Shown here: positions 1 through 64,000 of the stretch, one piece after another
How the letters are laid out: the number at the start of each line of letters is the position of its first letter
How positions within the stretch are numbered: position 1 is the first letter of the stretch
Assembly (NCBI GenBank): GCA_040752075.1
Contig: JBFMFQ010000001.1
Span: 342-64,341, forward strand
Source of the DNA: Candidatus Zixiibacteriota bacterium
Lineage (GTDB): Bacteria; Zixibacteria; MSB-5A5; WJJR01
Length of the DNA stretch: 64,000 bases
Reading direction: 5' to 3'
The notes under the pieces: model-generated
What the model was told of the DNA's origin: nothing
Database searches by the model: none
The model's input: the letters and a program-made list of their open reading frames with translations, nothing else
Program-made: the position numbers and the translations under genes

Positions 1-79
1 GGTGTCCGTTCACCGGCGGAATTGGTATTGTATCCGTTCTCCGGGTGCGCCCGGCCCGGCCGCACGGAAGTTTAAGCCG

Positions 80-889
80 ATGAATGAAATCGCCTTCACA
101 AAGTATGAAGCCCTCCGGAATGACTTCATTATTGTGCACCAGCCCCCACCGGGCTTCCGCTGGACCGCGACTCGTGTCGCTGCGATTTGCGACCGCCGGG
201 CCGGGGCGGGGGCCGATGGGCTTATCATCCTCGGCGCTCCCAAGGGGATGTCCGCGTCTTTCCGGCTGTTTAATGCCGACGGCGGCTCAGCCGAGTGGTC
301 CGGCAACGGCATTCGTTGTGCCATTGCCTGCCTTCAGGACACGAACGCCGTGACCGAGATGAACTTCAAGACCGCAGCAGGACCGATCAATGCGACCATC
401 GAACCGCGTGGCTGGCGCGAACGATGGGCTTCCTTTGAGAGACCCTTGCCGGAGGTACGTCTGGCGAAGATGAACTCGCGTTCGGCCATCCCCCTGATCG
501 CGGGACCGTTCCATGTTGATGCGGGCAACCCTCACCGGGTTTACATCGTGAAGGATTTCGGCTTCGACTGGGAGGACGTTGGCGCGAAGTGCCAGGACAG
601 CGCGCGACGGACAAGAGGAATCAATGTGGAGTTCGTCAGACTGGCCGGCCTGGCCCGTCTTGAGATGCGCCTTTATGAACGCGGTGTCGGACCGACCCCG
701 GCATCAGGTTCCGGAGCGCTGGCGGCCGTGACAGTTTGCCATGCCCAGGGGGAGATCGGCGCGAAGGGCATCGCCGCATCGGTGGGGGGGCTCCAGTCCT
801 ACGAGATTGATGACAAGCGTGGGAGCATACGGTTGCACGCTCCCGTGCGACACGTGTATTCGGGTCAATGGAGCCCAAACGTCAGATGA
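80..889 (+). CDS. Diaminopimelate epimerase family protein (DapF-like). Both canonical catalytic Cys positions appear as Ser.
   Basis: N-terminal RNDFIIV (GNDF-like motif). NADGGSAEWSGNGIRC resembles the NADGSE..CGNGxRC block, with S in place of Cys73. NPHRV is present. YERGVGPTPASGSGA resembles YERGAGETQACGSGA, with S in place of Cys217. ATG at 80. Its stop overlaps trpE via ATGA at 886-889. Confidence 0.75.
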   Translation: MNEIAFTKYEALRNDFIIVHQPPPGFRWTATRVAAICDRRAGAGADGLIILGAPKGMSASFRLFNADGGSAEWSGNGIRCAIACLQDTNAVTEMNFKTAAGPINATIEPRGWRERWASFERPLPEVRLAKMNSRSAIPLIAGPFHVDAGNPHRVYIVKDFGFDWEDVGAKCQDSARRTRGINVEFVRLAGLARLEMRLYERGVGPTPASGSGALAAVTVCHAQGEIGAKGIAASVGGLQSYEIDDKRGSIRLHAPVRHVYSGQWSPNVR

Positions 890-2385
890 ACTCCGGGGTG
901 GAATTCAGGGAATTCAAAAGCCGCCTGTTGCAAGACGGGCTGGTCGTGCTCAGCGCAGAGATCCCGGCCGAGCTCCTGACTCCGGCGGCGGTCTTCCTGC
1001 GATTGGGGGGTGAACGCGCACGTTCCTCGTTCCTGTTTGAGAGCGTCGAGACCGGAGGGCGCATCGGGCGCTATTCATTCATCGGGATCGATCCCATCGA
1101 AGAGATCCGGCTGTCCGAAAGTGGCGGACATCACCGGATCGGTTCCTGGATCGCGGCGTTCTCGCCCGCCGAATTCCCAACCGTGGTGCGCGCACCACTA
1201 CAGGGGCGGAGCCGCTTTCACGACGACCACACCCCGCAAGGGCTCGCGGGAGGATGGGTTGGGTTTTTCTCCTACGACTGGGTCCGAATGCTGGAGCGGC
1301 TGCCGGAGCACACCACCGATCATCTGCGTCATCCCTGGGTGAGTCTTGGACTCTATGATGAGATCATCGTCTTCGACCACGTGTACCAGACCGCCCATGT
1401 CAATCTCGCCGTCAGGGCCACAGGCGATACCGGGCTCTCCGTTCTGCGACGGGCACACGACACTGGGCAACGCCGCTTGGAACGCACTGTGCGTCGCTTG
1501 AGACAACCTCAATCCCTTCCATCCGTGGGAAGGCTGACGCCCCGTCCCATTCAGTCCAACACCACGCCGCGCGGTTTCACCGAGGCGGTCAGGACCATCA
1601 AACGGCACATCGGGCGCGGCGACATCTTCCAGTGTGTGCTGTCTCAGCGATTCTCGGTCGATGGCCCGGTACGGCCGTTCGATGTCTACCGTCGCCTGCG
1701 CCGCAGCAATCCGTCGCCGTACATGTACTTTCTCAAGACCGACAAGTTGGCGATCGCCGGTTCATCTCCTGAGACCCTCGTTCAAAAGTCCGGATCCTCG
1801 ATACGGACACGCCCGATTGCCGGCACACGCCCGCGCGGCGACGACTCGGGTGAAGATTCGCGTCTCGAAAGGCAGCTTCTGGCATCGCCGAAGGAAAACG
1901 CCGAACACATCATGCTGGTCGATCTCGGTCGAAATGATCTTGGGCGTGTCGGTCAGGCAGGGTCAGTCAAGACGACCAGTTTCCGCCGAATCGAACGCTA
2001 TTCCCACGTCATGCACATGGTCTCCGAGGTCGAGGGGAAGGCCAAGCCAAGGGTCGATGCCTTGGATGTGCTGGCGGCCACATTTCCAGCCGGCACGGTC
2101 ACCGGAGCCCCGAAGATCCGTGCGATGGAAATCATCGAGTCGGTCGAGCCCGAACGGCGCGGGATCTACGCGGGCTGCGTTGGTTACATCGACTGGTGGG
2201 GAAACCTGGACACGGCCATCGCCATTCGCACCGCGGTGATGGACCGCCGGGGCGCCCACACCCAGGCCGGAGCGGGCATTGTGGCCGACAGCGACCCGGA
2301 AAGAGAGTACCGCGAGACGCAGAATAAGGCCGCCGCGCCGCTCTCAGCGCTTGGTGGTGTGTGGAAGCGGGGGCAAAAGCCGTGA
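868..2385 (+). CDS. trpE: Anthranilate synthase component I
   Basis: LFESVE, YSFIGIDP and GDIFQCVLSQRF chorismate-binding family motifs. C-terminal GAGIVADSDPEREYRE. Alternative ATG at 886 overlaps the dapF-like stop (ATGA). Confidence 0.85.
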   Translation: MEPKRQMNSGVEFREFKSRLLQDGLVVLSAEIPAELLTPAAVFLRLGGERARSSFLFESVETGGRIGRYSFIGIDPIEEIRLSESGGHHRIGSWIAAFSPAEFPTVVRAPLQGRSRFHDDHTPQGLAGGWVGFFSYDWVRMLERLPEHTTDHLRHPWVSLGLYDEIIVFDHVYQTAHVNLAVRATGDTGLSVLRRAHDTGQRRLERTVRRLRQPQSLPSVGRLTPRPIQSNTTPRGFTEAVRTIKRHIGRGDIFQCVLSQRFSVDGPVRPFDVYRRLRRSNPSPYMYFLKTDKLAIAGSSPETLVQKSGSSIRTRPIAGTRPRGDDSGEDSRLERQLLASPKENAEHIMLVDLGRNDLGRVGQAGSVKTTSFRRIERYSHVMHMVSEVEGKAKPRVDALDVLAATFPAGTVTGAPKIRAMEIIESVEPERRGIYAGCVGYIDWWGNLDTAIAIRTAVMDRRGAHTQAGAGIVADSDPEREYRETQNKAAAPLSALGGVWKRGQKP

Positions 2386-2948
2386 TCTTGCTCGTCGACA
2401 ACTACGACTCTTTCACCTACAACCTCTACCAGTACCTTGCCGAGCTGGGTGCGCAGGTGAAGGTGCTGCGCAATGATGCCGTCGATGTGGAGAGCATCAG
2501 TGCAAAGTATGAAGCGGTGGTTCTCTCTCCCGGACCGGGCCGTCCCAGTGAGGCGGGCGTCACCCCGGAGATCATCCGCCGTCACTCCGGCGCAATCCCG
2601 ATTCTGGGTGTCTGCCTCGGGCATCAGGCCATCGGCGAGGTGTTCGGCGGCAAAGTGGTCAGGGCCGCGCGGCTGATGCACGGCAAAACGTCGATGATTC
2701 GGCACAATGGCCGTGGATTATTCACCGGAATGGAGAATCCCTTCGAGGCCACACGCTACCATTCGCTGGTCGTTGAGAGGCAAAGCTGCCCCAACGTGCT
2801 GAAGGTGACCGCCGAGACCGAGGACGGCACCATCATGGGATTGAAGCATGTCAAACACCCCACGGTCGGTGTCCAGTTTCACCCGGAGTCCATCCTGACC
2901 CGCGCCGGCAAAGGTCTGCTCAAGAATTTTCTGGAGGGGAAGTACTGA
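2361..2948 (+). CDS. trpG: Anthranilate synthase component II (glutamine amidotransferase)
   Basis: LLVDNYDSFTYNLYQYL. Catalytic GVCLGHQ Cys. HPES His-Glu. Alternative GTG start at 2382 overlaps the trpE stop (GTGA). Confidence 0.85.
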   Translation: MEAGAKAVILLVDNYDSFTYNLYQYLAELGAQVKVLRNDAVDVESISAKYEAVVLSPGPGRPSEAGVTPEIIRRHSGAIPILGVCLGHQAIGEVFGGKVVRAARLMHGKTSMIRHNGRGLFTGMENPFEATRYHSLVVERQSCPNVLKVTAETEDGTIMGLKHVKHPTVGVQFHPESILTRAGKGLLKNFLEGKY

Positions 2949-2970
2949 GATTCCCCGAGATGACGCCGCC

Positions 2971-3987
2971 ATGCTGAAACCGTTCATCAAATCCGCGATC
3001 GAGCGCATCAATCTCTCCGTTGACGATGCCGAGACGGCCATGGGCGTCGTGATGCGCGGAGATGCGACCCCGGCGCAGATCGCCGCATGGCTGGTTGCGC
3101 TCCGTCAAAAGGGGGAAACCCCGGCGGAGATCACCGGGTTTGCACGGGCGATGCGGGCCGCCATGGTGACGATCCCCACGGTGCCGGAAGGGGCCATCGA
3201 TACATGCGGCACCGGAGGAGACGGGCTCTCGACCTTCAACATCTCCACGGCAGCCGCATTGATCACCGCATCGGCCGGTGTCCCGGTCGCCAAGCACGGC
3301 AACCGGGCGGTGTCCTCCAATTGCGGTTCCGCGGATGTACTGCACGCCCTCGGGTTCGAGATTGATCCGGGAGTGGAGGTTGTCACCAGCGCCCTCAACG
3401 AGATTCGTTTCGCATTTCTCTTTGCGCCGCGATTCCATCCGGCGATGAAACATGCGGTCGGGCCGCGCCGGGAGATCGGGGTGCGCACGGTCTTCAATAT
3501 TCTCGGACCTCTCTGCAATCCGGCGGGCGTCAAACGGCAGATTGTCGGCGTCTATGATCCGGCGGGAATCACCCGCATCGCGGAGGTGCTTGGCGCTCTC
3601 GGGTCGGAGCGGGTAATTGTCGTGTCTGGCCCAGGTGGTGCCGATGAACTCCTGCCGACCGGTGAAAACCTGGTGGCAGAGTGGAATGACGGCTCGCTAT
3701 CGAATTACTCCCTCGGCCCCTCGGACTTCGGCCTGCCGGAGATCAGGTTGGCCGACCTCAAGGGCACCGATGCGGATGGCAACGCGGAGGTCATTCGTGG
3801 CATCGCCCGCGGCGATCGCGGACCGATGACGGAGACAGCCCTGCTGAACGCCGGCGCGGCAATCTGGGTTGCCGGACGGGCCGAGACTCTGCGCGAGGGA
3901 ATTGCGGCGGCCCGCGCGGCGGTGGCCGATGGCCGTCTCCACGCGCTGTTGGAATCAGCCGCGAGAGCTAGCCGGTCGCGTACATGA
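2971..3987 (+). CDS. trpD: Anthranilate phosphoribosyltransferase
   Basis: GETPAEITGFARAMR, DTCGTGGDG, VAKHGNRAVSS motifs. ATG at 2971. Confidence 0.85.
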   Translation: MLKPFIKSAIERINLSVDDAETAMGVVMRGDATPAQIAAWLVALRQKGETPAEITGFARAMRAAMVTIPTVPEGAIDTCGTGGDGLSTFNISTAAALITASAGVPVAKHGNRAVSSNCGSADVLHALGFEIDPGVEVVTSALNEIRFAFLFAPRFHPAMKHAVGPRREIGVRTVFNILGPLCNPAGVKRQIVGVYDPAGITRIAEVLGALGSERVIVVSGPGGADELLPTGENLVAEWNDGSLSNYSLGPSDFGLPEIRLADLKGTDADGNAEVIRGIARGDRGPMTETALLNAGAAIWVAGRAETLREGIAAARAAVADGRLHALLESAARASRSRT

Positions 3988-4003
3988 GCGCAGTGTCAAC
4001 CAA

Positions 4004-5353
4004 ATGACCAACGGCATCGATACAACTCCTCCGTCGACCGTCAGGCAGATGCCCGACAGGTCCCCAATTCCTCCGGGAGGGCGGCGGCACCTCCCGGCAT
4101 GGTGGGGGGAATACCTCGAGAATCTCCGACGAATCTCGGTGCCGGCCCGCTGGTTCTTGCTGGGCACGACACTGATCGGGATGGCGTGGGCCACCTTCAT
4201 GCTGCTTTTCAACCTCTATATGAAGGAGCGAGGCTTCGCCGAGGGAACGATTGGGCATGTTTTGTCCATGCAGTCGTTTGGCATGGTTGCCCTGGCCGTC
4301 CCGGCAGCAATGATGGTGGCGCGGCGCTCGGCGCGCGGCCTTATGATCATGGCGAGCATCGGGGTTGCCATGGGCTTCTTATGGCAGACGTTGGCGGGCC
4401 CCGCTTCCATCATCCTGCTGGCCTCGTTTGCCACCGGTTCGATGATCGCGTTCTCGCGTGTGATGGGTTCGCCCTTCCTGATGAAGCACTCGACGCACGC
4501 GGAGCGTACCCATGTCTTTTCGCTGAGTTTCGCGGCGACGTTGAGTTCCGGGTTACTCACGCATTTCGCCGCGGGCTCCCTTCACCGCGTGCTCACGGGA
4601 ATCTCCGGGTCGCCCTTGACCGCCTACCGCATCGTCCTCCTGCTCGGCACCAGTTGCGCATTGGGCGCGGCGCTTGCCTTCTCACGCATCCCGCGTGGTG
4701 TGGTTGGCGTGCGCGGCCCCCGCCTCCCCTTGCGGGAGTTCTGGCGTGTTAAGGGACGGCTTCTGTTCCGGCTGATCTTTCCCTTCTTCCTTGTTGGAAT
4801 GGGCGCGGGACTGATCATCCCGTTTCTGAATTTGTACTTCAACGACCGCTTCGGACTAAGCGCACAGACCATCGGCTTCTACTATGCCCTTGTGCAGGCC
4901 TCGATGATTGTCGGCGTCATGATCGGCCCGGAACTCGCCCGCCGGTTCGGCATGATCCGCACCATAGTCTTTTCCGAGTGGGCGTCTCTGCCCTTTATGG
5001 TCATCATGGCGTTTACTCACAACCTGCCCTTGGCCACCGCGGCCTTTGTTGTGCGCGGTGCGCTCATGAACCTGGGCGTGCCGATTTCCAACAACTACAT
5101 GATGGAACGGGTGGGGGAATCCGATCGCGCCCTGGCCAACAGCTGGTCAATGGTGTCCTGGTCACTCTCCTGGGCGATTACCACCTGGATCGGCGGCACA
5201 ATGATCGAGCATCTCGGATATGAGATTCCTCTCATCGCCGCCAGTGTGCTCTATGTCGCCTCCAGCGTCATGTACTACGTGTATTTCCGGAACGAGGACA
5301 TCCATGCCGGGCGGCCGCCGGTGTCCGGTGGCGTGCGACCGGGCGAGGAATAG
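4004..5353 (+). CDS. MFS-type transporter (about 12 TM) embedded in the trp operon
   Basis: Multiple hydrophobic helices. Located between trpD and trpC on the same strand. ATG at 4004 is 17 nt after the trpD stop. An upstream extension to 3869 would overlap trpD and is discounted. Confidence 0.6.
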   Translation: MTNGIDTTPPSTVRQMPDRSPIPPGGRRHLPAWWGEYLENLRRISVPARWFLLGTTLIGMAWATFMLLFNLYMKERGFAEGTIGHVLSMQSFGMVALAVPAAMMVARRSARGLMIMASIGVAMGFLWQTLAGPASIILLASFATGSMIAFSRVMGSPFLMKHSTHAERTHVFSLSFAATLSSGLLTHFAAGSLHRVLTGISGSPLTAYRIVLLLGTSCALGAALAFSRIPRGVVGVRGPRLPLREFWRVKGRLLFRLIFPFFLVGMGAGLIIPFLNLYFNDRFGLSAQTIGFYYALVQASMIVGVMIGPELARRFGMIRTIVFSEWASLPFMVIMAFTHNLPLATAAFVVRGALMNLGVPISNNYMMERVGESDRALANSWSMVSWSLSWAITTWIGGTMIEHLGYEIPLIAASVLYVASSVMYYVYFRNEDIHAGRPPVSGGVRPGEE

Positions 5354-5363
5354 CGGGCAACCG

Positions 5364-6167
5364 ATGGCTGATGCCAGACACACAACAATCCCGGCCGTCT
5401 TAAGGGACATCGTGGCCGCCGCGCAGCGCCGGGCGCAATCGCTGCACCAGACCTCGTCCTTCGGCGAACTGGAATCGAAGGGACGGCGGCGCCAGAAACG
5501 GCCGTTTGCCCTCGCGCTGGAGAAGTGCCGTCCGGCGATCATTGCGGAAGTCAAGAAAGCCTCGCCTTCGAAGGGCGTGTTTCGATCCGACTTCGATCCG
5601 ATCCGGCTGGCCGCGTCGTACCAGGATGGCGGCGCCGCCGCTTTGTCGGTGGTCACAGAGCCCGAGTACTTCCAGGGAAACACCGCCTGGATCGAAGCAT
5701 TGCGCAACTCGTGTCATCTCCCGATTCTGCGGAAGGACTTCCTGATCGAGCCGATCCAGGTGGCCGAATCCGCGGCGGCGGGGGCGGATGCGATCCTGCT
5801 CATCGCCCGGATCTTGACATCATCGCAGCTGGCCGAGTTGACCGAGTCCGCCAAAGCGCTCGATCTCGAGATCCTCTTCGAGGCTCACGATGAGGCAGAC
5901 TTAAGCAAGATTGCCGGCTTGAATCCCGAACTCATCGGGATCAACGCGCGCAATCTGGACGATTTCAGCGTCTCGATGGACACATTCGAACCGCTCCGGA
6001 CCGGGATTCCCGCAAACGCCATGGCGATCGCGGAGAGCGGGCTTGAGAATTACGCCCAGATTAGGGACTTGATGACCACCGGATACCGAGGATTCTTGAT
6101 CGGTGAATCTCTCCTCAAAAGCGGGGATCCGTCCACCCTGTTGCGTACCCTGCGCGGCGAGGGCTGA
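5364..6167 (+). CDS. trpC: Indole-3-glycerol phosphate synthase
   Basis: IAEVKKASPSKG and ALSVVTEPEYFQG motifs typical of TrpC. ATG at 5364. Confidence 0.85.
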   Translation: MADARHTTIPAVLRDIVAAAQRRAQSLHQTSSFGELESKGRRRQKRPFALALEKCRPAIIAEVKKASPSKGVFRSDFDPIRLAASYQDGGAAALSVVTEPEYFQGNTAWIEALRNSCHLPILRKDFLIEPIQVAESAAAGADAILLIARILTSSQLAELTESAKALDLEILFEAHDEADLSKIAGLNPELIGINARNLDDFSVSMDTFEPLRTGIPANAMAIAESGLENYAQIRDLMTTGYRGFLIGESLLKSGDPSTLLRTLRGEG

Positions 6168-6171
6168 TCCA

Positions 6172-6822
6172 ATGCGACGCACACGAATCAAGTTCTGCGG
6201 CATAACCCGCCCGGAAGATGCCCGTGCGGCGGAGGCGGCGGGCTGCGATGCGGTGGGAGTGGTGCTCTGGCCGGGGAGCAAACGCGCGGTGTCCAGAGAT
6301 CAGGCCAAAGAAATCGCCGGGGCTGTCTCGCCAATGATCGCCGTCGTCGGCGTCTTCGTCAGCCCCACCCCGGAGGAAGTTCAAAGCGCCGCGCTGGACA
6401 TCGGGTTGTCTGCTGCACAGTTATCCGGACCACTGGATGAACGCGGATGGGATTCAGTTAACGGGGTTCGACTCCTGCGGGTGATCGGCATGAACAGCGA
6501 CCTCCAGCGGCCGGAACCTTGGCGCGGACTGAGAGACTACGTGCTCGACACGCTCGATGCCAACCACCAGGGGGGAACCGGCCAGGCATTCGATTGGTCG
6601 CTGGTATCGCGCATCGACCACTCGTGGCGGATCTGGCTCGCCGGCGGCTTGAGCCCGGAGAATGTGGACACCGCGATACGGCAAGTCCGCCCCTACGGGG
6701 TCGATGTCTCAAGCGGGATCGAGTCTTCCGTCGGCATCAAGTCTGCCGATCTCATGCAGAGATTCGCGGAGCAGGTTCGCCGGGCGGATGAATCCCTTCG
6801 AACGGACAGGTTGGAACAATGA
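6172..6822 (+). CDS. trpF: Phosphoribosylanthranilate isomerase
   Basis: [13 protein letters not shown]-terminus and TIM-barrel PRAI pattern. ATG at 6172. ATGA overlap with trpB at 6819-6822. Confidence 0.8.
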
Positions 6823-8060
6823 CGCCTGCAAAACACACTCAGCCGGCATCCACCATCCGCGGCCGCGACTACCGTCGCCGACCCGATCGCCGGGGTCGTT
6901 TCGGACGTTTTGGCGGCCGGTACGTGCCTGAAACCCTCATCCCCGCGCTGGATCGGCTGACCCGTGATTTCGAGTCAGCCTGGCGGGACCGCTCATTCCA
7001 GCGCGAGTACCGCGATCTTCTGCGCGAGTATGCCGGGCGTCCGACGCCGCTCTATTTCGCCGAACGCCTGACACGGGAACTCAAGCGCGGCAGGATCTAC
7101 CTGAAACGGGAAGACCTCAACCACACCGGTTCGCACAAACTGAACAATGTGCTCGGGCAGGTTCTTCTGGCGGTGCGGGGCGGGCGCAAACGCGTGATCG
7201 CCGAGACCGGCGCCGGGCAGCACGGCGTCGCCACCGCCACCGTGGCGGCACGCTTCGGCCTCTCGTGCGATGTCTACATGGGGAAACTGGATGTGGAGCG
7301 GCAGGCGCCCAATGTGGCGCGCATGCGCCTGCTCGGAGCGCGGGTCATCCCGGTCGAATCGGGAGCGCAGACGCTGAAAGATGCGACCAACGAGGCGATC
7401 CGCGACTGGGTCACGAATGTGGAATCGACCTTCTATGTCATCGGTTCCGTGGTGGGCCCGCATCCATACCCGTATATGGTGCGTCAGTTCCAGCGGATCA
7501 TCGGCGAGGAAGCCCGGCGTCAGTTCAGGCGTCAGACCGGACGATTGCCGGACTGCCTGATCGCCTGTGTCGGCGGCGGCTCCAACGCGATCGGCTTTTT
7601 CACGGCGTTCCTGCCGGACCAACGGGTGGAACTAATCGGCGCCGAAGCAGCCGGCCATGGGATACGAAGCGGACAACACGCCGCGAGTCTCACTGCGGGG
7701 ACCATCGGGGTCCTGCACGGGTCCATGGGGTATCTGCTCCAGAGCGCAACAGGCCAGATCACCGTGCCGCACTCGATCTCCGCAGGGCTGGACTATCCGG
7801 GAGTAGGCCCCGAACACTCCTTCCTCAAGGACAGCGGACGGGTTCGGTATGTCGCGATCACAGATGATGAGGCGATCGGGGCGTTTCACCTTCTCTCAAG
7901 GCAGGAGGGTATTTTGCCCGCGTTAGAGTCGGCCCACGCCATTGCGGCCCTCTCGCGCCTCCCGCGCGACCGGTCCGGCAAGCGCACTATTGGTGTGTGT
8001 CTTTCCGGACGCGGCGACAAAGACCTGGCGACCGTGACGTCCACCGGAGAGGGGAAGTAG
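6819..8060 (+). CDS. trpB: Tryptophan synthase beta chain
   Basis: [24 protein letters not shown] (PLP Lys), [10 protein letters not shown] motifs. Confidence 0.9.
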
Positions 8061-8063
8061 CCG

Positions 8064-8852
8064 ATGGACTCGCCAATCTCCCGTCTTCGCTCGATCTTTA
8101 TTGATGGCCGGCCGATCATTCCGTTTCTGACCGCCGGTTTCCCGAAGCCGACAGTCTTCCTCGATGCCGTGACCGCCTGTGTCGATGCCGGCGCGGCCGC
8201 GCTGGAAATCGGCGTGCCGTTTTCCGATCCCCTCGCCGACGGACCCACGATTCAACACTCCTCCCAGGTCGCCCTGGCGCAGGGGGTTGATCTTGATGCC
8301 GTCTTCGATCTGACGCAGCGGGTGTGCACGCGCCACGATATCCCTGTCCTTCTGATGGGCTACTTCAACCCGCTTTTGAAGCGCGGACTGGACCGGTTCG
8401 CCTCGGACGTGCGATCGGCCGGCGCATGCGGAACGATTATTCCGGATTGCCCGGTCGATGAGGCGGTGGACTGGATGGCGGCGTCAAGGCGGGTCGGGCT
8501 CGCCAATGTCTTCCTGATCGCACCCACCACCACCGATGAGCGCATCACCGTCATTGACCGCCATTCAACGGCCTTCTCATATTGTGTGTCTGTGGCCGGG
8601 GTGACCGGCGCACGGAGTGGAGTGGCGGCGTCCACGCGTCGTTTCCTGAAACGGGTCGCCGAACGGGCCGAGAAACCCCACGTGGTGGGGTTCGGTATCT
8701 CGAATCCCGCCCACATTCGCGAGTTGCGCGGGCTCGCCGACGGTTTCGTGGTGGGATCGGCCCTGGTGAATACCCTGCGAGACGGAAAGGGTAGAGAACG
8801 CACTCACCGTCTGTCCAATCTTGTCGAGTCGCTGGTCCGGGCGGCTGAGTGA
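8064..8852 (+). CDS. trpA: Tryptophan synthase alpha chain
   Basis: IPFLTAGFP and ALEIGVPFSDPLADGP motifs. Confidence 0.85.
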   Translation: MDSPISRLRSIFIDGRPIIPFLTAGFPKPTVFLDAVTACVDAGAAALEIGVPFSDPLADGPTIQHSSQVALAQGVDLDAVFDLTQRVCTRHDIPVLLMGYFNPLLKRGLDRFASDVRSAGACGTIIPDCPVDEAVDWMAASRRVGLANVFLIAPTTTDERITVIDRHSTAFSYCVSVAGVTGARSGVAASTRRFLKRVAERAEKPHVVGFGISNPAHIRELRGLADGFVVGSALVNTLRDGKGRERTHRLSNLVESLVRAAE

Positions 8853-8873
8853 GTGGCGGTTGTCGGTAGCCGA

Positions 8874-10610
8874 ATGAGCCAGGTGCAATCAGCGACATAC
8901 TTCCAGGAGGTCTGTGACGCGACCGCTGACGCCCTCGTTCGAATGGGAGCGCAAGTCACCGTTCAGACCGTGGCTGATCTCTTTGAATTCCCCGGACGCA
9001 AGGATTTCGGCGATTCGGCGCTCCCCTGCTTTGTACTGGCGCGGGAGATGAAGTTGCCGCCCCCCAAGATTGCCGCAGCCTTGCAGGAGCACTTCCGGAA
9101 CCCAGCATCGGTCGTGCGCACCGCCGCGGTCGGGGGCTATTTCAACATCTGGTACGATCCGGCTGCCATCGCCGACGAAGTACTGCCCGCCATCAGAGCG
9201 GAGGGACGCGCCTATGGATCTTCGACCGAAGGAGCCGGCCGGACCATCTGCATGGATTACTCGCACCCCAACATCGCCAAGCCGTTCGGGGTCGGGCACC
9301 TGCGCTCCACCGTGATCGGGCACTCGCTCAAACGTGTATTCGAGAAGCTCGGGTATGCGACGCGCGGGATCAATCACCTCGGCGACTGGGGCACCCAGTT
9401 CGGACGCCTGATCGTGGCCTACCGGGATTGGGGCGATCCGGCCGAACTCGAGAAAGCGCCGATCCGGCACCTCTACGATCTCTATGTGCGATTCCACGCG
9501 CAGGCAGAGACCGACAAGGCGCTCGAAGAACGCGGACGACAGGAGTTCAAAAAGCTGGAAGACGGTGATCCCGACAATCGCCGTCTGTGGCAGCAGTTCC
9601 GCGACCTTTCGTTGGCGGAGTTCCAGCGGGTCTACCGTCGGCTCGGGGTGACGTTCGATTCGTACGACGGGGAGGCGTTCTTCGAATCCCGCCTGAGCCC
9701 TTTAATTGAACGCCTCACACAATCCGGGGTGGCCTCGGTCGGTGATGATGGCGCCCTGGTGATTCCCGTGGGGGAGGGCGATGAACCGCCGCTTCTCATT
9801 CGCAAGGCGGATGGCGCAACGCTCTACGCCACCCGGGACATCGCCGCGGCGGAATACCGCCACGAGACCTACGACTTCGACCAATGCCTGTACATCGTTG
9901 GCAGCGCGCAAGCGCTGCACTTCAAACAGCTGTTCGCCGCGCTAAAGCGGATGGGGTACGCGTGGGCCGAGCGCATGGCGCACGTCGATTTTGGCTGGGT
10001 CAAGCTCGGGGACACAATGATGTCCACGCGCCGCGGTAACATTGTGTTCCTGGACGAGGTCCTCTCCGAGGCGGTGGCTTTCATTCGTCGAGTCATTGCG
10101 GAGCGCAATCCCAACTTGGGCAACCCGGACCGGGTCGCCGAGGAAGTCGGGGTCGGAGCGGTCGTGTTCTGGATGCTGGCGGTCAAACGCCAAAAGGATG
10201 TGAATTTCGACTGGGCGGATGTCCTGTCGTTCGATGGGCGGACCGGACCGTATGTCCAGTACACGCACGCGCGTGTCAGTTCCCTAATCTCAAAGTGGGG
10301 TAAGCCCATTCCCGGCATTGACGACTGCGATTTCCAGGCATTGCGGACCGACGAAGAAAGACACCTGCTTTTGCAGCTGGCCGACTGGCCGCGCCGGGTT
10401 CGAATGGCCGCCCGTCAGTACGAACCGCAGATCCTGTCGGCCGCCCTGCTGGATATGGCTCAGGCGTACAACAAGTTCTATCAGACCGTCCGCATCCTGG
10501 ACGGCGAACCGGAGGCTGTTCCGGCGCGTGTCCTGCTGGCCGACTGTTTCCGGGAGGTGCTGGCCGATGGGCTGTATCTTCTTGGTCTGGCCGCGCCGGA
10601 GAGAATGTGA
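8874..10610 (+). CDS. argS: Arginine--tRNA ligase
   Basis: Class I aaRS. SHPNIAKPFGVGHLRS (HIGH-like region), MMSTRRGN (KMSK-like), C-terminal DALR-type anticodon-binding region. ATG at 8874. Alternative GTG at 8853 abuts the trpA stop. Confidence 0.8.
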   Translation: MSQVQSATYFQEVCDATADALVRMGAQVTVQTVADLFEFPGRKDFGDSALPCFVLAREMKLPPPKIAAALQEHFRNPASVVRTAAVGGYFNIWYDPAAIADEVLPAIRAEGRAYGSSTEGAGRTICMDYSHPNIAKPFGVGHLRSTVIGHSLKRVFEKLGYATRGINHLGDWGTQFGRLIVAYRDWGDPAELEKAPIRHLYDLYVRFHAQAETDKALEERGRQEFKKLEDGDPDNRRLWQQFRDLSLAEFQRVYRRLGVTFDSYDGEAFFESRLSPLIERLTQSGVASVGDDGALVIPVGEGDEPPLLIRKADGATLYATRDIAAAEYRHETYDFDQCLYIVGSAQALHFKQLFAALKRMGYAWAERMAHVDFGWVKLGDTMMSTRRGNIVFLDEVLSEAVAFIRRVIAERNPNLGNPDRVAEEVGVGAVVFWMLAVKRQKDVNFDWADVLSFDGRTGPYVQYTHARVSSLISKWGKPIPGIDDCDFQALRTDEERHLLLQLADWPRRVRMAARQYEPQILSAALLDMAQAYNKFYQTVRILDGEPEAVPARVLLADCFREVLADGLYLLGLAAPERM

Positions 10611-10740
10611 TGAGTGATACAGCCGATACAGTGAGAAGACAATCGAATGGGGATCGTCGAAGTCCTGTTTTGGGCCGGGTCCCCACTTTCCCAACTGGAG
10701 CCGGATCAACCCCGGACTCCGCCGCACCCGGAGCAAGATC

Positions 10741-11757
10741 ATGTTAATCGTCATGGACGCCCACGCCACCTCCCAGCAGGTCGATCATGTCTGCGAGGAG
10801 ATCAAGGGGATGGGATTGATTGCCCATCCGATGCCGGGCGCGCAGCGCACCGCCATCGGTATCACGGGAAATAAGAGCGCCGTGGATGCGTCGCGGCTCG
10901 AGCAGATGCCCGGCGTGGTCCAGGTCATTCATGTCACGGCGCCTTACAAACTGGTCAGCCGCGAATTCCATGAGCAGGACACGCTCGTGGATGTAAATGG
11001 CGTCAAGGTTGGCGGCGACCACTTCGTCATCATGGCCGGCCCCTGCGCGGTCGAATCGGCCGAGCAGATCGATGACATCGCCGGACGGCTGAAGTCCTCC
11101 GGGGCCCACATCCTGCGGGGCGGCGCATTTAAGCCGCGCACCTCGCCATACAGTTTTCAGGGCATGGGGGAAAAGGGGCTCCAGATCCTGGCGGAGGCCG
11201 GCAAACGCCACGGTCTTCCCACTGTGACCGAGGCGATCGACAACGAGTCGCTCGATCTGGTGGCCCGCTACGCCGACATGATCCAAATCGGCGCGCGCAA
11301 CATGCAGAACTTCTCGCTTTTGCGTCATGCCGGACGCAGCCGCAAACCGGTGCTCCTTAAGCGCGGCATGTCGGCGACTCTCGAGGAATTGCTGATGGCC
11401 GCCGAGTACATTGTCAACGAAGGCAACCCGAATGTCGTTCTCTGCGAGCGCGGTGTGCGCACGTTCGCGAATCACACGCGAAACACACTCGACTTGTCCG
11501 CCATTCCATTTGTCCAGCGCGCGAGCCACCTTCCGATCATTGCCGATCCCAGCCACGGTACCGGGCGTCGCGACAAGGTGATTCCACTGTCCTGTGCGTC
11601 CGTGGCCGTCGGCGCCGATGGGCTCATGGTGGAGGTGCATCCGCACCCCGATTCCGCGTTGTCCGACGGATCTCAATCGCTGTTCCCCGACCAGTTCGCG
11701 GAGCTGATGAAACGCGTTTCGGATATCGCGAAGGTCGTTGGCCGGCATCTCGCCTGA
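10741..11757 (+). CDS. 3-deoxy-7-phosphoheptulonate (DAHP) synthase, type I-beta, with N-terminal ferredoxin-like regulatory domain
   Basis: GPCAVES, LRGGAFKPRTSPYSFQG, DPSHGTG motifs shared with KDO8P/DAH7P synthases. About 90-aa N-terminal extension before the barrel. Confidence 0.8.
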   Translation: MLIVMDAHATSQQVDHVCEEIKGMGLIAHPMPGAQRTAIGITGNKSAVDASRLEQMPGVVQVIHVTAPYKLVSREFHEQDTLVDVNGVKVGGDHFVIMAGPCAVESAEQIDDIAGRLKSSGAHILRGGAFKPRTSPYSFQGMGEKGLQILAEAGKRHGLPTVTEAIDNESLDLVARYADMIQIGARNMQNFSLLRHAGRSRKPVLLKRGMSATLEELLMAAEYIVNEGNPNVVLCERGVRTFANHTRNTLDLSAIPFVQRASHLPIIADPSHGTGRRDKVIPLSCASVAVGADGLMVEVHPHPDSALSDGSQSLFPDQFAELMKRVSDIAKVVGRHLA

Positions 11758-13166
11758 TGCCCTCAACCCGACTGGATCCCATGCCAACCACCACACGAAG
11801 CGAACTGAAGATCGAACCGGCGCGCAAAATTGTCGGTCACTATTCCCCGCCGCCGGATAAGTCCATCGCGCATCGCGCGGTCATTCTCTCCGCTCTCGCG
11901 GAGGGCCGCTCGACGGTCGAGCCCCTCTCGCGCGCGGCCGATGTCGCCTCGACCGTGTCGTGCCTGCGTCAACTCGGAGTCTCGATTCAAATTGATGGAG
12001 ACACCTGTGTCATCGACAGCCCGGGCGTGGACAAATGGATGGCACCGGAGCGCGCGCTTGATTGCGGAAACTCGGGGACCACTTTGCGCCTCTTGGCCGG
12101 TTGTCTTGCCGGACGGAGATTCGACGCCACCCTGATCGGGGATGATTCCCTATCGACACGTCCGATGGGGCGCATTGCGCATCCGCTGGTTCAGATGGGG
12201 GCGCGAATCGACCTTTCCGAAGGGGACACAGCCCCCATGACCGTAAGGGGCGCACGGCTCCGGGGAATCGACTATCGTCTGCCGGTGGCGTCCGCCCAGG
12301 TCAAATCCGCAGTTCTCCTGGCGGGGCTTTCCGCCGATGGTCCGGTCTCGGTGGTGGAAGTCCATCCCTCGCGCGACCACACAGAGCGGATGCTGGCCGA
12401 GGCAGGAGTCGATTGCAGGACTCATTTGGCGCCGCGCCCGCCCGACCGCCGTGAAATCCTGGCGCAGGATATTCCATTGGATTCACTCCCGCCGGTCCCA
12501 GACTATCACCACCGGGTCGTGCTCGGCGACCGCCGGCAGCTCACCAGGAACGACTGGACAATCCCCGGCGATTTCTCGGCGGCCGCGTTTTTCATTGCCG
12601 CGGCGCTCGGGGCACGTCGGTCCGACCTCATCCTCGCCAACGTGGGATTGAATCCGACACGCACGGGTCTGTTGAAAGTCCTTCGCCGCATGGGGGCGGA
12701 AATGGAGGTCGAACGGACCAGCCACGGCGCCGGCGAGCCATTCGGCGTGATTCATGTCCAAAGCGCCAGTCACCTCAAGGCGGTCAAGGTTTCCGAATCC
12801 GAGATACCCTCCCTGATCGATGAACTCCCGGTTTTGGCCATGCTGGCGGCCCGTGCGGATGGCGTGACCGTCATTCGCGGCGCCGCCGAATTGCGAAAGA
12901 AAGAAACCGATCGGATTGCCGCGGTGAGCCGCAACTTGCGGGCCATGGGCGGCAAGGTGGCGGAGTTGGAGGATGGCTGGGCCATCGAGGGGCCGACCGA
13001 TTGGCACGGCGCCGAAATCGATCCCCAGGGAGATCACCGCATCGCGATGGCGTTTGCCATCGCCGCCCTGTGGGCGGATTCGCCCAGCATGATCCGAACG
13101 CCGTCGGTCGCCGCGGTCTCGGATCCGGATTTCTTCACGAGCCTAAGCGCGCTTGTGCACAATTGA
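11757..13166 (+). CDS. aroA: 3-phosphoshikimate 1-carboxyvinyltransferase (EPSP synthase)
   Basis: PPDKSIAHRAVILSAL (PGDKSISHR-like), LDCGNSGTTLRLL, RKKETDRI motifs. TGATG overlap with the upstream stop. Alternative ATG at 11781. Confidence 0.85.
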   Translation: MPSTRLDPMPTTTRSELKIEPARKIVGHYSPPPDKSIAHRAVILSALAEGRSTVEPLSRAADVASTVSCLRQLGVSIQIDGDTCVIDSPGVDKWMAPERALDCGNSGTTLRLLAGCLAGRRFDATLIGDDSLSTRPMGRIAHPLVQMGARIDLSEGDTAPMTVRGARLRGIDYRLPVASAQVKSAVLLAGLSADGPVSVVEVHPSRDHTERMLAEAGVDCRTHLAPRPPDRREILAQDIPLDSLPPVPDYHHRVVLGDRRQLTRNDWTIPGDFSAAAFFIAAALGARRSDLILANVGLNPTRTGLLKVLRRMGAEMEVERTSHGAGEPFGVIHVQSASHLKAVKVSESEIPSLIDELPVLAMLAARADGVTVIRGAAELRKKETDRIAAVSRNLRAMGGKVAELEDGWAIEGPTDWHGAEIDPQGDHRIAMAFAIAALWADSPSMIRTPSVAAVSDPDFFTSLSALVHN

Positions 13167-13196
13167 TTCCAGCCGCTTCATGCGCACCGGGCATTC

Positions 13197-14072
13197 ATGA
13201 ATCCCAGGACTCCCAATGAACGGGTCGAGCGCGCGGTCTACGGGGTTCTCGGTCATGAGATCGGATACTCGCTCTCCCCGAAGATATTTCGGACCGTATT
13301 CGATGCGTTGGAATGGCCGGCCGTATATGCGCTCTTTGATCGCCGACCAGCGGAGGTGCCTCGTTTCGTTTCGGCGGCAGCGACACTTGGAATTCTCGGA
13401 CTCAACGTGACCAAGCCATTCAAGGTGTCAATCGTCGCGTACATGGACCGGTTGGATGATTCCGCCCGTTGCACTGGGGCGGTCAACACAATTCGTTTCG
13501 AGGGACGGCGATCGACCGGTTACAACACGGACATTGCCGGGGTAATCGCCGCTCTCAAACCTCATGCCGCGCGGCTGCGTGGGCAAACGGCGCTGATCTT
13601 GGGCGCGGGCGGAGCGGCGCGGGCTGTTGCACTTACACTGGAGCGCACCTTCCGCATGCGCCGATTGACATTCGCAGTAAGATCCAGGCGGGCGGGGGAA
13701 CGAATGATCGACTCGTTCGCCACTGCCGCCGAACCATCGGCGATCCTTGAGACCATTCCTTACGAGGCAGACCCGATCCGGGACCGATTGAACCATTGCG
13801 CCTTGCTTGTCAACGCCACGCCGACAGGGACCTCCGGGCCTGCGTCCGGGAGCCCCCTGCCGCGCGGAGTGAAGTTGACAGCGGAAACGCTGGTCTTCGA
13901 TCTGGTCTACCAGCCCCGGGAAACTGCACTGCTAAAACTGGCGGTCCGCTCTGGTTGCCGGGCAGTCGGCGGCTGGCCGATGCTCGTTGCGCAAGCCGAA
14001 GAGTCGTTCCGCATTTGGACCGGACGACGCTTTCCGGTATCATCCCGTCGCAAACTGATGATGTGGAAATGA
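13197..14072 (+). CDS. aroE: Shikimate dehydrogenase
   Basis: YGVLGHEIGYSLSP, NVTKPFK (catalytic Lys), YNTDIAG and GAGGAARAV (NADP fold). Confidence 0.8.
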   Translation: MNPRTPNERVERAVYGVLGHEIGYSLSPKIFRTVFDALEWPAVYALFDRRPAEVPRFVSAAATLGILGLNVTKPFKVSIVAYMDRLDDSARCTGAVNTIRFEGRRSTGYNTDIAGVIAALKPHAARLRGQTALILGAGGAARAVALTLERTFRMRRLTFAVRSRRAGERMIDSFATAAEPSAILETIPYEADPIRDRLNHCALLVNATPTGTSGPASGSPLPRGVKLTAETLVFDLVYQPRETALLKLAVRSGCRAVGGWPMLVAQAEESFRIWTGRRFPVSSRRKLMMWK

Positions 14073-14521
14073 GCACGATCCCCCCAACACCAGTCGTCAC
14101 CAGCACCGCCGCGATCCTGAAGCTCGGAACCAGACGCGGGCTTGAGACATTCTGGATGTTGATGCGGATCATGATCCCGGTCTACATCATCGTCACGCTG
14201 CTTGATCACACACCGATCCTGCCGGCCATCGCCAGATTCTTCGAGCCGTTCATGGGGATCTGGAAGCTCCCGGGCGAAGCGGCGCTGGCGATGGTGCTGG
14301 GACATTTCGTGAATCTGTATGCCGCCCTCGCCGTTATTGCGGCCGGTGGATGGAATGCCACCGCGGTCACGGTCGCGGCCATTGTGTTGGGTGTGTCGCA
14401 CTCCCATGTCATGGAAGCGGCGATTTTCCGTCAGATGCGGGCGCCCGCGCTGATCCTGGTTGCGCTTCGCGTCACACTCGGCTGGTCCCTTGGGTGGCTG
14501 GTGGCGCTCCTTCTGCCATAG
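14069..14521 (+). CDS. Nucleoside-recognition (Gate) domain membrane protein, SpmA-like
   Basis: Hydrophobic 150-aa protein with the Gate-domain pattern (FFEPFMGIWKLPGEAALAMVLGHFVNLYAA). ATGA overlap with the aroE stop. Confidence 0.55.
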   Translation: MSTIPPTPVVTSTAAILKLGTRRGLETFWMLMRIMIPVYIIVTLLDHTPILPAIARFFEPFMGIWKLPGEAALAMVLGHFVNLYAALAVIAAGGWNATAVTVAAIVLGVSHSHVMEAAIFRQMRAPALILVALRVTLGWSLGWLVALLLP

Positions 14522-14538
14522 CAGAGAATTCGCAGAAT

Positions 14539-15012
14539 ATGGAACTCGTCAGGGAAATCGCTCAGGGGCTGGGAGGTCTGATGCTTAAGATCTTCCTCAT
14601 CGTGATGCCCCTGATTGTCTTTCTGGAATGGGCCAAGACCCGACGCTGGTTCTCACGGTTCATCGTGTCGTCTGAGCCGGTCTTCAAACCGATCGGCTTT
14701 CGCCCGCAGTCGTTATTCCCGCTTCTCATCGGGATCCTCTTCGGGATCTCATACGGCGCCGGGGTTCTCATCCCGCAGGCCCGTTCCGGCGAACTCGACC
14801 GAAAGCAGGTGTTTCTGATCGGTGCGTTCCTGAGTGTGTGTCATGCAATCGTGGAGGACACACTGCTGTTTGTCGCACTCGGAGGGAACGGACTCATCAT
14901 CGTGGGTGTTCGCATACTCATGGCGCTCCTCGTGGTGTTTGCCCTCTCACGGCTTAACTGGCCCGCTGAGGAGCCGGTCGTGATCGGAGAGGTTAGCAAG
15001 AAGGCCGCATGA
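14539..15012 (+). CDS. Nucleoside-recognition (Gate) domain membrane protein, SpmB-like
   Basis: Second Gate-type membrane protein (GISYGAGVLIPQARSGELD). Stop overlaps the aroK start (ATGA at 15009-15012). Confidence 0.55.
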   Translation: MELVREIAQGLGGLMLKIFLIVMPLIVFLEWAKTRRWFSRFIVSSEPVFKPIGFRPQSLFPLLIGILFGISYGAGVLIPQARSGELDRKQVFLIGAFLSVCHAIVEDTLLFVALGGNGLIIVGVRILMALLVVFALSRLNWPAEEPVVIGEVSKKAA

Positions 15013-15566
15013 TCGTCACCGCACGACGCCATCTGTATTTGGCCGGTTTCATGGGAACCGGAAAGACAGCCACCGGCCTCCACGTCGCGGATGCCCTCAG
15101 ACGGCCATTCTATGATCTGGACACGGTGGTGGAGCAAATCACCGGACGTCGCATTCCGGAAGTCTTTGCCATTGACGGCGAAGCGGCCTTTCGGCAGCGA
15201 GAATGCCGGGCGCTGCGCAGCATTGTTGGCGCCTCGTCATCGGTCATCGCCTTGGGGGGCGGCGCGCCAACGATCGGCGCGATCCGCGCGCTCGTGCGCG
15301 AGAGTGGAAGGGCGGTTCTTCTGACCGCGGATCTGCCATCGATGTGGTCGCGTCTGAGGGGAGATGAGTCGCGGCCTCTGCTCGAAGGCGAAGATGGCGA
15401 TCGACCAGCGTCGTTATCCGAGTTTACCGCGCGTGTGCAGCCGATCTTGAAAGCCCGGGAGGACGCCTACCGTGCGATTGCCGATTGGACTCTCGATACT
15501 TCGGCGCTGACTCCCGTGGAAGCGGGACGCCGTACAGCGGAGTGGTGGCTTGCCCAAGCTGACTGA
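15009..15566 (+). CDS. aroK: Shikimate kinase
   Basis: Walker A GFMGTGKT. LDTVVE. Size about 185 aa. Confidence 0.85.
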   Translation: MIVTARRHLYLAGFMGTGKTATGLHVADALRRPFYDLDTVVEQITGRRIPEVFAIDGEAAFRQRECRALRSIVGASSSVIALGGGAPTIGAIRALVRESGRAVLLTADLPSMWSRLRGDESRPLLEGEDGDRPASLSEFTARVQPILKAREDAYRAIADWTLDTSALTPVEAGRRTAEWWLAQAD

Positions 15567-15597
15567 GAAGAGGCGCGCGGGTGCGCGCAATCCGGAA

Positions 15598-16674
15598 ATG
15601 AAGGGACGGATTCCTGGGCGTCTCATTCCGGTTCACGCCGGAGCCGGACTGCGGTCCGCTCTGACCTCCCTGTTGGGTGAGGCGCGCACGATTGAATTGG
15701 TGACCGACCGTCATGTCGCGAAACACTGGCTGGTCCAGGTTCGCTCCATCCTCAAGCGTGCCAACTGCGCCGTGCACACGACGACGCTGCCGCCGGGCGA
15801 ATCCATGAAAAATGCCCGCACGGTCGCGCATCTGCATGATCTGTGGTTTCGGCACCGTTGCGATCGCGGCACTCCAGTCATCGCACTGGGGGGCGGGGCG
15901 GTCGGAGACACCGTGGGATTTGCCGCCGCCACATTCCTGCGTGGACTGCCGCTCTGGCAGGTGCCGACGACGCTTCTGGCACAGGTCGATGCCGCCATCG
16001 GCGGCAAAGTCGGCATCAACCACCCGCGTGGGAAGAACCTCATCGGGTGCTTTTACCAGCCGGCAGGAATCCTCATCGACCCTGAGTTTCTCACAACACT
16101 TCCCCCGGCCGAGGTGATTTCCGGACTGGCCGAGGTCGTCAAGTATGGCGTGATTGCCGATCCGGTGCTCTTCGAAAGGTGCGAAAAGAGCATCGGCTCG
16201 TGGATCTCCGGGCGTAAGGAAGTCGGGCTCGATGTGATCAAACGCTGCGTTCGCATCAAGCTGAGTGTGGTGGAGTCCGATGAAACAGACTCCGGTCTGC
16301 GGCGAATTCTCAATTTCGGTCACACGATCGGCCATGCGCTGGAACGCTGGGCCGACTATAAGGGAATTCGACATGGGGAGGCGGTGGCCGTCGGCATGAT
16401 CGGCGCCGGGTACATGGCGAGGGCCCGCCGTCTCTTCGACAGCGGAGAGTTCGACCGGCTCCTGAATGTCTGCCACCACTTGGCCCCAGTAGGGATGAGG
16501 CGATTTCCCGCGACTGAGATACTCCGTCATCTGGGCGTGGACAAAAAGCGCGCATCCGGCCGCAACATCTGGATCCTGCCGCGGGCGCTGGGTCGCGTTG
16601 AGATCACATCTCAAGTGACCGACAGAGAGGTTAGAAGGGCCGTCGCTTTTCTCAATGAGTGGATGACAAGTTAA
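15598..16674 (+). CDS. aroB: 3-dehydroquinate synthase
   Basis: ALGGGAVGDTVGFAAATF, GGKVGINHPRGKNLIGCFYQP, HTIGHALE metal-binding motifs. Alternative TTG start at 15550. Confidence 0.85.
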   Translation: MKGRIPGRLIPVHAGAGLRSALTSLLGEARTIELVTDRHVAKHWLVQVRSILKRANCAVHTTTLPPGESMKNARTVAHLHDLWFRHRCDRGTPVIALGGGAVGDTVGFAAATFLRGLPLWQVPTTLLAQVDAAIGGKVGINHPRGKNLIGCFYQPAGILIDPEFLTTLPPAEVISGLAEVVKYGVIADPVLFERCEKSIGSWISGRKEVGLDVIKRCVRIKLSVVESDETDSGLRRILNFGHTIGHALERWADYKGIRHGEAVAVGMIGAGYMARARRLFDSGEFDRLLNVCHHLAPVGMRRFPATEILRHLGVDKKRASGRNIWILPRALGRVEITSQVTDREVRRAVAFLNEWMTS

Positions 16675-16707
16675 ATGCATCGAGTACCGTCGAAGGAGTC
16701 CGCCCCC

Positions 16708-17145
16708 ATGAGCCGTCTGATTGTCGTCATCAATGGACCGAACTTAGACCGGCTGGGAAAGCGCGAGCCGGAGGTCTACGGTCGCGACACGCTGGAGGAC
16801 ATCAACGCCCGCATCGCGGCCCACGCCAAATCGGCCGGGCTGGATGTCGAGTTTTTTCAGTCGAACCACGAAGGCGACCTGATCGATTGCATCCACGACG
16901 CCGCCGACTCCGCGCTCGGGATCATTCTGAATCCCGGCGGGCTGACCCACACATCGGTTGCACTGCGGGATGCGGTCTCCTCGGTTTCAATCCCGGTCAT
17001 TGAGGTTCACATTTCCAACATCTTCGCCCGCGAACCGTTTCGTCACCAATCCATGGTCTCCGGCGCCTGCCGCGGGGTCATCTCCGGGCTCGGGGCAACC
17101 GGGTACATTCTTGCAGTCGATTACTTGAAGATCATCTCCGGCTAG
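16708..17145 (+). CDS. aroQ: 3-dehydroquinate dehydratase, type II
   Basis: LIVVINGPNLDRLGKREPEVYG and VHISNIFAREPFRHQS motifs. AGGAG RBS 9 nt upstream of ATG 16708. Confidence 0.85.
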   Translation: MSRLIVVINGPNLDRLGKREPEVYGRDTLEDINARIAAHAKSAGLDVEFFQSNHEGDLIDCIHDAADSALGIILNPGGLTHTSVALRDAVSSVSIPVIEVHISNIFAREPFRHQSMVSGACRGVISGLGATGYILAVDYLKIISG

Positions 17146-17233
17146 CGTCTCCGATTTCCGTAGTCTCGAATCGGCCGTTTCCACAGATTGGACAACCCTC
17201 CGGAATCTCGCCGGGAATTCGGGGGGGATTGCC

Positions 17234-18613
17234 ATGTCAACCAAGACGACATCCGCCGCCGAACGGGACATCCAGACCATTCTGACGGGGCATCCCTACC
17301 GCGCCATATTGCGGCTCGCATGGCCGGCCACCCTGGCCATGCTCCTGCACACGCTCTTTTCAATCACCGATGCGATCTGGGTCGGCCGGCTCGGCGCCGT
17401 GCCGATTGCAGCGGTGATCTCGGCGACTTTTATCGTGTGGATACTCCTGTCGTTGACGTCTGTTCTGTCCACCGGGGTGGTGGCCATGGTCGCCCGGCAC
17501 ATCGGCGCGGGAGACAGGGACACGGCGCGCGAGGTGGCGGAGGAGAGCTTCCGGTTTGCCCTCATTTACGCCTTCGCCATTACCGTAACCGGTCTCCTGC
17601 TGCGACGGTACCTCTTCGCGCTGATGGACCTGGCGCCGGATGTTGCCAGACTGGGCGAGTCGTACATGCAAGTTTATTTCAGCGCCAGCGTTCTGGTGGT
17701 CTTCGTCGAGTGGGCCGGATCGGTGTTTCGCGCCTCGGGCAATACCCGGCTGCCCTTGGTTGTGACATCAACGGCCGTGGTTCTCAATATCGGGCTCGAC
17801 CCGCTGTTGATTTTTGGCTGGGGGCCGGTTCCCCGTCTTGGCGCAACCGGGGCGGCGGTGGCGACCATGATTGCCTATCTGGCTGCCTCGGTGATCTTCG
17901 TCGTCCTCCTCCGTGGTTCGAAACTGCCCTTTCCGTTGCACCTCCGTCTCATTGGACCGATCGACTGGTCACGCATCCGACGTTTGGTGACGATTGGCCT
18001 TCCCATCTCGATTTCCGGCATATCCTTCTCCGTCATCTACCTCTTTGTCAACCGGATCACGGCCCAGTTCGGGACACCGGCGGTGGCGGCGCTGGGAATC
18101 GGCAACCGCATCGAGTCGATCAATTACCTGGTTGCCTACGGTTGCGCCACCGCCGTGGCCACCCTGGTCGGCCAGAACCTCGGCGCGCGGAATCCGGATC
18201 GCGCCGCCGAACTCACGAACAAGACTGTCCTCCTGGTCTCCGCGTTCACCGGAGCCATGACCGTGGTCTTTCTCACCTTCCCTGAATCGATTATGCGGAT
18301 CTTCGTGGACGACCCGGCGGTCCTCGAAGCGGGGAAGGACTACGTGCGCATCCTCGCCCTGTCCCAGATTTTGATGGGATGGGAGATCGTGTTGGAAGGC
18401 GCCTTCTCCGGCTCCGGCGACACCATCCCGCCGATGGCCGTGTCCATTGTCGGCTCGGTCCTGAGAATCCCGCTGGCCTGGTTTCTGGCCGTGTCGCTAG
18501 GATGGGGGGTTGCGGGGGTTTGGTGGGCAATCAGCATCTCCACCCTGATTAAGGGGACCGCGGTGTACATCTGGTTTTCGCTCGGTCACTGGAAGCACCG
18601 GACCGTCCATTAG
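17234..18613 (+). CDS. MATE family efflux transporter
   Basis: 12-TM protein with the MATE N-terminus pattern (ILRLAWPATLAMLLHTLFSITDAIWVGRLG). Duplicated halves. Confidence 0.7.
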   Translation: MSTKTTSAAERDIQTILTGHPYRAILRLAWPATLAMLLHTLFSITDAIWVGRLGAVPIAAVISATFIVWILLSLTSVLSTGVVAMVARHIGAGDRDTAREVAEESFRFALIYAFAITVTGLLLRRYLFALMDLAPDVARLGESYMQVYFSASVLVVFVEWAGSVFRASGNTRLPLVVTSTAVVLNIGLDPLLIFGWGPVPRLGATGAAVATMIAYLAASVIFVVLLRGSKLPFPLHLRLIGPIDWSRIRRLVTIGLPISISGISFSVIYLFVNRITAQFGTPAVAALGIGNRIESINYLVAYGCATAVATLVGQNLGARNPDRAAELTNKTVLLVSAFTGAMTVVFLTFPESIMRIFVDDPAVLEAGKDYVRILALSQILMGWEIVLEGAFSGSGDTIPPMAVSIVGSVLRIPLAWFLAVSLGWGVAGVWWAISISTLIKGTAVYIWFSLGHWKHRTVH

Positions 18614-18661
18614 GGCATTTCCGTTCTTGAGAGAACCGCCACGGCCACCTATCCTCACCCC

Positions 18662-19636
18662 ATGGCCGCCTCACCAACAGGCTGGGTGTCCGATGGCGAG
18701 TTCGTTCACCACAACGCCTCCATCGATCATCCGGAGCGCCCGGAACGCCTCGTCAGCATAACCGCACATCTGACACACACAGGGTTGTTGGAGCGATTGG
18801 TCGAGTGGCCCGCGATCCCTGCCGCCGATGAAGATTTGATGCGAGTCCACACCCGGGCCTACCTCACCATGATCGAGCGATCCGAGGGGCGCTGGTTGGA
18901 TCCCGACACCTACGTCGGCAGGAACTCGCCCGCCATCGCCCGGCTGGCCGCCGGAGCGGTTCAGAGTGCCGCGCTAGGCGTCTGGCGGGGCGAGCTGACG
19001 AACGCATTCTGCGCGGTGCGCCCTCCGGGGCACCACGCGCTTCCGGACCGTGCCATGGGGTTTTGTCTCTACAACAACATCGCCATCGCCGCGAAGTCCG
19101 TGCTGCATGCTGATCCCGATGCGCGGGTGTTCATCGTGGATTGGGATGTCCACCACGGCAACGGCACGCAGGCCATCTTCTACGAAGACGCGAGTGTCCT
19201 GTACGCCTCTGTTCACCAGTACCCTTTCTACCCGGGGACCGGCGCCCTGCACGAGACCGGGCGGGGTAAAGGCGCGGGCACGACGGTGAATCGTCCACTT
19301 CCGGCGGGAAGCGGGGACAAGGAATTCCTCGGAGCGATCACGGACATTATTGATAATCACGCCCGTCCATTTTGTCCGGATCTGGTCATGATCTCCGCCG
19401 GGTTTGATGCCCATGAGTCGGATCCCCTGGCCGGTCTGAATGTCACAACGCATGGTTTTGGCGTGGCGACGAGGCTGGTCTGCGAATTCGCGGCGGAGGT
19501 GTGCGCAGGGCGTGTGCTCTCGGTACTCGAAGGCGGGTACAATGTGCACGCGCTGGCCGAGTGTGCGGAAGTCCACCTCGAAGAGCTTCTGGCGGCGGCG
19601 ATGGCACGACACGGGAATCGGGCACACGCGAATTAA
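18662..19636 (+). CDS. Histone deacetylase-family protein (AcuC / acetylpolyamine amidohydrolase-like)
   Basis: DVHHGNGTQ, FYPGTG, GFDAHESDPL motifs of arginase/deacetylase-fold HDACs. Confidence 0.75.
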   Translation: MAASPTGWVSDGEFVHHNASIDHPERPERLVSITAHLTHTGLLERLVEWPAIPAADEDLMRVHTRAYLTMIERSEGRWLDPDTYVGRNSPAIARLAAGAVQSAALGVWRGELTNAFCAVRPPGHHALPDRAMGFCLYNNIAIAAKSVLHADPDARVFIVDWDVHHGNGTQAIFYEDASVLYASVHQYPFYPGTGALHETGRGKGAGTTVNRPLPAGSGDKEFLGAITDIIDNHARPFCPDLVMISAGFDAHESDPLAGLNVTTHGFGVATRLVCEFAAEVCAGRVLSVLEGGYNVHALAECAEVHLEELLAAAMARHGNRAHAN

Positions 19637-19665
19637 CCTCCCCGGTGATTGCCGGTACGCCTTGA

Positions 19666-20889
19666 TTGAACGATCACAGTGACTCGCAAATGCAAAACCA
19701 GAGGTCGACAATGCCGGAGATGAGACCACTCAGAGAGGCGACGATTTGTGCGATGGGGGCAAAAGACCAACCGCACGGCGTCGTCACGCCGCCGATCTAC
19801 CAGACCTCGACCTTTCGGTTTAACTCAACCGAGGAAGTCGCCGCTTATGCCAGGGGGGAGTCCGACAAGTTTCTCTACACCCGCTATGGCAATCCAACGT
19901 GGGAGCATCCGGAAAGCACCCTGGCAACTCTCGAGCATGGCGCACGAGCGTTCCTTTTCGCCTCCGGCTCGGCGGCGACCGCCGCCTGGTGCCATGCGCA
20001 CCTGCGTCCCGGGGATCGCCTCGTGGCCGCCAGCCAGTTGTATGGAGGAACCGCCTACTTCCTGCAGCAATACCTGAAGCCAGCCGGAATCATCATTCAG
20101 CAGGTGAACTTCGCGGACCTTTCCCAAGTCGAGGCGGCGCTTCGGGGAGCCCGGGCGTGCTGGTTTGAAACACCGACCAACCCGACGGTGCGTGTGGTCG
20201 ATGGGCCGGCGGTAGCCGCCCTGTGCCGCCGACACGGCGTCCTCTCCGCGGTCGACAACACCTTCGCCACACCCATCAACCAAAAGCCGCTCGACTGCGG
20301 CATCGACTGGGTGATGCACTCCACCACCAAGTATCTCAACGGGCACAACGATCTGATCGGCGGGGTCCTGATCGCCTCAAAGGATGTCGATCCTGAACCG
20401 GTGGCCGCCGCACGGCGCGGCATCGGCGGCATCATGGATCCGCATGCCGCCTTCCTGCTTGATCGCGGACTCAAAACGCTCGCGCTCCGTGTTGAGCGGC
20501 ACAATTCGAACGCCCTGTCCCTGGCATTGTACCTCGGGACCAAGACCGGGGTGGCACACGTGCACTACCCCGGCTTGCCCGAAGATCCCGGCCACGCTGT
20601 CGCCAAACGCCAGATGCGGGGCTTCGGTGGTGTTCTCGCCATCGATCTGGCCGGGGGCTACGAAGCCGTGGCAAGATTTGCCGACCGCCTGCGCATCATC
20701 AACAACGCCGCCTCTTTGGGGGGCGTCGAGTCTCTGATTTCGCTGCCGATCCTCACCTCTCATGTCCATGCCAGCGAGGACGAGCGGCGCGAAGCGGGCG
20801 TGACCGATGGCACCGCCCGCATTTCGGTGGGGATCGAAGACATCGATGATCTGAAAGCCGATGTCGATCAGGCGCTCTCGGCGATCTGA
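19666..20889 (+). CDS. Cys/Met-metabolism PLP-dependent enzyme (cystathionine gamma-synthase / gamma-lyase family)
   Basis: YTRYGNPT, GSAAT, HSTTKYLNGHNDLIGG (PLP Lys) motifs. Alternative start at 19711. Confidence 0.75.
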   Translation: MNDHSDSQMQNQRSTMPEMRPLREATICAMGAKDQPHGVVTPPIYQTSTFRFNSTEEVAAYARGESDKFLYTRYGNPTWEHPESTLATLEHGARAFLFASGSAATAAWCHAHLRPGDRLVAASQLYGGTAYFLQQYLKPAGIIIQQVNFADLSQVEAALRGARACWFETPTNPTVRVVDGPAVAALCRRHGVLSAVDNTFATPINQKPLDCGIDWVMHSTTKYLNGHNDLIGGVLIASKDVDPEPVAAARRGIGGIMDPHAAFLLDRGLKTLALRVERHNSNALSLALYLGTKTGVAHVHYPGLPEDPGHAVAKRQMRGFGGVLAIDLAGGYEAVARFADRLRIINNAASLGGVESLISLPILTSHVHASEDERREAGVTDGTARISVGIEDIDDLKADVDQALSAI

Positions 20890-20892
20890 AGG

Positions 20893-20898
20893 TATAAT
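20893..20898 (+). promoter_or_regulatory. Perfect TATAAT hexamer 21 nt upstream of lptD start (possible -10)
   Basis: ggTATAATcGGAGGActcgggcccggctATG. No convincing -35 found. Confidence 0.2.
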
Positions 20899-20918
20899 CG
20901 GAGGACTCGGGCCCGGCT

Positions 20919-23900
20919 ATGGACCGCCATCTCGCTTCGGCCAGTCATATCATCAAGGCGGGCGCGCGTCTTGCCACGATTGCCGCTATCCTGCTCCTTT
21001 TGTCTTCCCGCTTGGTCGGTGCACAAGAGACAGCCGAACCGCTGATTCTCGAAAGGGCCGATTCGTCGGAAGTGATTCAATCGGCTGCGGGCAGCGAATA
21101 CCACCTGTTCGGAAACGTCCTGTTCACGCAAGGCGAAACGCGCCTGACCAGCGACCGCGCTGTCTGGATTCAGGAAACAGGGGAGATTGAATTCGAGGGA
21201 CAAGTCGAGATCACGCAGCCCGACCGGTTTCTGCGAGCCGATCACGTCTGGTACCGGCGCGAGACACGATCGTTCCTCGCCCTGGGGGATGTCCTGGTCG
21301 AGGACACGGCGCAAAGCTTCTCCCTCAAATCGGAGCGCGCGCGGTTCGACCGGCGTCGCGAGACGGCGCGTGCCGATTCACTGCCGGCGATGCGCTGGGA
21401 TTTCTACCTCGACTCGGCCAGCCAAACCATCATCACCGCCGACACCCTGCTCTTCAACCGCTCGCTGCGCCAGGGGATTGGAATCGGCACGGTCCGAATC
21501 TACAAAGGCGACTGGTATGCGGAAGGAGAGTACGGCGAAAGCTGGCCCGATTCCGGACGCGCGTTCCTGACCGGGACACCCAGGGCCACGGGACTGGGCG
21601 GAGATATCGCCGGAGACACGCTTGTTCTGACATTCCGCGAGAACAAAGTGGAGCGGGTGCAGGCCATCGGGCGCGCCAATGGCGTTTACCGGGACTCCAC
21701 CGGGGAAACAGCAGGAACAAACAGGATTCGCGGGCAATCCGCCGACTTCTTCCTCCGCAATGACACCCTTCGTGCCATCCGTGTCGTCGGCGAAGCATAC
21801 ACCAACAACGAACCCAGCGATACCGTGTCCGGGCATAACCAGGCCTCCGGCGACTCTCTGTGGATGCGTTTCGAGGATGGACGTCTCCGGACCGTCACAA
21901 TCTCGGGCGGCGCACGCGGGACCTACCGGGCGGCGAGCGAGACCGGCGCGGGCCGCGAGGACACTGTTCAGTACAAAGGCGCTGAGATCGTCTTTACGCC
22001 GGACTCGAACCGGATCGACATCGTCAACGAATCGCAGCTTCAGTACGGCCGCGTTGTGCTCGATGCCGGCCGCATTTCGTACTGGACCGACTCGCGCAAT
22101 CTCGTGGCCCGCCCGGTGGAAGCGCCGACCGATTCCGCAAAGGAACTCCAGCGGCCTCATCTGGCCGACGGCGAGCAAATCGTCATTGGCGATACCCTGA
22201 CTTACAACATCGATTCCCGCCGCGGGCGTATCCGCGGCTCCCGCACGGAATTCGAGGGCGGATTCTACCGCGGGGATGATTTCAAGAAGTACACGGAGGA
22301 TGTCTTCTTCGTGGCCGACGGGATCTACACCACCTGCGACCTCGAGGAGCCGCACTTCCGTTTCGAAAGCGACGACATGGAGATCCTGCGTGACGACAAG
22401 GTCATCGCGCGTCCCGTCGTCCTGAAGATCGGCGAGCTGCCCGTGGCAATCCTGCCGTTCTACGTGTTCCCGATCAAGCGGGGGAGGCACTCGGGCTTTC
22501 TGCCGATCCGTTTCGGGAACTTTGACCGGGGAAACCGGTTCATCTCCAACGTCGGGTACTACTGGGCGGCATCCGACTATTGGGATGTCGAAGGGGCGCT
22601 CGACTTCAATGAAGAGTCCGGCCTGAATCTTCGATCAACGTTTAACTACGCGAAGCGATACCTCTACACGGGATCACTCTCCGGGTCGTACGCACGCGAG
22701 TCCCGGTTTACCAGCGCGGGACGGTCGCGCTCCACGGTCTGGACCCTGACCGGGAATCACAACCAGACGCTTTCGCCGACCGCAACGCTGGCGGGTTACA
22801 TGAACTTCATCTCCGACAAGAGCTACTACGACAACTACACCTACGACCCCAACGACCGCCGGCTACGGACAATCAGTTCGCGGTTGAATCTCAACAAGCG
22901 GTTTGCATGGGGGGCATCGTTGACCGCCGCCCTCGACGCGACCGAGAATCTCGACACCGAAACACGAACGCAGACTCTTCCGCAAGTGTCTCTGACCCTG
23001 CCAAGCCAGCGTCTGCTCAAGCCGGACTCCGGGCAGACCGCACGCTGGTATCACCAGGGGTACGTCTCCATGGGGTCGAGCTTTCGTCATTACTACAACC
23101 GGGTGCCCAAGTCCGGCGACACCACCGGCGCATTCGACGAGCGTCGGTACATGACCATGGACCACCGCGCGGGGATCAGTTTCCCGCAGACGGTGCTCAA
23201 GCACATCACGGTCTCGCCGGCGGCATCCCTGCAGGAGACCTGGTACTACGTCTTCCGTACACCGCTGGCCGTGGCCAATGGGGTGCCTGTCGAAGACCCC
23301 GCCCGCCGTCTGTCCGGGTCGCTCGGGGTCGGGTCCAACACCAATCTCTATGGGTTCTTAAACCCCCGGCTCTTCGGGCTCACGACCATCCGCCACACGC
23401 TCACACCAAGTGTCAGTTATTCCTTCACGCCGGCCATTTCGCAAAACAACGAAATCCGTTCCTTCACCGGCGCCGGCGGCGGGTCATCGCGACGCGCCCA
23501 GTCACTGTCCTTCGGGCTGGGGAACGTGTTCGATGCAAAGCTGGGAGAGGGGGAGACCGAACGAAGAGTCTCCCTCTTTAATGCGAGCCTTGGCGCCAGC
23601 TACGACCTCGAGAAATCGGAAGGCGGGTGGTCCCTTCTAAGCGGATCGGCGCGCACCAACTTGGCCCAGCGACTTGAGTTGTCCACCAACGCCACCTGGG
23701 ATCTTTACAACCAGACCACGGGCGACCTCCAATGGACCAATCCCCGGCTGTTGAACTTCGGCATCAGCGCCGGGATGAATCTCAAGGGCGAGGCCTCGGC
23801 GCTGACATCCGTGACCGAGCTGCGCGAGCATGCCAATGACACCCTCTTCTCGTCAGATCAGATTCCCTTCAACATCGGTTTGTCCTATCGGTACGACGAG

Positions 23901-24191
23901 TCCCGTGGGACATTCAGCGCCTACAAAACACACTGGATCAGCACACGCATCGACTTCGAGCCCACCAAGAACTGGACGGCCTCCATTCAGAATCGGTACG
24001 ATCTGGCAAATCACAAGATCACGGATCAGACCTTTGAGGTGACCCGCGACCTGCATTGCTGGTCGGCGCAATTTGTATGGCGGCCAGGCGGATCCGGGCA
24101 GGGGTATTACTTCCGCATCGGCGTGAAGGACATCCCCGACATCAAGATCGAACGCTCGGAGAGCGGACTGCGCGGGGCGATCTGGCGCTGA
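20919..24191 (+). CDS. lptD: LPS-assembly protein LptD/OstA family, unusually long (1090 aa) with an extended N-terminal OstA-like repeat region
   Basis: Signal peptide. N-terminal YHLFGNVLFTQGETRLTSDRAVW OstA/LptA-like beta-jellyroll segments, repeated about three times. Long C-terminal beta-barrel with alternating hydrophobics. Confidence 0.65.
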   Translation: MDRHLASASHIIKAGARLATIAAILLLLSSRLVGAQETAEPLILERADSSEVIQSAAGSEYHLFGNVLFTQGETRLTSDRAVWIQETGEIEFEGQVEITQPDRFLRADHVWYRRETRSFLALGDVLVEDTAQSFSLKSERARFDRRRETARADSLPAMRWDFYLDSASQTIITADTLLFNRSLRQGIGIGTVRIYKGDWYAEGEYGESWPDSGRAFLTGTPRATGLGGDIAGDTLVLTFRENKVERVQAIGRANGVYRDSTGETAGTNRIRGQSADFFLRNDTLRAIRVVGEAYTNNEPSDTVSGHNQASGDSLWMRFEDGRLRTVTISGGARGTYRAASETGAGREDTVQYKGAEIVFTPDSNRIDIVNESQLQYGRVVLDAGRISYWTDSRNLVARPVEAPTDSAKELQRPHLADGEQIVIGDTLTYNIDSRRGRIRGSRTEFEGGFYRGDDFKKYTEDVFFVADGIYTTCDLEEPHFRFESDDMEILRDDKVIARPVVLKIGELPVAILPFYVFPIKRGRHSGFLPIRFGNFDRGNRFISNVGYYWAASDYWDVEGALDFNEESGLNLRSTFNYAKRYLYTGSLSGSYARESRFTSAGRSRSTVWTLTGNHNQTLSPTATLAGYMNFISDKSYYDNYTYDPNDRRLRTISSRLNLNKRFAWGASLTAALDATENLDTETRTQTLPQVSLTLPSQRLLKPDSGQTARWYHQGYVSMGSSFRHYYNRVPKSGDTTGAFDERRYMTMDHRAGISFPQTVLKHITVSPAASLQETWYYVFRTPLAVANGVPVEDPARRLSGSLGVGSNTNLYGFLNPRLFGLTTIRHTLTPSVSYSFTPAISQNNEIRSFTGAGGGSSRRAQSLSFGLGNVFDAKLGEGETERRVSLFNASLGASYDLEKSEGGWSLLSGSARTNLAQRLELSTNATWDLYNQTTGDLQWTNPRLLNFGISAGMNLKGEASALTSVTELREHANDTLFSSDQIPFNIGLSYRYDESRGTFSAYKTHWISTRIDFEPTKNWTASIQNRYDLANHKITDQTFEVTRDLHCWSAQFVWRPGGSGQGYYFRIGVKDIPDIKIERSESGLRGAIWR

Positions 24192-24210
24192 TGGGCGATC
24201 ACCCGCAATG

Positions 24211-24240
24211 AGAACGGCCCGCCGCTTGGCGGGCCGTTCT
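24211..24240. terminator. Bidirectional hairpin terminator between convergent lptD and cytochrome c genes
   Basis: AGAACGGCCCGCC-gctt-GGCGGGCCGTTCT, a perfect 13-bp stem, followed by TCGTT. Confidence 0.6.
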
Positions 24241-24256
24241 TCGTTGATCGATTTGC

Positions 24257-24949
24257 CTAGTGGCTCCCCGCCTTGGTGTCTCCCATGGGAGCGGCCGGCG
24301 GCTCGTAATCAGGTACGAGGTTGTCAATCGGCGGAATTGTCTGCAAATAGGCGAAGATCGCCTTAAGGTCATCGTCGGTTGCCTTGGACAGATTCGGCCA
24401 CGGCATCGGCGGCATGATGGGACGCGAGGTCCCCATGTGTTTGCCGGTTCGCATGGCGCTGATGAACATCTCTTCGGTCCAAACAGCCAACCCCGTGGTC
24501 GGGTGCGGCGTCAGGTTGATCGAATACGTGATTCCCCAGGGCCCGGCCCAGGCAGTGAAGGTCGATGACGCGGCGCCAAGCCAAACCGATCCGTCCATTT
24601 TCGGCGGGGGGGAAACCTTAAGGTCGTGGGGATGCCCCGAGAGCATCCGCGACATGTCCGGAGCCGGACCGTGGTCGGTCATGATCCATGGGGTGTGGCA
24701 GTCATTGCACCCGGCGACCGTGACAAGGTATTCGCCCCTCTTGACCATGGCCGGATCCGGGGTCTTGCCGCCGGCCGTGGCATCCGACTGCGCCCGGCCG
24801 GTGCCCCACGCGGTCAGGCCAAATACCAGTGCACAGGCCGCCAACGCACCGCCGGCCATCCAGCGATTAGACCAGGTTCGCTTTTGTGAGTTCGTGCTGC
24901 TGATCACTTGTGATTCCTCCTTCGGCAGCGCCGTTTGGTTTGGGTTCAC
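24257..24949 (-). CDS. c-type cytochrome (mono-haem)
   Basis: CNDCH haem-binding motif. N-terminal TM/signal (WMAGGALAACALVFGL). AAGAGG RBS 5 nt before ATG at 24949. The ORF-track 5-prime extension to 25186 is discounted. Confidence 0.7.
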   Translation of the reverse strand: MNPNQTALPKEESQVISSTNSQKRTWSNRWMAGGALAACALVFGLTAWGTGRAQSDATAGGKTPDPAMVKRGEYLVTVAGCNDCHTPWIMTDHGPAPDMSRMLSGHPHDLKVSPPPKMDGSVWLGAASSTFTAWAGPWGITYSINLTPHPTTGLAVWTEEMFISAMRTGKHMGTSRPIMPPMPWPNLSKATDDDLKAIFAYLQTIPPIDNLVPDYEPPAAPMGDTKAGSH

Positions 24950-25169
24950 CATCCCCGCCTCTTCGCGTGGATGAAAAGATGACAAAACAACACAGAAACA
25001 GTCCTGTCTGTCAAGCCCGACATGAGGGCCGGGCATTGGGACGCCGCTGGCCCGTGCCTGACGAAATCCGCCTTTCCTGTTGACAGCCCGCCCGCAGGCC
25101 CATTGCTTGAAAGCGGTCCAAGGGGGGACCGTAGTTGCACCAAAACGGCCGGGAAAGGGGACCGCTTCC

Positions 25170-27494
25170 GTGAAGTGGTTTTCCAAGATTTCCTATAAAC
25201 GCAGAAGTGAGCTTTTTGGCTTTCTTCTCGTGCTGGTCGTCCTGTTTGCCATGCTGTCGCTGGCAACCCGGACCGAGGGGGACGACCGCTGGCTGGCGGC
25301 GGAGCAGGACGCCATCTGGATAGAAACCTACTACCCGCGCAACCTCGCGGGGATTCTCGGCGCGGTTGTTGCCTACTCCCTGTATGAATTGCTGGGATTT
25401 TCGGCTTGGGGGCTTTTGGCCTCGCTCGGCGCATTCGGCATCAAGCGGTTCTTCCTCGCCAAGAAATCCCGGATACCATGGTCGGTGGCCGGTGTTTCCC
25501 TCGGCGTTTTCATCGTGGGTGTCATGACGGATCTGCGCGATGCCTACGACGGTGTCGCTTGGACCGCCGGGATTGAGACAATCTCCGGACAGCTCGGCCG
25601 GAGCCTGGCGTCATTCGTGGCCGAGATCATGGGTGTTGCCGGCGGGACGCTCGTCTTGGGCGGAATTCTCGCCATTGCACTCTACTGGGTGATCCCGTGG
25701 AAGCCGCTTTTGGCCTTGGTCCCCGATCGCAAGAAAAAGCCCGAACCCCCGGTCAAACGGCGTCAGGATTCCCCCGGCTGGTCGCCTGTTGGCGCACTGA
25801 CGGCCAGAGTTCAGGCCGGGTGGGCCTGGATGACCGGGTTGTTGGATTCCTGGAGCAGGGAAGAAGCGATTACCGAACCGCCGACCGACGATCCGTGGGT
25901 ACGTGTCGAGCCGGAGCCGAAGCGCACGGAGATTCTCAATGATCTCCCGGCGCTCCCGCCCGAACTCGACTCCCCGGGCGAGGAGGACGAAGAGCGCGAC
26001 GAGCCGGAGTCCGTTCGTGAGCGGCCGCGTGAACGGCATGTGCTCCGCCTTCAGCGCAGCGCGTCCGACGGGGACTATGAATTCCCCGCGCTGGATCTCC
26101 TGGAGCCCGCGCGCGGGCACACGCGCCGCCGCGCGGATGTCCAAACCGCCGACACCCTGTTGCGGACACTCAAGACCTTCGACATTGGGGTGGATGGCGG
26201 GATTCAGACTTTTCCCGGCCCGGTCATCACCCGCTATGAATTTCGTCCCGCACCGGGTGTGAAGGTGAACCAGATCGTCAATCTCGCCGATGATCTGGCC
26301 CTCGCGCTTTCCGCCTCGCGCGTTCGTGTGGTGGCTCCCGTACCCGGCAAATCGGCGGTGGGCATCGAAGTTCCGAATGCCGATCCGGACATGGTCCTGC
26401 TTTCTGGGCTCATCGGGGATCGGTCTTTTGCCGAATCCAAGTCCATCCTGCCTTTGGCCCTCGGCGAAACGACCGAAGGTCAGCCATTTGTGGCGGATCT
26501 GGCCGGCATGCCGCACTTGCTCATCGCGGGCGCGACCGGATCGGGCAAGAGCGTTTGCATCAACGTGATCATTACCTCGCTTTTGTACCGCCATCACCCG
26601 CGCGATGTGCGATTGCTCTTTGTCGATCCCAAGATGCTCGAACTCTCGATGTACCAGGGAATCCCCCATCTTGAGCGCCCGGTCGTGACCAACCCCAGGG
26701 CCGCGGAGCGTCTGCTGGTGGATGCGGTGCGTGAAATGGACGATCGCTACAAGACGCTCGCCGGCGCCGGTGTCCGCAGCATCGCCGACTACAACCTCAA
26801 GGTCGAACCGAACGAGCGTTTGCCCTATATCGTGATTGTGGTCGATGAACTGGCCGACCTGATGCTCAGCCAGTCGGCGGCGAAGATCGAAATGACAATC
26901 ACCCGGCTGGCCCAGATGGCGCGCGCGGTCGGGATTCACCTGATCCTCGCCACCCAGCGCCCCTCGGTCGATGTCATCACCGGGCTGATCAAGGCCAATT
27001 TCTCCTGCCGTATCGCCTTCCAGGTGGCAACCAAGGTCGACAGCCGCACGATCCTCGATGGCAACGGCGCCGAAAAGCTCCTCGGACGCGGCGACATGCT
27101 CTTCCTCTCGCCCGGACGGGCCGAGCCGATCCGTGTGCACGGCGCGTTTATCTCCAGCGCCGAAACCACGGCCCTAGTCGAGTTTCTCCGCACCCAGGTC
27201 ATCCAGCCCGAAGCGATCCAGAACTTCTCGGAGACCGTCGAAGGCGAAGGCGGCGGCGAGGATGATTTCGGCGATGTTCTCTTCCACCAGGCCGCCGATG
27301 TGGTCATCCGTCATAAACAAGGCTCCGTCTCGCTTCTCCAGCGTCGTCTCGGCATCGGCTACCAGCGCGCCGCCCGTCTCATCGACAAGCTCGAGGAGGC
27401 CGGCGTGGTCGGCTCCTACGATGGCAGCAAGGCCCGCGAAGTCCTCTGGACCAGGGAAGACCTGGAGCAGAAGATGGCGGGGATGACCTCGTAG
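25170..27494 (+). CDS. ftsK: DNA translocase FtsK/SpoIIIE
   Basis: N-terminal TM helices. Walker A LIAGATGSGKSV. Walker B VIVVDELADL. C-terminal gamma winged-helix (VSLLQRRLGIGYQRAARLIDKLEEAG). Start uncertain: GTG 25170 or TTG 25080. Confidence 0.8.
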   Translation: MKWFSKISYKRRSELFGFLLVLVVLFAMLSLATRTEGDDRWLAAEQDAIWIETYYPRNLAGILGAVVAYSLYELLGFSAWGLLASLGAFGIKRFFLAKKSRIPWSVAGVSLGVFIVGVMTDLRDAYDGVAWTAGIETISGQLGRSLASFVAEIMGVAGGTLVLGGILAIALYWVIPWKPLLALVPDRKKKPEPPVKRRQDSPGWSPVGALTARVQAGWAWMTGLLDSWSREEAITEPPTDDPWVRVEPEPKRTEILNDLPALPPELDSPGEEDEERDEPESVRERPRERHVLRLQRSASDGDYEFPALDLLEPARGHTRRRADVQTADTLLRTLKTFDIGVDGGIQTFPGPVITRYEFRPAPGVKVNQIVNLADDLALALSASRVRVVAPVPGKSAVGIEVPNADPDMVLLSGLIGDRSFAESKSILPLALGETTEGQPFVADLAGMPHLLIAGATGSGKSVCINVIITSLLYRHHPRDVRLLFVDPKMLELSMYQGIPHLERPVVTNPRAAERLLVDAVREMDDRYKTLAGAGVRSIADYNLKVEPNERLPYIVIVVDELADLMLSQSAAKIEMTITRLAQMARAVGIHLILATQRPSVDVITGLIKANFSCRIAFQVATKVDSRTILDGNGAEKLLGRGDMLFLSPGRAEPIRVHGAFISSAETTALVEFLRTQVIQPEAIQNFSETVEGEGGGEDDFGDVLFHQAADVVIRHKQGSVSLLQRRLGIGYQRAARLIDKLEEAGVVGSYDGSKAREVLWTREDLEQKMAGMTS

Positions 27495-27537
27495 GGCACC
27501 CCCGCGGGCACGGCTTTATTGGAATTCCCGTCGTCAT

Positions 27538-28257
27538 TTGCTGTATCATAGGAGCATGGGCACAACCGCGCGCATCCGACCGTTCCTTCTAACCGCATCG
27601 ATCGTGGGTGCCGTACTCCTGCTGGCTGGATGGACGCCTGCCGACGCCTGCTCCGCCGACTCGATCCTTGCTCTCCTTGAACAGAAGATCGAAAGCCAAG
27701 TGACCATCCGGGTGGATTACTCCAAGGAGTCCCACTCCCTGCTGTTCGGGGACCGGCCTGAGGAGAACGGGATGTTGTGGCTGGGGCCGCCCCGGAGATA
27801 CCGGGTCGAGTCCGGGGATCAGGTCATTGTCCGGGGGGCGGACACCCTATGGACCTACAGCAAGGGAACCAAGCAGGTCACCATCCGGACCGGAGGATTG
27901 GACTCGCTCGAATTCGGCCCGGCGGGCTTTTTCGGATCTCTCCGAACCGACTTTGTCCCCGTGACCTGTACTGTTGATGAGATCGAGGACAAGCCGTTCT
28001 GGCGGGTCCGCCTGGTTGCCAAGACCGAGACCGCCGCCATCCAACGGCTCACCCTCTGGGTCGATCAATCCTCCCATTGGCCGGGCGCGGCGGAATATGT
28101 GGACTACAACGAGGAAACTTCCCGTCTGCGCTTCGGCGCCTATAAGACCGATCAAGCCAAAGACAGACAACAGTTTACGTTTTCTCCGCCGTCCGGAACA
28201 GAAGTCATCGTTTTTCCTGCGAAAAAAAACGAGCGCGAACCCGACTCCGGGCGTTAA
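27538..28257 (+). CDS. LolA-like outer-membrane lipoprotein carrier / sorting protein
   Basis: Signal peptide. About 230-aa periplasmic beta-sheet protein with a LolA-like pattern (RFSQ/LWVD-type segments). Contains an A8 run at 28222-28229. Confidence 0.45.
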   Translation: MLYHRSMGTTARIRPFLLTASIVGAVLLLAGWTPADACSADSILALLEQKIESQVTIRVDYSKESHSLLFGDRPEENGMLWLGPPRRYRVESGDQVIVRGADTLWTYSKGTKQVTIRTGGLDSLEFGPAGFFGSLRTDFVPVTCTVDEIEDKPFWRVRLVAKTETAAIQRLTLWVDQSSHWPGAAEYVDYNEETSRLRFGAYKTDQAKDRQQFTFSPPSGTEVIVFPAKKNEREPDSGR

Positions 28258-28296
28258 ATTAGGATTCCCGGTCAAGCTAAGGAGTTTTGAACGAAC

Positions 28297-29697
28297 TTGA
28301 TTCGTCCTATGCCTGTACGCAAAGTCCATCTGAAGACTCTCGGCTGCCCCAAAAACGAGGTTGATGGCTCCGTTCTGGAACGCCACCTCCGGGCCGCCGG
28401 ATATGTCTTTGTGGACTCACCGGACGAGGCGGAAGTTGAAATAATCAATACCTGCGGTTTTATCGAGGCGACCAAGCTCGAATCCCTCGAGGCGATCTGG
28501 GAGGCCATCGACCGCAAAACCGCCCTCCCGGAGGGCGCCAAGCAACTGGTCGTGACCGGCTGTCTCGCCCAGCGCTACGGCCCGCAACTGAAGGATGAGA
28601 TTGCCGGCATCGACTCGATCATCGGTTTCGACCGGCCCGATCTTGTCATGAAGGCATTGGACAGTTTCGGACAGGCCCCTCCGGCCTGCTGGGTCGAAAA
28701 GCCGGGACGGGAATTCCGCGACGACGCGGTACTCCAAGCCTGGCCTATCGGAACTCCGACGCCCCTTTCGGCCTACATCAAGGTTGCAGACGGTTGCGAC
28801 AATGCCTGTCGTTTCTGCGCAATCCCCCTGATCCGGGGGAGTATGAGATCCCGGTCATTGGACTCTATTGTCGCCGAGGTGTCACTACTGGCCGAGCATG
28901 GAACGCGGGAAGTCATTCTGGTAGCGCAGGATACGACCTCCTGGGGGATCGACTTGCCAGGCCAACCGGATCTGGCAGACCTCTTGCAATCTCTTGACCA
29001 GATCGGTCGGGATTTCTGGATTCGGATCATGTACGCCCATCCGGCATTTCTCACGGACCGTCAGATCGAAGCGATTGCCATGAGTCCAAAGGTGGTGCCA
29101 TACATCGACATGCCGTTGCAGCACATCTCCGATCGCATGCTTGGGATCATGAATCGTCACACCACCAAGGCGGCGACTCAGGAAAAGATCGACCGGCTTC
29201 GCTCAGCCAAGCCGGGGATGGCGCTCCGCACGACATTCATTGTTGGTCACCCCGGGGAGACCGAGGCGGACTTCGAGGAGTTGCTGGAGTTTGCCGAGTC
29301 CAACGCGTTTGAACGGATGGGCGCCTTCCCTTACTCGTCGGAGGAGGGGACTCCCGCAGCACGGATGACGGAGTTGGTACCCGACGAGGTCACACACGAA
29401 CGGATCGCGCGTCTCATGGACGCCTACGACCGCTGGTCGGCCGACCAATCGGTGGACAAGCTTGGACAGACCATTCCCTGTCTCATGGAAGGGCAGTCTG
29501 AGGGGATCTGGGAGGGCCGCACAATCCATGACGCCCCCGAAATCGATGGACGCATCACGGTGGCCGGCCCACTGCCGGGCCCGGGTGTCTATGATGTCCA
29601 GATCGAGAGCGCGGCCGGCGTCGACTTGATGGGCCGTGCGTGTCTTGCCGGGTTTTCCCCCGAGGGTGCGGAGGCATTGCTGAGGATGGCGGTATGA
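28297..29697 (+). CDS. rimO: Ribosomal protein S12 methylthiotransferase RimO (MiaB-family radical SAM, TRAM domain)
   Basis: N-terminal Cys triad (LGCPKN, NTCGF, TGCLAQ). rSAM CDNACRFC. C-terminal TRAM. TTG start at 28297. Alternative ATG at 28309. Confidence 0.75.
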   Translation: MIRPMPVRKVHLKTLGCPKNEVDGSVLERHLRAAGYVFVDSPDEAEVEIINTCGFIEATKLESLEAIWEAIDRKTALPEGAKQLVVTGCLAQRYGPQLKDEIAGIDSIIGFDRPDLVMKALDSFGQAPPACWVEKPGREFRDDAVLQAWPIGTPTPLSAYIKVADGCDNACRFCAIPLIRGSMRSRSLDSIVAEVSLLAEHGTREVILVAQDTTSWGIDLPGQPDLADLLQSLDQIGRDFWIRIMYAHPAFLTDRQIEAIAMSPKVVPYIDMPLQHISDRMLGIMNRHTTKAATQEKIDRLRSAKPGMALRTTFIVGHPGETEADFEELLEFAESNAFERMGAFPYSSEEGTPAARMTELVPDEVTHERIARLMDAYDRWSADQSVDKLGQTIPCLMEGQSEGIWEGRTIHDAPEIDGRITVAGPLPGPGVYDVQIESAAGVDLMGRACLAGFSPEGAEALLRMAV

Positions 29698-30392
29698 ACA
29701 TGAACGGCACCCCAGCCCCCGGGCGACGTCCGGGAGTCGTGATCGGACGTCCGATCGCGCTCATCATTGCGTTGGTCTGGGCCGCGCAAACAGTGGGGTT
29801 TGCGCTGGTCATCCGCGAGAATTCGACCCAGCAGCAGACAATCCACCGTCAGGAAGAGGAAATCCGGCGCCTCAAGGAGAGGCTCAAAGTTCTCGAGATC
29901 ATCGAAGACTACCAGACCAACATTTCCTCCGATGAGGCGGTCGAGCTCGCGCAACACATCAGCGACTGCGGCCGGATGTACGGTTTCGATCCCCTCCTCG
30001 TGTTGGCCATGATCCAGGTGGAATCGTCATTCGGAACACGCGCCGTGTCACACAAGGGCGCCTGCGGACTCATGCAGATGAAACCCTCGACCGCGCGGGC
30101 GGTCGTCACCAACCTGGGCTGGACCTGGGAGAACGACGAAGCTCTCTTCGAGCCGGTGACCAATGTCCGCCTCGGGACACAGTACCTCTTCGATCTGGTC
30201 CTCAAATTTAGGAGTGTCGAGAAGGCCATCATTGCGTACAATCACGGCGAGACCGCCGTGCGCGGCATGATCGCCGGCGGAATGAAACTGCCGCAGGCTT
30301 ATCTCGGACGAGTCCTCCGTGAATACCACCGCCTCCAGCGCCGGTACGATCCATCGCGTGTGCCGGGGTTCATTGGTCCGATCGCTCCGTAA
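29694..30392 (+). CDS. Lytic transglycosylase (SLT domain), membrane-anchored
   Basis: MIQVESSF (catalytic Glu) ... GACGLMQ ... AYNHG SLT motifs. ATGA overlap with the rimO stop. Confidence 0.75.
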   Translation: MNMNGTPAPGRRPGVVIGRPIALIIALVWAAQTVGFALVIRENSTQQQTIHRQEEEIRRLKERLKVLEIIEDYQTNISSDEAVELAQHISDCGRMYGFDPLLVLAMIQVESSFGTRAVSHKGACGLMQMKPSTARAVVTNLGWTWENDEALFEPVTNVRLGTQYLFDLVLKFRSVEKAIIAYNHGETAVRGMIAGGMKLPQAYLGRVLREYHRLQRRYDPSRVPGFIGPIAP

Positions 30393-31050
30393 AGTTTCTC
30401 TGACATTGGCCGCCATTCTCTTCTGGTTCGTGCCGGTCGGCGCGGCGGAGTTCGAACGTTATCCGTTTGCCGCCACCAAGGGGGACTCGCTTCCCGAAAT
30501 CATCACGCACGAGCAGTTTCTGCGAATGACCGTTCTATTGGCCGTGGATTCCCTCCTCGGGGAGTTCACCTTTTCCCGTCCGAAGCCAATCTGGATCGGC
30601 CCCGCTGATGGCGCCGACACCAACCGCTGGATCCATGATGCGGTGACGGCGACCCTGTTTGAGAAGGGCTATGTCATTTACGATGCCCCGCGAGGCGACA
30701 GCATGCAACGGCACTGGGAATTCCGCTACCGACTGGACCGGCTCGATCTCGCCCTGCCCGAGGTGGCCCGTCACGGATTCCTGAAACGCATCTGGGTCAA
30801 GCGCATCTCCGATGCGACCGTTCACGCCGACCTCTGGGATCGGGAAACAGGCGAGCTGATGTGGGCGGACACGGCCGAAACCCGTGTGACGGACTGGGTG
30901 CCGAAGCGCGACTTGCCGCATCTCGCGGGCGGGTCCGATCCCGTTGTCCCTCCCCCTCCGCCCCTGACCATGTCCGAGCGCCTGGCCGAACCGGTTGTCA
31001 TTACCGCCGCGGTCGGGGCGCTCACGATCCTCTTTTTCGCGGTTCGCTGA
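30319..31050 (+). CDS. Hypothetical exported protein with a C-terminal hydrophobic anchor
   Basis: ORF with N-terminal hydrophobic segment and proline-rich PPPPPLT before a terminal TM. No recognisable family. Start uncertain (overlaps the SLT gene). Confidence 0.35.
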   Translation: MNTTASSAGTIHRVCRGSLVRSLRKVSLTLAAILFWFVPVGAAEFERYPFAATKGDSLPEIITHEQFLRMTVLLAVDSLLGEFTFSRPKPIWIGPADGADTNRWIHDAVTATLFEKGYVIYDAPRGDSMQRHWEFRYRLDRLDLALPEVARHGFLKRIWVKRISDATVHADLWDRETGELMWADTAETRVTDWVPKRDLPHLAGGSDPVVPPPPPLTMSERLAEPVVITAAVGALTILFFAVR

Positions 31051-31139
31051 CCGCGCTGCCTGGCGCAACTCCCTGACAAACCCCGCGTATCCTCCTGGAA
31101 CGATGGCAACCCCGGTGTTTACAACTGTGCGGCTTTCAC

Positions 31140-31168
31140 TTGAAGGATTGACCACTGGCGCGTATGTT
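31140..31168 (+). promoter_or_regulatory. Candidate promoter TTGAAG-N17-TATGTT upstream of bamD-nadD
   Basis: Hexamers at 31140-31145 and 31163-31168 in the 145-nt intergenic region. Confidence 0.25.
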
Positions 31169-31194
31169 CACGCCGGAAAGCGAGCCACAGACCG

Positions 31195-32013
31195 GTGACC
31201 GGGCCTTCGACTCTCAAACGATTCTCATGCGCTTTACTGCTTCCGTTGCTCGGGATGGCGGTGTTCGCGTGCGCGGGCAAGACACCCCCGGTGGTGCTGA
31301 GCGCCCAGGATGGGTACACCGAAGCTCACGCGCTCTACGAAGCGGGCAAGTGGGAAAAGGCGCGCCTGGCTTTCGAACAGGTGGTCTTCAACCATCCGGG
31401 CAGTGCTCTGGTCGATTCGGCCCAGTACTTCCTCGGCATGTGCTACTTCAAGATGGAGGACCCGATCCTCGCAGCGGCCGAGTTCCAGCGGGTGCGCACC
31501 CAGTATCCGGCCAGCCCGCTGGTGGATGACGCCGACATCATGCGCTGCCGTTCGCTGCTTCTGTCCTCGCCATCGCACACCGGGCTTGATCAGGAGCCGA
31601 CGCGCGAAGCCGTCAACGAGCTCAGGTTGTTCCAGGACAATCACCCGTTCTCGGAGTTTCTGCCGGCGGCGGATTCGCTCCTGAAGGTTGCGTACGGACG
31701 GCTGTCCACGAAGGATTTCAAGACGGGAGTGCTTTACCAAAAGCTGGGCCGTTACGAGGCCGCACGCGTCTACCTTCAGGAGATGATCGACCGCTATCCG
31801 GAATCGCCTCTGGTGCCGGACGCGCTCTACCGCCTCGGCGAGGGACAGCGCCGCCAGGACTCGCTGGCAAGCGCGATTGAGTATTACGAGAAACTGATTT
31901 ACACATTCCCCGACCACGAGCGCACGGGAGACGCCCGCAAGCGCGTGGCCCGGCTGGCGCGCCAGCGCGCGGTGGAAGCGGCCGACAGCAGCGCCGACAC
32001 ATCGGGAGAATGA
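31195..32013 (+). CDS. bamD: Outer membrane protein assembly factor BamD-like lipoprotein (TPR)
   Basis: Signal plus Cys (MAVFACAG). TPR-like helical repeats. YxxGxxYF-type pattern (AQYFLGMCYFKMEDP). GTG start. Confidence 0.55.
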   Translation: MTGPSTLKRFSCALLLPLLGMAVFACAGKTPPVVLSAQDGYTEAHALYEAGKWEKARLAFEQVVFNHPGSALVDSAQYFLGMCYFKMEDPILAAAEFQRVRTQYPASPLVDDADIMRCRSLLLSSPSHTGLDQEPTREAVNELRLFQDNHPFSEFLPAADSLLKVAYGRLSTKDFKTGVLYQKLGRYEAARVYLQEMIDRYPESPLVPDALYRLGEGQRRQDSLASAIEYYEKLIYTFPDHERTGDARKRVARLARQRAVEAADSSADTSGE

Positions 32014-32017
32014 ACAA

Positions 32018-32599
32018 GTGGGCGCGCGCCGTCTCGGGATCCTCGGGGGGACCTTCGATCCGGTTCACCACGGGCACCTCCTTTTGGCGCTTCACGCCCG
32101 CGAACAACTTGCCTGCCGCGATATTCTGCTGATTCCAAACGCGCACTCCCCGTTTAAGGCGTCGGGGCCCAAGGCATCATTCAACGACCGGATGGCGATG
32201 ATCCACCTGGCCATCGAGGGGACCAGGGGGCTCGCCTGTTCCGATATCGAGGGCAAGCGCGGGGGTGTGTCCTACATGATCGACACGCTCCATGAGCTCC
32301 GCGCGCTTCATTCCCAAGCCGAGTTTGTATTGATCCTGGGAGGCGATGCCTATTGCGATCTTCCCTCATGGCGTGATTCGGCCGACATCCGGACATTGGC
32401 TCGAATCGCCGTCGTCGCCCGCGGCGGGGAATCCCCGGCGCTGGCGTCTTCTACCGATGAAGTCATCCAAATGCCGCGGTTTGACATCTCCGCGTCTGAC
32501 ATCCGCGCCCGGGTCCGGGCGGGTCGCCTGATCGACTTCCTGACGCCGGCGCCGGTCGCAAAGTACATCATCGATCACGGTCTTTATCGCACCACCTGA
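32018..32599 (+). CDS. nadD: Nicotinate-nucleotide adenylyltransferase
   Basis: GILGGTFDPVHHGH (HxGH). Around 190 aa. GTG start 5 nt after the bamD stop. Confidence 0.85.
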   Translation: MGARRLGILGGTFDPVHHGHLLLALHAREQLACRDILLIPNAHSPFKASGPKASFNDRMAMIHLAIEGTRGLACSDIEGKRGGVSYMIDTLHELRALHSQAEFVLILGGDAYCDLPSWRDSADIRTLARIAVVARGGESPALASSTDEVIQMPRFDISASDIRARVRAGRLIDFLTPAPVAKYIIDHGLYRTT

Positions 32600-32618
32600 C
32601 ATCCGCACCGGGGCGCCC

Positions 32619-32648
32619 TTGTTTTCTCTCGCGGGGGTTTGTTATAAT
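32619..32648 (+). promoter_or_regulatory. Candidate sigma70-type promoter (TTGTTT-N18-TATAAT) for the DUF2064-like gene
   Basis: Perfect TATAAT at 32643-32648 in a high-GC background. TTGTTT at 32619-32624. GAGG RBS and ATG 32667 follow. Confidence 0.4.
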
Positions 32649-32666
32649 CCGGGCGACGAGGTGCCC

Positions 32667-33425
32667 ATGCCGACCAAAGATGTCGTCATTGTTCAGATGC
32701 GCAATCCACCGGGGAAAGAAGAACCCTTCCCGGTATTGCGTGTGTTCGATGACGCGCAGATGCTCAAGTTGAAACGCGCCTTCTTCGAGGACACCATTCG
32801 CCAGGTTGCCGAGGTGCGCGGTGTGGACATCAAGCTGGCGGTTGCGCCGCCGGCGCGATTGTCCTGGGCGCAGGACGCCATCGAGAACCTGACCGCCCGG
32901 TACAACGGCCACGCCACGTACAAATCGCTCGCCGCCAGAACGGAGATCGTTCCGCAGGCGGTCGGACCGCTCGAGGAACGCACCGCGGAGAACATGCAAC
33001 GCTGTTTCGATGAGGGATACGAACGGGTCGTGCTGGTCGGGGGATTCACACCGACACTCGATCCGCAGCGCATCATCGATGCCTTCAAGCACCTGCGCTC
33101 CCATCCGCTGATTCTCGGCCCGACCATCGAAGGCGGCTGCTACCTGATCGGGCTCCGCTCCGATTGCCGGGAGGCAATCGGGCTCGTCTCGGTTGGATCG
33201 GATGTCGCCTACAAGAGATCCACCAGCGCGCTCACGGAAGCCGGGATCACGTGGCAGGAGATTGATCTCTCCTACGACGTTGGGCATCAGGAGGACTTGG
33301 AGTTCATCGTCCGCGAGATCAATCATTGCCGCTACACGGGCGATGAGGACACGGCGCTGAACACCGAGCGCGTGCTCGCCCAGTTCATCAACGAGTCGCC
33401 TGCAGAAGACCCGGCCAGCAACTGA
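32667..33425 (+). CDS. MobA-like/GT-A nucleotidyltransferase-fold protein (DUF2064/TIGR04282-like)
   Basis: N-terminal VVIVQMRNPPGK. Central VLVGGFTPTLDPQ, resembling the GxD.P block of DUF2064/MobA-like proteins. Weak, by-eye assignment. Confidence 0.4.
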   Translation: MPTKDVVIVQMRNPPGKEEPFPVLRVFDDAQMLKLKRAFFEDTIRQVAEVRGVDIKLAVAPPARLSWAQDAIENLTARYNGHATYKSLAARTEIVPQAVGPLEERTAENMQRCFDEGYERVVLVGGFTPTLDPQRIIDAFKHLRSHPLILGPTIEGGCYLIGLRSDCREAIGLVSVGSDVAYKRSTSALTEAGITWQEIDLSYDVGHQEDLEFIVREINHCRYTGDEDTALNTERVLAQFINESPAEDPASN

Positions 33426-33482
33426 TCGTTTCGCGCCGCCGCGTTCCATTCGCCGCTTTCCATCACGAATCCAGGGGGACAC

Positions 33483-34217
33483 ATGCCGACCTATTGGGAA
33501 GACCTGAATTGGGCCGAGTTCCAGAAGCGGGTGCCCGCCGATTTCCGCACCGCCATCATTCCGATCGGGACTGTGGAAGCGCACGGCGTCGGTCCGCTCG
33601 GCACCGACAACTTCATTCCCATCGATGTGGTCAATCAGATCGCCGATGATCTGGCGGCGTTAATCTGCCCGCCCATCCACTACGGCCAGGTCAAAGGCCT
33701 CGCCGGCATCCCGGGGGCCATCGCGGTCGACGAATCGATTTTCGCGACATACTGCGCGTCGGTCTTCGCAAGCATCGCGGAGTGGGGATTCGAACACCTG
33801 ATCGTGATCAATGGCCACGGCGGCAACACCTCTTCACTCAAAAACGCCGCCTGGGAGGTGCACGCCAAGACTGGGATCAAACTGCTCGTGGTGGACTGGT
33901 GGACCCTGGCGGGACCGGTCTGCGAGGCGGTTTACGGACAGGCGGGCGGCCACGCGGGTTGCGACGAAAACGGTTACATGCAGGCCCTCCGCCCCGAGAC
34001 CATTCACCGCGACATGATGAACGACGCCCTGATTTACAACTTCGCCCCCGGTGTTTCGGTCTATCCCTATCCCGGGACGATTCTCACCTACAAGGAAGGC
34101 CAGGGCGCGCCGGACTTCGATGACGCCAAGGCACACCGCTACCGCGAGGGCGCCATCGCCAAAGTCCGGGAATTCTGCCGCCAAACGCTCGATCAGTGGG
34201 ATGCGCTGGGCTACTGA
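33483..34217 (+). CDS. Creatininase-family amidohydrolase
   Basis: IIPIGTVEAHG and VINGHGGN motifs characteristic of creatinine amidohydrolase/MftE/ArfB family. GGGGG RBS before ATG 33483. Confidence 0.75.
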   Translation: MPTYWEDLNWAEFQKRVPADFRTAIIPIGTVEAHGVGPLGTDNFIPIDVVNQIADDLAALICPPIHYGQVKGLAGIPGAIAVDESIFATYCASVFASIAEWGFEHLIVINGHGGNTSSLKNAAWEVHAKTGIKLLVVDWWTLAGPVCEAVYGQAGGHAGCDENGYMQALRPETIHRDMMNDALIYNFAPGVSVYPYPGTILTYKEGQGAPDFDDAKAHRYREGAIAKVREFCRQTLDQWDALGY

Positions 34218-34289
34218 GATGACCCTCCGAGCGTCCAGCGGAACCGCAACGATCACGCACCCGCACTGCATAACGCACAAAAGGCAAAA

Positions 34290-34320
34290 CCCCGGCCACA
34301 ACAGCCGGGGTCACCGTTTT
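34290..34320. terminator. Hairpin terminator between convergent genes (CCCCGGC-N7-GCCGGGG, then TCACCGTTTT)
   Basis: 7-bp GC stem at 34290-34310, followed by a T-tract on the + strand. A-rich (aaaaggcaaaa) on the other side gives a U-tract on the - strand. Confidence 0.5.
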
Positions 34321-34340
34321 GGTGCGACGATGGTATCCGA

Positions 34341-35678
34341 TCAGACTCGGTAGGCGAACGTCACAAAGACACGCCGGGTTTTGTAATTCGCGAAGTATGT
34401 CCCCGGGTCCATGTCTCGCAGCTCATACCCGCCATGGACATAGGACATGTCGATCGTCATCACACGGTCGATGAGAAATCCCGCACCGAAGGTGAGGTAC
34501 TGCCGCTGGGACTCGACATACCGGTCATCGATGGGGAGCGGATCGAGAAAGTAGCCGGCGCGGACCGTCACACCTTCGTTGGGGAAAATGTACTCGGCGC
34601 CAAGGTTAACGCCGATTACTTCTCTGAGATTGTCCTTCACAAAGCGAAGTTCAGGCGAATTGTTCAGCAGATCGTCGTCATAATCGAAGTCCAACTGGGA
34701 CCAGTCGGAATACTTGAGGTCGAGCGCGGCTAGGAGATTTCCAGTGGCCCCCGAGGCCCCGATTCCGAAGGCAAAGGGGCGCGTCAGGTTGTAGAAGGAA
34801 ACCGTCTCATACGGCAACGATGGGTCGCCATCATACGGCCAGATGTACGGCGAGAAAAGCGTATCTACCGTATGGTCGTAGATGGAAAACTCTTCAGCGT
34901 CGAGATAAGTGGGTGTTTCAATTGTGACGCCGACCGAAAACGCCTGCGAGACCGTGTAGGTTAGCCCCGCCAATGCTGACACTCCGACATAGTCGATGTC
35001 AGTGTTGATGGATTCGCGTTCACTGATTGAATCGCCGAGATTCCCTTGTGCCACTCTTGCTTGCCAGTCGAAGTGGTCACTTCCAGTCAAGATGTTTAGC
35101 GTCAGCCCGGCGGCCAAGCGTGGGGAAATGTCCATCCCCGCACCGGCAGACCACTTCCACATTCCCCCGTGCTCGATCTCACTGCCGGTGTAGACGGAGT
35201 CGATTCCCGGGTAGGTTCGTTCTGAGTATGCACGGTCGAAACTGTTGAAACGGTGGACGCCTGTTGCGAACACGAGTGATCCTCGATACGTTGGGACTGG
35301 GAGCGTCAGGGACAATGAATTGATTCTCGTCTTACGGATGTCGTCTTCGGCATCTCCGGTCCTGTATCTTGAGCCGAGGCTGGTCTCATTCGACTGCCTG
35401 AAGTGGGAAACGCCGCCACGAAACTCAATGCGCCGAACTCGTGCGAGATTCGCCGGGTTATAGATCAGGGCAGAACCGTCGCGGGCCGACACGATTCCCG
35501 TGTTTCCCATCGAAGTCGAGCGTGCGTCACATCCGAAAAAGTCAGACGCAATGGCCCCTTGAAAGAGCGAGACATCTTCCACGTCCTGCGCAACAACGCT
35601 GGATGGTGAAGTGGCGGAGAACAATGTAATCGCCGCGGTGAAACGGGCTGAAATCAGCTTGAATTGCGAAAGACTCAT
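34341..35678 (-). CDS. Outer-membrane hydrophobic-compound channel, FadL/TodX family
   Basis: Signal peptide. ALIYNPANLARV (NPA hatch motif of FadL family). Amphipathic beta-strands. C-terminal FAYRV. GGAG RBS 5 nt before ATG at 35678. Confidence 0.6.
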   Translation of the reverse strand: MSLSQFKLISARFTAAITLFSATSPSSVVAQDVEDVSLFQGAIASDFFGCDARSTSMGNTGIVSARDGSALIYNPANLARVRRIEFRGGVSHFRQSNETSLGSRYRTGDAEDDIRKTRINSLSLTLPVPTYRGSLVFATGVHRFNSFDRAYSERTYPGIDSVYTGSEIEHGGMWKWSAGAGMDISPRLAAGLTLNILTGSDHFDWQARVAQGNLGDSISERESINTDIDYVGVSALAGLTYTVSQAFSVGVTIETPTYLDAEEFSIYDHTVDTLFSPYIWPYDGDPSLPYETVSFYNLTRPFAFGIGASGATGNLLAALDLKYSDWSQLDFDYDDDLLNNSPELRFVKDNLREVIGVNLGAEYIFPNEGVTVRAGYFLDPLPIDDRYVESQRQYLTFGAGFLIDRVMTIDMSYVHGGYELRDMDPGTYFANYKTRRVFVTFAYRV

Positions 35679-35685
35679 GAGGCTC

Positions 35686-36288
35686 CTATGGTTTGATCGT
35701 GCCACGTCTTGGGGCCTTCTTCCCTGGTTCAGGTTTTGGTGAGTTGGCGCCGGCAGTTGAGTCTGCGGGGTTGTTCGATGGGGTAACACGGACTTTGTCA
35801 CCTTGCGGAATCCCCGCGCCGGTTCCCGGTGTGCCGCCGCCTTTGGTGGCACCGGCGCCCGGCGCGATATACGTTCCACCTGTTGAGGGCACCGCCGGTG
35901 CCCCGCCGACGTAGGGGGGAGCCAACGAACCGCGCCGTCCGGCGCGCTCCCCTGGCTCGATGGGATTGCCGTTTTCGTCCACCCGACGGACGTCGTCGTC
36001 ATACCAGTAGTGGTCCCACCACCACGGGTACGCGTAGTAGTAACCCAGGCGCGGGTACTCGAAGTAGTAATCGGGGTACTCCCCGTAGAAGAAGCCGTAA
36101 GGGTAGGAACCGTAATCGGTGTGGCATTCCAGGCACCGGTCACGGTAATACTCCTGGTGATGCGCCGAATTCGAAGCGCCCTCCTCCGACGTGATCGGGT
36201 GCTTCAGGATGGTGTAGCATCCGACCAGCAGGAAGGCGAGCAGCATCGCCAGCGGTGCGGCCCAGCGCAGATGTACGGGTCGTGCCAT
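35686..36288 (-). CDS. Lipoprotein with extreme Tyr/Trp-rich acidic segment, CxxCH motif and Gly/Pro-rich tail
   Basis: Lipobox LLVGC. HHQEYYRDRCLECH followed by YPYGFFYGEYPDYYFEYPRLGYYYAYPWWWDHYWYDDD. Disordered G/P/T-rich C-terminus. Stop is 8 nt upstream of the FadL-like start. Confidence 0.55.
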   Translation of the reverse strand: MARPVHLRWAAPLAMLLAFLLVGCYTILKHPITSEEGASNSAHHQEYYRDRCLECHTDYGSYPYGFFYGEYPDYYFEYPRLGYYYAYPWWWDHYWYDDDVRRVDENGNPIEPGERAGRRGSLAPPYVGGAPAVPSTGGTYIAPGAGATKGGGTPGTGAGIPQGDKVRVTPSNNPADSTAGANSPKPEPGKKAPRRGTIKP

Positions 36289-36478
36289 AACGGGTGACAC
36301 CTCGTTGCCAGTTGATCCCATGGTCCCAGTTGTCCGACAGCACTGCCCTGAACGCTCAGGTTGTCCGACGCGACAACCGTTTTACGCCCAAGCCCGGCAA
36401 TGCGTTGCCTTGTATTTGGATAATCGGCAGTTCACCCCCTCGGGTGACCGCCTGCAAGTCGTTGTCGCTGGCCATCCG

Positions 36479-36518
36479 AAAAAACCCTCGGCACACCGGC
36501 AGGCCGGTGTGCCGAGGG
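36479..36518 (-). terminator. Rho-independent terminator (perfect 15-bp stem, 4-nt loop, U6) for the upstream beta-barrel gene
   Basis: CCCTCGGCACACCGG-cagg-CCGGTGTGCCGAGGG at 36485-36518, preceded on the + strand by A6 (36479-36484), giving U6 on the - strand transcript. Confidence 0.75.
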
Positions 36519-36558
36519 AATTGACAACTCTTGGGTCTAAACCGGCCGGCGGCCGTGT

Positions 36559-37374
36559 CTACAGCCTTTCGACATAGATAAGCCGCAGTTCGCGTCCGAA
36601 GGAGTCGGTGTCGCGACGGTTTTCCAAGAGGTCCTTCATGACCCCCTCGACATAGACCTGATTGAGAATCAGCCACCGAACCCCGAAGTTCAGGTACCCG
36701 CGTCCCTTCCCAAGCGAATGCGGCGTGCGATCATCGTTGAGCGCCATGTCGTATTCAGCGACCATCCCCAGGCTGTTGTCGAAGCGGACATCGCCGCCGA
36801 AGAAGAAGTTAACGTCCTTGTCATGCTTGTCTTCGCGCGAGTAGTTGATACCACCATGAATCGAGGAGGTGAACCCGGAGGTGCGGTACCCCTTCGACGC
36901 CACCGCGTAAAAGCCCTTGGACTTGATCTGGTAACGGTTCAGGGAATCGATCCAAAGGCCGAAACCCTGCTCTTCGTAGCCGACCGATATCCCCGGCCAG
37001 ACCATGTTCTCACCGAGAATCTGGAGTTTGGTGAGAAACTGCATCCGCGGGTTCCAGGTCGGATCGTTGGAGGAGATGACATCGGTCCCGCCATAGCTGA
37101 ACCCGATTTGCCAGCGGTTGGTCAGGCCGAATTGCAGGATGCCAAGGACGCCGCCGTCCGGAAACGCCCGCAGTTCGGTGTCGAAGGACCCCTTGCTCAG
37201 GGTCCCCGCCGTGGGCGCGTCGATCATTCGCCGCGGCGGCGGATTCAACTCGTCGGATGCCGGCACCTCCGGTCGCGGCGACCGGCGCCACTGCGCCGAG
37301 GCATCGGCGGAAACCAGCAGAACGACCAACATGGCGGGCACAAGCCCGCCCCAGCGTGTGATGGAAGATTGCAT
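36559..37374 (-). CDS. Hypothetical outer-membrane beta-barrel protein
   Basis: Signal peptide (LVPAMLVVLLVSADASAQ). Alternating hydrophobic beta-strand pattern rich in G/Y/F/N. GAGGGG RBS 6 nt before ATG 37374. No family recognised. Confidence 0.45.
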   Translation of the reverse strand: MQSSITRWGGLVPAMLVVLLVSADASAQWRRSPRPEVPASDELNPPPRRMIDAPTAGTLSKGSFDTELRAFPDGGVLGILQFGLTNRWQIGFSYGGTDVISSNDPTWNPRMQFLTKLQILGENMVWPGISVGYEEQGFGLWIDSLNRYQIKSKGFYAVASKGYRTSGFTSSIHGGINYSREDKHDKDVNFFFGGDVRFDNSLGMVAEYDMALNDDRTPHSLGKGRGYLNFGVRWLILNQVYVEGVMKDLLENRRDTDSFGRELRLIYVERL

Positions 37375-37464
37375 TTTTAACCCCTCTCGGATAAACCCTG
37401 CCGCCGGAAAGGTCCCCGGAGGGGAGTTTCTTGTCAATAGAAAAGCGGGACCGCCAAAGGGGGA

Positions 37465-38349
37465 TTAAGGCAGCATCGAACGGAGGTCTCGTTCAACCGC
37501 GCGGCGGTAGTCGGCCTTTAATGTCTCGAAAACCCGCAACGCCCGGGCGGTCAGGCGCAGTCTTTTGCTCCCCAGCCGGCGAGCCAGCCGCAGTCCGCGC
37601 ACAGACGACGTCAAGAATACCCCATCCGCCGTTTCAAGCGACCGGAGTGTCAGGCCGCCGGTCCGTACAGGAATGCCCCGCTCGTGGGCGGCGTCCAGGA
37701 TTACTTGTCGCACCACGCCGGCCAGTGCGCCATCCCTGAGGGAGGGGGTACGCAGCGTGCCGTTTTCAATGGCGAACACCGTCGCCTGCGCGCCATCCGC
37801 AATACGGCCGCGCGAATTGACCACGATCGCATCGTCGCATCCCTCCGCGGCGGCCATCTCCGATGCGAACACATTCGGGAAGTACGCCAGGGTCTTGCAG
37901 CCGATCATCGGATTGATGGGATCAATGCGCCATGGCGCAACCCAGACATTTCCTGCCTGCACCAAGGGGTTGGTTTGCGGCCTGACAATGATGACTCTTC
38001 TCGGCTTGAAGTCTGGTGCGAATCCGCGAGTGGTGATCAGGTTTGCCGCGCCCTCGCCGGCTCCGCTGCGGACAATCAACCGCTTGAGATGCCGGCGCCA
38101 CCAGTTTGTGTCGCCCATGTCGATCTGGAGGCGCTCTCCGCCCGCCCGCATCCGGTCCAGGTGCTGCTGCAGGAACAGGGCGTGACCACGGTGAATCCGG
38201 ATTGTCTCAAACAACCCCCAGCCAAATCGGAATCCCCAGTCTTCAATTGAAATGGCGGGGCGATCAGGGGACAGGATTCGCCCGTCGATTGACGCGAAAT
38301 CGCGCGACTTAACGGGCTTCGACCGTGGGTTTTTCGTGGATGATGTCAT
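37465..38349 (-). CDS. pabC: Aminodeoxychorismate lyase (class IV aminotransferase fold)
   Basis: Fold-type IV PLP enzyme pattern (WGFRFGWGLFETIRIH ... GCKTLAYFPNVFA). Immediately downstream of and overlapping pabB. Start ATG 38349 overlaps pabB by about 41 nt. Confidence 0.6.
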   Translation of the reverse strand: MTSSTKNPRSKPVKSRDFASIDGRILSPDRPAISIEDWGFRFGWGLFETIRIHRGHALFLQQHLDRMRAGGERLQIDMGDTNWWRRHLKRLIVRSGAGEGAANLITTRGFAPDFKPRRVIIVRPQTNPLVQAGNVWVAPWRIDPINPMIGCKTLAYFPNVFASEMAAAEGCDDAIVVNSRGRIADGAQATVFAIENGTLRTPSLRDGALAGVVRQVILDAAHERGIPVRTGGLTLRSLETADGVFLTSSVRGLRLARRLGSKRLRLTARALRVFETLKADYRRAVERDLRSMLP

Positions 38350-39667
38350 GCGTCGTTGTCTCGATCCCGCTCGGCAACAATGAATCCAACATCGGCGCGA
38401 TTTTGACCAGCGATTCCTCGTACTCGGCGTCACAATCCGAGTCGGCCACGATTCCGCCGCCGCCGTGGACACGGAGCGTGGGTCCGATTTTCACCGCTGT
38501 GCGAATCGCCACGGAAAAGTCGGCGTCCCCGGCCGCATTCACCCAGCCGATGGCGCCGCAATAGACCCCGCGCGGGGTGGACTCCACCTCGTTGAGAATC
38601 TCGACGGAACGGCGCTTTGGCGCCCCGGTGATGGACCCGCAGGGGTGCATGGCCCGCATCACATCATGCCACTGCAATCCCGGAGCGAGCCGGGCGCGAA
38701 CGATTGATTCGAGGTGCCAGACCGATGCATAGGCGCGCGGCCGTCTGAGGGCCGCGACACGAACACTGCCGATCTCGGCGATCGTCCCCAGATCGTTTCG
38801 CTCAAGATCCGTGATCATCAGCAATTCGGCCCGGTCCTTCCCACTTTCGAGCAGGGCTCTGAGATTCGCCCTGTCGGACAATGGGTCATTTCCACGCGCC
38901 CGGGTGCCCTTGATGGGACGGGACTCCACGACGTTCCCGGATTTTCGCCAGAATCGTTCCGGCGAACATGAGATCACTTCGATTCCGGGGTAAGCCGCAT
39001 CGATTGATCCATCGCGCATGCGACCGGGAGGGAATCGGAGATAGGCCGAAAACGGCGCCGGATTGGTCCTCGCGAGACGTTCGTAGAGCTCCCGGCCCGG
39101 GGTGGTCGTTTCGGATTCGAATGCCTGCGTGAGATTGGCCTGGTAGATGTCCCCTTCGGCGATGTGCTCTTTGATTTTCCGCACGGCATCGCGGTAATCC
39201 GATTTTGCCACCAGCGGTTTCCATCCATACAGCGATGGGTGCCTGCAGGGAGCCTTAATCCCAGTGTGTCGCGCCGAACTCGCGGGGGAGACGGTTTCAA
39301 GCTGGCCGAAGAGCAGGAATTGGATCGGGGGATATTCCGCTCGTCTTGGTGAGCGCAGCCCAAGCATCGCATGCCCGAATTCATACGACACGTACCCGAT
39401 CATTCCCCCTTGGGGAAACTCACCGGCCACGTTCTCCCGAAGCCGTTCGAGCGCGTCAAGGGTGTCACCGTTTCCTGATGCCCCAGTGCCATCTTGCCAT
39501 CTGACGGCCCAGTGGGCATCATCCGCCGCGAATCGCCCCAGCAAACCCCGCCCGATAACATGGCCTACCCCCAGTCCGGGCCGGCGCCAGCGGCTCTCCA
39601 GGATGGCCATGCCACCAATTCCGTCTTGGAGGGGCGATGGAGGAGCGAAGGTGGATTCGAACATCAT
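38309..39667 (-). CDS. pabB: Aminodeoxychorismate synthase component I (TrpE/PabB family)
   Basis: Chorismate-binding motifs GDIYQANLTQAF, PFSAYLRF, GSITGAPKRRS, GGGIVADSDCDAEYEE. Paired with pabC-like. Start ATG 39667 or GTG 39784. Confidence 0.65.
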   Translation of the reverse strand: MMFESTFAPPSPLQDGIGGMAILESRWRRPGLGVGHVIGRGLLGRFAADDAHWAVRWQDGTGASGNGDTLDALERLRENVAGEFPQGGMIGYVSYEFGHAMLGLRSPRRAEYPPIQFLLFGQLETVSPASSARHTGIKAPCRHPSLYGWKPLVAKSDYRDAVRKIKEHIAEGDIYQANLTQAFESETTTPGRELYERLARTNPAPFSAYLRFPPGRMRDGSIDAAYPGIEVISCSPERFWRKSGNVVESRPIKGTRARGNDPLSDRANLRALLESGKDRAELLMITDLERNDLGTIAEIGSVRVAALRRPRAYASVWHLESIVRARLAPGLQWHDVMRAMHPCGSITGAPKRRSVEILNEVESTPRGVYCGAIGWVNAAGDADFSVAIRTAVKIGPTLRVHGGGGIVADSDCDAEYEESLVKIAPMLDSLLPSGIETTTHDIIHEKPTVEAR

Positions 39668-39874
39668 GGCGGGTGAGAAACATCGGAATTTCCCCCCGAT
39701 CAAGGTGTATTGAGGACAGGAGGGCCGACAGCCGCGATTCCGGTCCGAAGTTGTCAGGGATCGGCTCCGGCGCCGATCCGACACTGAAATCTATCTAAAT
39801 GTATTGCAACGACTTATGAAATTGGCGCAATTTGACTCTAAACCCGCATCCGGGTTACCCGTATCAAATAGCAC

Positions 39875-39900
39875 GGAACGTCACGCCCACTCGATTGTAT
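39875..39900 (+). promoter_or_regulatory. Candidate ECF-type promoter (GGAAC -35 element) in AT-rich divergent region upstream of ECF sigma gene
   Basis: GGAAC at 39875-39879, followed 16 nt later by TGTATT. Region 39785-39947 is conspicuously AT-rich relative to the window. Confidence 0.25.
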
Positions 39901-39947
39901 TAAGGCGTGAGAGCTATTCGTTGCGACCGAACAAGGGAGCTACAATA

Positions 39948-40544
39948 ATGGACTCACAAAAAGCCATCGACCATGCCCTGATGCGTCAGGTGCAGCAGGA
40001 TGACTTTGAGGCCTTTGAAAAGCTCGTTGACCGATACAAGGGCCGGCTGGTCAATGTCATCACGCGTATGCTCAATGACCAGAGCGAAGCAGAGGATCTT
40101 GTCCAAGAGACGTTCCTGCGGGTTTGGACGCACCGTCAGGATTACGACTTCTCCTACTGCCTGTCGACGTGGATTTACACCATTGCGCTGAATCTGGCCA
40201 AAAACGAGCTGCGCAAGCACCGGAAGTTCAAATTCTTCAACCTGATCGAGATGGCGGAAAAGGGGATTGAAATCCCCGACCCCAAGATGGGCCCATCGGC
40301 CTTGGGGCACATGCTTGATCAGGCCATCACAACCCTTCCGGTGAAGTACAAGACGGCATTCTTGTTGCGCGATGTCGAGCAGATGTCCTACGAGGAAGTC
40401 GCGCAGATTCTTGGTGTCCCGCTGGGGACCGTGAAGTCCCGTGTGAATCGGGCCAGGGCGGTCCTGAAAGACCAACTCAAACCGAAACTGGAGCAATCAC
40501 GTGCGCTGTCGCAAGGCTCGCTGGTTCCTGTCCGCACGATGTGA
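39948..40544 (+). CDS. ECF RNA polymerase sigma factor (sigma-70 family, sigma-E-like)
   Basis: Region 2 (DLVQETFLRVWTHRQDYD) and region 4 HTH (SYEEVAQILGVPLGTVKSRVNRAR). GGAG RBS before ATG 39948. Confidence 0.85.
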   Translation: MDSQKAIDHALMRQVQQDDFEAFEKLVDRYKGRLVNVITRMLNDQSEAEDLVQETFLRVWTHRQDYDFSYCLSTWIYTIALNLAKNELRKHRKFKFFNLIEMAEKGIEIPDPKMGPSALGHMLDQAITTLPVKYKTAFLLRDVEQMSYEEVAQILGVPLGTVKSRVNRARAVLKDQLKPKLEQSRALSQGSLVPVRTM

Positions 40545-41106
40545 CGGGACTCTTTCCGAGCGCGAGCGTCTGCGCTTGGAAGACCATCTGAAGGGCTGCG
40601 CCGATTGCCGGCGGGAGGCGTTTTACTTCTCGGAGATTGCCGCCTGCGCGGGGCGTCTTGAGAAGGCTCCGGTCCGCCCGGACTTCAATGTTCGTCTCCG
40701 CGCCGCCATACGCCGGTCCGAGGTCGCCGCATCGACTCCCAAGCCGTGGTACCGTCCAACCCTTCAGCCTCTGTTCCGCCCGGTACTGGCTTTTGGCCTT
40801 CTGGTTCTGACCTTGGGCGGGGGAGTCACGGGTTACGTCCTGACGCATAACAGCGAATCCGGCCCAATGGACTCCACGGAGGCCATCGTGGAATGGCAAC
40901 CAGTGATCCAACCGGGAATGACCCCGGTGGGGGATATGACCGCCGAAGACCAGCGTGTCCGGCAGTACATCGACACGAACGGCGCCCTGAGTGATTTTGT
41001 GATCGAGACCTACAGCGTGGAGGATCCGAACACGGAAAAGCATCTGCCGCAATACCTTAATCCGGTTGTCCCAGCGGAGCAGATGGCCCGTCAAGTGAGC
41101 TATTGA
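40501..41106 (+). CDS. Anti-sigma factor with ZAS zinc-binding motif, single TM
   Basis: HLKGCADC (HxxxCxxC). One TM (VLAFGLLVLTLGGGV). Overlaps the sigma gene end. GTG start. Confidence 0.65.
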   Translation: MRCRKARWFLSARCDGTLSERERLRLEDHLKGCADCRREAFYFSEIAACAGRLEKAPVRPDFNVRLRAAIRRSEVAASTPKPWYRPTLQPLFRPVLAFGLLVLTLGGGVTGYVLTHNSESGPMDSTEAIVEWQPVIQPGMTPVGDMTAEDQRVRQYIDTNGALSDFVIETYSVEDPNTEKHLPQYLNPVVPAEQMARQVSY

Positions 41107-41130
41107 TTCCCACCCCGAATTTGTCCTTTC

Positions 41131-41158
41131 AAGGCCGCTCCCAGCGGCCTTTTCTTTT
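41131..41158 (+). terminator. Rho-independent terminator after anti-sigma gene (AAGGCCGCT-ccc-AGCGGCCTT + TTTCTTTT), followed by a second GC hairpin at 41161-41177
   Basis: 9-bp stem, 3-nt loop, T-tract, 25 nt after the stop at 41106. Confidence 0.6.
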
Positions 41159-41293
41159 GCTCCCGGCCCTTGGCCGGGCCTGTCAAAGGGTATGTGTTTC
41201 TGTCGATTCTGGTGGTACGGACGCGTCCAATCGGGGTAGAACCATTGGTGCAAAGGAGACCGGATTGGCGAGGATTCCGGAGGGTTGGATTGA

Positions 41294-42688
41294 TTGGTGG
41301 GTGAAAGGTTGTTAGACAACAGGAAAACCGCGGGGAGCCCGCTGCGGCCGTGGAGGATCACGGCGGCGGCGGTCATTGCCGGTGCGATCTGGCTGGCCGG
41401 TCACGGCACCATGGCGCGTGCCGACTCCACCGACACATCACCCTTCAGCATCCTGCGCGCACTCGAATCGGAAATGCGATCGATTGTGGAGTCCGTCGCA
41501 CCATCCGTGGTGACCATTCGAGCCACTCACTCCGCCTCCGGTGAGTTTCCGGTCGGTATCGACCGGTCCATGTCGGTCGGCTCGGGAGTCTTCCTGGACT
41601 CGACCGGTCTCATTATGACCTCAAGCGGCGTGGTCAGCGGCGCCGATGATTTCTGGATCGAGACCTACGATGGCCGGCTGTACCAGGGGATCCTTCTTGG
41701 CGCAAGCGATGAGATCGCCCTTTTGCAGATCAAGGGTTGCCGCATTGTGCCGGCGCACTTCGGCGATGCTCTGGACCTTGGTGTTGGATCGATGGTCGCC
41801 GCGGTGGGAAACTCCTACGGTTATGCCTGTGGCGTTTCATGGGGGGAGGTCAACGGCTTCCGGCCTGACGGCACAATCCAAATGACACTCGGCATCTCCG
41901 CGGGCAGCTCCGGCGGAGCGGTGGTCAACACCGCCGGCCGGATCGTCGGGTTGGTCAGGGCTAAGATATCCGAACCATTCTATCTCGATCCGGTGTACTG
42001 CCAGACGGGGAAAGACAAGACACCCATCAGCCTCCCCGGGCGCCGCCTCGAACTGCCGACCTCGGCGGTGTCTCTGGCGATTCCCATTCAATCGGCATTG
42101 CGCAGCGCCCACCGGATACTCGAGGCGGGGACCGAGCCACGCGCCTACCTCGGCGTCTATGTCGACGACCTTCGCGGGTGGTATGCCGCGCATTTCAAAA
42201 CCTCAGAAGGGGTTTTGGTTACGGGCGTGGTTGGTCAGACCCCCGCCGAGGCCGCTGGACTTCGCCAGGGTGATCTGATCACCGCGATCGATCACCAGCC
42301 GGTGGGGTCGATGTTGCGTTTTCGGCAAGTCGTGGCGCAAACATCTCCGGGACAGCGGCTCCAATTCGATGTCGTGCGAAGCGGCCAGAGTCTGAAGATC
42401 GTTGTTGAGGCGGGGCGTGCGGACGCGCCGCACCTGGCCGCGACCGATCGCAAGTCGCGTCCCTTCCCCGTGAGCCCCGCGGCGAGTGTGTATTCCGAAT
42501 CCAAGGCGACCCCGGTCTCCGCGGAGGAGGTCGTCCCGGCGAGGCGTCAGACCGTGGCGGCGAAGACCGGTCAACACCAGCCCGGCGGTGCGTCGGAAGA
42601 CTGGGTTGCCAGACTCAACGCCATGCAGTGCATCATCGATTCACTGCGCCAGGAACTGCTCATTCTGCAGACCCAAGCCCCCCGCTGA
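41294..42688 (+). CDS. HtrA/DegP-like PDZ serine protease homologue (canonical His position appears substituted)
   Basis: N-terminal TM. GSGVFLD...TSSGVV, where HtrA has TNNHVV. SDEIALLQI (Asp region). GSSGGAV (GNSGGPL Ser motif). PDZ (GVLVTGVVGQTPAEAAGLRQGDLITAID). TTG start. Confidence 0.7.
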   Translation: MVGERLLDNRKTAGSPLRPWRITAAAVIAGAIWLAGHGTMARADSTDTSPFSILRALESEMRSIVESVAPSVVTIRATHSASGEFPVGIDRSMSVGSGVFLDSTGLIMTSSGVVSGADDFWIETYDGRLYQGILLGASDEIALLQIKGCRIVPAHFGDALDLGVGSMVAAVGNSYGYACGVSWGEVNGFRPDGTIQMTLGISAGSSGGAVVNTAGRIVGLVRAKISEPFYLDPVYCQTGKDKTPISLPGRRLELPTSAVSLAIPIQSALRSAHRILEAGTEPRAYLGVYVDDLRGWYAAHFKTSEGVLVTGVVGQTPAEAAGLRQGDLITAIDHQPVGSMLRFRQVVAQTSPGQRLQFDVVRSGQSLKIVVEAGRADAPHLAATDRKSRPFPVSPAASVYSESKATPVSAEEVVPARRQTVAAKTGQHQPGGASEDWVARLNAMQCIIDSLRQELLILQTQAPR

Positions 42689-42797
42689 TCCCCGCGCCGC
42701 AACACCTCATCTGGACTTGCTCCGCCCCGGCGGTGCGGGTATTCTGAGCTGCATGCCCCGTGTGGTATAACAGGGTTGGAAGGCAGAGCATTAGACG

Positions 42798-45700
42798 GTG
42801 CGTAAGAGGTTTAAAATTCCACTCCTGACGCTGGTCCTGCTCGTTGTCGGCGCCGGCGTTATCCTGCTTCTGCTCATCAAGACCGATTGGCTGCCGCGTC
42901 GGGCCTCCGGCCTGATCAACGAGGCATTGGAGCACACCGCCGATCTGCACATTGAGATCGGCGACTTCGGCGGCAATCTCCTCTCCGGCATGGCCGCTGA
43001 GAATGTGGTCGTCACGCGCGCCGATGCCCCCGCCGACACGGTGGTTGTCATCGCACGGGTGTCGGCGGAGTATGACATACGCGATCTCTGGAATCGCCGC
43101 TGGGTCATCCGGTCGGCGGTCGTCGATTCACCAAAGGTGTACCTTCCGCAAGATTCGCTCCGCCAGTTCTTCGCCTCATTCGCGAGGAAGGACACGGCCG
43201 CATCCCGGCAGACCAGGCCGCTGGTGCTTTTCGACTTCGACCTCCACGACTTCGTCATCCAGGGTGGTCAGGCGTACCGGCGCAGCACATCATCGATCAT
43301 GGTCGATTCGTTCAACTTGCAACTTTCGGCGGCGAGCCATGGCAGTGTGATCGCTGCCCGACTGCGGGGCGCGGAGGCCGTCATCGATGGTTACGGACGG
43401 GTCTCGGCCAGCGGGCTTCTGCACTCCGAAAGCGGCGCCTGGAAAGTCGACTCAGTCGAAGTGTCGACATCCCGATCGCGCATCCACGCGTCCGGATCCA
43501 TGCGGGAATGGGTGCTTCGGACAGACCCGCTGGATTTGGCCGACGCCGCCTTCATCACAGGCGGGATCAAGGGAAGTGTCGAATTCGACGGTACGATCAA
43601 ACCGGACACATCGCTGACCCAATGGTCGATTCAGGGCCGCACCTCGGGTGTCCTCGAAGGTTACACGCTCGAGAGCGTCGCAATTCAAGTTGAGGTGCGC
43701 GGCCGGCAGATCGCCATCGACTCCGTTGCCGGCCGTGTGTCCGGCGCCCTTTGGAATGGTTCGGGTGCGTTCAATCTGGGAGTGAAACCGGAACGGTACA
43801 GCTACGGGGGTTCAGTCCGCGGCTTCGATCTCAACCGGTGGGCGGACGGTACTTTCTCCACGGACCTCAACGGCGCGATTGCGGTCGAGGGCGAAGGTCT
43901 CACCGATGAAACTCTGTCGTTGGATCTTGATGTTCAGTTGGCGCCAAGCCGCTTTGATAACGTTCGAATCGACTCGGCATTTGGACGTCTCACCGTGACC
44001 ACACGCGATGCGATATTCGACGACGACTTCCAGATGTATACCAACGCAACAGAGCTGACCGGCGGCGGGAGCATCTCGTATGCGGACTCCATCGACATGT
44101 TCGCCAACGTGTACTTTGAAGACCTCCGACGCTGGGACTCCCTCGTCTTTGTTGACTCGCTGGCGGGCCGGGCGTACGCGTACATTTACCTGTCCGGCTT
44201 GACCGAGGATCCGGATCTCGCCGGACGTCTTCTGTCCGATTCGCTTCGGTTGTTCGACATGCGCAGTTCATCGGTCGAGGGATGGTTTTATGCTCCGAAC
44301 TTTCTCTCGCGCCCTTCCGGGGATGTGAACTTCCGATTTGGCGCCAGCGATGCGTGGGGATGGGCGGTGGATTCGGTCGTCTTGCGCGCGAGCCTCCTGG
44401 ATCGCCGTGTGGGGATAGACTCGATGGCGGTGTTCACACCCGCCCTGACCGCCCAGGGACGCGGCTGGTTGGACTGGTCCCATGGCACCATTCCTGTCCG
44501 ACTTCTGCCGCTCACGGCCGTGTGGGAAGACCAAATCTTCCGGGCCACCGACACGATCGCTGTTAGCGTCGATTCCCTCGGGTTCGAGTTTTCTGAGGTG
44601 GCGGTGGAAAGCGGACTGGGGGAAGTTGCGGCCAGTGGGCGTGTCAACTACGATGAGTCCACTGATCTCGATTTCTCCATTGAGGGAGTCCGCATATCCA
44701 GCATCGCCCGTCGGCTGTTCCCCAATCTCAGGGCCGATGGCCTGATTGCGGCCTCGGGCCACCTTGAAGGGACGCTGGACAATCCGATCCTCACCCTTGA
44801 CGGGACAATTCGCGAACTTGAGTACGATGGCATTCCCGCCGGCGATCTTTCCGGCGCGGTCGCCTATCGCGACAATCGCCTGCGAACAGATGAGTTGCAG
44901 CTCATGCACCCGAACTACCGTGCGGTGCTCGCGGGCGAATTCCCTGTTTCACTCGACTTAAGCGGCGGAGGGGCACATGTTCTCGAAGAGCCGATGTCGG
45001 GGCGTCTCAGTGTCTCCGGAGAGGCGCTTGAGCTGGCGGCGCAACTGCTGCCCGAGACCGTGGAGTCCGTGAGCGGCCCATTCTCGATTTATGCCACGCT
45101 CGGCGGCACGCCCCGCTCCCCTCTGGTCACCGGAGACGCGCATCTCCGGAACGGTACGATCAAGGCGATCGAGATCGCCAATCCCATCGAGAATTTGCAG
45201 GTCGATGTCCTGCTCAGCCAGGATACAATCAAAATCGAGCGGGCGGAGGGCATCATCAAGCAGGGCCGGCAGACCGGAAAAGTCTCCGTGACCGGCGACA
45301 TGAAGATTCTCTCGTACAACCTCTTCGACTACGACCTGAAAGTCACCGGCCGCGATGTGCCCGCCCGCTTCGAGTTCGAGGATTTCTACGTCGAAACCGA
45401 CTTCGACCTGAATGTCAACGGCAGTGATCCACCGCTGGTGAGCGGGACCATTCAGCCCACCCGCGTCGAAGACCGCATGCCATTCGAGGATGAGGACACC
45501 CCGGAGGTGATCGATCCCGACGGGTGGGACTGGGACTTCACCGTGGAAATGCCGGGAAACTACTGGATTCACAACGAGCAGATTGATGCGGAGTTGTCTG
45601 CAGACCTGAGGATTTTGCGCGAGGAGGGACGGCCGACTTACCTGGGGCAGGCGGAGATCATTCGCGGCAAGGTATACCTCTTCGACAAGATCGGTCGCAT

Positions 45701-46274
45701 CCAGTCGGGCATTCTGACTTTCGACAACGTGAACGGGCCCGACCCGAGCCTGGATATCGATGTCCTCTTCGTTATCCGCCAGCCCAGGCCCGACCAGGCG
45801 CGTCAGAGCGAGGGGTCGCAGTCGCTCGACGTAAACCTGCATGTCGGCGGGCGCGCCTCCGAGCCCCTCATCCAGCCCGAACCGCCCTACACGGAGCAGG
45901 ATGTGCTCCTGCTCTTGACCGCGAACACCAATTTCGGCGGCGGGGAGCCGACCTCGGCATCCGATCCCTGGGCCGACCGGCTGAAGTTTGCGGCCACGGG
46001 CTTGCTGTTCTCCGAAGTGCAGCGGGTGGCCGCCCGCAAACTCGGGCTGGAGACTCTCGAGATCAGTTCGGAGGGTGATCCGACCGATGCGGAAATCACC
46101 GTGGGCCGGTACTTCTCGCCGCATCTCTACCTGTATGGTTCCAGCCAGGTCGACGCGGGCGGGGGGCAGGAAGTGGGGTTTGAGTACCGCTTCAACCGTC
46201 ATTTGTTTCTGGAAGGCAACCGTGACAGTGAGAATCTTTACCGGCTCAACCTGCATTTCAACTGGGACTATTGA
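42798..46274 (+). CDS. tamB: Translocation and assembly module protein TamB (AsmA-like, DUF490 C-terminus)
   Basis: N-terminal TM anchor. Over 1100-aa beta-rich repeat protein. C-terminal DUF490-like end (...YRFNRHLFLEGNRDSENLYRLNLHFNWDY). Confidence 0.7.
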   Translation: MRKRFKIPLLTLVLLVVGAGVILLLLIKTDWLPRRASGLINEALEHTADLHIEIGDFGGNLLSGMAAENVVVTRADAPADTVVVIARVSAEYDIRDLWNRRWVIRSAVVDSPKVYLPQDSLRQFFASFARKDTAASRQTRPLVLFDFDLHDFVIQGGQAYRRSTSSIMVDSFNLQLSAASHGSVIAARLRGAEAVIDGYGRVSASGLLHSESGAWKVDSVEVSTSRSRIHASGSMREWVLRTDPLDLADAAFITGGIKGSVEFDGTIKPDTSLTQWSIQGRTSGVLEGYTLESVAIQVEVRGRQIAIDSVAGRVSGALWNGSGAFNLGVKPERYSYGGSVRGFDLNRWADGTFSTDLNGAIAVEGEGLTDETLSLDLDVQLAPSRFDNVRIDSAFGRLTVTTRDAIFDDDFQMYTNATELTGGGSISYADSIDMFANVYFEDLRRWDSLVFVDSLAGRAYAYIYLSGLTEDPDLAGRLLSDSLRLFDMRSSSVEGWFYAPNFLSRPSGDVNFRFGASDAWGWAVDSVVLRASLLDRRVGIDSMAVFTPALTAQGRGWLDWSHGTIPVRLLPLTAVWEDQIFRATDTIAVSVDSLGFEFSEVAVESGLGEVAASGRVNYDESTDLDFSIEGVRISSIARRLFPNLRADGLIAASGHLEGTLDNPILTLDGTIRELEYDGIPAGDLSGAVAYRDNRLRTDELQLMHPNYRAVLAGEFPVSLDLSGGGAHVLEEPMSGRLSVSGEALELAAQLLPETVESVSGPFSIYATLGGTPRSPLVTGDAHLRNGTIKAIEIANPIENLQVDVLLSQDTIKIERAEGIIKQGRQTGKVSVTGDMKILSYNLFDYDLKVTGRDVPARFEFEDFYVETDFDLNVNGSDPPLVSGTIQPTRVEDRMPFEDEDTPEVIDPDGWDWDFTVEMPGNYWIHNEQIDAELSADLRILREEGRPTYLGQAEIIRGKVYLFDKIGRIQSGILTFDNVNGPDPSLDIDVLFVIRQPRPDQARQSEGSQSLDVNLHVGGRASEPLIQPEPPYTEQDVLLLLTANTNFGGGEPTSASDPWADRLKFAATGLLFSEVQRVAARKLGLETLEISSEGDPTDAEITVGRYFSPHLYLYGSSQVDAGGGQEVGFEYRFNRHLFLEGNRDSENLYRLNLHFNWDY

Positions 46275-46279
46275 GAGTG

Positions 46280-48178
46280 ATGCGACTGCCGGCCGCACTC
46301 CTGCTAGTGGCGATCATCCTATCGCTCCCCGCCGCATCGCGGGCGCAGGATAGCACACTGACGGGCGAGGAATTGTCCCGCTGGGTGCGTCGACGGCCCA
46401 ACATCAGTCGCATTGAGGTGACCGGCAACACCGCTCACAAGTCCGGACGAATCAGAAACGTGATGCAGCTGAAGACGCCCAGCTTCTGGGCGCACTTCGG
46501 ACTTCGGGAACGTCCCCGGCTGCTGCCGCTCACCATGGAGCGCGATGCCGCGACGATCGACCGGGAGTATCGCGCGATCGGCTACTGGGATGCCGTTACC
46601 AAAGTGACCGCCAGGCCGGATAAGGATGGCGAATCGGCGGTGGTCTCGGTCGCGATCACCGAAGGTGCGCGATCTCACTGGGGCGCGATAACGATGACGG
46701 GCGACCACGGGGAACTGCTCTCGCGCACTTCGCGCTTTGCCGGGCCGTTGGGAAGGGGGAAGCCCGCCGATTCGATGGCATTCGCACTCGCCCACGCGAG
46801 AATGCTCGCCGAGTGCGCCAATCAAGCACATCCCGCCGCCCGGGTACTGCCGACAATTAGCCGTCGGCAAGATTCCATCGACGTTCATTTCGAACTGAAA
46901 AGCGGCCCGCGGGTGGTCCTGGGAGAAGTCCACATGGAGGGACTCGAACACACCCGGGAAAGTGTGGTCCGGCATGAACTGCGTCTTCAGCCAGGACAGC
47001 CCTACTCCCGCCGCCAGCTGGATGAACGCCAGCAGGACATTTACGCCACCGGTTTGTTCACCTTTGTCCGTCTGGAGCCGCGCTACGCGGACTCCGCCGC
47101 CGGCCAAAGCGAGCGTGTCGCCGATCTGAACTTGCGGCTTGTTGAACGGGCGCCGTCGTTCATCGGATTCCGCACCGGCGCCGGGCAGGATGACTATCGC
47201 GATCTGACGTTTGATTATGCGCTGGAGTGGGGAAGCCGTAACTGGATGGGAACAGCGCGCAAGTACACGCTGACGGCGACCTCGAGTTTTGTCGTGGTCA
47301 CCGAATGGCGTGTTTTGCATCACCGCTTCTCCGGCAGCTACACGGAGCCTTATATCTTCGGTCTCCGCCTTCCCACCACGCTCGAACTGGCGTACGAGCC
47401 GCCGCTGCGATCCGCCACCCAGGATTACCGTGTCGAGCGGATGTCGGGACAGTTGAGTGTAACCCGCCGGTTCCGGCGGGTCCACCGGCTCTGGTCTTCG
47501 CTGGTCTACGAGCGGGTGAATATCAGCGACGTGCCCGAGGATCGCCGGGAGGACATCCTCGAAGAAGAGGGCAACACGATCAACCGTCGGTGGAACTTCG
47601 CGCTGGAGCGCGACACACGGCCCAACCTGTTTGTTCCGACCGCCGGCGCCCTGACCCGGTTCTCCACCGAGTTTGTCGGGGGATTCCTGGGTGGACGGAG
47701 CGACTTCTACAAGCTCGACTTCTCCTGGGCGAAGTATCAGATCATCAGCGATCCCACGGTGCTGGCCAGCCGCATCCGTGTCGGCTGGGCGGGCGTCCAT
47801 TCGGGAGGCGATTTCGTCCCTTCGCTCGACCGGTTCTACCTCGGCGGTGCGAACTCGATCCGCGGGTACTCGGAGAACACCGTCGGCCCGGTGGATTCCC
47901 TCGGTGTGGCCGTGGGCGGCGAGGTCATCGCCCTGTTCAACCTGGAGTTGCGCACCCCGGTGAGCCGAAAATTCTGGTTTACGATCTTCGGCGACTTGGG
48001 CAACAACTGGGCCAGTTTTCATGACATCGAACTCGAGGAAACATTGCTGTCGATCGGAATCGGCTGGCAGTACATCGCGCCGGTCGGCCCGCTCCGCCTG
48101 GACTATGCACGGCGGGTGCTCCACAAGCGGCATCCCCCCTCCGATCGACTGCATCTTTCCATTCTCTTTTCATTCTAG
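46280..48178 (+). CDS. tamA: Omp85-family outer-membrane assembly protein (TamA-like, about 3 POTRA)
   Basis: Signal peptide. POTRA-like repeats. C-terminal surface-antigen barrel ending LSILFSF (terminal Phe). Start ATG 46280, GTG 46277 or TTG 46271, overlapping the tamB stop. Confidence 0.7.
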   Translation: MRLPAALLLVAIILSLPAASRAQDSTLTGEELSRWVRRRPNISRIEVTGNTAHKSGRIRNVMQLKTPSFWAHFGLRERPRLLPLTMERDAATIDREYRAIGYWDAVTKVTARPDKDGESAVVSVAITEGARSHWGAITMTGDHGELLSRTSRFAGPLGRGKPADSMAFALAHARMLAECANQAHPAARVLPTISRRQDSIDVHFELKSGPRVVLGEVHMEGLEHTRESVVRHELRLQPGQPYSRRQLDERQQDIYATGLFTFVRLEPRYADSAAGQSERVADLNLRLVERAPSFIGFRTGAGQDDYRDLTFDYALEWGSRNWMGTARKYTLTATSSFVVVTEWRVLHHRFSGSYTEPYIFGLRLPTTLELAYEPPLRSATQDYRVERMSGQLSVTRRFRRVHRLWSSLVYERVNISDVPEDRREDILEEEGNTINRRWNFALERDTRPNLFVPTAGALTRFSTEFVGGFLGGRSDFYKLDFSWAKYQIISDPTVLASRIRVGWAGVHSGGDFVPSLDRFYLGGANSIRGYSENTVGPVDSLGVAVGGEVIALFNLELRTPVSRKFWFTIFGDLGNNWASFHDIELEETLLSIGIGWQYIAPVGPLRLDYARRVLHKRHPPSDRLHLSILFSF

Positions 48179-48245
48179 ATGTCCGGACAACGATTGTGCA
48201 TCCGCCCCCGTATTCCATCCTGAGCCGGGGGGAGACCAATTGCCG

Positions 48246-49019
48246 ATGAATGACCGACCTGCCATCCTCATGACGTTGCGGGGTGAACCGCCCGTGGAAA
48301 CGCCGCGCGAGCCATCCTCCTTCGAGTACGAGTGGTGCCCAAGCCCGTTCGCCGCCGCCATAGTCCGGGCCGGCGGAATTCCTGTTTTCCTCTCCAATGA
48401 GTGCCCGGCCGATTGGGTGTCCGAGGCGCTCGCGCGCTGTGATGGGCTCTTCCTGACCGGGGGGGAGGATGTGGCCCCCGAGCACTTCGGGGAGACCGAC
48501 TCGGTCGGCAATCTGATGCTTAACCCGAAGCGCGATGCCGTGGAATTGGCGGCAATCGCCGCGGCCGACCGGATGGCGATGCCGATCCTCGGGGTCTGCC
48601 GCGGGGTGCAGGTGCTTAACATCGCACGGGGCGGCACGGTGTACCAGGACCTCAATCAGCAGTTTGACCGCGCCCCGCGCGACCACTCCCGTGGCGGCAA
48701 GGGGCCCCGGGTGCAGTCACATGATGTCGAGCTGACGCCGGGGTGCCGGCTTCAAGACGTGCTGGGCCGTGCGCGTTTCGCCGCTGCCACCAGTCATCAT
48801 CAGGCCATCCGCGACGTCGGGCGGGATCTCGTCGTGGTCGCCCACTCGCCCGAGGACGGCGTCATCGAAGCGGTGGAGGGACCCGGTGACCGCTTTGTGG
48901 TCGGCGTACAGTGGCATCCCGAAGTGACCGCCCATGACGAAACCACCCTGCGGCTGTTTAGCGAATTCATCAGTGCGTGCCGCTCCTTTGCCGTCACGCG
49001 TTGCACGGGAGCTGCCTGA
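48246..49019 (+). CDS. Class I glutamine amidotransferase-like peptidase C26 (PuuD/gamma-glutamyl hydrolase-like)
   Basis: GVCRGVQVLN (nucleophile Cys) and GVQWHPE (His-Glu) motifs. Confidence 0.7.
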   Translation: MNDRPAILMTLRGEPPVETPREPSSFEYEWCPSPFAAAIVRAGGIPVFLSNECPADWVSEALARCDGLFLTGGEDVAPEHFGETDSVGNLMLNPKRDAVELAAIAAADRMAMPILGVCRGVQVLNIARGGTVYQDLNQQFDRAPRDHSRGGKGPRVQSHDVELTPGCRLQDVLGRARFAAATSHHQAIRDVGRDLVVVAHSPEDGVIEAVEGPGDRFVVGVQWHPEVTAHDETTLRLFSEFISACRSFAVTRCTGAA

Positions 49020-49040
49020 CATCTCCTTACAGACTATTCG

Positions 49041-50213
49041 ATGGTGACCCCGATGCGCACGATCTATTGCGATTACAACAGCACGACCGCCACCGACCCT
49101 CGTGTCATTGAGGCGATGAACGCGGCGCTGGCGGTAGGCGGCGCCAACCCGTCATCGGCGCATTCACTGGGGCGCCGGGCGCGTGTCATTCTCGATGAAG
49201 CCCGGCAGAACATCGCCTCCCTGATCGGTGCGAAAGCCTCCGAGATCATCCTGACCGGAGGGGGCAGTGAAGCCGATAATCTGGCGATCCTTGGGAGCCT
49301 GTACTCCGCCGATGCCCATGGTAAACACTGCGTGACCGTCGCCACCGAGCACCATGCCGTCTTGGCGTCGGTCGAATGGGCGAAGCGCAATGGATTCGAT
49401 GTGACGGTTCTCCCGGTCGACGGCCAGGGGCACGTGGACATGGGCCGATTCCAGGACTCTTTGCGGCCCGATACACAGATCGTCTCCGTCATGCTGGCGA
49501 ATAACGAAGTCGGAACGCTGCATCCGATCTCCGAGTTGGCCGCCATCGCCCGCGATCGCGGCATCTGGTTTCACACCGACGCGGTGCAAGCATACGGAAA
49601 GGTCCCGGTGCATGTGGCGCAGCTGGGGGTCGACATGCTCTCTTTGGCCGCGCACAAATTCTACGGTCCGAAGGGGGTCGGAGTGTTGTACGCGCGCGGT
49701 GGGATTCGCCTGGCCCCGGTGGTGCATGGCGGAGGGCAGGAACTTGGACGGCGTGCGGGCACCGAGAACATCGCGGGCGCGGCGGGCACCGCCAGGGCGA
49801 TGAGCCTCTGCGCCGACGATCCCGGCGAAGTTCCGCGCATCAAGGGTGTGACGGATGACTTCCGCCGGCGGCTGGCGGCGCAGGTCGGCGACATTCAGAT
49901 CTTCGGCGATCCTCGAAACAGTCTTCCCAACACCGTGGGTGTCGGGTTCGCCGGGGTTGATGGCGGCACTCTGATGATGGCCCTGGATCTGAGGGGGATA
50001 TGCGTATCCACCGGTTCGGCGTGCGCGACCGGTGCTTCCCACCCCTCGCACGTACTGGAAGCCATGGGAATCGACCGCCGATATCTCGGGGGCACAATCC
50101 GATTTTCATTCGGCCGGGGGAGTCTCCCGGAAGACGCTGCCGTGATCGCGGATGCCGTGGCCGAAGAAGTCGTCAGGCTGCGCGCCATGACGCCGGCCGC
50201 CGCGCACCATTGA
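49041..50213 (+). CDS. iscS: Cysteine desulfurase
   Basis: SAHKFYGPKG (PLP Lys) and STGSACA (persulfide Cys) motifs. Alternative ATG at 49053. Confidence 0.85.
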   Translation: MVTPMRTIYCDYNSTTATDPRVIEAMNAALAVGGANPSSAHSLGRRARVILDEARQNIASLIGAKASEIILTGGGSEADNLAILGSLYSADAHGKHCVTVATEHHAVLASVEWAKRNGFDVTVLPVDGQGHVDMGRFQDSLRPDTQIVSVMLANNEVGTLHPISELAAIARDRGIWFHTDAVQAYGKVPVHVAQLGVDMLSLAAHKFYGPKGVGVLYARGGIRLAPVVHGGGQELGRRAGTENIAGAAGTARAMSLCADDPGEVPRIKGVTDDFRRRLAAQVGDIQIFGDPRNSLPNTVGVGFAGVDGGTLMMALDLRGICVSTGSACATGASHPSHVLEAMGIDRRYLGGTIRFSFGRGSLPEDAAVIADAVAEEVVRLRAMTPAAAHH

Positions 50214-50216
50214 ATC

Positions 50217-51347
50217 ATGAATGATCTCACACCCCAGAAGTGCCGCGCCCTTGTCGGCGACCAGTGGGCCGGTCGACGAGTCGCTGTGGCCATGTCCGGC
50301 GGCGTCGATTCGTCCGTCGCGGCCGTCATCCTGAAGCGCGCCGGATGCGATGTCATCGGCTTCACGATGAAATTGTGGAACTACGCCGATGTCGGCGGGG
50401 ACAGCGCCCGCGACGGGCGTTGTTGCACCATCGAAATGTTCAACAATTGCCGCATGGTTGCCGGCGCCCATGGATTCCCGCACTACACCCTCGACTTGAC
50501 CGGCCGGTTTGAACAGGATGTCATCGGGTACTTTGTGGAAGAGTACCGGCAAGGACGCACCCCGAATCCGTGCATTGTCTGCAACTCGCGGGTGAAATGG
50601 CCGGCCCTCTGGGAACGGGTGGCGCCGCTGGGCTGCGAGGCCATCGCCACCGGTCATTACGCGATACTCGATTCGGACGTCGATGGGACCGTCCGTCTGC
50701 ATCGCGCCGTCGATCCCGATCGCGACCAGACCTACTTTCTCTGGCAGGTGCCGAATGAGTTTCTAAGGCGCACCATCTTCCCGCTCGGAACACTTCACAA
50801 GTCGGATGTTCGCGCGCTGGCGGCGGCATGGAATCTGCCCAACGCGGTCACTCCCGAAAGCCGCGACATCTGCTTTGTCGCCGACGGAAACATCAACCGG
50901 TTCATGGCCGACCGGGGTTGCCCGACCACGCCGGGACTGGTCGTCGATCAGTCGGGGCGCGAACTCGGCCGGCATGCGGGATTCGAATCTCTGACGATCG
51001 GCCAGCGGAAGGGACTCGGGATTGCCTTCGGACGCCCGCAGTATGTCACCCGGATCGATCCGAAGGATGGGACCGTGGTGATCGGCGACGATGCCGACCT
51101 CTACCATTCCAAGTGCCGGATTCGTGACGCGAACTGGCTTGTCCCCATGCCGGAATCACTGAGCGATGTTTCGGTAAAAATCCGGTACCTTCACGAGGCC
51201 GCACCCGCCACGCTGCTTAGCCTCGCGAACAACACCGCTGTCATTGAATTCGAGTCACCGCAACGCGCCATCACGCCGGGGCAGTCGGCAGTCGCTTACC
51301 AGGGAGACCGGCTCTTGGGCGGTGGAATCATCGATTCCGTCGAATGA
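50217..51347 (+). CDS. mnmA: tRNA-specific 2-thiouridylase
   Basis: PP-loop VAVAMSGGVDSSV. NPCIVCN catalytic Cys. DQTYFL. Confidence 0.85.
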   Translation: MNDLTPQKCRALVGDQWAGRRVAVAMSGGVDSSVAAVILKRAGCDVIGFTMKLWNYADVGGDSARDGRCCTIEMFNNCRMVAGAHGFPHYTLDLTGRFEQDVIGYFVEEYRQGRTPNPCIVCNSRVKWPALWERVAPLGCEAIATGHYAILDSDVDGTVRLHRAVDPDRDQTYFLWQVPNEFLRRTIFPLGTLHKSDVRALAAAWNLPNAVTPESRDICFVADGNINRFMADRGCPTTPGLVVDQSGRELGRHAGFESLTIGQRKGLGIAFGRPQYVTRIDPKDGTVVIGDDADLYHSKCRIRDANWLVPMPESLSDVSVKIRYLHEAAPATLLSLANNTAVIEFESPQRAITPGQSAVAYQGDRLLGGGIIDSVE

Positions 51348-51359
51348 ACTCTGGCCCTT

Positions 51360-51548
51360 CTACGCGAAGGCGCCACCCTCGGTCTCGGCTTCCAGTTTCT
51401 CTGTCTTCAAGGGCTCAAAGGTGTCACCGTGCCAGAGTACCAGGCACCGCGGGCACAAAAGCGCGCCGCCGTTATCGCGTGAATGCTCCAACTTGTTTTT
51501 GCACATCGGGCAACGGCGGCGGGAACGCGGGCGCTTGAAGAAGCTCAT
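51360..51548 (-). CDS. Small zinc-ribbon protein (62 aa)
   Basis: CPMC...CPRC (two CxxC pairs 17 residues apart). Convergent with mnmA. Confidence 0.4.
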   Translation of the reverse strand: MSFFKRPRSRRRCPMCKNKLEHSRDNGGALLCPRCLVLWHGDTFEPLKTEKLEAETEGGAFA

Positions 51549-51566
51549 GACCGGAACTCCTCGGGT

Positions 51567-51896
51567 TCACTGCGAGCGAAACAGCATGACGGCCGTGGTC
51601 ACGGTGACAAGAACCGGGAATGACTTCATGGGCGAGAATCCGGGAAAGAGCATGACCAGCGCGACCGAGATGGCCGCGGAGGGCAGGAGTACCCAACGAA
51701 GGAAATTGAACGTGAGCTTGGCCGCCTTGCCCGCCAGGAGGAGTCCGAACGCGGCCGCGAGAACCCAGAACGCCCACTTGCCCGCCTCGCCGAAGTGCGT
51801 CGCGATGAGATCATTCAGCGCGCCGACCCGTGTGCCCAGGGATTCAACGAATACCTGGACCGACCCGAGGACATAGGCAAGCAGGCCCAGCATCAC
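51567..51896 (-). CDS. Small integral membrane protein (3-4 TM), hypothetical
   Basis: 109 aa, hydrophobic helices. 4-nt overlap with the upstream small ORF. Confidence 0.45.
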   Translation of the reverse strand: MMLGLLAYVLGSVQVFVESLGTRVGALNDLIATHFGEAGKWAFWVLAAAFGLLLAGKAAKLTFNFLRWVLLPSAAISVALVMLFPGFSPMKSFPVLVTVTTAVMLFRSQ

Positions 51897-52156
51897 ACGG
51901 CCTTCGAGGCGCCCGGTGGAGTCTGCGTGGCGCCGGCATCGATGGGTTCAATGGTCAGGGACGACTCGCCGACTTCGGAGAGCCCGTTCATCCGTTCGGT
52001 GAGGAAGTTCCGCGAGGTGATCCACTTCTGCGAAAGGCGCATGATCTCGTCATGGCTGGTGTCGTCTTCCCAATCGACGACCACGCTGTCGAACCGCTCG
52101 CCATGCACCAGGAGATCATCCATCGTCAGTATATAGCGCACCCGCATCGGCCACAC
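51893..52156 (-). CDS. Hypothetical small protein
   Basis: 87-aa ORF (alternative start giving MRVRYILTMDD...). Operonic with the membrane protein. No family recognised. Confidence 0.3.
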   Translation of the reverse strand: MWPMRVRYILTMDDLLVHGERFDSVVVDWEDDTSHDEIMRLSQKWITSRNFLTERMNGLSEVGESSLTIEPIDAGATQTPPGASKAV

Positions 52157-52350
52157 TCCTCCACGGCGGACGTCGTGTCCGCCCCATCTTCCTCTCTGGC
52201 AATGGGGATGCCGAGTTCACGCCTGCGAGCCAGGAAGGGGGAGGTAGCCGTAACATGCAGTCTCGCATGCGATTACGGGCAAGCATGACGGGTTCCATTG
52301 AATGACCGATTGGGCCGTGACCAACGATGCGACTTGGATTGGGGGATGCG

Positions 52351-52370
52351 TCCAACAATGTGTTGTTGGA
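52351..52370. repeat. AT-rich palindrome TCCAACAA-tgtg-TTGTTGGA
   Basis: 8-bp inverted repeat in the intergenic region between the NUDIX gene stop and the small-protein operon. Confidence 0.4.
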
Positions 52371-52404
52371 ATGCCGTGTGCCGCACCGGGTTTCAGCGAC
52401 CTGT

Positions 52405-52977
52405 TTAACGGCCGTGACGGAATAGATGGTGGAGGCGCGCCACCTGCTCATGGAGTCGCGCCCGGTACTGCAGACCGCCTCTCTCCGACCGTCGCATGAT
52501 CAGATCGAAGTCCCGGAATTCGCCCGGGTCCGCCCATCGCGCTTCCCGGATCTCGTGATGGTCGGTTGGTGCGATCAGCCGATCGGGCGTCGATGCAGAG
52601 AACACATGCGTGTGCCACGCAATATCGCCGAGGCGGCTTGTGAAGGCGACGTGTGCGCGAAGCAGGTACCTCTCCAGTCTGACAGTCAAGCCCGTTTCCT
52701 CCAGCCCTTCACGCGCGGCGCCGGTCTCAAGATCTTCATCCGGATCAAGACCGCCGGATGGCGCCCGGTAGAGCCCGGGAGGGTAGAATGGCTTGGCAAT
52801 GACCGCGATCTTTCCATCACCCTCGATGTAGAGCGTGATGTCATGCCGGCGTCCATGACGCTGGCTGTGCGATATGACTTGGTGATCTTCATCGGAGATC
52901 GACTGCACGTCTGTCCACTCCACAGGTGTGCCGTAACGCCCCTCCCAGCCCTTGATGGATGCCGCACTGACAAACAT
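52405..52977 (-). CDS. NUDIX hydrolase
   Basis: Nudix box GGLDPDEDLETGAAREGLEETGL. Confidence 0.75.
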   Translation of the reverse strand: MFVSAASIKGWEGRYGTPVEWTDVQSISDEDHQVISHSQRHGRRHDITLYIEGDGKIAVIAKPFYPPGLYRAPSGGLDPDEDLETGAAREGLEETGLTVRLERYLLRAHVAFTSRLGDIAWHTHVFSASTPDRLIAPTDHHEIREARWADPGEFRDFDLIMRRSERGGLQYRARLHEQVARLHHLFRHGR

Positions 52978-53000
52978 GACGATGCTCCGAAGAGGCCCGA

Positions 53001-53396
53001 TTAGCTGACGGGGAACACAAGCATGGTGAAAATCCCGACGGCCGCCGGCTCGCTCTCACCCTTCTGGATGATCCGAACTTCGGCTACAGCGATCCGGCGT
53101 CCCAGTCGCAGTGTGCGCGCCAGCGCGGTCGTACGGCCCTTCCTGAGGGGGGCAAGGAAGTTCATCTTGAATTCGATCGTCACCACATCCGTCTTCTCGG
53201 GGATGCGGGTCAAGACAGCAAATGTCGCCGCCGTGTCGGCCAGCGATGAAATCGCCCCGCCGTGCACAAGCCCCTGATACTGGTGGAGAGCCGGTTTGGC
53301 CGCCATGCTGATGGTGGCCGTGCCATCCTCGAGCGCATCCAAACGCATCCCGAGGTGGCGAATAAACGGCACGCCGCGAAATCGCGTGGTGAGCAT
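53001..53396 (-). CDS. PaaI-family hotdog-fold thioesterase
   Basis: HGGAISSLADTA motif. About 130 aa. Confidence 0.7.
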   Translation of the reverse strand: MLTTRFRGVPFIRHLGMRLDALEDGTATISMAAKPALHQYQGLVHGGAISSLADTAATFAVLTRIPEKTDVVTIEFKMNFLAPLRKGRTTALARTLRLGRRIAVAEVRIIQKGESEPAAVGIFTMLVFPVS

Positions 53397-53458
53397 TCGA
53401 CGGCGCGAGGGCGAAGGAAATTGCCCGACCCGGCCGCTGGGAAGTCGTTCCTGCGGCA

Positions 53459-54634
53459 TCAGGTCAAAGTCACCAGTTCGGTTTGGATCGGCAGGGTGGT
53501 GACTTCCGCCTGGCCGTTGGTAATGAGGACATCGATCTCAGAACGGATTCCGAACTCCGGCAGATACACCCCGGGCTCGACGGAGAAGCAAACCCCTTCC
53601 CGGAGCCGCCGGTGATCCTGCGTTTCGAGGTTGTCGATGTTGGGCCCGACTCCATGCACGTTCGTTCCAATCGAATGCCCGGTCCGGTGAATGAAATACT
53701 CCCCATATCCCGCGTTTCGAATGACCTCCCGGACCGCATCATCCACCTCGCCGCCACGCACGGGCTTCTTCGATCTGAACCGGTCGTGGAGAAAACTCAC
53801 CGCCCGATCGCGCGCGGAAGTCACCACGTTGAAGACCTCCTCGATCTTGCCGGGCACGGCACTGCCGGTGTAGCCCGTCCAGGTGATGTCGGCATAGACC
53901 GAATCCGGCGTCTTCTCCTTGGCCCAGAGGTCGAGAAGGACAAGTTGATTCGGACCAATCGGGGCGGAGCTGGTTGGCGACGGTTCGTAGTGCGGTTTAC
54001 CGGCGTTCGCGTCGACCGCACAGATCGGCCCTTCATCTGTCGTCATTGACCGCCGCTCGAACTCCGCAAGCACGAACGCGACAACATCGTGCTCCCGGAG
54101 CGATCGCTTCTGTCTTACGGCCTCGCCGATCATTGAGAAGGCAAGATCCTTGATTTCGTTGAGGGCACGGGCGGCTCGCCGGTGACCGGCAATCTGTTCC
54201 GGCGTCCAAACCGCGAGGAAGCTGGCGATCAGGTCGGCGGAGGTGACAATCTCCAGTCCCCATCCCCGGATTTTCTCGATGGTGCCGGCATCGGTCAAGG
54301 CGACATAGGGAATCCCGTTGTCGGGTGAGTACTCCATGGCAATCCGTCGCGCCCCGCCGAGCGCGGTCTTCAACACCGAATCCAGTTCGCGCCATCCAAG
54401 GTAGGGGTGGTGGACTGCGTCGAATCCCTCGAAAGGCTGACTCTCAATCCGGTGATATATAATGTGGCAGGCGCCTGCCTTGGGAACAAACAGGCACCAG
54501 CGACGGGTGACCATCCCACGGACGCCGGTGACATCGCGCGCAATCGCATTCAAGCCGTGAAAATCGAAGAGCAACCAGCCGTCGAGACCTTCCTCGACCA
54601 AAGCCGCCTGGATCTTTCCCACCGGAACCCGCAT
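53459..54634 (-). CDS. M24-family Xaa-Pro aminopeptidase / creatinase-fold peptidase
   Basis: Pita-bread fold metal-ligand motifs (HRTGHSIG, FSVEPGVY). Confidence 0.7.
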   Translation of the reverse strand: MRVPVGKIQAALVEEGLDGWLLFDFHGLNAIARDVTGVRGMVTRRWCLFVPKAGACHIIYHRIESQPFEGFDAVHHPYLGWRELDSVLKTALGGARRIAMEYSPDNGIPYVALTDAGTIEKIRGWGLEIVTSADLIASFLAVWTPEQIAGHRRAARALNEIKDLAFSMIGEAVRQKRSLREHDVVAFVLAEFERRSMTTDEGPICAVDANAGKPHYEPSPTSSAPIGPNQLVLLDLWAKEKTPDSVYADITWTGYTGSAVPGKIEEVFNVVTSARDRAVSFLHDRFRSKKPVRGGEVDDAVREVIRNAGYGEYFIHRTGHSIGTNVHGVGPNIDNLETQDHRRLREGVCFSVEPGVYLPEFGIRSEIDVLITNGQAEVTTLPIQTELVTLT

Positions 54635-54813
54635 GATCGATGACCTCACCTTTGTCTGTTCAATCTCCCGTGACAAAAAAGCGCGACCATTCCTCCGGAA
54701 CAAGTGATATGCCCCTGAATTTCGACTCCGCGCCTGATTTCTGATTGACAGTTTTCGCCACCGCCGATATCATCGACCACGAGCGGTGAAACGCACCGTT
54801 CGGGGTTCCCTCC

Positions 54814-55107
54814 ATGCCGATCTCACGCGATGACGTGGCCCATGTGGCCCGTCTGGCCAAATTGGAATTGACCGAAGCCGAAATGGAACAATTCGGCCGG
54901 GAACTGGCCGCGATCACGGGGTATGTTGCGCAGTTGACGGAAGCGGCTTTGTCAGGCGGTGATGCCCCGCCGGTTCTGCCATTGATCGCCGAAGCGGTCG
55001 CGCTGCGCGAAGACATCGTGCAACCCTCCTTCAATGCGGAGTCCGCCGTGGGGCAGGCGCCGGCCCAGGCGGGCCACTTCTTCCGGGTACCCAAAGTCAT
55101 CGGGTAG
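54814..55107 (+). CDS. gatC: Asp/Glu-tRNA amidotransferase subunit C
   Basis: DVAHVARLAKLELTEAE, the typical GatC N-terminus. 97 aa. Confidence 0.8.
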   Translation: MPISRDDVAHVARLAKLELTEAEMEQFGRELAAITGYVAQLTEAALSGGDAPPVLPLIAEAVALREDIVQPSFNAESAVGQAPAQAGHFFRVPKVIG

Positions 55108-55176
55108 CGAATTGATGGACAATCGAGGCGCTCAGGAGGGCCGGGATGATGGAAGTCGCACCGGCGCCCCCGGCGG

Positions 55177-57596
<2,420 letters not shown>

Positions 57597-57691
57597 AGTG
57601 GGCACACGGCGGCTGATTTGTCGCGCTTCCTCAATCGCCGCTGTTGCCCTATATTCCTGCGGTCAGGGTGGAAGGATGGCGGGGCTGGACG

Positions 57692-58549
57692 ATGGCGACT
57701 TCTCACCAGGTAAGTGCATTCCCCATCGGGTCTCACACCGTCGGCGCGGGCCGGCTGGTGTGGATTCTGGGCCCCTGCGTGCTCGAAAGTATGGACATGG
57801 CGCTTCAGGTGGCCGATGTCCTGGCGAAGGCCGGAGAACGTCAAGGTCATCAGATCGTGTTCAAGGGCTCGTACACCAAAGCGAATCGCCTGCGTGCCGA
57901 CTCCTACACCGGCCCGGGGATCGAAGAGGGCCTGCGAATCCTCGAATCAGTTAAGCGCCAAACCGGCCTGCCCGTGACAACCGATGTGCACACCACCGCG
58001 GAAGCGGAGATGGCCGGCGCCGTCGCCGACTTGATCCAGATCCCGGCGTTTCTGTGCCGCCAAACGGATCTCGTTGTCGCGGCTGCCAATACGGGAAGGC
58101 CGGTGAACATCAAGAAGGGCCAGTTCCTGTCGCCGGCGGACATGGGGCACATCGCGGACAAAGTGGTCCGAACAGGCAACCGCAAAGTCTTGCTGACGGA
58201 GCGGGGCACAACCTACGGCTACGGCGATTTGATTGTCGATTTCCGTTCCCTGCCGATCATGCGATCCACCGGACACCCGGTCTGCTACGATGCCTCGCAC
58301 GCGGTCCAGACACCGGGTTCCGGAGGCGGGCACTCGGGGGGAAAGCGCGAGTTCCTGCTCCCGCTTTTGAGAGGCGCCCTGGCCGTGGGGGTGGATGCCA
58401 TCTTCTGCGAGATCCACCCCGATCCATCCTCGGCAAAAAGCGACGCCCAGACACAGTGGCCGCTGGCAGACGCACAGGCTCTCTTTGATTCCGCCGAGCG
58501 CGTGCTTGGCCGTACCGAAGTAAATGGAGAGGCCGCGCATGCCGGCTAA
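57692..58549 (+). CDS. kdsA: 2-dehydro-3-deoxyphosphooctonate aldolase (KDO8P synthase)
   Basis: GPCVLES, FKGSYTKANR, IPAFLCRQTDL motifs. Confidence 0.85.
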   Translation: MATSHQVSAFPIGSHTVGAGRLVWILGPCVLESMDMALQVADVLAKAGERQGHQIVFKGSYTKANRLRADSYTGPGIEEGLRILESVKRQTGLPVTTDVHTTAEAEMAGAVADLIQIPAFLCRQTDLVVAAANTGRPVNIKKGQFLSPADMGHIADKVVRTGNRKVLLTERGTTYGYGDLIVDFRSLPIMRSTGHPVCYDASHAVQTPGSGGGHSGGKREFLLPLLRGALAVGVDAIFCEIHPDPSSAKSDAQTQWPLADAQALFDSAERVLGRTEVNGEAAHAG

Positions 58550-59081
58550 ACGCCGCCCCACCAAGGCGCGTTTGGCGCGGGTACGGATGATCATCTTCGA
58601 CTTCGATGGTGTGCTGACGGACAACTACGTGTTCGTGGGTGAGAACGGTGAACGATTCAAGAGATTCTGGGTGCCCGACGGTGTTGGGATTTTCCTGGCC
58701 CACAAGGCGGGGATCAAGTTCGCGATCATCACGGGCAATCAGGACAAATCAACGCGTGTCCGGGCCGAGTACCTGCGCATTGACGATGTGTTCCAGGGCA
58801 TTCTGGACAAGGCGGAGGCGTACGACGAAGTCAAACGGCGGCACCGGTTGAGCGACGAGGAATGCCTCTATATCGGCGATGATCTCCCCGACCGTCCGGT
58901 GTTTGAGCGCGTGGGGATCGCGGTTGCGCCGTCGGACGCCAACCCGCTGATGAAACGGCTGGCCGATTGGATCGGCAGTTACCCAGGCGGACGGGGTATC
59001 GTGCGTGAGACCATCGACGCGGTCCTGGAAGCCCGCACCAATGGAACCGGAAAGCCGAAGAGTGGGAAGAGACCCAAATGA
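58539..59081 (+). CDS. kdsC: KDO 8-phosphate phosphatase (HAD family)
   Basis: IIFDFDGVLTD and YIGDDLPD motifs. Alternative start at 58524. Confidence 0.8.
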   Translation: MPAKRRPTKARLARVRMIIFDFDGVLTDNYVFVGENGERFKRFWVPDGVGIFLAHKAGIKFAIITGNQDKSTRVRAEYLRIDDVFQGILDKAEAYDEVKRRHRLSDEECLYIGDDLPDRPVFERVGIAVAPSDANPLMKRLADWIGSYPGGRGIVRETIDAVLEARTNGTGKPKSGKRPK

Positions 59082-60094
59082 CCAAATCGGCGATGTCCAA
59101 TACGTCCACCCGTTCGGCCGCCGTGGCAGAGTCCCGCCGGGTCCGCACCGGTCGTGATGTGATCCGCCTCGAGGCCGAGGCGGTGGCCACCGTGGCCGCG
59201 CGCCTGGATGATCGCTTCGACACGGCCGTGGACATCCTCTTGCGCGCCGAGGGACGCGTCATCGTGAGCGGCATGGGAAAGTCCGGGTTGATTGGACAGA
59301 AGATCGCCTCCACGTTGTCATCGACCGGCACACCCGCTGTGTTCCTGCACCCGGTCGAGGCCGGCCACGGCGACATCGGCGTGGTGGGCGCCGGCGATGT
59401 CCTTCTTGCCATCTCGAAATCGGGCAATTGCGAAGAGATCGGCGAACTCCTCCCGTTCTTCAAGCGCATGGGCACACCGATCATTCTGATCACCGGCAAC
59501 ATGAACAGCGAACTGGCCCGCCGCGCCGACATCGCCCTCGATGCCTCCGTGGAGGGCGAAGCCGAACCCAACGATTTGGTTCCGACCTGCTCGACCACCG
59601 CGGCTTTGGCCATGGGCGATGCCCTCGCCGTAACGCTGCTTTCCGAGCGCGGCTTCACGGCGGAGCAATTCGCGCGATTGCATCCCAAAGGGGCGCTGGG
59701 GAGGCGGCTCCTTCTTACGGTTGCGGACTTAATGCATGCGGGCGATGAGGTGCCGCTGGTGGCCATCGACGCGCCATTTAAGGATGTCCTCGTCGAAATG
59801 ACCCGCAAGCGATTCGGGGCCACCGGGGTGGTCGATGCAAATGGGTGCCTTATTGGGGTCTTTACGGATGGCGATCTGCGCCGTCAGGTGGAGCGTCACA
59901 TCGATCTGATGAAGGCAAGCGCCGCCGATGTGATGACCCGAAACCCCAAAACCATATCGTCCAACGAACTCGCGGTTGCGGCGGTCGCCAAGATGGAGGA
60001 CCACCGAATCACCTCGCTGTTCATTGTGGACGACAATCGCAAGCCGCTGGGGATTCTGCACCTCCATGATATCCTCCGCTCGGGAGCGGTGTAA
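59078..60094 (+). CDS. kdsD: Arabinose-5-phosphate isomerase (SIS + tandem CBS)
   Basis: VSGMGKSG SIS motif. C-terminal CBS pair. ATGA overlap with kdsC. Confidence 0.85.
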   Translation: MTKSAMSNTSTRSAAVAESRRVRTGRDVIRLEAEAVATVAARLDDRFDTAVDILLRAEGRVIVSGMGKSGLIGQKIASTLSSTGTPAVFLHPVEAGHGDIGVVGAGDVLLAISKSGNCEEIGELLPFFKRMGTPIILITGNMNSELARRADIALDASVEGEAEPNDLVPTCSTTAALAMGDALAVTLLSERGFTAEQFARLHPKGALGRRLLLTVADLMHAGDEVPLVAIDAPFKDVLVEMTRKRFGATGVVDANGCLIGVFTDGDLRRQVERHIDLMKASAADVMTRNPKTISSNELAVAAVAKMEDHRITSLFIVDDNRKPLGILHLHDILRSGAV

Positions 60095-60102
60095 GACAAA
60101 AG

Positions 60103-60681
60103 GTGGCCGTGAGGAAGAGTGCGTCTCGGCCGGTATCGTGCCGCAAATGGCTGGCCGCAATTTGCCTGCCTGCGCTCGTGGCTTCCAGCTGCACTTATGA
60201 AGAACCGACCGTGCGGCCCTCCTCCCAGACATTCCCAACCTCTGAAGCGACCAACGCCACGACTGAGTTTCTGACCGGCTCGATCGTCACGACCCGGCTG
60301 CACAGCGGACGGATCATTCAGTTCGCCGAGAGTGATTCGGCTTGGGCCTATGTGCTCCATGCCGACTTCTATGACTCGAGTGGGGTTCACACCTCCACCC
60401 TTACAGCGGACTCGGCGCTGGTCCGCGAGGGCCGGCGGCTCATGGAAGTGTTCGGTCAAGTCCATGTCCTGACCGACAAAGGGACGACCCTGGAATCATC
60501 CCACCTTGCCTGGAATGATTCGAGTCAAACTGTTTCGACGGATTCGTTTGTCGTGGTTACCCGTGGGGAGGATGTGATGTCGGGGTACGGCTTTCAATCC
60601 GACCCCGACCTCACCCGCATCATCTTTCGCCGTCAGGTGTCCGGACGAATCGCCGACCCCGAGACGCTCGAAGAAGAATAA
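60103..60681 (+). CDS. lptC: LptC-like LPS export protein (membrane-anchored periplasmic)
   Basis: N-terminal anchor (WLAAICLPALVASSC). About 190-aa beta-rich periplasmic domain. Conserved position directly after kdsC-kdsD. Weak sequence-level assignment. Confidence 0.45.
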   Translation: MAVRKSASRPVSCRKWLAAICLPALVASSCTYEEPTVRPSSQTFPTSEATNATTEFLTGSIVTTRLHSGRIIQFAESDSAWAYVLHADFYDSSGVHTSTLTADSALVREGRRLMEVFGQVHVLTDKGTTLESSHLAWNDSSQTVSTDSFVVVTRGEDVMSGYGFQSDPDLTRIIFRRQVSGRIADPETLEEE

Positions 60682-60687
60682 ACTTCG

Positions 60688-61806
60688 TTACAGCTTCCTG
60701 GCCACCGCCTCGGCCATCTCCAGCGAAGTGTTTGATCCGCCCATGTCGTAAGTGCGGACCTTGCCCTCCCTAATAACGGTCGCGATCGCGCCTTCCAAAC
60801 GGCTGGCCATGGAGATCTCCTCCAGCCAGTCAAGCATCAGCTTGACGGTCAGGAGCATCGCCATCGGGTTGACCTTGTATTGCCCCGCGTACTTGGGCGC
60901 CGACCCGTGGGTGGGCTCGAACACCGCGTAATCGTCACCGATGTTTCCGGAGGAGGCGAATCCAAGTCCCCCGACCAACTGGGCGCAGAGATCGGAGATG
61001 ATGTCGCCGAACATGTTGGATGCAACAAGCACGCCGTAGTCCTGGGGATTTTTGATCAGCCACATGCACATGGCGTCGATGTTCGTCTCCCAGAGGGCGA
61101 TGCCGGGATAGTTTTTGGCCACTTCACGAGCGGTTCGGACCATCAGACCGGACGTTTCACGGACGACGTTCGGTTTCTCAACAATCGTCACGGTTTTGTA
61201 CCCGAACTTCTTGGCGTACTCAAACGCCGCGGTGACAATGTTGCGGGAGGCCTGGCGGCTGATGATGCGGCAGGAAATGGCCAGATCGCCCGCCGCCACC
61301 GAATCGAACTTCTTCATCTTCTTGTTGTTTTTCGACAGCACTTCGCGCACATCGTCCGGCACCGGATGGAATTCAACGCCCGCGTACAGGTCCTCGGTGT
61401 TCTCGCGGAAGACGACGAGGTCAATGTCCTCACGGAAATTGAGAGGATTGCCCGGATATGCTTTGCAGGGGCGCAGATTCGTTCGCAGGTTGAACGCCTG
61501 ACGGAGGCCGACGATCGGCGACGAATACACAAGGCCCTTTCCCTTCAAGTCCGGGACCAGTTCCGCCTCGGCCTCTTCCTTCGGCTTTGAAGTGATGGCG
61601 CCGAACAGGGCGCAATCGGTCTCGCGCAGGGTTTTAAGCGTCCGGTCAGGCAGTGGATTGCCCTCCTTGCACCAGTATTCCCAGCCAATGTCCGCGTGGG
61701 TGTAGGTGGCATCCAGTTTCAAGGCATCCAGCACGATCCGCGCGGCGTCCATGACGTCCTTGCCGACACCGTCTCCGGGCATCCAGGCAATCTTGTATTT
61801 CGCCAT
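60688..61806 (-). CDS. Isocitrate/isopropylmalate dehydrogenase family protein (probably NAD-dependent isocitrate dehydrogenase)
   Basis: GDGVGKDV, NLRTNLRPCK, GSAPKYAG motifs. GGAGAG RBS 5 nt before ATG 61806. Confidence 0.75.
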   Translation of the reverse strand: MAKYKIAWMPGDGVGKDVMDAARIVLDALKLDATYTHADIGWEYWCKEGNPLPDRTLKTLRETDCALFGAITSKPKEEAEAELVPDLKGKGLVYSSPIVGLRQAFNLRTNLRPCKAYPGNPLNFREDIDLVVFRENTEDLYAGVEFHPVPDDVREVLSKNNKKMKKFDSVAAGDLAISCRIISRQASRNIVTAAFEYAKKFGYKTVTIVEKPNVVRETSGLMVRTAREVAKNYPGIALWETNIDAMCMWLIKNPQDYGVLVASNMFGDIISDLCAQLVGGLGFASSGNIGDDYAVFEPTHGSAPKYAGQYKVNPMAMLLTVKLMLDWLEEISMASRLEGAIATVIREGKVRTYDMGGSNTSLEMAEAVARKL

Positions 61807-62102
61807 TTGGTCTCTCCTCAAATCACGGGTTTAGGGCAGGCCGCCAATCATGCCAACGCGGAAAACGGCATTCAAGCGAAATCGGCAAGGCGTTGCGATC
61901 TTCGGCCGAAGTTTGTCAGAATGGAAATCCTGAAAGCGGAAAGGCCGCACAGCGGCGCGGAGAGGGCGTCGCAACGCGATGCCGGTCAAGTCCAATCGGC
62001 CTTGGCTACGGGGGCTGGGTCCCCATGAATTGCCTCGACGGCCCGACTTGGCAAAACCGCTTCTGCGCCGGGCAACTCTTGCGCCACGCCGGCGGCTCCC
62101 GA

Positions 62103-62131
62103 TTGACTTGGCCGCATTCCCGCTTCATACT
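62103..62131 (+). promoter_or_regulatory. Candidate sigma70 promoter TTGACT-N17-CATACT upstream of the SucC-like gene
   Basis: TTGACT at 62103-62108, 17-nt spacer, CATACT at 62126-62131. Start codon about 30 nt downstream. Confidence 0.35.
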
Positions 62132-62160
62132 TGCGGGCCGTCCCGCCTCCGCGGGGTGAG

Positions 62161-63723
62161 GTGCTCGACGTGGCCAGATTACACGAATACCAGGGAAAGA
62201 AACTTCTGCGCGACGCGGGATTCAGTGTGCCCAAAGGCGCGGTGATTCGTGCCGGGGATGACATGCGGGCCGCCGTAACCGCGTCCGGTCTGCCGGCGGT
62301 CATCAAGGCCCAGGCGTGGACAACCTCGCGGGCGGCACAGGGCGCCATCGCCTTTGCCGACACGGACGCGGATGCGCAGGCGGCGATCAGCCGCATGCTG
62401 TCGCTCACTTTCGCCGGGTTCCCCGTTTCCGAGGTCCTGGTTGAAGAAAAGGTCGACATTGCGCGTGAATTCTACGCGGGTGTGGTGATTGATGATGCCA
62501 ACAAGACACCGGTCGTGATCTTCTCCTCCGTTGGGGGTTCCGGCATCGAGGATCTGGCGAAGCGATTCCCCAAGAATGTGGCCAAGACACCCGTCGATGT
62601 CCGTTTCGGTCTGCGCGAATACGAGGCCCGGGACACCGTGCGCAAAACCGGGGTCAGCGGCAGTCTCCAAGCCGAGTTGGCGAAGGCGTTGATGCGCCTC
62701 TACGGTGTCGCCCGCAAGTGGGAAGCCCGGTCCGCGGAGATCAACCCGCTGGTCCTGCGTGGCGACGGGTCCATCGTCGCCTGCGACTGCCGCATCACGG
62801 TGGACGACAATGCCGTCTTCCGTCACCCCGAACTCGGCATCGAGATCGCCCGTGAATTCGGCCGGCCTCCCTCGGAATTGGACCGCATCGCATGGATGGT
62901 CGAGAAAGATGACTACCGCGGGACTTTCTACTTCATCGAGATGGCGCGTGGCTATGCACGCGGCGAGAAGTATCTCGGATTCCACGGCGCCGGGGGCGGT
63001 GGCTCGATGATGTCGATGGATGCCTTGGTGAAGCGCGGCTACAAGATCGCCAATTTCACCGATACATCCGGTAACCCCCCCGCCTCAAAAGTCTACCGGG
63101 CGGCCAAGATCATCCTGTCGCAGCCGAACATCGACGGCTACTTCGGCTCGGGCTCCGGGGTCGCCTCACAGGAGCAGTTCCACTCCGCCCGGGGGTTGGT
63201 CAAGGCCTTCTGGGAGGAGAATCTCTCGATTCCCGCTGTGATCCGGCTGGGCGGCAACAGCGAGGACCAGGCGATTCGCATCCTGACCGAATACACGAAG
63301 AATCTCCCGGCTCCCGTCGAGGGATACAAGAAGGACGACACCGCGGATTTCTGCGCCGGGCGGATGGATGCACTCATTCAGGAGTCCAAAGACCGTGCCA
63401 GGACGCGTGCTCCGATCGTGCCCTCCTCACCGCCATTCGAGGCGAAGGAGCCGTACACCTTTGAGACGCCGACCGGGCAGGTCGTCCTCGATCATGCGCT
63501 TTGCCGCGATTGCAAGACAAAGATCTGTGTTGAAACATGTGTCCCGCAGATTCTGCGGGTCGAAAACGATGCGGTTGTCCTGAACATCTCACGGGAAGAT
63601 GCCAAGGCGGGCAAGTGCACCGAGTGCCTCGCGTGCGAGGTGGAGTGCCGGGTCGGGGGCAACGGCGGTGGACGCGTCATCCTGCCCATCGCGGGATTGG
63701 ATGAGTACAGATCCAAACCGTAA
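62161..63723 (+). CDS. Succinyl-CoA ligase beta-subunit-like ATP-grasp protein with C-terminal 2x[4Fe-4S] ferredoxin-like extension
   Basis: [10 protein letters not shown] (SucC N-terminus), EINPLVL, CoA-ligase region ([27 protein letters not shown]). Then [15 protein letters not shown] and [11 protein letters not shown] Cys clusters in the last ~90 aa. Followed by sucD. Confidence 0.7.
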
Positions 63724-63764
63724 CGGCGCGGGCCGCCGATACGATTGAGCCATGCTGGGAAACC

Positions 63765-64000
63765 ATGTCGATCCTCGTTGACGAAACCAAGAAGGTCGTG
63801 GTCCAGGGAATCACCGGACGCGAGGGCATGGCGCGCACCAAGCTGATGCAGCGCTACGGGACCCGTGTCGTGGCGGGATGCACACCGGGCAAGGGCGGGC
63901 AGGACGTGCTTGGTGTCCCGGTTTACGACACGGTCCTGGAGGCGGTCGAGGTCTGCGAGGGTCTCGATGTCTCGGTGATCTTTGTCCCCGCGCCGCTGGT
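63765..64000 (+). CDS. sucD: Succinyl-CoA ligase alpha subunit (partial, continues beyond window)
   Basis: [19 protein letters not shown]...GCTPGKGG. CoA-binding N-terminus. Confidence 0.8.

Follow-up and report, generated by a model that had tools for sequence, protein, structure and literature searches.

Diaminopimelate (DAP) epimerase, DapF, is the standard example of a cofactor-free epimerase that works with two thiols. It is also an antibacterial target, and the best mechanism-based inhibitors against it act by alkylating the catalytic cysteines. The canonical enzymes (H. influenzae, E. coli, Anabaena and Arabidopsis) carry a Cys/Cys pair, with Met before the first catalytic residue, and their genes are found in dap/lys or miaA-hflX contexts. 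The DapF fold is also used outside lysine pathways, by PddB (2,4-diaminobutyrate racemase), HisR/CntK (histidine) and DcsC (O-ureidoserine), all of which retain the Cys/Cys pair; PddB is without the distal DAP-binding residues, and the HisR pocket has been described as having no basic residue. Natural Ser in place of Cys has been described in the proline racemases, another branch of the superfamily with other substrates but with a related pseudo-symmetric, two-domain active site that places the catalytic residues at the N-termini of two opposed helices. In B9JQV3, a Ser/Cys 4-hydroxyproline 2-epimerase, and B9K4G4, a Ser/Thr trans-3-hydroxyproline dehydratase, Ser abstracts the C-alpha proton, and the portion of that study available to us reports no epimerase pair with Ser on both faces (eLife 2014, PMC4113996). 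Cys is thought to be preferred over Ser or Thr for reasons of pKa and desolvation (PMC8142540), and single Cys to Ser mutants of PddB, M. tuberculosis DapF and HisR keep <0.1% of their activity (PMC8225329; PMC11602996).

The DapF-family gene studied here lies near the start of a 64-kb stretch of Zixibacteria DNA (the window; Table 1), at the head of a trp operon, and encodes a full-length DapF-fold protein without either catalytic Cys. The protein exceeded the curated cutoffs of the DapF family models over its full length (PF01678, E=7e-30, 103.9 bits against a cutoff of 34.7; the NCBIfam DapF equivalog TIGR00652, 153.2 bits against 114.65, residues 4-263). Its AF2 model (pLDDT 94.7) has the two equivalent alpha/beta domains of DapF with the active site between helix N-termini, the helices beginning at residues 75 and 210, directly after Ser74 and Ser209; all of the top PDB matches in Foldseek were DapF (TM about 0.8), with proline racemase structures well behind. 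It shares with canonical DapF the fold, the length, the GNG/GxG helix-cap motifs and the DAP contacts, but differs in the catalytic pair, in the residue before the first catalytic position (Trp instead of Met) and in its gene context. W164 and a TP(S/A)S motif are specific to its clade. A dN/dS of 0.09-0.16, similar to that of trpE, indicates that the gene is under purifying selection.

Table 1. Features of the trp/aro cluster and of its DapF-like first gene in the window.
Feature	Position	Strand	Remarks
5' untranslated stretch	1..79	+	aligns just downstream of the Trp-attenuator terminator of L032
DapF-family CDS, Ser/Ser in place of the catalytic Cys pair	80..889	+	269 aa; ATG 80, TGA 887-889
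Codon TCC, Ser74, column of catalytic Cys73 (H. influenzae) / Cys75 (Anabaena)	299..301	+	alignment
Codon TCA, Ser209, column of catalytic Cys217 (H. influenzae) / Cys224 (Anabaena)	704..706	+	alignment
ATGA overlap: trpE start codon (886-888) and DapF-like stop codon (887-889)	886..889	+	
trpE (anthranilate synthase component I)	886..2385	+	Pfam Anth_synt_I_N and Chorismate_bind
trpG (2361-2948), trpD (2971-3987)	2361..3987	+	GATase, Glycos_transf_3 in L001/L002 orthologues; blastx identity 57-79%
MFS transporter gene between trpD and trpC	3869..5353	+	Pfam MFS_1; true start probably downstream of 3869
trpC, trpF, trpB, trpA	5220..8852	+	
argS, DAHP synthase (10741-11757), aroA (11757-13166), aroE (13197-14072)	8853..14072	+	

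A first-pass annotation, made by eye, had placed Ser at both catalytic Cys positions, and phmmer alignment to solved DapFs (Anabaena 9mro, A. baumannii 5ha4, Arabidopsis 3ejx) upheld this: 'EWSGNGIRC' of the query aligned with 'EMCGNGIRC' and 'PASGSGA' with 'LACGTGA', so that Ser74 and Ser209 occupy both catalytic columns and the thiol/thiolate pair is missing. The Cys of the GIRC motif, which the first-pass annotation had named as a residue that would overturn its reading if it fell in a catalytic column, paired instead with a helix Cys that is non-catalytic in the canonical enzymes, and about half of the clade has Gly at this position; no alternative invariant Cys was found near the active site among the 53 clade sequences. 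Both Ser residues were invariant in all 53 clade members (mostly Zixibacteria MAGs), with synonymous codon turnover among orthologues (TCC/TCT/TCG at the first Ser, TCG/TCA/TCC at the second), which argues that the pair is neither an error nor chance.

The residues that contact DAP in Anabaena DapF (PMC12039745) were all kept: N14, N65, E72, G75, N76, N150, N182, E200, R201, G210 and S211, equivalent to Anabaena N13, N66, E73, G76, N77, N164, N197, E215, R216, G225 and T226, and these were invariant or nearly invariant across the 53 clade sequences. The set that grips both ends of DAP (N11, N64, G74, N75, N157, N190, E208, R209, G218 and S/T219) was thus present in full; PddB, a homologue with a changed substrate, has lost N64, N157, N190 and R209. 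The DapF-like protein is in this respect the opposite of the PddB-type racemases, having lost the Cys/Cys pair and kept the pocket, and these residues make it most likely that DAP is still bound and that its LL and meso forms are interconverted. Retention of every contact also makes a chorismate-derived or PhzF-like substrate, which the first-pass annotation had suggested, unlikely. PhzF (trans-2,3-dihydro-3-hydroxyanthranilate isomerase) acts on a chorismate-derived compound and is a distant fold relative, but it has no DAP pocket; its structures ranked about 30th or lower in Foldseek at 12-14% identity, PF01678 was the sole Pfam family matched at E<=1, with no match to PhzF (PF02567), a family that has a catalytic Glu in place of the Cys pair.

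An intact DAP pocket would also suit a different or one-way reaction on DAP or a close analogue, such as unidirectional epimerisation or elimination. Changes of the acid/base pair alter the outcome in related superfamilies, with precedents in the unidirectional Thr/Cys aspartate racemase EcL-DER and in the Cys/Thr and Ser/Thr hydroxyproline dehydratases, which carry out elimination. We consider such a reaction very improbable here, as the Ser/Ser pair is symmetric rather than asymmetric, DAP is without a beta-leaving group and no accessory genes point to a new DAP-derived pathway.

The first-pass annotation had treated the Ser/Ser pair as an oddity of this gene, a view that did not survive a survey of its relatives, which showed Ser/Ser to be the norm in a natural branch of DapF that is very large. 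A search of 1.84 billion 50%-identity representatives, from which the best 150 were taken and supplemented with reference sequences (about 155 in all), gave 42 Ser/Ser, 9 Ser/Cys and 2 Cys/Ser proteins, each of which has the DAP pocket. An Acidobacteriota-type Ser/Ser seed protein retrieved 6943 relatives, and when the best 120 of these were aligned together with four related proteins, 124/124 were Ser/Ser; the few source names carried in this group were Acidobacteriota/Terriglobia MAGs. The gene surroundings of two members of the Acidobacteriota-type group are of the usual housekeeping kind, and in one case include LdcA and a Mur ligase nearby. Ser/Cys forms occupy the classic actinobacterial miaA-dapF-hflX-dapD locus, in one case as miaB-miaA-dapF-hflX-aminotransferase-dapD. 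In the miaA-hflX-type and Acidimicrobiia Ser/Cys loci the Ser codon is AGC, as against TCN in the Zixibacteria-labelled clade, a difference that points to independent Cys to Ser events behind the Ser/Cys forms. A crude NJ tree grouped most Ser/Ser forms but was star-like and unresolved, and we did not retain a single origin for all of them. The Ser/Ser branch thus appears large, old and apparently unstudied: the literature search found no relevant paper on natural Ser variants of DapF or C73S/C217S data, none assaying a Ser/Ser DapF and none on DAP metabolism in Zixibacteria or Acidobacteria.

Whether such proteins epimerise at all has to be weighed against the mutant data. The first-pass annotation held that Cys to Ser variants are usually inactive or not epimerases, and this accords with the laboratory mutants cited above, which lose >99.9% of activity. 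The protein could accordingly be a catalytically dead pseudoenzyme that binds DAP or LL-DAP as a sensor, chaperone or partner, while another enzyme makes meso-DAP. A binding role would equally explain an intact pocket under purifying selection, and there is a documented non-catalytic role for the family, E. coli DapF activating RppH independently of catalysis. Other routes to meso-DAP exist, as E. coli without dapF grows and a PLP-type DapF2 is known; Trp-attenuated expression, too, would be tolerable for a non-essential protein. We nevertheless regard a dead enzyme as rather unlikely. Ser was the sole replacement in >150 diverged sequences, with no case of Ala, Gly or Thr, and it arose by way of TCN as well as AGC codons, which suggests that the hydroxyl is needed; Ser/Cys forms hold the housekeeping dapF slot beside dapD, and in the related proline racemase superfamily Ser has been proven to act as the catalytic base. 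Searching the window by tblastn turned up no second DapF homologue, no dap/lys genes were seen there, and among the proteins returned by the homologue searches no Cys/Cys DapF was labelled Zixibacteria. A further search with P0071, the nearest Cys/Cys protein, returned Polyangiaceae-type relatives.

The genomic setting is the second unusual feature. The ATGA overlap with trpE and the co-directional trp/aro cluster, both part of the original description, were borne out, the trpE start at 886 rather than at an upstream ATG (868) agreeing with the orthologue alignment, and similar TGATG/ATGA junctions were seen in L001, L003, L004, L007 and L011. The absence of a terminator before trpE also stood, with no terminator-like site on the + strand between a small hairpin at 5-20 and position 1004. 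The same gene order (aminotransferase, DapF-like gene, trpEGD, MFS, trpCFBA, argS) was found in 14 related loci, 13 of the Zixibacteria-labelled clade and one, L022, of the P0074 type, down to 33% identity. Wherever a clade locus extends far enough (11 loci), the MFS gene held its position, and gene calls placed it between trpD and trpC in the P0074-type loci L021/L022 as well.

This arrangement raised the alternative that the protein is a neofunctionalised DapF-fold enzyme of tryptophan or aromatic metabolism, perhaps with an aromatic amino acid, or one derived from chorismate, as its substrate. Such a function would explain the place of the gene behind a Trp attenuator (described below), as first cistron of the clade operon and overlapping trpE, and would suit its position, in all 14 loci, between trpE and an aminotransferase of the Aro8/LysN type (best matches KAT-II/PH0207, a multiple-substrate aminotransferase and T. 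thermophilus LysN). The protein has, moreover, moved further from canonical DapF than other Ser/Ser forms have. We judge this alternative quite unlikely, however. The distal-site residues N65, N150, N182, E200 and R201 are invariant, unlike in PddB; the PhzF signature is missing, and DapF structures are far better matches than those of PhzF or proline racemase; and the operon already encodes the full set of seven enzymes of the Trp pathway. The gene also persists where trp genes are lost, a Cys/Ser relative keeping the same locus (MFS, trpF, argS, aroA) after loss of trpEGD, trpC and trpBA, and the cluster includes unrelated passengers (argS, MFS). Outside the clade, two Acidobacteriota-type loci with Ser/Ser orthologues showed no aro/trp linkage. 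The odd location noted in the first-pass annotation is therefore real and conserved, with a Trp attenuator upstream in orthologues, but loses force as a clue to trp function, since dapF is kept where trp is lost and Ser/Ser orthologues elsewhere are not trp-linked. We read the linkage, from these gene neighbourhoods, as a lineage-specific operon arrangement in which the DapF-like gene would be a passenger, like argS and MFS, rather than as a sign of chorismate chemistry. We also considered the upstream aminotransferase as a candidate DapL, and hence as half of a dapL-dapF pair, but rejected this because its DapC_direct score of 93-110 bits falls short of the cutoff (593).

Inspection of the intergenic regions upstream of the orthologues showed a Trp-rich leader peptide and a terminator/antiterminator just upstream of the DapF-like gene in 13/13 clade loci. 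The leader ORF is short with 2-4 clustered Trp codons (examples are MKNQLTVWHWRWEGSN, MLTVNYQWWWMKES and MKSIRTNRVWWRGRSW), and is followed by a conserved 10-bp terminator hairpin with a U-run and 2 covarying pairs, while an antiterminator pairs GATCGGTGGG with the 5' arm CCCGTCGATC; the minimum-energy structure from RNAfold was the terminator in some orthologues and the antiterminator in others. The arrangement resembles E. coli-type trpL attenuation in its Trp-codon leader, mutually exclusive hairpins and U-run upstream of trp genes, but differs in that the first regulated cistron is a DapF homologue and not trpE, and in a promoter-like block, TTGTGA-N17-TAnnnT, conserved in 8 loci between the terminator and the first gene. 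This block was not accepted as a definite promoter, the -10 part being absent from the window and from the closest relative. A riboswitch or T-box was likewise discarded, with no Rfam match at gathering score in 7 loci. For P0074, a Ser/Ser orthologue at 33% identity, the synteny is preserved but the Trp leader is absent. The window itself opens within this region: comparison with the closest relative (L032, encoding protein P0002) aligns its first base about 35 nt past the terminator, placing the predicted leader peptide and terminator of this locus beyond the 5' edge, and within the remaining stretch GGAATTGGTATTGT (18-31) is a conserved block and GGAAG (66-70) a Shine-Dalgarno-like site. 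The DapF-like gene is thus the first cistron of a predicted Trp-regulated operon in the Zixibacteria-labelled clade, and the upstream attenuator together with the coupling to trpE suggests that its expression follows tryptophan supply.

Taken together, we favour, at about even confidence, a thiol-free DAP epimerase orthologue riding in a Trp-attenuated operon. The gene would be the lineage's DapF, drawn from an old and widespread Ser/Ser branch, which retains the two-domain fold and a complete pocket recognising both ends of LL-/meso-diaminopimelate; retention of both makes DAP binding and LL/meso interconversion the most likely function. The Ser hydroxyls at the N-termini of the two active-site helices would replace thiol and thiolate as acid and base, possibly at a low rate, and the gene would be expressed as first trp cistron from behind a Trp-codon leader with alternative terminator and antiterminator hairpins. 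The broader proposal, that a large DapF lineage (the clade, Acidobacteriota/Terriglobia MAGs and metagenomic relatives) epimerises DAP without thiols through a Ser/Ser hydroxyl-alkoxide pair, with Trp attenuation in the clade, is put forward tentatively, at somewhat less than even confidence. Several observations sit awkwardly with an epimerase: a Trp attenuator is an unexpected control for an essential cell-wall gene, an Aro8/LysN-type aminotransferase flanks the gene, engineered Cys to Ser changes are damaging, the TIGR00652 score (153 bits) is below that of the other Ser-containing homologues scored (about 201-228 bits), and the gene evolves faster than most of its neighbours.

If thousands of natural orthologues do work with two Ser residues, the requirement for a thiolate base and thiol acid would not be general, and the view of the Cys/Cys dyad as obligatory for a DAP epimerase would be overturned. 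Neither oxidation nor thiol-directed inhibitors such as aziridino-DAP would affect these enzymes, which would also offer a natural test set for how enzymes activate Ser to remove an unactivated C-alpha proton. Should the proteins prove inactive, another source of meso-DAP would be needed in major uncultured lineages, many Acidobacteriota-labelled MAGs among them. In either case automatic annotation at present names all of these proteins 'diaminopimelate epimerase' and overlooks the missing catalytic residues. The predicted Trp leader and attenuator would extend classical ribosome-mediated attenuation to Zixibacteria-labelled MAGs, with an unusual first cistron, and, should that cistron encode an active epimerase, a cell-wall and lysine precursor step in this clade would be coupled to Trp status.

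The window opens inside an intergenic region, and the DapF-like protein encoded downstream was found to be 100% identical to the NCBI entry 'MAG: diaminopimelate epimerase [Candidatus Zixiibacteriota bacterium]', to match Pfam DAP_epimerase (E=7e-30) and to score 153 bits over its whole length against the NCBIfam DapF equivalog TIGR00652 (cutoff 114.65). The solved structures closest to its AlphaFold model (pLDDT 94.7, with 53 relatives as input) were all DapF, with TM of about 0.8, and proline racemases and PhzF lay far behind. Phmmer alignment to the Anabaena, Acinetobacter and Arabidopsis DapF proteins placed EW-S74-GNG opposite EM-C-GNG and PA-S209-GSGA opposite LA-C-GTGA, confirming the first-pass annotation that serine stands at both catalytic cysteine positions (Ser/Ser). 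The cysteine of the GIRC motif aligned with a non-catalytic helix residue and roughly every second close relative has glycine there; no other alignment of the window protein rescued a catalytic cysteine. S74 and S209 were invariant in all 53 sequences of the clade of close relatives (42-85% identity), with synonymous drift in the codons of the first (TCC/TCT/TCG) and second site (TCG/TCA/TCC), and dN/dS of the gene was 0.09-0.16, similar to that of trpE in the same genome pairs.

In Anabaena DapF-inhibitor structures N13 contacts the reacting amine, the backbone NH groups of G76, N77, G225 and T226 hold the reacting carboxylate, the distal amine is bound by N66, E215 and R216 and the distal carboxylate by R216, N66, N164 and N197, with a salt bridge between E73 and R216 (PMC12039745). 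At these DAP-contact columns the window protein carries N14, G75, N76, G210, S211, N65, E200, R201, N150, N182 and E72, all invariant or nearly so within the clade. It is thus the reverse of PddB, a DapF homologue with an altered substrate, in which N64, N157, N190 and R209 are replaced but the Cys pair is kept (PMC8225329); the pocket of HisR is reported to be without any basic residue (PMC11602996). This opposition to PddB favours retention of DAP as the ligand and speaks against the earlier suggestion of a PhzF-like enzyme acting on a chorismate derivative; a PhzF Pfam match was also absent from the window protein.

Of the first-pass interpretation, the new substrate is not supported, while the coupling to trp proved real and stronger than had been thought, with a conserved gene order and a Trp leader upstream in the clade loci. 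Orthologues support the trpE start that gives the ATGA overlap, and no terminator-like plus-strand site was found between a small hairpin at 5-20 and position 1004. The order aminotransferase, DapF-like gene, trpE-trpG-trpD, MFS, trpC-trpF-trpB-trpA, then argS and the gene for a DAHP synthase, whose relative order varies, was found in 13/13 clade loci (the short contigs L005, L007 and L013 end ahead of the distal genes) and around P0074, a Ser/Ser orthologue of 33% identity whose type of locus has an extra small chorismate mutase gene near argS/DAHP synthase. The upstream aminotransferase belongs to the KAT-II/Aro8/LysN family (PH0207, 4e-112; Thermus LysN, 3e-94), and family scoring ruled it out as DapL. 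The MFS gene, the fastest-evolving of the operon (28-37% identity among clade loci), holds its place in every orthologous locus reaching that far, including the P0074-type L021 and L022. The position of argS is likewise kept in clade loci extending far enough (in L022 the DAHP synthase gene comes first), and argS is an unrelated passenger in the trp/aro cluster.

Between the aminotransferase and DapF-like genes lies a spacer of 260-420 nt, which in every clade locus (13/13) holds a short Trp-codon-rich ORF with 2-4 clustered Trp codons (for example MKNQLTVWHWRWEGSN, MLTVNYQWWWMKES and MMKHVRTNWNWRKARAR, and MKSIRTNRVWWRGRSW in the 85%-identical closest relative). Next after the ORF comes a conserved segment, GATCGGTGGG, able to pair with the 5' arm of a conserved terminator, CCCGTCGATCCGACGGG-U6-9, with covariation in its hairpin; the RNAfold minimum-energy fold was the terminator in some orthologues and the antiterminator in others. 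In the 7 loci scanned, the leader region gave no Rfam match at gathering score. Together the leader and alternative hairpins form a predicted classical ribosome-mediated Trp attenuator, and its position just 5' of the DapF-like gene makes that gene the predicted first cistron of a Trp-attenuated operon in the clade. Window base 1 aligns about 35 nt 3' of the terminator U-run of the closest relative; window 1-79 is the 3' remnant of the spacer, and the window's own leader very probably sits in the contig's 377 nt beyond the window. A block GGATTAGnnGTTGTGA-N17-TAnnnT with promoter-like spacing, conserved in 8 loci between the terminator and the DapF-like start, could be a promoter inside the operon, an operator or an RNA element; only its 5' half, GGAATTGGTATTGT, is present in the window and in the closest relative.

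So tight, conserved and regulatory a linkage lends a modest probability to a Trp-related neofunctionalisation of the DapF-like protein, as does its divergence, greater than that of most neighbours (44-51% identity vs 59-80% for TrpE, TrpG and TrpB). We think, however, that it is not a Trp-pathway enzyme, because all seven Trp enzymes are already in the cluster, argS and MFS are other passengers, no aromatic genes surround the Ser/Ser orthologues of other phyla, and a Cys/Ser relative (ETCINGIRC / LSSGSGALA) is retained in the degraded locus L025, from which trpEGD, trpC and trpBA are gone. There it is followed by MFS, an unknown gene, trpF, argS and aroA, with a Rieske/cytochrome b/multihaem cluster inserted between it and the aminotransferase gene. 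The Trp leader is absent from L025 and the P0074-type locus.

Elsewhere in the window, a second chorismate-binding gene far from the trp operon adjoins an ECF sigma factor/zf-HC2 anti-sigma pair (39804-41106). An LPS/KDO cluster (KdsB, CTP synthase, KdsA-like DAHP_synth_1, HAD phosphatase, SIS+CBS isomerase, LptC) is followed by genes for an isocitrate/isopropylmalate dehydrogenase and an ATP-grasp/citrate-binding protein resembling ATP-citrate lyase or succinyl-CoA synthetase beta subunit.

Coordinates of features in the window and in the loci of relatives
Feature	Position	Strand	Remark
DapF-like CDS, 269 aa	window, ATG 80 to TGA 887-889	+	ORF call
ATGA overlap, DapF-like stop/trpE start	window 886-889	+	trpE start at 886 agrees with orthologues
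MFS transporter gene	window 3869-5353		between trpD and trpC
argS (arginyl-tRNA synthetase)	window 8853-10610		between trpA and DAHP synthase/aroA/aroE
Second chorismate-binding enzyme	window 38312-39784	-	isochorismate or aminodeoxychorismate synthase type
LPS/KDO cluster, then two further genes	window 55177-60681 and 62131-63723
Orthologous leader spacers	L001 9739-10000; L002 9744-10000; L003 7977-8399; L032 5682-6000
Conserved post-terminator block	window 18-31; L003 8320-8355; L001 9955-9990, and others		alignment
Degraded trp/DapF locus	L025 10001-17260		GCA_964461835.1, contig CAYWVO010000037.1
Ser/Cys DapF P0084	L023 6001-6825		classic actinobacterial miaB-miaA-dapF-hflX-aminotransferase (dapC)-dapD order
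Ser/Cys DapF homologues	L014-L016		Acidimicrobiia/Acidimicrobiales MAGs

The clade profile was compared with 1.84 billion 50%-identity representatives; three of these, all >357 bits, cover the clade, and the next scores were <=228 bits. Alignment of the best 150 representatives with reference sequences gave 102 Cys/Cys, 42 Ser/Ser, 9 Ser/Cys and 2 Cys/Ser pairs, with the DAP pocket almost unchanged in all Ser-containing forms; several of the Ser/Ser representatives were Acidobacteriota MAG proteins. Another Ser/Ser representative, P0286 (on a 4.0-Mb contig), gave 6943 relatives at E<=1e-20; the best 120 of them and four related proteins in the same alignment were all Ser/Ser ('EMSGNG...SSGTGS'), the named members being Acidobacteria or Terriglobia MAGs. 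This very large group (P0179/P0286, P0400 and about 6900 relatives; loci L028-L031) has an intact DAP pocket and is automatically annotated throughout as diaminopimelate epimerase. Two members examined lay in ordinary housekeeping neighbourhoods with no trp or aro genes nearby; in L028 the near neighbours include genes for an LD-carboxypeptidase (Peptidase_S66) and for a Mur ligase. The Ser/Cys loci L023 and L014-L016 share the motifs EMSGNGIRC...CGTGA (ETSGNGIRC in L016), and their AGC serine codon, vs TCN in the window's clade, points to an independent replacement of cysteine. Most Ser/Ser forms grouped together in a poorly resolved NJ tree. Another Ser/Ser group (P0072, at L024 2106-3080, with P0073, P0075 and P0077) is of 324-330 aa, about 50 residues longer than usual, its gene adjoining one for a Peptidase_M61/PDZ protein in an otherwise uninformative neighbourhood. 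The gene of the nearest Cys/Cys homologue, P0071 (L027 5170-8825; relatives labelled Polyangiaceae), adjoins aroC and a fused aroK-aroB in divergent orientation, and DapF-aro adjacency is therefore not confined to Ser/Ser forms.

Engineered replacement of Cys by Ser in PddB, in M. tuberculosis DapF and in HisR left <0.1% or 'greatly reduced' activity (PMC8225329, PMC11602996), and a review accounts for the preference for cysteine by pKa and desolvation (PMC8142540). Natural serine enzymes of the related proline racemase superfamily count for serine catalysis: a Ser93/Cys236 enzyme acts as a true 4-hydroxyproline 2-epimerase, and a Ser90/Thr256 enzyme abstracts a proton with its serine (PMC4113996). 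We found no paper describing or assaying a natural Ser-containing DapF. No second DapF homologue and no dap or lys genes were present within the 64-kb window, and no Cys/Cys DapF labelled Zixibacteria surfaced in the homologue searches. Loss of dapF is tolerated by E. coli and a PLP-type DapF2 exists, making non-catalytic binding of DAP a serious rival. The window protein would most likely be a thiol-free DAP epimerase, a function we assign with about even confidence. The most fitting description places the gene in a large Ser/Ser branch of DapF, apparently uncharacterised, that has kept the DAP pocket, and the main interest of the finding lies in enzymology and annotation.

Follow-up and report, generated by a model that had tools for sequence, protein, structure and literature searches.

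The widespread and uncharacterised family of Gate-domain membrane proteins that includes the YvoD-type 'nucleoside recognition domain' proteins of Bacillus subtilis is related to YjiG of Escherichia coli. YvoD-type proteins are single polypeptides of ~310-340 aa, and in B. subtilis the gene stands in the order hprK-lgt-yvoD-yvoE-yvoF, within a lipoprotein-modification operon for whose function it is dispensable (PMC12345273). E. coli encodes two adjacent small Gate-domain inner-membrane proteins in iadA-yjiG-yjiH, beside the amino-acid/peptide gene iadA; the function of YjiG has been called 'elusive' (PMC13311989), and the literature that we found on this protein gives none. The CNT nucleoside transporters CNT3, CNTnw and vcCNT/NupC each consist of one chain of over 400 aa, assemble as trimers and have an extra scaffold, and FeoB carries a G domain and a pore cysteine. 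The genes of SpmA and SpmB, which are also small paired Gate-domain membrane proteins, sit in a dacB-spmA-spmB operon, and the shikimate transporter ShiA is an MFS protein. SpmA/B are listed for all spore-formers, with SpmB at 178 aa (PMC3533761), while SpoVV (YlbJ) of B. subtilis is a sporulation-specific, Gate/CNT-like single chain of ~360-400 aa that transports the aromatic dicarboxylate DPA (PMC5629000).

We analysed a 64,000-nucleotide stretch of DNA from Candidatus Zixiibacteriota (hereafter the window), in which two short chains, A and B, are encoded between genes of the shikimate pathway. Gene A (14069..14521, plus strand) specifies 150 aa and gene B (14539..15012, plus strand) 157 aa, with a 17-nt spacer between them. 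The start codon of A (ATG, 14069-14071) shares a 4-nt ATGA with the stop codon of aroE (TGA, 14070-14072), and the stop codon of B (TGA, 15010-15012) shares another with the start of aroK (ATG, 15009-15011), an arrangement that the preliminary description had reported and that is kept in relatives. The flanking genes encode shikimate dehydrogenase (aroE, 13197..14072; TIGR00507, 203 bits against a cutoff of 200) and shikimate kinase (aroK, 15009..15566; PF01202, E 1.8e-33), and both belong to a ~19-kb plus-strand super-operon with the order dapF-trpEGD-MFS-trpCFBA-argS-DAHPS-aroA-aroE-A-B-aroK-aroB-aroQ-MATE-HDAC. Its co-directional trp part, trpE-trpG-trpD-[MFS]-trpC-trpF-trpB-trpA (868..8852), holds an MFS transporter gene (3869-5353) between trpD and trpC, and its trpA stop at 8852 is abutted by argS (8853..10610), an ORF whose tblastn matches are the Pfam-annotated arginyl-tRNA synthetase genes of two related loci (L083 and L084). 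The aro block continues with DAHP synthase (10741-11757) and aroA, encoding EPSP synthase (11757-13166), upstream of aroE, and with aroB, encoding DHQ synthase (15550-16674), and aroQ, encoding type II dehydroquinase (16675-17145), downstream of aroK; a MATE efflux gene (17234-18613) and a histone-deacetylase-family (HDAC) gene (18662-19636) follow. Three non-aromatic genes, argS, dapF and the MFS gene, thus lie within the aromatic super-operon.

The assignment of both proteins to the Gate domain, proposed from the sequence at the outset, was borne out by an HMM search with PF07670, in which A scored 40.0 bits (E 5.7e-10) and B 30.1 bits (E 7.2e-7), the latter a narrow pass of the 29.6-bit gathering score. 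The A protein of the divergent orthologous locus L083 and the B protein of L084 fell under this threshold, placing the family at the edge of the Gate model. Gate was the only Pfam match of the pair, with no MFS match, so neither protein is of the ShiA type, and NCBIfam searched at E values up to 10 yielded no curated family for either. Profile-profile alignment indicated that A and B are homologous to one another (hhalign, probability 97%). Both are hydrophobic and all-helical, with at least four hydrophobic segments each on the Kyte-Doolittle scale, and their AlphaFold2 models reached a pLDDT of 79 (A) and 84 (B). The motifs of A (LPGEAA, NLYAA and SHSxxME) and of B (GISYGAG and CHAxxEDT, the latter reading CHAIVEDTLLF in the window) are invariant in 32-sequence alignments, and the invariant residues of A comprise P37, P60, L67, P68, G69, G78, N82, Y84, A86, L107, H111, E116 and R134. 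The best structural match was to the CNT nucleoside transporters at ~10% sequence identity, and the model of B suggests a CNT-like fold, whereas that of A gave no specific fold match. A Foldseek comparison of the B model with the PDB returned no significant match, and PDB sequence searches with protein A and with the profile of B detected no chain. The CNT likeness implies no nucleoside specificity.

E. coli YjiG and the fused YvoD-type proteins are the nearest named relatives of A and B. Among the best 150 family representatives, about one third are natural A-B fusions, 310-340 aa in length (examples come from Nitratireductor, Ponticoccus and Parabacteroides); the B profile matches their C-terminal half with E values of 1e-42 to 1e-49, and their N-terminal half is a paralogue of A. 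One fusion lies in an hprK-lgt-[fusion]-HAD-hexapeptide operon that matches the position of B. subtilis yvoD, and our equation with yvoD rests on this operon position. A and B are two paralogous Gate halves, ordered A then B, of a family that occurs in split and fused forms, although the YvoD-type proteins differ in being one polypeptide in another operon context. YjiG aligns with A over its residues 12-104 (hhalign 97.7%), a homology confined to the N-terminal two-thirds; A scored only 33.4 bits against the 111-bit cutoff of the YjiG model NF007811 and B had no match, which places the pair outside that family. We detected no significant similarity of B to YjiG or YjiH, and the C-terminal His/Glu motifs of A and B are absent from both.

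To relate the pair to its operon, we compared orthologous loci. The order aroE-A-B-aroK, including the overlaps, recurs in ~13 Zixibacteria-type genomes, so the pair is not a peculiarity of one genome. The aroE/A overlap is kept in 9 of 11 related loci, and a B/aroK overlap of 4 or 8 nt is possible in all 11. One of these lineages, L083, retains the same order and overlaps with A and B only ~47-50% identical to those of the window, and there argS again lies within an overlapping aromatic operon. Two other relatives (L013 and L030) carry dapF-MFS-argS-A-B-HDAC, colinear with the window, with the HDAC gene directly after B and the aromatic genes absent at the locus, an absence that fits either their loss or their location elsewhere in the genome; in these genomes A-B travels with the non-aromatic genes. 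A further two (L048 and L084) show argS-aroA-A-B without aroE or aroK, and argS is thus linked to A-B in all four. In a neighbour-joining tree, L083 and the main aro-embedded clade were sisters in 27 of 60 bootstraps, a placement unsettled enough that whether the aromatic blocks were gained or lost stays a matter of inference.

The family as a whole numbers ~1,000 representatives at 50% identity, with members in Zixibacteria, Deferribacteres, Pseudomonadota and Bacteroidota. Across 80 orthologous loci, A is followed by an adjacent B in 78, which is every locus whose contig allows it. About 65 of the 80 lie in heterogeneous contexts other than aro (Clostridia, Peptococcaceae, Halobacteroidaceae, Deferribacteres and others) and keep all motif residues. 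In five Clostridia (L024, L037, L049, L053 and L058), a sigma-70 promoter and a T-box precede asnS, A and B, with a gap of 28 nt between asnS and A and no predicted terminator in it; this T-box-asnS-A-B arrangement is the only regulatory clue that we obtained. An asparaginase gene adjoins the pair in seven loci and the fused protein P0185, on the opposite strand. A metH gene overlaps one fused homologue, another lies divergent to an Lrp/AsnC regulator, and in Peptococcaceae a DAHPS-pheA unit lies 3 kb downstream of the pair.

We consider it about an even bet (probability near 0.5) that A-B is a co-expressed housekeeping transporter riding in the operon and not a shikimate-specific component. 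A and B would be the paralogous halves of one Gate/CNT-superfamily membrane transporter, a split form of the ~320-aa YvoD-type proteins in which each half contributes one CNT-like repeat. The two presumably pair as a pseudo-symmetric heterodimer, and we infer that this heterodimer transports a small polar solute through the inner membrane and that the conserved His, Glu, Asp, Arg, Tyr and Asn residues line its putative solute site. In this Zixibacteria lineage the pair would be transcribed and translationally coupled inside the aromatic amino-acid super-operon, while probably belonging to its non-aromatic 'backbone' of dapF, MFS, argS, A-B and HDAC. Passenger status is favoured by the ~65 of 80 loci outside aro contexts, by the embedded argS, by the gene orders of L013/L030 and L048/L084, and by the parallel with yvoD, which also sits in an operon that performs its known function without it (PMC12345273). 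Our best guess at the substrate is an amino acid or a close metabolite, imported when amino-acid supply is limiting. The neighbours that point this way are the T-box-asnS-A-B operons, the adjacent asparaginase, the overlapping metH, the Lrp/AsnC regulator and iadA beside yjiG-yjiH, a theme that we report as a raw observation, amino-acid-related neighbours being common in genomes. Against a passenger, the order aroE-A-B-aroK has outlasted a divergence of A and B to ~47-50% identity, a longer persistence than one would expect of a neutral association, and aroA remains beside A-B in L048 and L084; the Peptococcaceae DAHPS-pheA and the context of the Nitratireductor fusion weigh in the same direction.

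A sharper version of the same substrate guess would make A-B an end-product importer whose substrates are aromatic amino acids in Zixibacteria, and asparagine or aspartate in the Clostridia. Its regulation would be shared with biosynthesis genes and tRNA synthetases, and starvation would thereby raise import and synthesis at once. The Clostridial T-box operons, the asparaginase adjacency, the argS-A-B linkage across the Zixibacteria-type clade and the amino-acid-related character of the entire window operon all suit such a role, as does retention of the pair in L013 and L030, where an importer stays useful without biosynthesis genes at the locus. It would, however, have to handle different amino acids in each lineage despite invariant motif residues, the asparaginase gene lies on the opposite strand, and many contexts hold no amino-acid gene, and we therefore regard this version as possible but doubtful. 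Also improbable is a dedicated aromatic-pathway permease, for shikimate, quinate, dehydroshikimate or aromatic amino acids, selected for its place between aroE and aroK. The narrower form of this idea, in which the pair serves to import or to retain shikimate, quinate or 3-dehydroshikimate, feeds the AroE/AroK node and owes its position to that task, strikes us as unlikely. The conserved coupling to aroE and aroK in ~13 genomes, the divergent lineage among them, speaks for it, as do the aroA genes adjoining A-B in L048 and L084 and DAHPS-pheA near the pair in Peptococcaceae. A fused homologue, in Nitratireductor, has genes of aromatic-acid catabolism around it (benzoate-CoA ligase, IclR and carboxymuconolactone-decarboxylase-family genes), SpoVV offers a Gate/CNT-like precedent for an aromatic dicarboxylate (PMC5629000), and the conserved Arg residues of the pair could bind a carboxylate. 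Yet the DAHPS-pheA unit carries a T-box of its own, and a gene on the opposite strand stands between it and the pair; literature searches for a connection of the nucleoside recognition domain, or of Zixibacteria, with shikimate found nothing relevant. The transport or channelling of shikimate, quinate or an aromatic precursor that had been proposed from gene position loses most of its force, since most motif-identical orthologues lie away from aro genes, the embedded argS shows that the operon tolerates unrelated genes, and L013 and L030 keep the pair with argS and HDAC where aromatic genes are absent; a shikimate-related substrate is a weak, minority reading.

Two readings drawn from better-known Gate proteins fared less well. 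A FeoB-like permease without the G domain might carry Fe2+ or another divalent metal, perhaps for the metal-dependent DAHP and DHQ synthases: the FeoB Gate motif LPG...PL..G...N aligns with A, whose match to the first Gate region of E. coli FeoB reached 70% in hhalign, and residues typical of metal ligands are conserved in B (Cys-His...Glu-Asp) and in A (His...Met-Glu). In six loci the pair faces a convergent ferritin gene, and in Halobacteroidaceae a Fur-family gene stands two genes upstream of it, but each of these neighbours comes from a single lineage. The matches to the FeoB model TIGR00437 are weak (8.8 bits against a cutoff of 315), which places the pair outside FeoB, CNT nucleoside transporters give the best structural match, and the cysteine of GFGCNVP aligns with Val/Phe in A and is conserved in neither A nor B, so that a metal permease appears very unlikely. 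The label 'SpmA/SpmB-like', which the preliminary description had given the pair, found no support, the similarity being at the level of the Gate superfamily. We find it barely credible that A and B are genuine orthologues of SpmA/SpmB whose function, in the envelope or of a spore-maturation type, was borrowed by a phylum that does not sporulate. The reading draws on two adjacent small Gate-domain genes, as in spmA-spmB, and on the JGI name 'spore maturation protein SpmB' for some members; this name is attached to A-type and B-type proteins alike and is thus a domain-level label. The neighbours of A-B in the window are aroE and aroK in place of a dacB-spmA-spmB context, and no dacB-type penicillin-binding carboxypeptidase recurs as a neighbour across the 80 loci. 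At 150 and 157 aa the chains are also shorter than the 178-aa SpmB (PMC3533761), and the family extends outside the phyla known for endospores instead of following the spore-formers for which SpmA/B are listed. Zixibacteria, Deferribacteres, Pseudomonadota and Bacteroidota are not known as endospore formers.

The outcome matters for the family as a whole. Were A-B a dedicated permease of the aromatic pathway, it would be the first transporter of Gate/CNT fold for shikimate, quinate, dehydroshikimate or aromatic amino acids and would provide a first substrate for the orphan YvoD/YjiG-type family; a pathway-specific role would bring a new transporter fold to aromatic metabolism, one that for shikimate differs from the MFS, and otherwise the pair is an ordinary uncharacterised permease. 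The two clearest contextual leads to the family's substrate are the Zixibacteria operon and the Clostridial T-box-asnS-A-B arrangement. The locus is also a caution for guilt-by-association, in that a pair coupled on both sides to pathway genes is grouped by gene order with the 'backbone'.

Co-expression of A-B with the flanking pathway genes is suggested by the end overlaps and by a simple consensus scan in which the gene junctions were free of promoter- and terminator-like sites; the sole terminator-like match fell within gene A, and matches were no commoner than in shuffled sequence. When 35 related loci and the whole window were scanned with Rfam at gathering thresholds, no riboswitch was found before A-B, and the only matches were the asnS T-boxes and the Peptococcaceae T-box of DAHPS-pheA. 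Weak matches to the SpoVV-type model TIGR02871 came from a Clostridial B homologue and YjiH (17 bits against a cutoff of 305). We rejected a recent horizontal insertion of A-B because its GC and GC3 match those of the neighbouring genes. Minus-strand ORFs across the region were set aside as high-GC artefacts, the plus-strand genes having conserved homologues. Two public-data proteins (P0001 and P0064) are identical to A and B and equal in length, which supports the start codons chosen for both genes.

Genes A (14069-14521, forward strand, 150 aa) and B (14539-15012, forward strand, 157 aa) are separated by 17 nt and lie between the shikimate dehydrogenase gene upstream and the shikimate kinase gene downstream. 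The aroE stop codon TGA is overlapped by the ATG of A in an ATGA at 14069-14072, and the aroK ATG by the TGA of B in a second ATGA at 15009-15012, with coordinates and overlaps exactly as placed in the preliminary description. A and B are hydrophobic, with an all-helical structure predicted for each, and their proposed Gate domain was borne out by Pfam PF07670 matches of 40.0 bits for A and 30.1 bits for B (gathering score, 29.6 bits). Their GC and GC3 resemble those of neighbouring genes, and identical proteins of the same length are recorded from a Zixibacteria metagenome-assembled genome.

Profile comparison shows A and B to be paralogues (hhalign probability 97%). Scanning the genome collection with an alignment of B returned 190 relatives; 80 loci were kept, and A is followed by an adjacent B in 78 of the 78 where the contig permits. 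An exhaustive profile search yielded 992 representatives at E <= 1e-3, and in approximately one third of the best 150 the B profile falls on the C-terminal half of single proteins of 310-340 aa. Annotated A-B fusions occur in Nitratireductor, Ponticoccus and Parabacteroides, and fusions also lie within an operon of the order hprK-lgt-fusion-HAD phosphatase-hexapeptide transferase, which is the hprK-lgt-yvoD-yvoE-yvoF arrangement of B. subtilis (PMC12345273). The existence of such natural fusions points to A and B functioning as a single unit. Invariant polar residues comprise N82, Y84, H111, E116 and R134 in A and Y72, H102, E106, D107, T108 and R125 in B, where C101 is nearly invariant; no solved structure for either protein was detectable by sequence in the PDB. 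Whatever the substrate, A and B very probably constitute a two-subunit Gate transporter resembling the concentrative nucleoside transporters (CNT). The two proteins would form a heterodimeric secondary transporter, whose putative mode of working we liken to that of CNT-type carriers above other systems.

E. coli YjiG aligns with the first two-thirds of A (hhalign 97.7%), and the first Gate region of FeoB aligns weakly with A. Neither A nor B reached the threshold of any curated NCBIfam model, and membership in the YjiG, FeoB and YlbJ families was rejected at these thresholds. The earlier SpmA/SpmB-like label is unsupported, and context, phyletic distribution and size all speak against it (PMC3533761); the JGI name 'SpmB' is a domain-level label only, because it is attached to A-type and B-type proteins alike. 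The pair belongs to the Gate superfamily and, in split form, to the YvoD-type subfamily. It adds a new, split representative to a transporter family that is already known yet uncharacterised, and its operon context is notable.

That context is a co-directional super-operon (2-19636) of the order dapF-trpE-trpG-trpD-MFS-trpC-trpF-trpB-trpA-argS-DAHPS-aroA-aroE-A-B-aroK-aroB-aroQ-MATE-HDAC (DAHPS, DAHP synthase; HDAC, histone-deacetylase family), whose junctions are mostly overlapping or very short and showed nothing notable in a scan for consensus promoters and terminators. Six shikimate-pathway genes (DAHPS, aroB, aroQ, aroE, aroK and aroA) cluster at 10741-17145; chorismate synthase (aroC) is absent from this cluster and likewise from that of L083, a much more divergent Zixibacteria genome. 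Ten species-level genomes (L001-L010) share the block from argS to MATE, and L052 has part of it. Of 11 loci compared, one of them the window, nine have a 4-nt aroE/A overlap, and all 11 offer an aroK start that overlaps B. L083, whose A and B are only ~47-50% identical to those of the window, has the tightly packed order trpA-chorismate mutase-DAHPS-argS-tyrA-DAHPS-aroA-aroE-A-B-aroK-aroB-aroQ, with argS (L083:1769-3466) overlapped by DAHP synthase on one side and prephenate dehydrogenase on the other. This recurrence across L001-L010 and L083 demonstrates that the aroE-A-B-aroK synteny is real, conserved and old within the phylum, and not peculiar to the window genome.

The preliminary description had suggested, from this arrangement, a function in the transport or channelling of shikimate, quinate or an aromatic precursor; the coupling and the synteny stand, but a shikimate function is not supported and is made unlikely by the wider distribution of the pair. 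At ~65 of the 80 loci, spanning Clostridia, Peptococcaceae, Halobacteroidaceae, Deferribacteres and others, the pair occurs at 35-50% identity with all motif residues kept and without adjacent aro genes, in varied settings among which are genes for an RNase-H-like exonuclease, an HD-domain protein, IscS and ThiI; AsnRS and ferritin; Fur, Crp and EamA; and NUDIX, FolD and ABC-2 transporters. Four Peptococcaceae loci have DAHPS-pheA 3 kb downstream of the pair; a gene on the opposite strand intervenes in each, and in L012, the only one of these four scanned with Rfam, the DAHPS-pheA unit has a T-box of its own. Moreover, unrelated genes are demonstrably tolerated in the super-operon: argS, for arginyl-tRNA synthetase, starts at 8853, directly after the trpA stop at 8852, and is likewise embedded among aromatic genes in L083, and an MFS transporter gene (3869-5353, forward strand; true start uncertain because the ORF overlaps the trpD end) interrupts the trp operon between trpD and trpC.

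This MFS gene is homologous (36-40% identity) to one upstream of argS in L013 and L030, two loci within the same A+B clade as the window (60/60 bootstraps). Both have the order dapF-MFS-argS-A-B-HDAC with no aromatic genes at the locus, and their dapF, MFS and HDAC have homologues in the window, where the backbone is colinear with theirs. Two further loci, L048 and L084, read dapF-argS-aroA-A-B; in the long-read assembly of L048, aroA (L048:6177-7525) is spread across three frames and B (8068-8403) is truncated, which probably reflects frameshift errors and not pseudogenes. Four aromatic blocks appear either to have been inserted among the genes of a conserved backbone (dapF, MFS, argS, A-B and HDAC) or to have been lost from it. 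Simultaneous removal of the aromatic genes seems simpler to us than four independent insertions at neighbouring junctions, and the A+B tree does not polarise the direction of change. Under any of these histories, be it loss, relocation or insertion of the blocks, A-B goes with the non-aromatic backbone rather than with aroE/aroK. A precedent for the YvoD-type family as an operon passenger is the fused relative yvoD itself, which lies in a lipoprotein-modification operon and is dispensable for that modification (PMC12345273). We favour, at a probability of roughly 0.6-0.65, a pair without shikimate-pathway specificity.

The pair's main value is as a lead toward the substrate of its transporter family. 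Rfam detected no riboswitch upstream of the pair in the window or in 35 loci scanned, and the sole regulatory clue is found in Clostridia, at five loci (L024, L037, L049, L053 and L058) where a T-box leader precedes asnS, and A and B come directly after asnS; the L037 asnS was confirmed as asparagine-tRNA ligase (704 bits). In L024 (5784-8378), a consensus sigma-70 promoter lies ahead of the T-box, and the 28-nt asnS-A gap holds a Shine-Dalgarno sequence and no predicted terminator. The recurring T-box-asnS-A-B order would represent a clostridial operon in which a tRNA synthetase and a transporter are under T-box control. Pointing in the same direction, asparaginase adjoins the pair in seven further loci and one fused homologue, metH overlaps one fused homologue, an Lrp/AsnC regulator is divergent from another, and an isoaspartyl dipeptidase gene adjoins E. 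coli yjiG-yjiH. Together with the Zixibacteria argS, dapF, trp and aro genes, these neighbours are suggestive of an amino-acid-supply theme, and we tentatively entertain an amino-acid-related substrate.

Shikimate, quinate or dehydroshikimate, favoured by the conserved coupling to aroE and aroK and opposed by the many loci lacking aro genes, is a doubtful candidate. Aromatic acids are hinted at by SpoVV, which carries DPA (PMC5629000), and by a 333-aa fused homologue (L085:5968-6969) on Nitratireductor plasmid pOM-1, whose neighbours (benzoate-CoA ligase family, IclR, carboxymuconolactone decarboxylase family, PaaI thioesterase and an AraC regulator) look like aromatic-acid catabolism; each hint is confined to a single lineage. 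The same confinement applies to ferritin, Fur and the Cys/His/Glu/Asp motifs as hints of a metal, which we regard as quite improbable. The remaining probability falls to some other, unrelated solute.

Several related loci carry additional features. The L095 genome, which bears the hprK-lgt-fused Gate-HAD-hexapeptide operon, has a fused chorismate-binding/aminotransferase-IV gene (pabB/pabC-like; L095:1338-3080) immediately upstream of hprK. L073 contains a fluoride riboswitch near the pair (6927-6993, reverse strand) and two T-box leaders in tandem, back to back (L073:12378-12847; ~135 bits each). Two same-strand riboswitch matches in L063, one purine (12169-12270, 92.6 bits) and one guanidine-I (12255-12359, 65.7 bits), share 16 nt; they may represent either riboswitches in tandem or a chimeric prediction.

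Follow-up and report, generated by a model that had tools for sequence, protein, structure and literature searches.

What is the function of an operon that joins a protein of the DUF2064 nucleotidyltransferase-like family to a creatininase-family amidohydrolase, directly downstream of nadD? The question arises from a stretch of 64,000 nucleotides of a Candidatus Zixiibacteriota genome (contig JBFMFQ010000001.1; hereafter the window), in which a preliminary description made from the letters alone had placed the two genes behind their own promoter and proposed a step of nucleotide or cofactor modification or salvage. Both open reading frames lie where that description had put them, on the forward strand. 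Gene 1 (32667 to 33425; MEW5873574.1) starts with ATG and encodes 252 amino acids of a degenerate DUF2064/CofC-fold protein that we assign to an "RDIN" subfamily, and gene 2 (33483 to 34217; MEW5873575.1) encodes a creatininase-family binuclear-metal amidohydrolase of 244 amino acids. The open reading frame listing gives a TTG at 32619 as an alternative start of gene 1, but this longer form would overlap the promoter, and we therefore took the ATG at 32667 as the start. A Shine-Dalgarno-like GAGG (32658 to 32661) stands 5 nt ahead of this ATG, and relatives have GAGG or AGGAG at the equivalent place. A second such element, AGGGGGA (33473 to 33479), precedes gene 2 within the 57-nt intergenic spacer, in which neither a promoter nor a terminator was found. 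Downstream, a G+C-rich hairpin between convergent genes (34288 to 34312) is a likely terminator; the terminator scan assigns it to the reverse strand, i.e., to a FadL-like gene, and a TTTT run on the forward strand 5 nt past the stem makes its use by the operon plausible but weaker. The upstream open reading frame (32018 to 32599) is nadD, with 153.7 bits to NCBIfam NF000840 (cut-off, 150). A PADLOC search gave no defence-system match, and Rfam recovered only sR32 at chance level (19 bits; threshold, 40).

The element ahead of gene 1, TTGTTT-N18-TGtTATAAT, consists of a -35 box read in the sequence at 32619 to 32624 (forward strand) and, 18 nt past it, an extended -10 box at 32640 to 32648, 19 nt ahead of gene 1. 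TATAAT alone is not significantly enriched in the window (3 observed, 2.3 expected), and TGNTATAAT occurs once, at the -10, where 0.16 occurrences are expected. A promoter scan missed the site because its -35 box fits only 3 of 6 positions. Since the frequency of TATAAT is not significant by itself, the real support for the element comes from its conservation. Of 81 non-redundant related loci, 80 have a matching -35/-10 pair ahead of gene 1, compared to 16% of shuffled upstream regions, which supports the earlier claim that the pair has a promoter of its own. The consensus over the 81 loci is TTGACT-N17-TATATT, with TATATT or TATACT at the -10 and a spacing of 17 nt in 55 loci. The aligned -35 reads cTTG(T/A)T in the clade that has nadD upstream and cTTGAC(T/G/A) in the large Zixibacteria clade, and the TAT of the -10 is invariant in a 14-sequence alignment. 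These are the properties by which we defined a sigma-70-type promoter, namely hexamers 16 to 19 nt apart whose position is kept upstream of orthologues, and the operon is accordingly predicted to be bicistronic and self-contained, with a sigma-70-type promoter-like element of its own.

Gene 2 lies directly 3' of gene 1 in every species-level Zixibacteria locus for which the sequence suffices (78 of 78), and 58 of 83 loci have a stop-to-start gap between -4 and +9 nt. The operon is a signature of Zixibacteria, an uncultured phylum in which we know of no cultured member, and the pair is kept although the upstream context switches between bamD-nadD and trx-rhomboid-ccdA/dsbD. An apparent DUF2064-creatininase fusion in one locus (L024) proved to be an artefact of a tblastn match that ran through a stop codon, and the open reading frame listing has two separate frames there. 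Only one clade has nadD next to the pair (16 of 89 loci; L001 to L006 and L010 to L022 minus duplicates), and neither the larger Zixibacteria clade nor the non-degenerate relatives show this arrangement; outside the nadD clade, the upstream genes encode thioredoxin, rhomboid, and CcdA/DsbD proteins. Because this adjacency is clade specific, it provides no evidence for a step related to NAD or NaMN, which the preliminary description had read from it. A mirror-tree comparison of genes 1 and 2 gave a raw r of 0.82, no higher than with control genes, and a partial r of 0.46, which a control pair matched.

Gene 2 matches Pfam Creatininase (PF02633) with 135.8 bits (cut-off, 31.3) and contains the EAHG and NGHGGN motifs, and its AlphaFold2 model (pLDDT 95.8) has a TM-score of 0.8 to Pseudomonas putida creatininase (EC 3.5.2.10; PDB 1J2T/3A6J). 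Residues E32, H34, D42, H112, H157, and E162 are the same in all 78 orthologues and align with E34, H36, D45, H120, H178, and E183 of the P. putida enzyme, in which we take H178 to be the catalytic histidine and the other five to be metal ligands, roles reportedly described by Yoshimoto et al. in 2004. The metal and catalytic site of gene 2 is intact. Although it shares this fold and these six residues, gene 2 is only about 21% identical to P. putida creatininase and has NGH-G-G-N where that enzyme has NGH-Y121-E122-N. Its scores fall below the cut-offs of the models for true creatininase (TIGR04448; 73 against 235 bits), MftE (TIGR03964; 66.4 against 172), and IolN (NF041098; 70.1 against 245), and it is equidistant from the three, from which we classify it as neither a creatininase nor an MftE nor an IolN.

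Gene 1 matches Pfam DUF2064 (PF09837) over residues 43 to 165 with 60.9 bits (cut-off, 25.8) and carries the VLVGGFTPTLDP motif. The preliminary description had tied its reading to a match of gene 1 to DUF2064 or MobA-like folds and to conservation of the pair in other genomes; since both families score above their cut-offs and the pair recurs throughout the Zixibacteria loci, that reading did not fall on either count. The AlphaFold2 model of gene 1 (pLDDT 79) is predicted to adopt a MobA-like NTP-transferase/GT-A fold; its best matches are 3CGX, FbiD, and CofC, and Foldseek ranked 3CGX, 6BWG, 7P97, and 2I5E ahead of KdsB, IspD, TarI, and GlmU. The closest relative in both sequence and structure is the canonical DUF2064/TIGR04282 protein 3CGX (94 bits; Foldseek E-value, 1.9e-12), with which gene 1 has the motifs D42-T43, G.R105, G117-Y118, and GPT.(D/E)GG.Y in common, but gene 1 lacks the K-T-R-L, GSD, and DVD motifs, has an extra C-terminal helix pair (RDIN..R..GDE..TE), and adjoins a creatininase-family gene instead of a radical-SAM or GT2 gene. 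Members of TIGR04282 are associated in genomes with radical-SAM/selenodomain and GT2 (TIGR04283) genes; the sole radical-SAM protein encoded within 10 kb of the operon is RimO-like (UPF0004 plus TRAM), and no GT2 gene is present there. NCBI grades the TIGR04282 model ("arsenosugar biosynthesis glycosyltransferase") only as a hypothetical equivalog, and we know of no biochemical test of TIGR04282 or canonical DUF2064 proteins. Clustered at 50%, the library that we searched contained about 6,350 DUF2064 representatives. Our literature search returned no mention of DUF2064, PF09837, or TIGR04282, and nothing relevant for Zixibacteria together with creatinine or riboflavin.

If both proteins were active, they might carry out consecutive steps of nucleotide or cofactor modification or salvage, with gene 1 activating a phospho-metabolite with an NTP in a pathway tied to nadD. 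The retained nucleotidyltransferase fold, the canonical positions still present in gene 1 (D42, R105, G117-Y118, and GPT.EG.Y), and the nadD gene immediately upstream in the window and its clade are consistent with this, but the catalytic residues are not. Canonical DUF2064 proteins have invariant K13, R15, D119, D147, D196, and D198 (K13 and R15 across 32 canonical sequences), of which D119, D196, and D198 align with D116, D188, and D190 of FbiD, residues that bind both the phosphate of the substrate and two Mg2+ ions (PMC6450877). At these three positions gene 1 has F127, D204, and G206, and replacements at catalytic positions comprise F127, T130, E155, and G206. Across 81 Zixibacteria sequences, the first aspartate is replaced by R, Y, or F and is never D, DVD has become (A/C/D)V(E/S/G), and the KTRL loop shows no conservation, not even of a basic residue. 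The N-terminal triphosphate loop, K.P..G.VKTRL in DUF2064, reads RNPPGKEEPFPVLRV in the window and QEPxEDGSxMDFG in the large clade, and the model of gene 1 has a pLDDT below 50 over residues 15 to 27. Gene 1 scores below the cut-offs of both TIGR04282 (73.9 bits; cut-off, 134) and the CofC model TIGR03552 (22.1 bits, a weak match; cut-off, 105), as the protein of the large clade does for TIGR04282 (77.1 bits), whereas non-degenerate relatives in lineages A1, A2, and B reach 173.8, 155.3, and 182.5 bits. FbiD and CofC, the PEP or 2-phospho-L-lactate guanylyltransferases of F420 synthesis (PDB 6BWG, 7P97, and 2I5E), share the fold of gene 1 (Foldseek E-values, 2e-9 to 5e-8) but differ at the three-aspartate site, and no cofD, cofE, or fbiC gene was found near the operon. 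Some nucleotidyltransferases, such as IspD, work without aspartate ligands from the protein, so that the loss of activity in gene 1 is likely but not proven. Gene 1 is under strong purifying selection (dN/dS of 0.02 to 0.15, compared to 0.02 to 0.08 for gene 2) and, judging from these replacements, is probably not a working nucleotidyltransferase. With the Mg2+ site and the KTRL loop gone, nadD not adjacent outside one clade, and a conserved promoter-like element standing between nadD and gene 1, we regard an active enzyme pair as quite improbable.

Relatives beyond the Zixibacteria type bear on whether the two genes belong together at all. All gene 1 relatives that adjoin a creatininase gene have a C-terminal (V/I)RDINxxRxxGDE..TE motif, and this motif coincides perfectly with a creatininase neighbour, which is present at 0 of 57 canonical DUF2064 loci. 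The pair also occurs in lineages A1 and A2. In A1, the catalytic motifs of the DUF2064 protein are intact and the genes form an operon with RibA (GTP cyclohydrolase II) in the order DUF2064-creatininase-RibA, with stop and start codons overlapping across the three genes on 5 distinct contigs. A1 is one narrow lineage, with about 80% identity among contigs, and is the sole source of the link to RibA; neither the window nor any Zixibacteria locus examined contains a GTP cyclohydrolase gene. In sister group B (L092 to L094), the same syntenic spot holds a DUF2064 protein without an adjacent creatininase, one form of it degenerate, and proteins of the gene 1 type can thus exist without an adjacent hydrolase. 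This arrangement, together with long-range synteny around the locus in Zixibacteria genomes, is what would be expected if the adjacency were historical only and the two proteins served unrelated processes while being merely co-transcribed. We consider that very unlikely, since the pair outlasts the replacement of its upstream genes, recurs in A1 and A2, has tight or overlapping junctions at most loci, and shares the exact correspondence between RDIN motif and creatininase neighbour.

The genes around the pair allow a further reading, in which it would be part of a thiol-redox or oxidative-stress module, either following the glycosyltransferase-plus-deacetylase logic of bacillithiol or mycothiol synthesis or repairing oxidatively ring-opened guanine nucleotides, with FapyG returned to the normal riboflavin precursor. 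Outside the clade of the window, neighbours encode thioredoxin, a CoA-binding protein, OsmC, an AhpD-like CMD protein, CcdA/DsbD, nitroreductase, and an ECF sigma factor with a zf-HC2 anti-sigma factor; such neighbours recur in several independently rearranged lineages, and the window itself encodes an ECF sigma factor and a zf-HC2 anti-sigma factor at 39804 to 41106. AFRPP, the substrate of ArfB and BrbF, is chemically the 5'-monophosphate of FapyG, which also fits the repair version. These neighbours may, however, reflect inherited synteny only, as bamD and nadD replaced them in the clade of the window while the pair was kept. Moreover, the promoter-like element is sigma-70-like and not ECF-like, no gene for a cysteine ligase or similar enzyme was found nearby, and gene 1 has no DxD-type site, and we judge a redox or repair role unlikely.

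Among characterized systems, the closest parallel is BrbF (Sinorhizobium meliloti SMc02977 and Brucella abortus Bab2_0247), a bacterial creatininase homologue with proven AFRPP formamidase activity, which hydrolyses the formamide on this ring-opened guanine nucleotide derived from GTP and interacts with other riboflavin enzymes (PMC9478397). Compared by family and description, gene 2 resembles BrbF and archaeal ArfB in its Pfam family, its metal site being intact, in having an orthologue encoded with RibA in one operon in A1, and in its possible association with gene 1, as BrbF, too, is in contact with partners when it acts. The earlier comparison with ArfB-type deformylases was therefore apt. 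The conserved neighbours of BrbF are MarR and CobW genes rather than DUF2064, distant BrbF homologues did not complement the mutant, so that family membership does not predict AFRPP activity, and the bacterial enzyme that supplies AFRPP was not found in that study (PMC9478397). The mycofactocin pathway likewise encodes a creatininase-family hydrolase (the peptidase MftE) with a GT-A-type protein (MftF), but MftF is a true GT2 enzyme and gene 1 is CofC-like, and no mftA, mftB, mftC, or mftD gene and no radical-SAM partner lies near the operon. A Streptomyces RibA variant with a Tyr-to-Met change releases FAPy; the RibA of A1 is not of this kind, as it keeps the normal tyrosine (KIKAYALQ) and passes the RibA models, and it should not release AFRPP.

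Much of the preliminary description has stood, namely the anatomy, the families, the promoter-like element, the conservation of the pair, and the deformylase analogy; the link to nadD and a nucleotidyltransferase activity of gene 1 have not. The explanation that we tentatively favour, with a chance of being right that we place somewhat short of even, is a self-contained operon for a BrbF/ArfB-like formamidase (gene 2) and a non-catalytic nucleotide-binding partner (gene 1). Gene 2 would be the catalyst, a cytoplasmic amidohydrolase with two metal ions, and would most likely act on a substrate resembling a nucleotide by cleaving off a formyl or another small acyl group, the reaction of ArfB and BrbF on AFRPP being the model. 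The ancestor of gene 1 would have been an active, CofC/FbiD-like DUF2064 NTP-transferase that already adjoined the hydrolase gene; nucleotide transfer would have ended in Zixibacteria when the Mg2+ site of three aspartates and the loop that binds the triphosphate were lost, and gene 1 may persist as a partner that binds a nucleotide-like ligand or docks on the hydrolase via its family-specific C-terminal helices. We infer the substrate class, the physical partnership, and the non-catalytic status of gene 1, and by analogy the relatives point to ring-opened guanine nucleotides, the chemistry of early riboflavin synthesis, rather than to NAD. A bolder and improbable version is that the pair forms an unrecognised route by which ring-opened guanine nucleotides enter the riboflavin precursor DARoPP, with AFRPP (FapyGMP) arising from an enzyme or from oxidative damage and a dead guanylyltransferase-fold protein capturing the nucleotide and presenting it to a BrbF-like formamidase. 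If this were true, A1 and A2, in which gene 1 would have kept its ancestral and active form, would provide a candidate for the bacterial AFRPP-supplying enzyme that is still missing.

These findings supply a phylum-wide marker operon for Zixibacteria and, in TTGACT-N17-TATATT, a well-supported predicted promoter consensus for this phylum. The locus is also a natural experiment in which one protein exists both as an apparently active enzyme and as a pseudoenzyme, with the same creatininase-family hydrolase tied to each of the two forms, and it bears on the question in bacterial riboflavin synthesis of what enzyme produces the AFRPP used by BrbF-type formamidases.

In this metagenome-assembled genome of Candidatus Zixiibacteriota, the DUF2064-like gene (gene 1) runs from an ATG at 32667 to 33425 (252 amino acids; NCBI MEW5873574.1) and is followed, across a 57-nt spacer containing an AGGGGGA ribosome-binding site, by the creatininase-family gene (gene 2) at 33483-34217 (244 amino acids; MEW5873575.1). 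Gene 1 matches Pfam DUF2064 at 60.9 bits (cut-off 25.8) and gene 2 matches Pfam Creatininase at 135.8 bits (cut-off 31.3); since both open reading frames are in place and both families score above cut-off, the two-gene observation of the preliminary description is correct, as are its family assignments. The upstream gene at 32018-32599 is, judged from its sequence, a bona fide nicotinate-nucleotide adenylyltransferase gene, nadD (NF000840, 153.7 versus 150). Downstream, a G+C-rich hairpin (34288-34312) separates gene 2 from a convergent FadL-like outer-membrane gene that ends at 34341. This FadL/Toluene_X-like frame (34341-36143, minus strand) is listed at 600 amino acids and its orthologues have 408 to 461, so its true start is probably internal; its N-terminal part is low-complexity and Thr/Pro/Arg-rich, and the extension overlaps a conserved hypothetical gene of ~210 amino acids (35686-36321, minus strand). 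Inside gene 1, Rfam gave a weak hit to the archaeal C/D-box RNA sR32 (33314-33362, plus strand; E = 0.03); at 19.3 bits against a gathering score of 40, it was judged a chance match.

Close relatives (56 to 70% identity) have the entire ftsK-lolA-rimO-SLT-hyp-bamD-nadD-gene 1-gene 2 region in common, which taken alone shows synteny only. More distant gene 2 orthologues (~40% identity) likewise follow directly on a DUF2064-like gene, which is preceded by genes for thioredoxin, rhomboid, a response-regulator-like protein and CcdA/DsbD, with no nadD. A scan with one genome per GTDB species gave 113 relatives, and the 80 loci kept are all from Zixibacteria-type MAGs, some of which bear automatic labels such as "uncultured Ignavibacteriales". 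The creatininase gene directly follows gene 1 in 78 of the 78 loci with enough downstream sequence, the other two being contig ends, and in 58 of 83 loci the distance from the gene 1 stop to the gene 2 start is -4 to +9 nt, which suggests that the two genes are translationally coupled. The pair is conserved and the nadD link is not: nadD and bamD lie upstream in the window's clade only, and adjacency to nadD therefore gives no evidence for an NAD- or NaMN-related step.

The 67-nt spacer between nadD and gene 1 carries a -35-like box, TTGTTT (32619-32624), an 18-nt spacer and an extended -10-like box, TGtTATAAT (32640-32648), with GAGG 5 nt ahead of the ATG. TATAAT is not enriched in the window (3 seen versus 2.3 expected by chance), the extended form TGNTATAAT occurs once versus 0.16 expected, and an automated promoter scan did not call the site because its -35 box is weak. 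The element is credible because of phylogenetic footprinting: in an alignment of 14 upstream regions from the nadD clade, conservation is limited to cTTG(T/A)T and TgtTATA(C/A)T, and TTGNNN-N16-19-TANNNT precedes gene 1 in 80 of 81 non-redundant loci of the whole family (shuffled controls, 16%), with the consensus TTGACT-N17-TATATT. With this conserved element ahead of it, the pair appears to form its own transcription unit with a predicted promoter, as had been proposed. In 31 of 80 loci the -35 box lies within a stable hairpin (≥5 pairs, -8 kcal/mol or lower) and a T-run extends into the -10 box, so the promoter-like element overlaps the terminator of the upstream gene. Examples are the related loci L036, L039, L009 and L008 (about 5120-5165, GCCCTCCGA-cccTTGACTcgc-TCGGAGGGC-TTTTTTATATT, -21.8 kcal/mol), among others; the window version (32615-32638) is weak.

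Gene 2 is best described as a predicted intact binuclear-metal amidohydrolase. AlphaFold2 predicts its structure with high confidence (pLDDT 95.8), and the model superposes on Pseudomonas putida creatininase with a TM score of ~0.8, and residues E32, H34, D42, H112, H157 and E162, which align with creatininase E34, H36, D45, H120, H178 and E183, are unchanged in 78 orthologues. It scores below every named-subfamily cut-off (creatininase 73/235, IolN 70/245, MftE 66/172), which rules out assignment as a true creatininase, IolN or MftE; where the P. putida enzyme has Y121-E122, gene 2 has G-G.

The gene 1 model (pLDDT 79) has a MobA/CofC-type nucleotidyltransferase fold, and its closest structures are the DUF2064 protein 3CGX and the F420-synthesis guanylyltransferases FbiD and CofC, followed by KdsB, IspD, TarI and GlmU. 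Among 32 diverse canonical DUF2064 proteins, K13 and R15 (K-T-R-L loop), D119 (GxD-S-P), D147 (DGGYY) and D196/D198 (DVD) are invariant, and a profile alignment equates D119, D196 and D198 with D116, D188 and D190 of FbiD, a three-aspartate motif that holds two Mg2+ ions together with the phosphate of the substrate (PMC6450877). At those positions the window protein instead reads F127, D204 and G206, and its sequence at the loop is RNPPGKEEPFPVLRV. In the 81 Zixibacteria orthologues, R (65), Y (14) or F (2) stands in place of the first aspartate and Thr in place of the next acidic residue (81 of 81); DVD becomes (A/C/D)V(E/S/G), and none of the basic residues of the loop is conserved. By these alignments gene 1 has lost its predicted catalytic equipment, in accord with TIGR04282 scores of 74 to 77 bits (cut-off 134), and the earlier view of it as an active transferase is probably wrong. 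Gene 1 is not decaying, because 29 columns are invariant across both clades and dN/dS is 0.02 to 0.15 for unsaturated pairs, with gene 2 in the same range. Lost motifs under maintained selection are the signature of a putative pseudoenzyme, or of a protein with altered activity.

An exhaustive HMM search returned ~6,350 DUF2064 representatives, of which only ~11 clusters are close to gene 1. Motif tables define a subfamily by an extra C-terminal (V/I)RDINxxRxxGDExxxxxTE, and a creatininase gene adjoins every member with enough flanking sequence; none adjoins 57 canonical DUF2064 loci. The three degenerate Zixibacteria groups read GG(F/Y)TPT (Z1, which includes the window), GSRTPT (Z2) and (D/G)CVTPT (Z3), and two groups from uncultured lineages, A1 and A2, have every canonical motif intact and exceed the TIGR04282 cut-off (173.8 and 155.3 bits). 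A sister group, B, has another C-terminal motif and occupies the same syntenic slot without the hydrolase gene. Sister-group DUF2064 genes at L092 (5001-5726), L093 (5001-5732) and L094 (5001-5726) carry I(D/E)xLRLAG..HTE(K/R)C in a trx-CoA_binding-OsmC-rhomboid-response regulator-DsbD context, with a Ser/Thr kinase or Cys/Met PLP enzyme gene following in place of a creatininase gene; the L092 copy is also degenerate (TNCNPT).

On five distinct A1 contigs, DUF2064, creatininase and GTP cyclohydrolase II genes form an operon with overlapping stop and start codons, and the third product passes RibA models with a normal catalytic Tyr. Such operons with a stand-alone RibA and 1-nt overlaps (L090, 5001-7152; also L095-L098 and L100) come from JGI soil or sediment metagenomes, with an ECF sigma and zf-HC2 anti-sigma pair ahead of them. 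Besides family membership, the RibA linkage in A1 is the only functional clue, and it fits the published precedent of BrbF. This bacterial protein, which carries a creatininase annotation, deformylates AFRPP, a ring-opened GTP derivative, to DARoPP, a precursor of riboflavin; it makes contact with other enzymes of riboflavin synthesis, and the origin of its substrate is not established (PMC9478397). Given this linkage and precedent, we rank first a BrbF/ArfB-like hydrolase with a noncatalytic guanylyltransferase-type partner: gene 2 would be a formamidase or deacylase whose substrate is nucleotide-like, and gene 1 a former guanylyltransferase-type partner that may now only bind a ligand or dock onto the hydrolase. 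The RibA link is confined to the narrow A1 lineage, and no cyclohydrolase gene lies near the pair in Zixibacteria loci. A stress-related or damage-repair variant of the formamidase/deacylase idea is kept alive by recurring thiol-redox neighbors (thioredoxin, OsmC, an AhpD-like protein, CcdA/DsbD, nitroreductase, and ECF sigma with zf-HC2 anti-sigma). Of the preliminary interpretation, the ArfB-like flavor thus stands with the families, pair and promoter; the nadD link does not, nor, probably, does an active gene 1.

Gene 2 is followed in the window, 5.6 kb downstream, by genes for an ECF sigma factor (39804-40544) and a ZAS-type zf-HC2 anti-sigma factor (40501-41106). The same two recur close to the DUF2064-creatininase genes of every lineage examined: they come directly before them in A1 and B, and a few kilobases after them in Zixibacteria. 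PabC-like class-IV aminotransferase (37465-38472) and PabB-like chorismate-binding enzyme (38309-39784) genes, both on the minus strand and convergent to the pair, recur 2 to 4 kb downstream in both Zixibacteria clades; because their listed frames share 164 nt, the PabC-like gene probably starts further downstream than listed. The stretch 19666-48178 is dense in envelope-biogenesis genes, namely LptD (20919-24191), BamD (31195-32013), TamB (42798-46274) and an Omp85/TamA-like gene (46271-48178), together with FtsK, LolA-like, RimO-like, SLT and DegP-like protease genes.

The system formed by a candidate BrbF/ArfB-like hydrolase and its putatively noncatalytic partner is an undescribed variant assembled from two known families, and the pair offers a specific, cheap experimental test.

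Follow-up and report, generated by a model that had tools for sequence, protein, structure and literature searches.

The described system closest to the locus analysed here is the BamG-BamH pair of the Bacteroidota BAM complex, in which a 14-strand barrel of the FadL fold is joined by a dedicated lipoprotein; BamG binds the N-terminus of that lipoprotein, and the paralogues BamG2 and BamH2 form an operon (PMC12578637, PMC12611786). In the FadL, TodX and TbuX channels (PF03349), too, the barrel has 14 strands, and the hatch at its N-terminus bears an NPA motif. PorV, which with PorQ belongs to the type IX secretion system (T9SS), is another barrel of the FadL superfamily and binds partner proteins. 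LptM with LptDE, and RcsF with OmpA or BamA, are examples of small lipoproteins that are mostly disordered beyond a conserved N-terminal segment and whose function is linked to a partner barrel. Cyc2 and the MtrCAB-type complexes bring a single CxxCH cytochrome element together with an outer-membrane beta-barrel; Cyc2, which oxidizes iron with one haem and one barrel, carries two signature motifs around CxxCH, AxPxFAR[QK][TY] on its upstream side at a distance of five residues and PxL on its downstream side at a distance of four, and is fused to a porin of 16 strands (PMC8406198).

We compared these systems with a locus in a 64-kb stretch of Candidatus Zixiibacteriota DNA (the window), where genes for a small barrel (up292), an aromatic-rich lipoprotein and a FadL-fold barrel follow one another on the minus strand (Table 1). 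The FCB-superphylum setting is common to this locus and BamG-BamH, as is a lipoprotein expected to bind the barrel through a conserved, lipidated N-terminus; unlike that pair, the unit here includes the small-barrel gene, and BamH is a large folded two-domain surface protein unrelated to the present lipoprotein, which lacks an acidic surface-export signal directly after its Cys. The barrel departs from FadL, TodX and TbuX in its obligatory lipoprotein partner, its longer N-terminus and the lack of a catabolic context. Its hatch, with the pattern ARA.G.G...NPA, aligns with that of PorV, but no T9SS genes lie near it. LptM and RcsF have no sequence relationship to the lipoprotein, serve different barrel classes and lack both an aromatic block and CxxCH. 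Membership of the Cyc2 family was ruled out: the motif context here is ...HHQEYYRDR-CLECH-TDYGSYPYG..., the cytochrome element and the barrel are separate polypeptides, the barrel is a plugged 14-strand FadL fold and not a 16-strand porin, and no partner cytochromes are encoded nearby.

Table 1. Coordinates of the module and its features in the window
Feature	Positions	Strand	Basis or remark
Gene 1, up292, secreted small outer-membrane beta-barrel	36559..37437	(-)	likely true start Met22 at 37374
Terminator-like hairpin between up292 and lipoprotein gene	36485..36518	(-)	15-bp stem with 12 GC pairs, then TTTTTT; specific to this lineage
Gene 2, lipoprotein, 200 aa + stop	35686..36288	(-)	ORF translation; 91 homologues, 73 genome loci, 317 representative clusters
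Lipoprotein signal peptide and lipobox, residues 1-24, LLVG-C24	36217..36288	(-)	G-C-Y-T context at least 90% conserved
Mature lipoprotein N-terminal segment, C24-Y-T-I-L-K-H30-P31	36196..36219	(-)	conserved; candidate barrel-docking strand and candidate distal haem ligand His30
CxxCH, C52-L-E-C55-H56	36121..36135	(-)	c-type haem attachment consensus; invariant in 92 aligned sequences
Aromatic block, residues 62-99	35992..36105	(-)	four short repeats, each YP-initiated; ends in invariant YPWWW
Gly/Pro/Thr-rich disordered lipoprotein tail	35689..35991	(-)	AF2 pLDDT <50
AGGAG ribosome-binding site of barrel gene	35683..35687	(-)	overlaps lipoprotein stop codon
Gene 3, 14-strand FadL-fold outer-membrane barrel, 445 aa	34341..35678	(-)	AF2 model, Foldseek, HMM scores
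Barrel signal peptide, residues 1-31		(-)	
Barrel N-terminal hatch, residues ~39-84		(-)	
Barrel NPA motif	35451..35459	(-)	
Terminator-like hairpin after barrel gene	34288..34312	(-)	11-bp stem, then T-rich tail

Organization and distribution of the three-gene unit

Synteny indicates that the unit is a three-gene module of a small beta-barrel, a lipoprotein and a 14-strand FadL-fold barrel, an outer-membrane module that has not been described before. The lipoprotein and barrel genes recur together in 73 species-level genomes, all of them Zixibacteria by label or synteny; an identical barrel protein is present in NCBI, labelled Candidatus Zixiibacteriota. Directly upstream of the lipoprotein gene, and on the same strand, up292 is found in about 70 of 78 related loci, and in virtually all loci that extend far enough the three genes share one strand. 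The lipoprotein-barrel pair also occurs in more distant relatives, one of them on a contig labelled Eisenbacteria, and one distant lipoprotein relative is labelled KSB1. Each of the seven distant barrel homologues looked up (26-33% identity) has a small same-strand gene directly upstream, and all six such genes with DNA begin with a lipobox followed by C-Y-T; a distant metagenome contig (L078) keeps an up292 homologue too and so represents the full trio outside the Zixibacteria set. No natural fusion of lipoprotein and barrel was seen among the distant barrel homologues. Mirror-tree comparison of non-independent data points gave a weak signal in which lipoprotein distances track those of the barrel (partial r 0.42) and of up292 (0.39) but not those of a neighbouring creatininase-like gene (0.04) or of the sigma gene (-0.44).

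Translation of the barrel gene is coupled to that of the lipoprotein gene: the barrel ATG lies 7 nt past the lipoprotein TAG in the window, and an ATGA overlap (-4 nt) is the commonest arrangement in relatives. A 600-aa open reading frame across this junction (34341-36143, minus strand) was set aside as an open-frame artefact. A sequence-only reading of this DNA had described a co-transcribed lipoprotein-barrel pair insulated by hairpins on either side. Tight coupling of the two genes is borne out, and both hairpins exist on the minus strand, but the insulation belongs to this genome only: the gap between up292 and the lipoprotein gene, 270 nt here, is mostly 13-42 nt in relatives, and the notion of an insulated pair fails because the unit, by synteny, has three genes. 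Within the 270-nt gap, Rfam revealed no riboswitch or other RNA beyond a chance match on the terminator hairpin.

The product of up292, with about 245 residues in its mature form, bears a signal peptide, the conserved motif PR.LID.PTAGTLPRGSFD and a C-terminal Y.E.F beta-signal. Its family gives weak Pfam matches to YjbH (29 of 38 members, best 4.8e-6), DUF5777 (8 of 38) and also OMP_b-brl, and the window copy itself has none; up292 is far shorter than the YjbH/GfcD-type and DUF5777 barrels that these matches recall, and no capsule or exopolysaccharide genes lie near it. Sequence and profile searches of the PDB gave no real match, a literature search for DUF5777 found no papers, and the homologue search (816 matches) offered no functional lead, the best 120 of the 816 all being unnamed or from Zixibacteria.

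The trio has conserved neighbours, arranged in two different ways: genes for an ECF sigma/anti-sigma pair (sigma in 48 related loci), for TamB/TamA (TamB in 25) and for a DegP-like protease (in 20). In the distant relative L074, an ECF sigma gene and a zf-HC2 anti-sigma gene adjoin the lipoprotein-barrel pair. The 27-kb stretch of the window that holds the trio also has LptD-like, LolA, BamD and TamB/TamA genes. BamD lies 2.3 kb from the trio, but a phylum-wide link to it was rejected, since the two are adjacent only in 6 close relatives. Control of the trio by the neighbouring sigma factor is likewise not supported: the autoregulatory ECF promoter motif GGAAC-N15-17-TGTA precedes 37 sigma genes, but up292 in just two loci (L012 and L014) and the lipoprotein gene in none. 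Across 78 loci, the conserved neighbours include no fad, tod or other catabolic genes and no periplasmic cytochromes or respiratory genes.

The lipoprotein and its candidate haem site

The lipoprotein ORF reads as the sequence-only reading had it: the LLVGC lipobox is real and conserved, the aromatic block (YPYGFFYGEYPDYYFEYPRLGYYYAYPWWWDHYWYDDD) does contain 13 Tyr, 4 Trp and 3 Phe in 38 residues, and the Gly/Pro/Thr-rich character and disorder of the long tail are confirmed. The 20 aromatic residues of the block compare with 10 in the runner-up 38-residue stretch among all open frames of at least 100 aa in the window. Lipobox, CxxCH and PWWW are kept in all 91 database homologues, and the block has the alignment invariants P63, Y64, G65, P72, G82, Y87, P88, W89, W90 and W91. 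The mature N-terminus is near-invariant as C-Y-T-[IV]-[LIM]-x-H-P, and CxxCH follows 21-30 residues further on. The flexible tail of 101 residues (Gly 20, Pro 16, Ala 12, Thr 8) carries a basic, RRGG-type motif twice, as ERAGRRGSLAPPY at about residues 113-126 and as KKAPRRGTIKP at the C-terminus, and R118, R119, P124, P125, Y126, K191 and R195 are at least 90% conserved; a duplicated or terminal basic motif is also present in distant relatives. No sequence or profile search of Pfam, NCBIfam or the PDB matched the lipoprotein family. Modelled alone with AF2, the lipoprotein gave no usable fold (pLDDT 53.5), and we therefore expect it to need a partner or a cofactor.

The sequence-only reading had also pointed to a double histidine followed by CLECH as a possible haem site. 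The CLECH motif is conserved, while the histidines at residues 43-44 are not, and the conserved second histidine is instead His30, at mature position 7. None of C52, C55, H56 and H30 varies among 92 aligned sequences, and apart from the lipid Cys and the CxxC pair the protein has no cysteines. The distant relatives L074, L075, L076 and L079 also keep CxxCH. The motif is present in 276 of 289 relatives, and every one of the 276 has His30, which is absent in 8 of the 13 relatives that lack CxxCH. The resulting contingency (both, 276; CxxCH only, 0; His only, 5; neither, 8) corresponds to a Fisher p of 1e-12, a value not corrected for phylogeny. That His30 is kept or lost along with CxxCH fits one bis-His c-type haem site, and the export of the lipoprotein meets the requirement for haem attachment. 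Relatives without the motif still keep the lipobox, aromatic core and basic tail, and one of them (P0342) is an intermediate with CIDCP plus KPP; since 13 relatives manage without CxxCH, haem cannot be the core function. We conclude that the lipoprotein-barrel partnership is the ancient core, and that a few lineages lost His30 and CxxCH together while keeping everything else.

On balance, the lipoprotein probably carries haem c. Zixibacteria make c-type cytochromes (PMC3903129), and 31 related loci have a CcdA/DsbD_TM gene close to the module, an adjacency confined to one clade. No cytochrome family model or fold in Pfam, NCBIfam or the PDB matches the lipoprotein, and no cytochrome-maturation gene was identified among those ORFs of the 64-kb window that were scanned. 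Alternatively, the CxxC and the two histidines could bind Zn or another metal, or the CxxC could form a disulfide. Of the three options put forward earlier for the lipoprotein, a substrate-capturing component, a plug or a small haem protein, the last fits best, given the near-universal CxxCH and the His30 that accompanies it.

The FadL-fold barrel and its described relatives

The AF2 model of the barrel (pLDDT 90.5, pTM 0.84) shows 14 strands and a hatch, and Foldseek places it at TM 0.6-0.69 against FadL, TodX and BamG. Its top matches are the BamG chains 9hiv_F, 9n2d_B and 9hjm_F (E 2.7e-18 and TM 0.63/0.68 for 9hiv_F), followed by FadL and TodX (TM 0.6-0.68 for the channel family), whereas PorV (8gl6_F) reaches TM 0.38. 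BamG (NF053685) is also the best NCBIfam match, at 69.3 bits against an equivalog cut-off of 250, and PorV_fam (NF033709) scores 55.2 bits against a cut-off of 90. The window barrel, 13-16% identical to FadL or TodX, falls just under the Pfam cut-off for Toluene_X (27.3 against 29.7 bits), most of its homologues carry a precomputed PF03349 match, and the family profile matches TodX (1.8e-11) and FadL (~1e-7). The hatch motif N74-P75-A76 is invariant in 82 homologues.

Both termini set the barrel apart from its relatives. The mature N-terminus, with a conserved E..AGNFFG, is about 4-7 residues longer than in FadL/TodX, compared with an extension of 10-12 residues in BamG that threads through the lateral opening. 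The C-terminus is the last strand, ending in ...AYR[FIV], and the alignment to the BamG model stops at position 363 of 397, so that the C-terminal extension with which BamG contacts BamD is absent. Orthology to BamG, PorV or FadL/TodX was rejected in each case, although BamG is still the best structural match. The assignment of the gene as a FadL/TodX-type channel with an NPA hatch thus holds for the fold and the motif; a tie to the uptake of hydrophobic or aromatic compounds does not follow, because the 78 neighbourhoods hold no catabolic genes and the best matches of the barrel are to BamG.

Possible roles of the module

We tentatively favour, at slightly less than even confidence, a barrel-docked outer-membrane lipoprotein, usually a mono-haem cytochrome, as the centre of the new three-gene module. 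After lipidation and Lol transport the lipoprotein would reside in the outer membrane, bearing one covalent c-type haem on Cys52/Cys55 with His56 and His30 as axial ligands. The aromatic block would pack around the haem at the membrane interface, the lipidated conserved N-terminus would dock the lipoprotein on the barrel, as BamH docks on the FadL-like BamG, and the basic-tipped tail would be left in the periplasm. That barrel and lipoprotein form a physical complex is probable, with docking suggested by synteny, coupling and analogy; that the docking mode itself resembles that of BamH, an argument from analogy, is possible but doubtful. A role in outer-membrane redox, sensing or envelope homeostasis is most likely for the module, and fatty-acid or aromatic uptake is less likely.

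The surroundings of the trio would also suit a module for outer-membrane biogenesis or homeostasis, in which the barrel would be a BamG-like platform or would hold the lipoprotein in an LptD/LptM- or RcsF/OMP-like pairing, the tail would report on or stabilize the envelope, and CxxCH and His would amount to a structural haem or metal clip only. BamG as the best profile and fold match, the phylum-wide conservation of the trio at one locus, the sigma pair, protease and TamB/TamA beside it, the sigma and anti-sigma genes next to the lipoprotein-barrel pair of L074, the envelope genes of the shared 27-kb stretch and a core that outlasts the loss of CxxCH all argue for such a role. Set against them are a BamG HMM score far under its cut-off and the missing C-terminal extension, a BamD adjacency restricted to close relatives and an ECF promoter that serves the sigma gene and hardly ever the trio; conservation of a neighbourhood within one phylum may, moreover, be inherited gene order, and the exact haem consensus in 276 of 289 relatives is left unexplained. 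We regard this alternative as rather unlikely. We consider improbable the proposal that hydrophobic or aromatic compounds are taken up through the barrel as a channel of the FadL/TodX type, with the aromatic lipoprotein as a substrate-capturing cap or plug. Hydrophobic or planar ligands can bind aromatic-rich surfaces, and the fold, the N-terminal hatch, the invariant NPA and the TodX, FadL and Toluene_X matches are those of such channels, but catabolic neighbours are lacking, conservation throughout the phylum at a single syntenic locus is untypical of accessory catabolic channels, and CxxCH/His, the basic tail and the second barrel are given no role. The N-terminus is also about 7 residues longer than that of TodX, and in BamG the N-terminal extension blocks the transport path (PMC12578637).

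Very improbable, in our assessment, is a minimal outer-membrane electron conduit resembling a split Cyc2 or porin-cytochrome, in which a mono-haem lipoprotein and a ladder of about 20 Tyr, Trp and Phe, held by the FadL-fold barrel and possibly also by the small one, would pass electrons through or along one of the two barrels, the charge being carried by aromatic side chains and not by a chain of haems. A probable single c-haem at the outer membrane, genetically tied to beta-barrels, and the exceptional density of Tyr and Trp speak for it, Zixibacteria encode MtrAB-like systems and are themselves linked to iron cycling (PMC3903129), and Cyc2 manages with one haem and one barrel. By eye, however, neither the Cyc2 signature motifs nor a fused 16-strand porin is present; a barrel of the FadL fold already has its hatch as a plug, the conserved neighbourhood is free of periplasmic cytochromes and respiratory genes, and several lineages kept the module and dropped the haem motif.

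The FCB superphylum is characterized by outer-membrane complexes in which a barrel has its own lipoprotein, and their roles in membrane assembly are only now emerging, with BamG and BamH in 2025. The module described here is conserved in all Zixibacteria loci that were recovered, and also in more distant relatives. It has no family assignment or solved relative, and it is a combination without described precedent: a barrel of the FadL fold, a lipoprotein with a probable single haem and an extreme aromatic segment, and another, small barrel. Should the haem prove real, the lipoprotein would represent a new class of outer-membrane cytochromes, anchored by a barrel of the FadL type; otherwise the module would be a new accessory to the biogenesis of the outer membrane in uncultured phyla. 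In both cases, three widespread families of 'hypothetical' proteins now have a testable hypothesis.

The lipoprotein and its family

The lipoprotein translates exactly as the sequence-only reading had it: a signal peptide with the lipobox LLVG-C24, CLECH at residues 52–56, a 38-residue stretch (62–99) containing 13 Tyr, 4 Trp and 3 Phe, and a Gly/Pro/Ala/Thr-rich tail of 101 residues. The 20 aromatics per 38 residues in this block compare with at most 10 in any other open frame of 100 aa or more across the 64-kb window. The block can be read as four short repeats with YP at the head of each (YPYGFFYGE, YPDYYFE, YPRLGYYYA and YPWWWDHYWYDDD), at successive YP-to-YP distances of 9, 7 and 9 residues. 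A short basic motif occurs twice in the disordered tail, as ERAGRRGSLAPPY after the aromatic block and as KKAPRRGTIKP at the C-terminus, and a duplicated or terminal basic motif is also found in distant relatives (GRRHLW and KKRHLW in L075, C-terminal KRRGGMR in L080), which suggests a tethered linear motif for some partner. Modeled alone in AF2, the lipoprotein fails to fold (pLDDT 53.5), as would be expected if folding requires a cofactor or partner.

Homologues numbered 91 in a 5.8-billion-protein set, where all named ones are Zixibacteria or unclassified 'bacterium', and 317 clusters at E ≤ 1e-3 came up when 1.84 billion representatives were searched with a profile; one distant relative carries the label candidate division KSB1. 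Residues H30, C52, C55, H56, D58, P63, Y64, G65, P72, G82, Y87, P88, W89, W90, W91, P124 and P125 are invariant in the aligned homologues, while conservation is ≥90% for the lipobox context G-C-Y-T and for a K..KA.RRGG motif at the C-terminus. Pfam, NCBIfam and PDB gave no family match. The finding is real and conserved but described by no curated family, and in this respect the earlier statement that this is not a described system stands.

A three-gene module with a FadL-fold barrel

Scanning one genome per species yielded 73 lipoprotein loci, all of which we read as Zixibacteria; the labels 'uncultured Ignavibacteria' and 'bacterium' on some were set aside as wrong, since these loci share the gene order. 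Wherever the contig is long enough, homologues of up292 (the 292-aa upstream ORF), the lipoprotein and the FadL-type barrel lie on one strand in essentially every locus. Both hairpins proposed to insulate the lipoprotein and barrel genes as a pair are present, but the unit is a trio. The up292-to-lipoprotein gap in relatives is mostly 13–42 nt and the lipoprotein-to-barrel spacing often −4 nt (ATGA overlap), values that depend on the start codons chosen in the analysis; the strong terminator between genes 1 and 2 is therefore peculiar to this lineage. In the window the barrel starts at ATG 35678, 7 nt past the lipoprotein stop, which an AGGAG overlaps. A 600-aa GTG ORF in the ORF list is an artefact: in this 62% GC DNA the barrel frame meets no stop as it runs back through the lipoprotein gene.

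Coordinates of features in the window and in related loci (L numbers)
Feature	Position	Remark
Stretches dense in envelope-biogenesis genes	20919-48175; 55177-60678	first includes trio, ECF sigma, lytic transglycosylase
LptD-like	20919-24188	
LolA	27538-28254	
BamD	31195-32010	
Downstream hairpin	34312-34288(-)	
Barrel (gene 3)	34341-35678(-)	
Artefact ORF	34341-36143(-)	600 aa, GTG
Lipoprotein (gene 2)	35686-36288(-)	
Disordered tail	35689-35991(-)	
Aromatic block	35992-36105(-)	
Upstream hairpin	36518-36485(-)	15-bp stem, 12 GC pairs, T-run
up292 (gene 1)	36559-37437(-)	
Sigma promoter copy	39875-39899(+)	GGAACGTCACGCCCACTCGATTGTA
DegP/DegS-like	41294-42685	
TamB-like	42798-46271	
TamA/BamA-like Omp85	46271-48175	
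Putative kds genes	55.2-60.1 kb	by eye only
LptC	60103-60678	
L020	5453-5971(+)	nitroreductase-family gene
L055	11568-12305(-)	CcdA/DsbD_TM gene
L072	1234-1797	CxxCH and His30 lost
L074	2054-5267(-)	TPR protein beside distant pair
L075	2024-2521	basic motifs
L076	1-3215(-)	TPR protein beside distant pair
L078	2485-3399	CxxCH and His30 lost
L080	289-909	CxxCH and His30 lost; basic motif

The up292 protein begins with a signal peptide, ends in a Y.E.F β-signal and contains the conserved motif PR.LID.PTAGTLPRGSFD, and its family matches are weak ones alone (YjbH, OMP_b-brl, DUF5777); we read it as a probable small outer-membrane barrel. In 32 loci the next gene upstream of up292, with the same orientation, is of the nitroreductase family; in the window putative pabC- and pabB-like genes (by eye) take this position.

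The AF2 model of the barrel (82 sequences; pLDDT 90.5, pTM 0.84), a protein identical to an NCBI entry labeled Candidatus Zixiibacteriota MAG, has 14 strands and an N-terminal hatch, and the NPA motif is invariant in its homologues. The top Foldseek matches in the PDB were BamG of B. thetaiotaomicron (9hiv_F; E 2.7e-18; TM 0.63/0.68), F. johnsoniae and P. gingivalis, with FadL and TodX close behind (TM 0.6–0.68), whereas PorV matched poorly (TM 0.38). Scores of 69 bits for NCBIfam BamG, 55 for PorV_fam and 27.3 for Pfam Toluene_X all fall below the respective cut-offs (250, 90 and 29.7 bits). The mature N-terminus is ~7 residues longer than that of TodX, less than the 10–12-residue N-terminal extension of BamG (PMC12578637), and BamG's C-terminal extension is absent since the barrel ends at its last strand. 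On these grounds we rejected orthology with BamG, PorV or the FadL/TodX transporters; the barrel is a divergent FadL-superfamily member, nearest to BamG.

Seven distant barrel homologues were examined (26–33% identity; one labeled Eisenbacteria), and each has a small same-strand gene directly upstream. The six of these genes for which DNA was available all code for proteins with the lipobox-C-Y-T start, a middle part rich in aromatics and a basic C-terminus, and L078 retains an up292 homologue too. The lipoprotein–barrel partnership thus predates the phylum. Mirror-tree partial correlations of the lipoprotein distances (barrel 0.42, up292 0.39, creatininase-like neighbor 0.04, sigma gene −0.44) give weak support to co-evolution with the module partners. 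A large TPR protein (560–577 aa) adjoins the distant pairs in L074 and L076, together with a 267-aa protein without family match in the former and three proteins of 213–221 aa in the latter.

The putative haem site

Among 289 distinct relatives with a C-Y-T lipobox, all 276 with CxxCH also have His at mature position 7 (His30), while the 13 without CxxCH divide into five with this His and eight without (Fisher's exact p = 1e-12, uncorrected for phylogeny; losses in roughly 6–7 clades). This distribution implies that His30 is constrained only while CxxCH exists and that these four positions act as a single site. Joint loss is seen in a few lineages (loci L072, L078 and L080; proteins P0342, P0354, P0422, P0424 and P0437), and P0342, which has CIDCP and KPP, seems to be an intermediate form. 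The lipoprotein has no cysteines beyond the CxxC pair and the lipid anchor, and Zixibacteria make c-type cytochromes (PMC3903129); the simplest reading would be a single c-type haem, attached covalently and with two His ligands, in a Sec-exported lipoprotein, although the same residues could instead form a metal site or a disulfide. Lineages that lack the motif retain the lipobox-CYT start, the aromatic core (YYA.PWWW) and the basic tail, and they keep the barrel as partner; thus the barrel partnership, not haem, is the conserved core.

In 31 loci, all of one clade, a membrane protein of the CcdA/DsbD_TM type ('cytochrome c biogenesis') is encoded ~3.6 kb downstream of where the lipoprotein gene starts (e.g. 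L055), in a block that also contains creatininase-like, DUF2064, response-regulator and rhomboid genes; around the window's own trio no such gene was found.

Genomic context and candidate roles

The trio adjoins genes for an ECF sigma factor (48 loci), a zf-HC2 anti-sigma factor, a DegP-like protease (20 loci) and TamB/TamA (TamB in 25 loci, a count limited by the 8-kb flank), arranged either divergently upstream or in the same orientation immediately downstream, and the sigma and anti-sigma genes also lie beside the distant pair in L074. Together with the window's own stretch of envelope genes at 20.9–48.2 kb, this neighborhood points towards envelope biology, with two reservations, on BamD and on the sigma promoter. 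BamD was discarded as a general neighbor, its adjacency being limited to six close relatives. A phylum-wide promoter through which the ECF sigma gene regulates itself, GGAAC-N15-17-TGTA[TAC], occurs in the window as GGAACGTCACGCCCACTCGATTGTA, which places the true sigma start downstream of the ORF start at 39804. Across ~0.96 Mb of related loci (L001–L073), 37 of 48 matches lie just upstream of the sigma gene; the promoter precedes up292 in two loci, and none was found before the lipoprotein gene.

Outer-membrane redox or sensing by a barrel-anchored cytochrome ranks first among the possible roles, ahead of an accessory function in envelope biogenesis or homeostasis. Uptake of the FadL type, as the sequence-only reading had proposed, ranks third: the fold is shared, but fatty-acid or aromatic catabolic genes are absent from the conserved neighbors of the related loci, so that the uptake pair is not borne out. 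A minimal electron conduit across the outer membrane ranks last; membership of Cyc2 is excluded by that family's defining motifs (PMC8406198).

For docking, the precedent is BamH, whose conserved lipidated N-terminus is wedged into the FadL-like BamG barrel; the paralogues of the two proteins are encoded in an operon (PMC12578637, PMC12611786). By analogy, we infer that the conserved lipidated N-terminus of the lipoprotein would wedge into its FadL-fold barrel. The best-supported reading is a barrel-docked outer-membrane lipoprotein, a mono-haem cytochrome in most lineages, within a three-gene module; it would add a variant to the known barrel–lipoprotein outer-membrane complexes.
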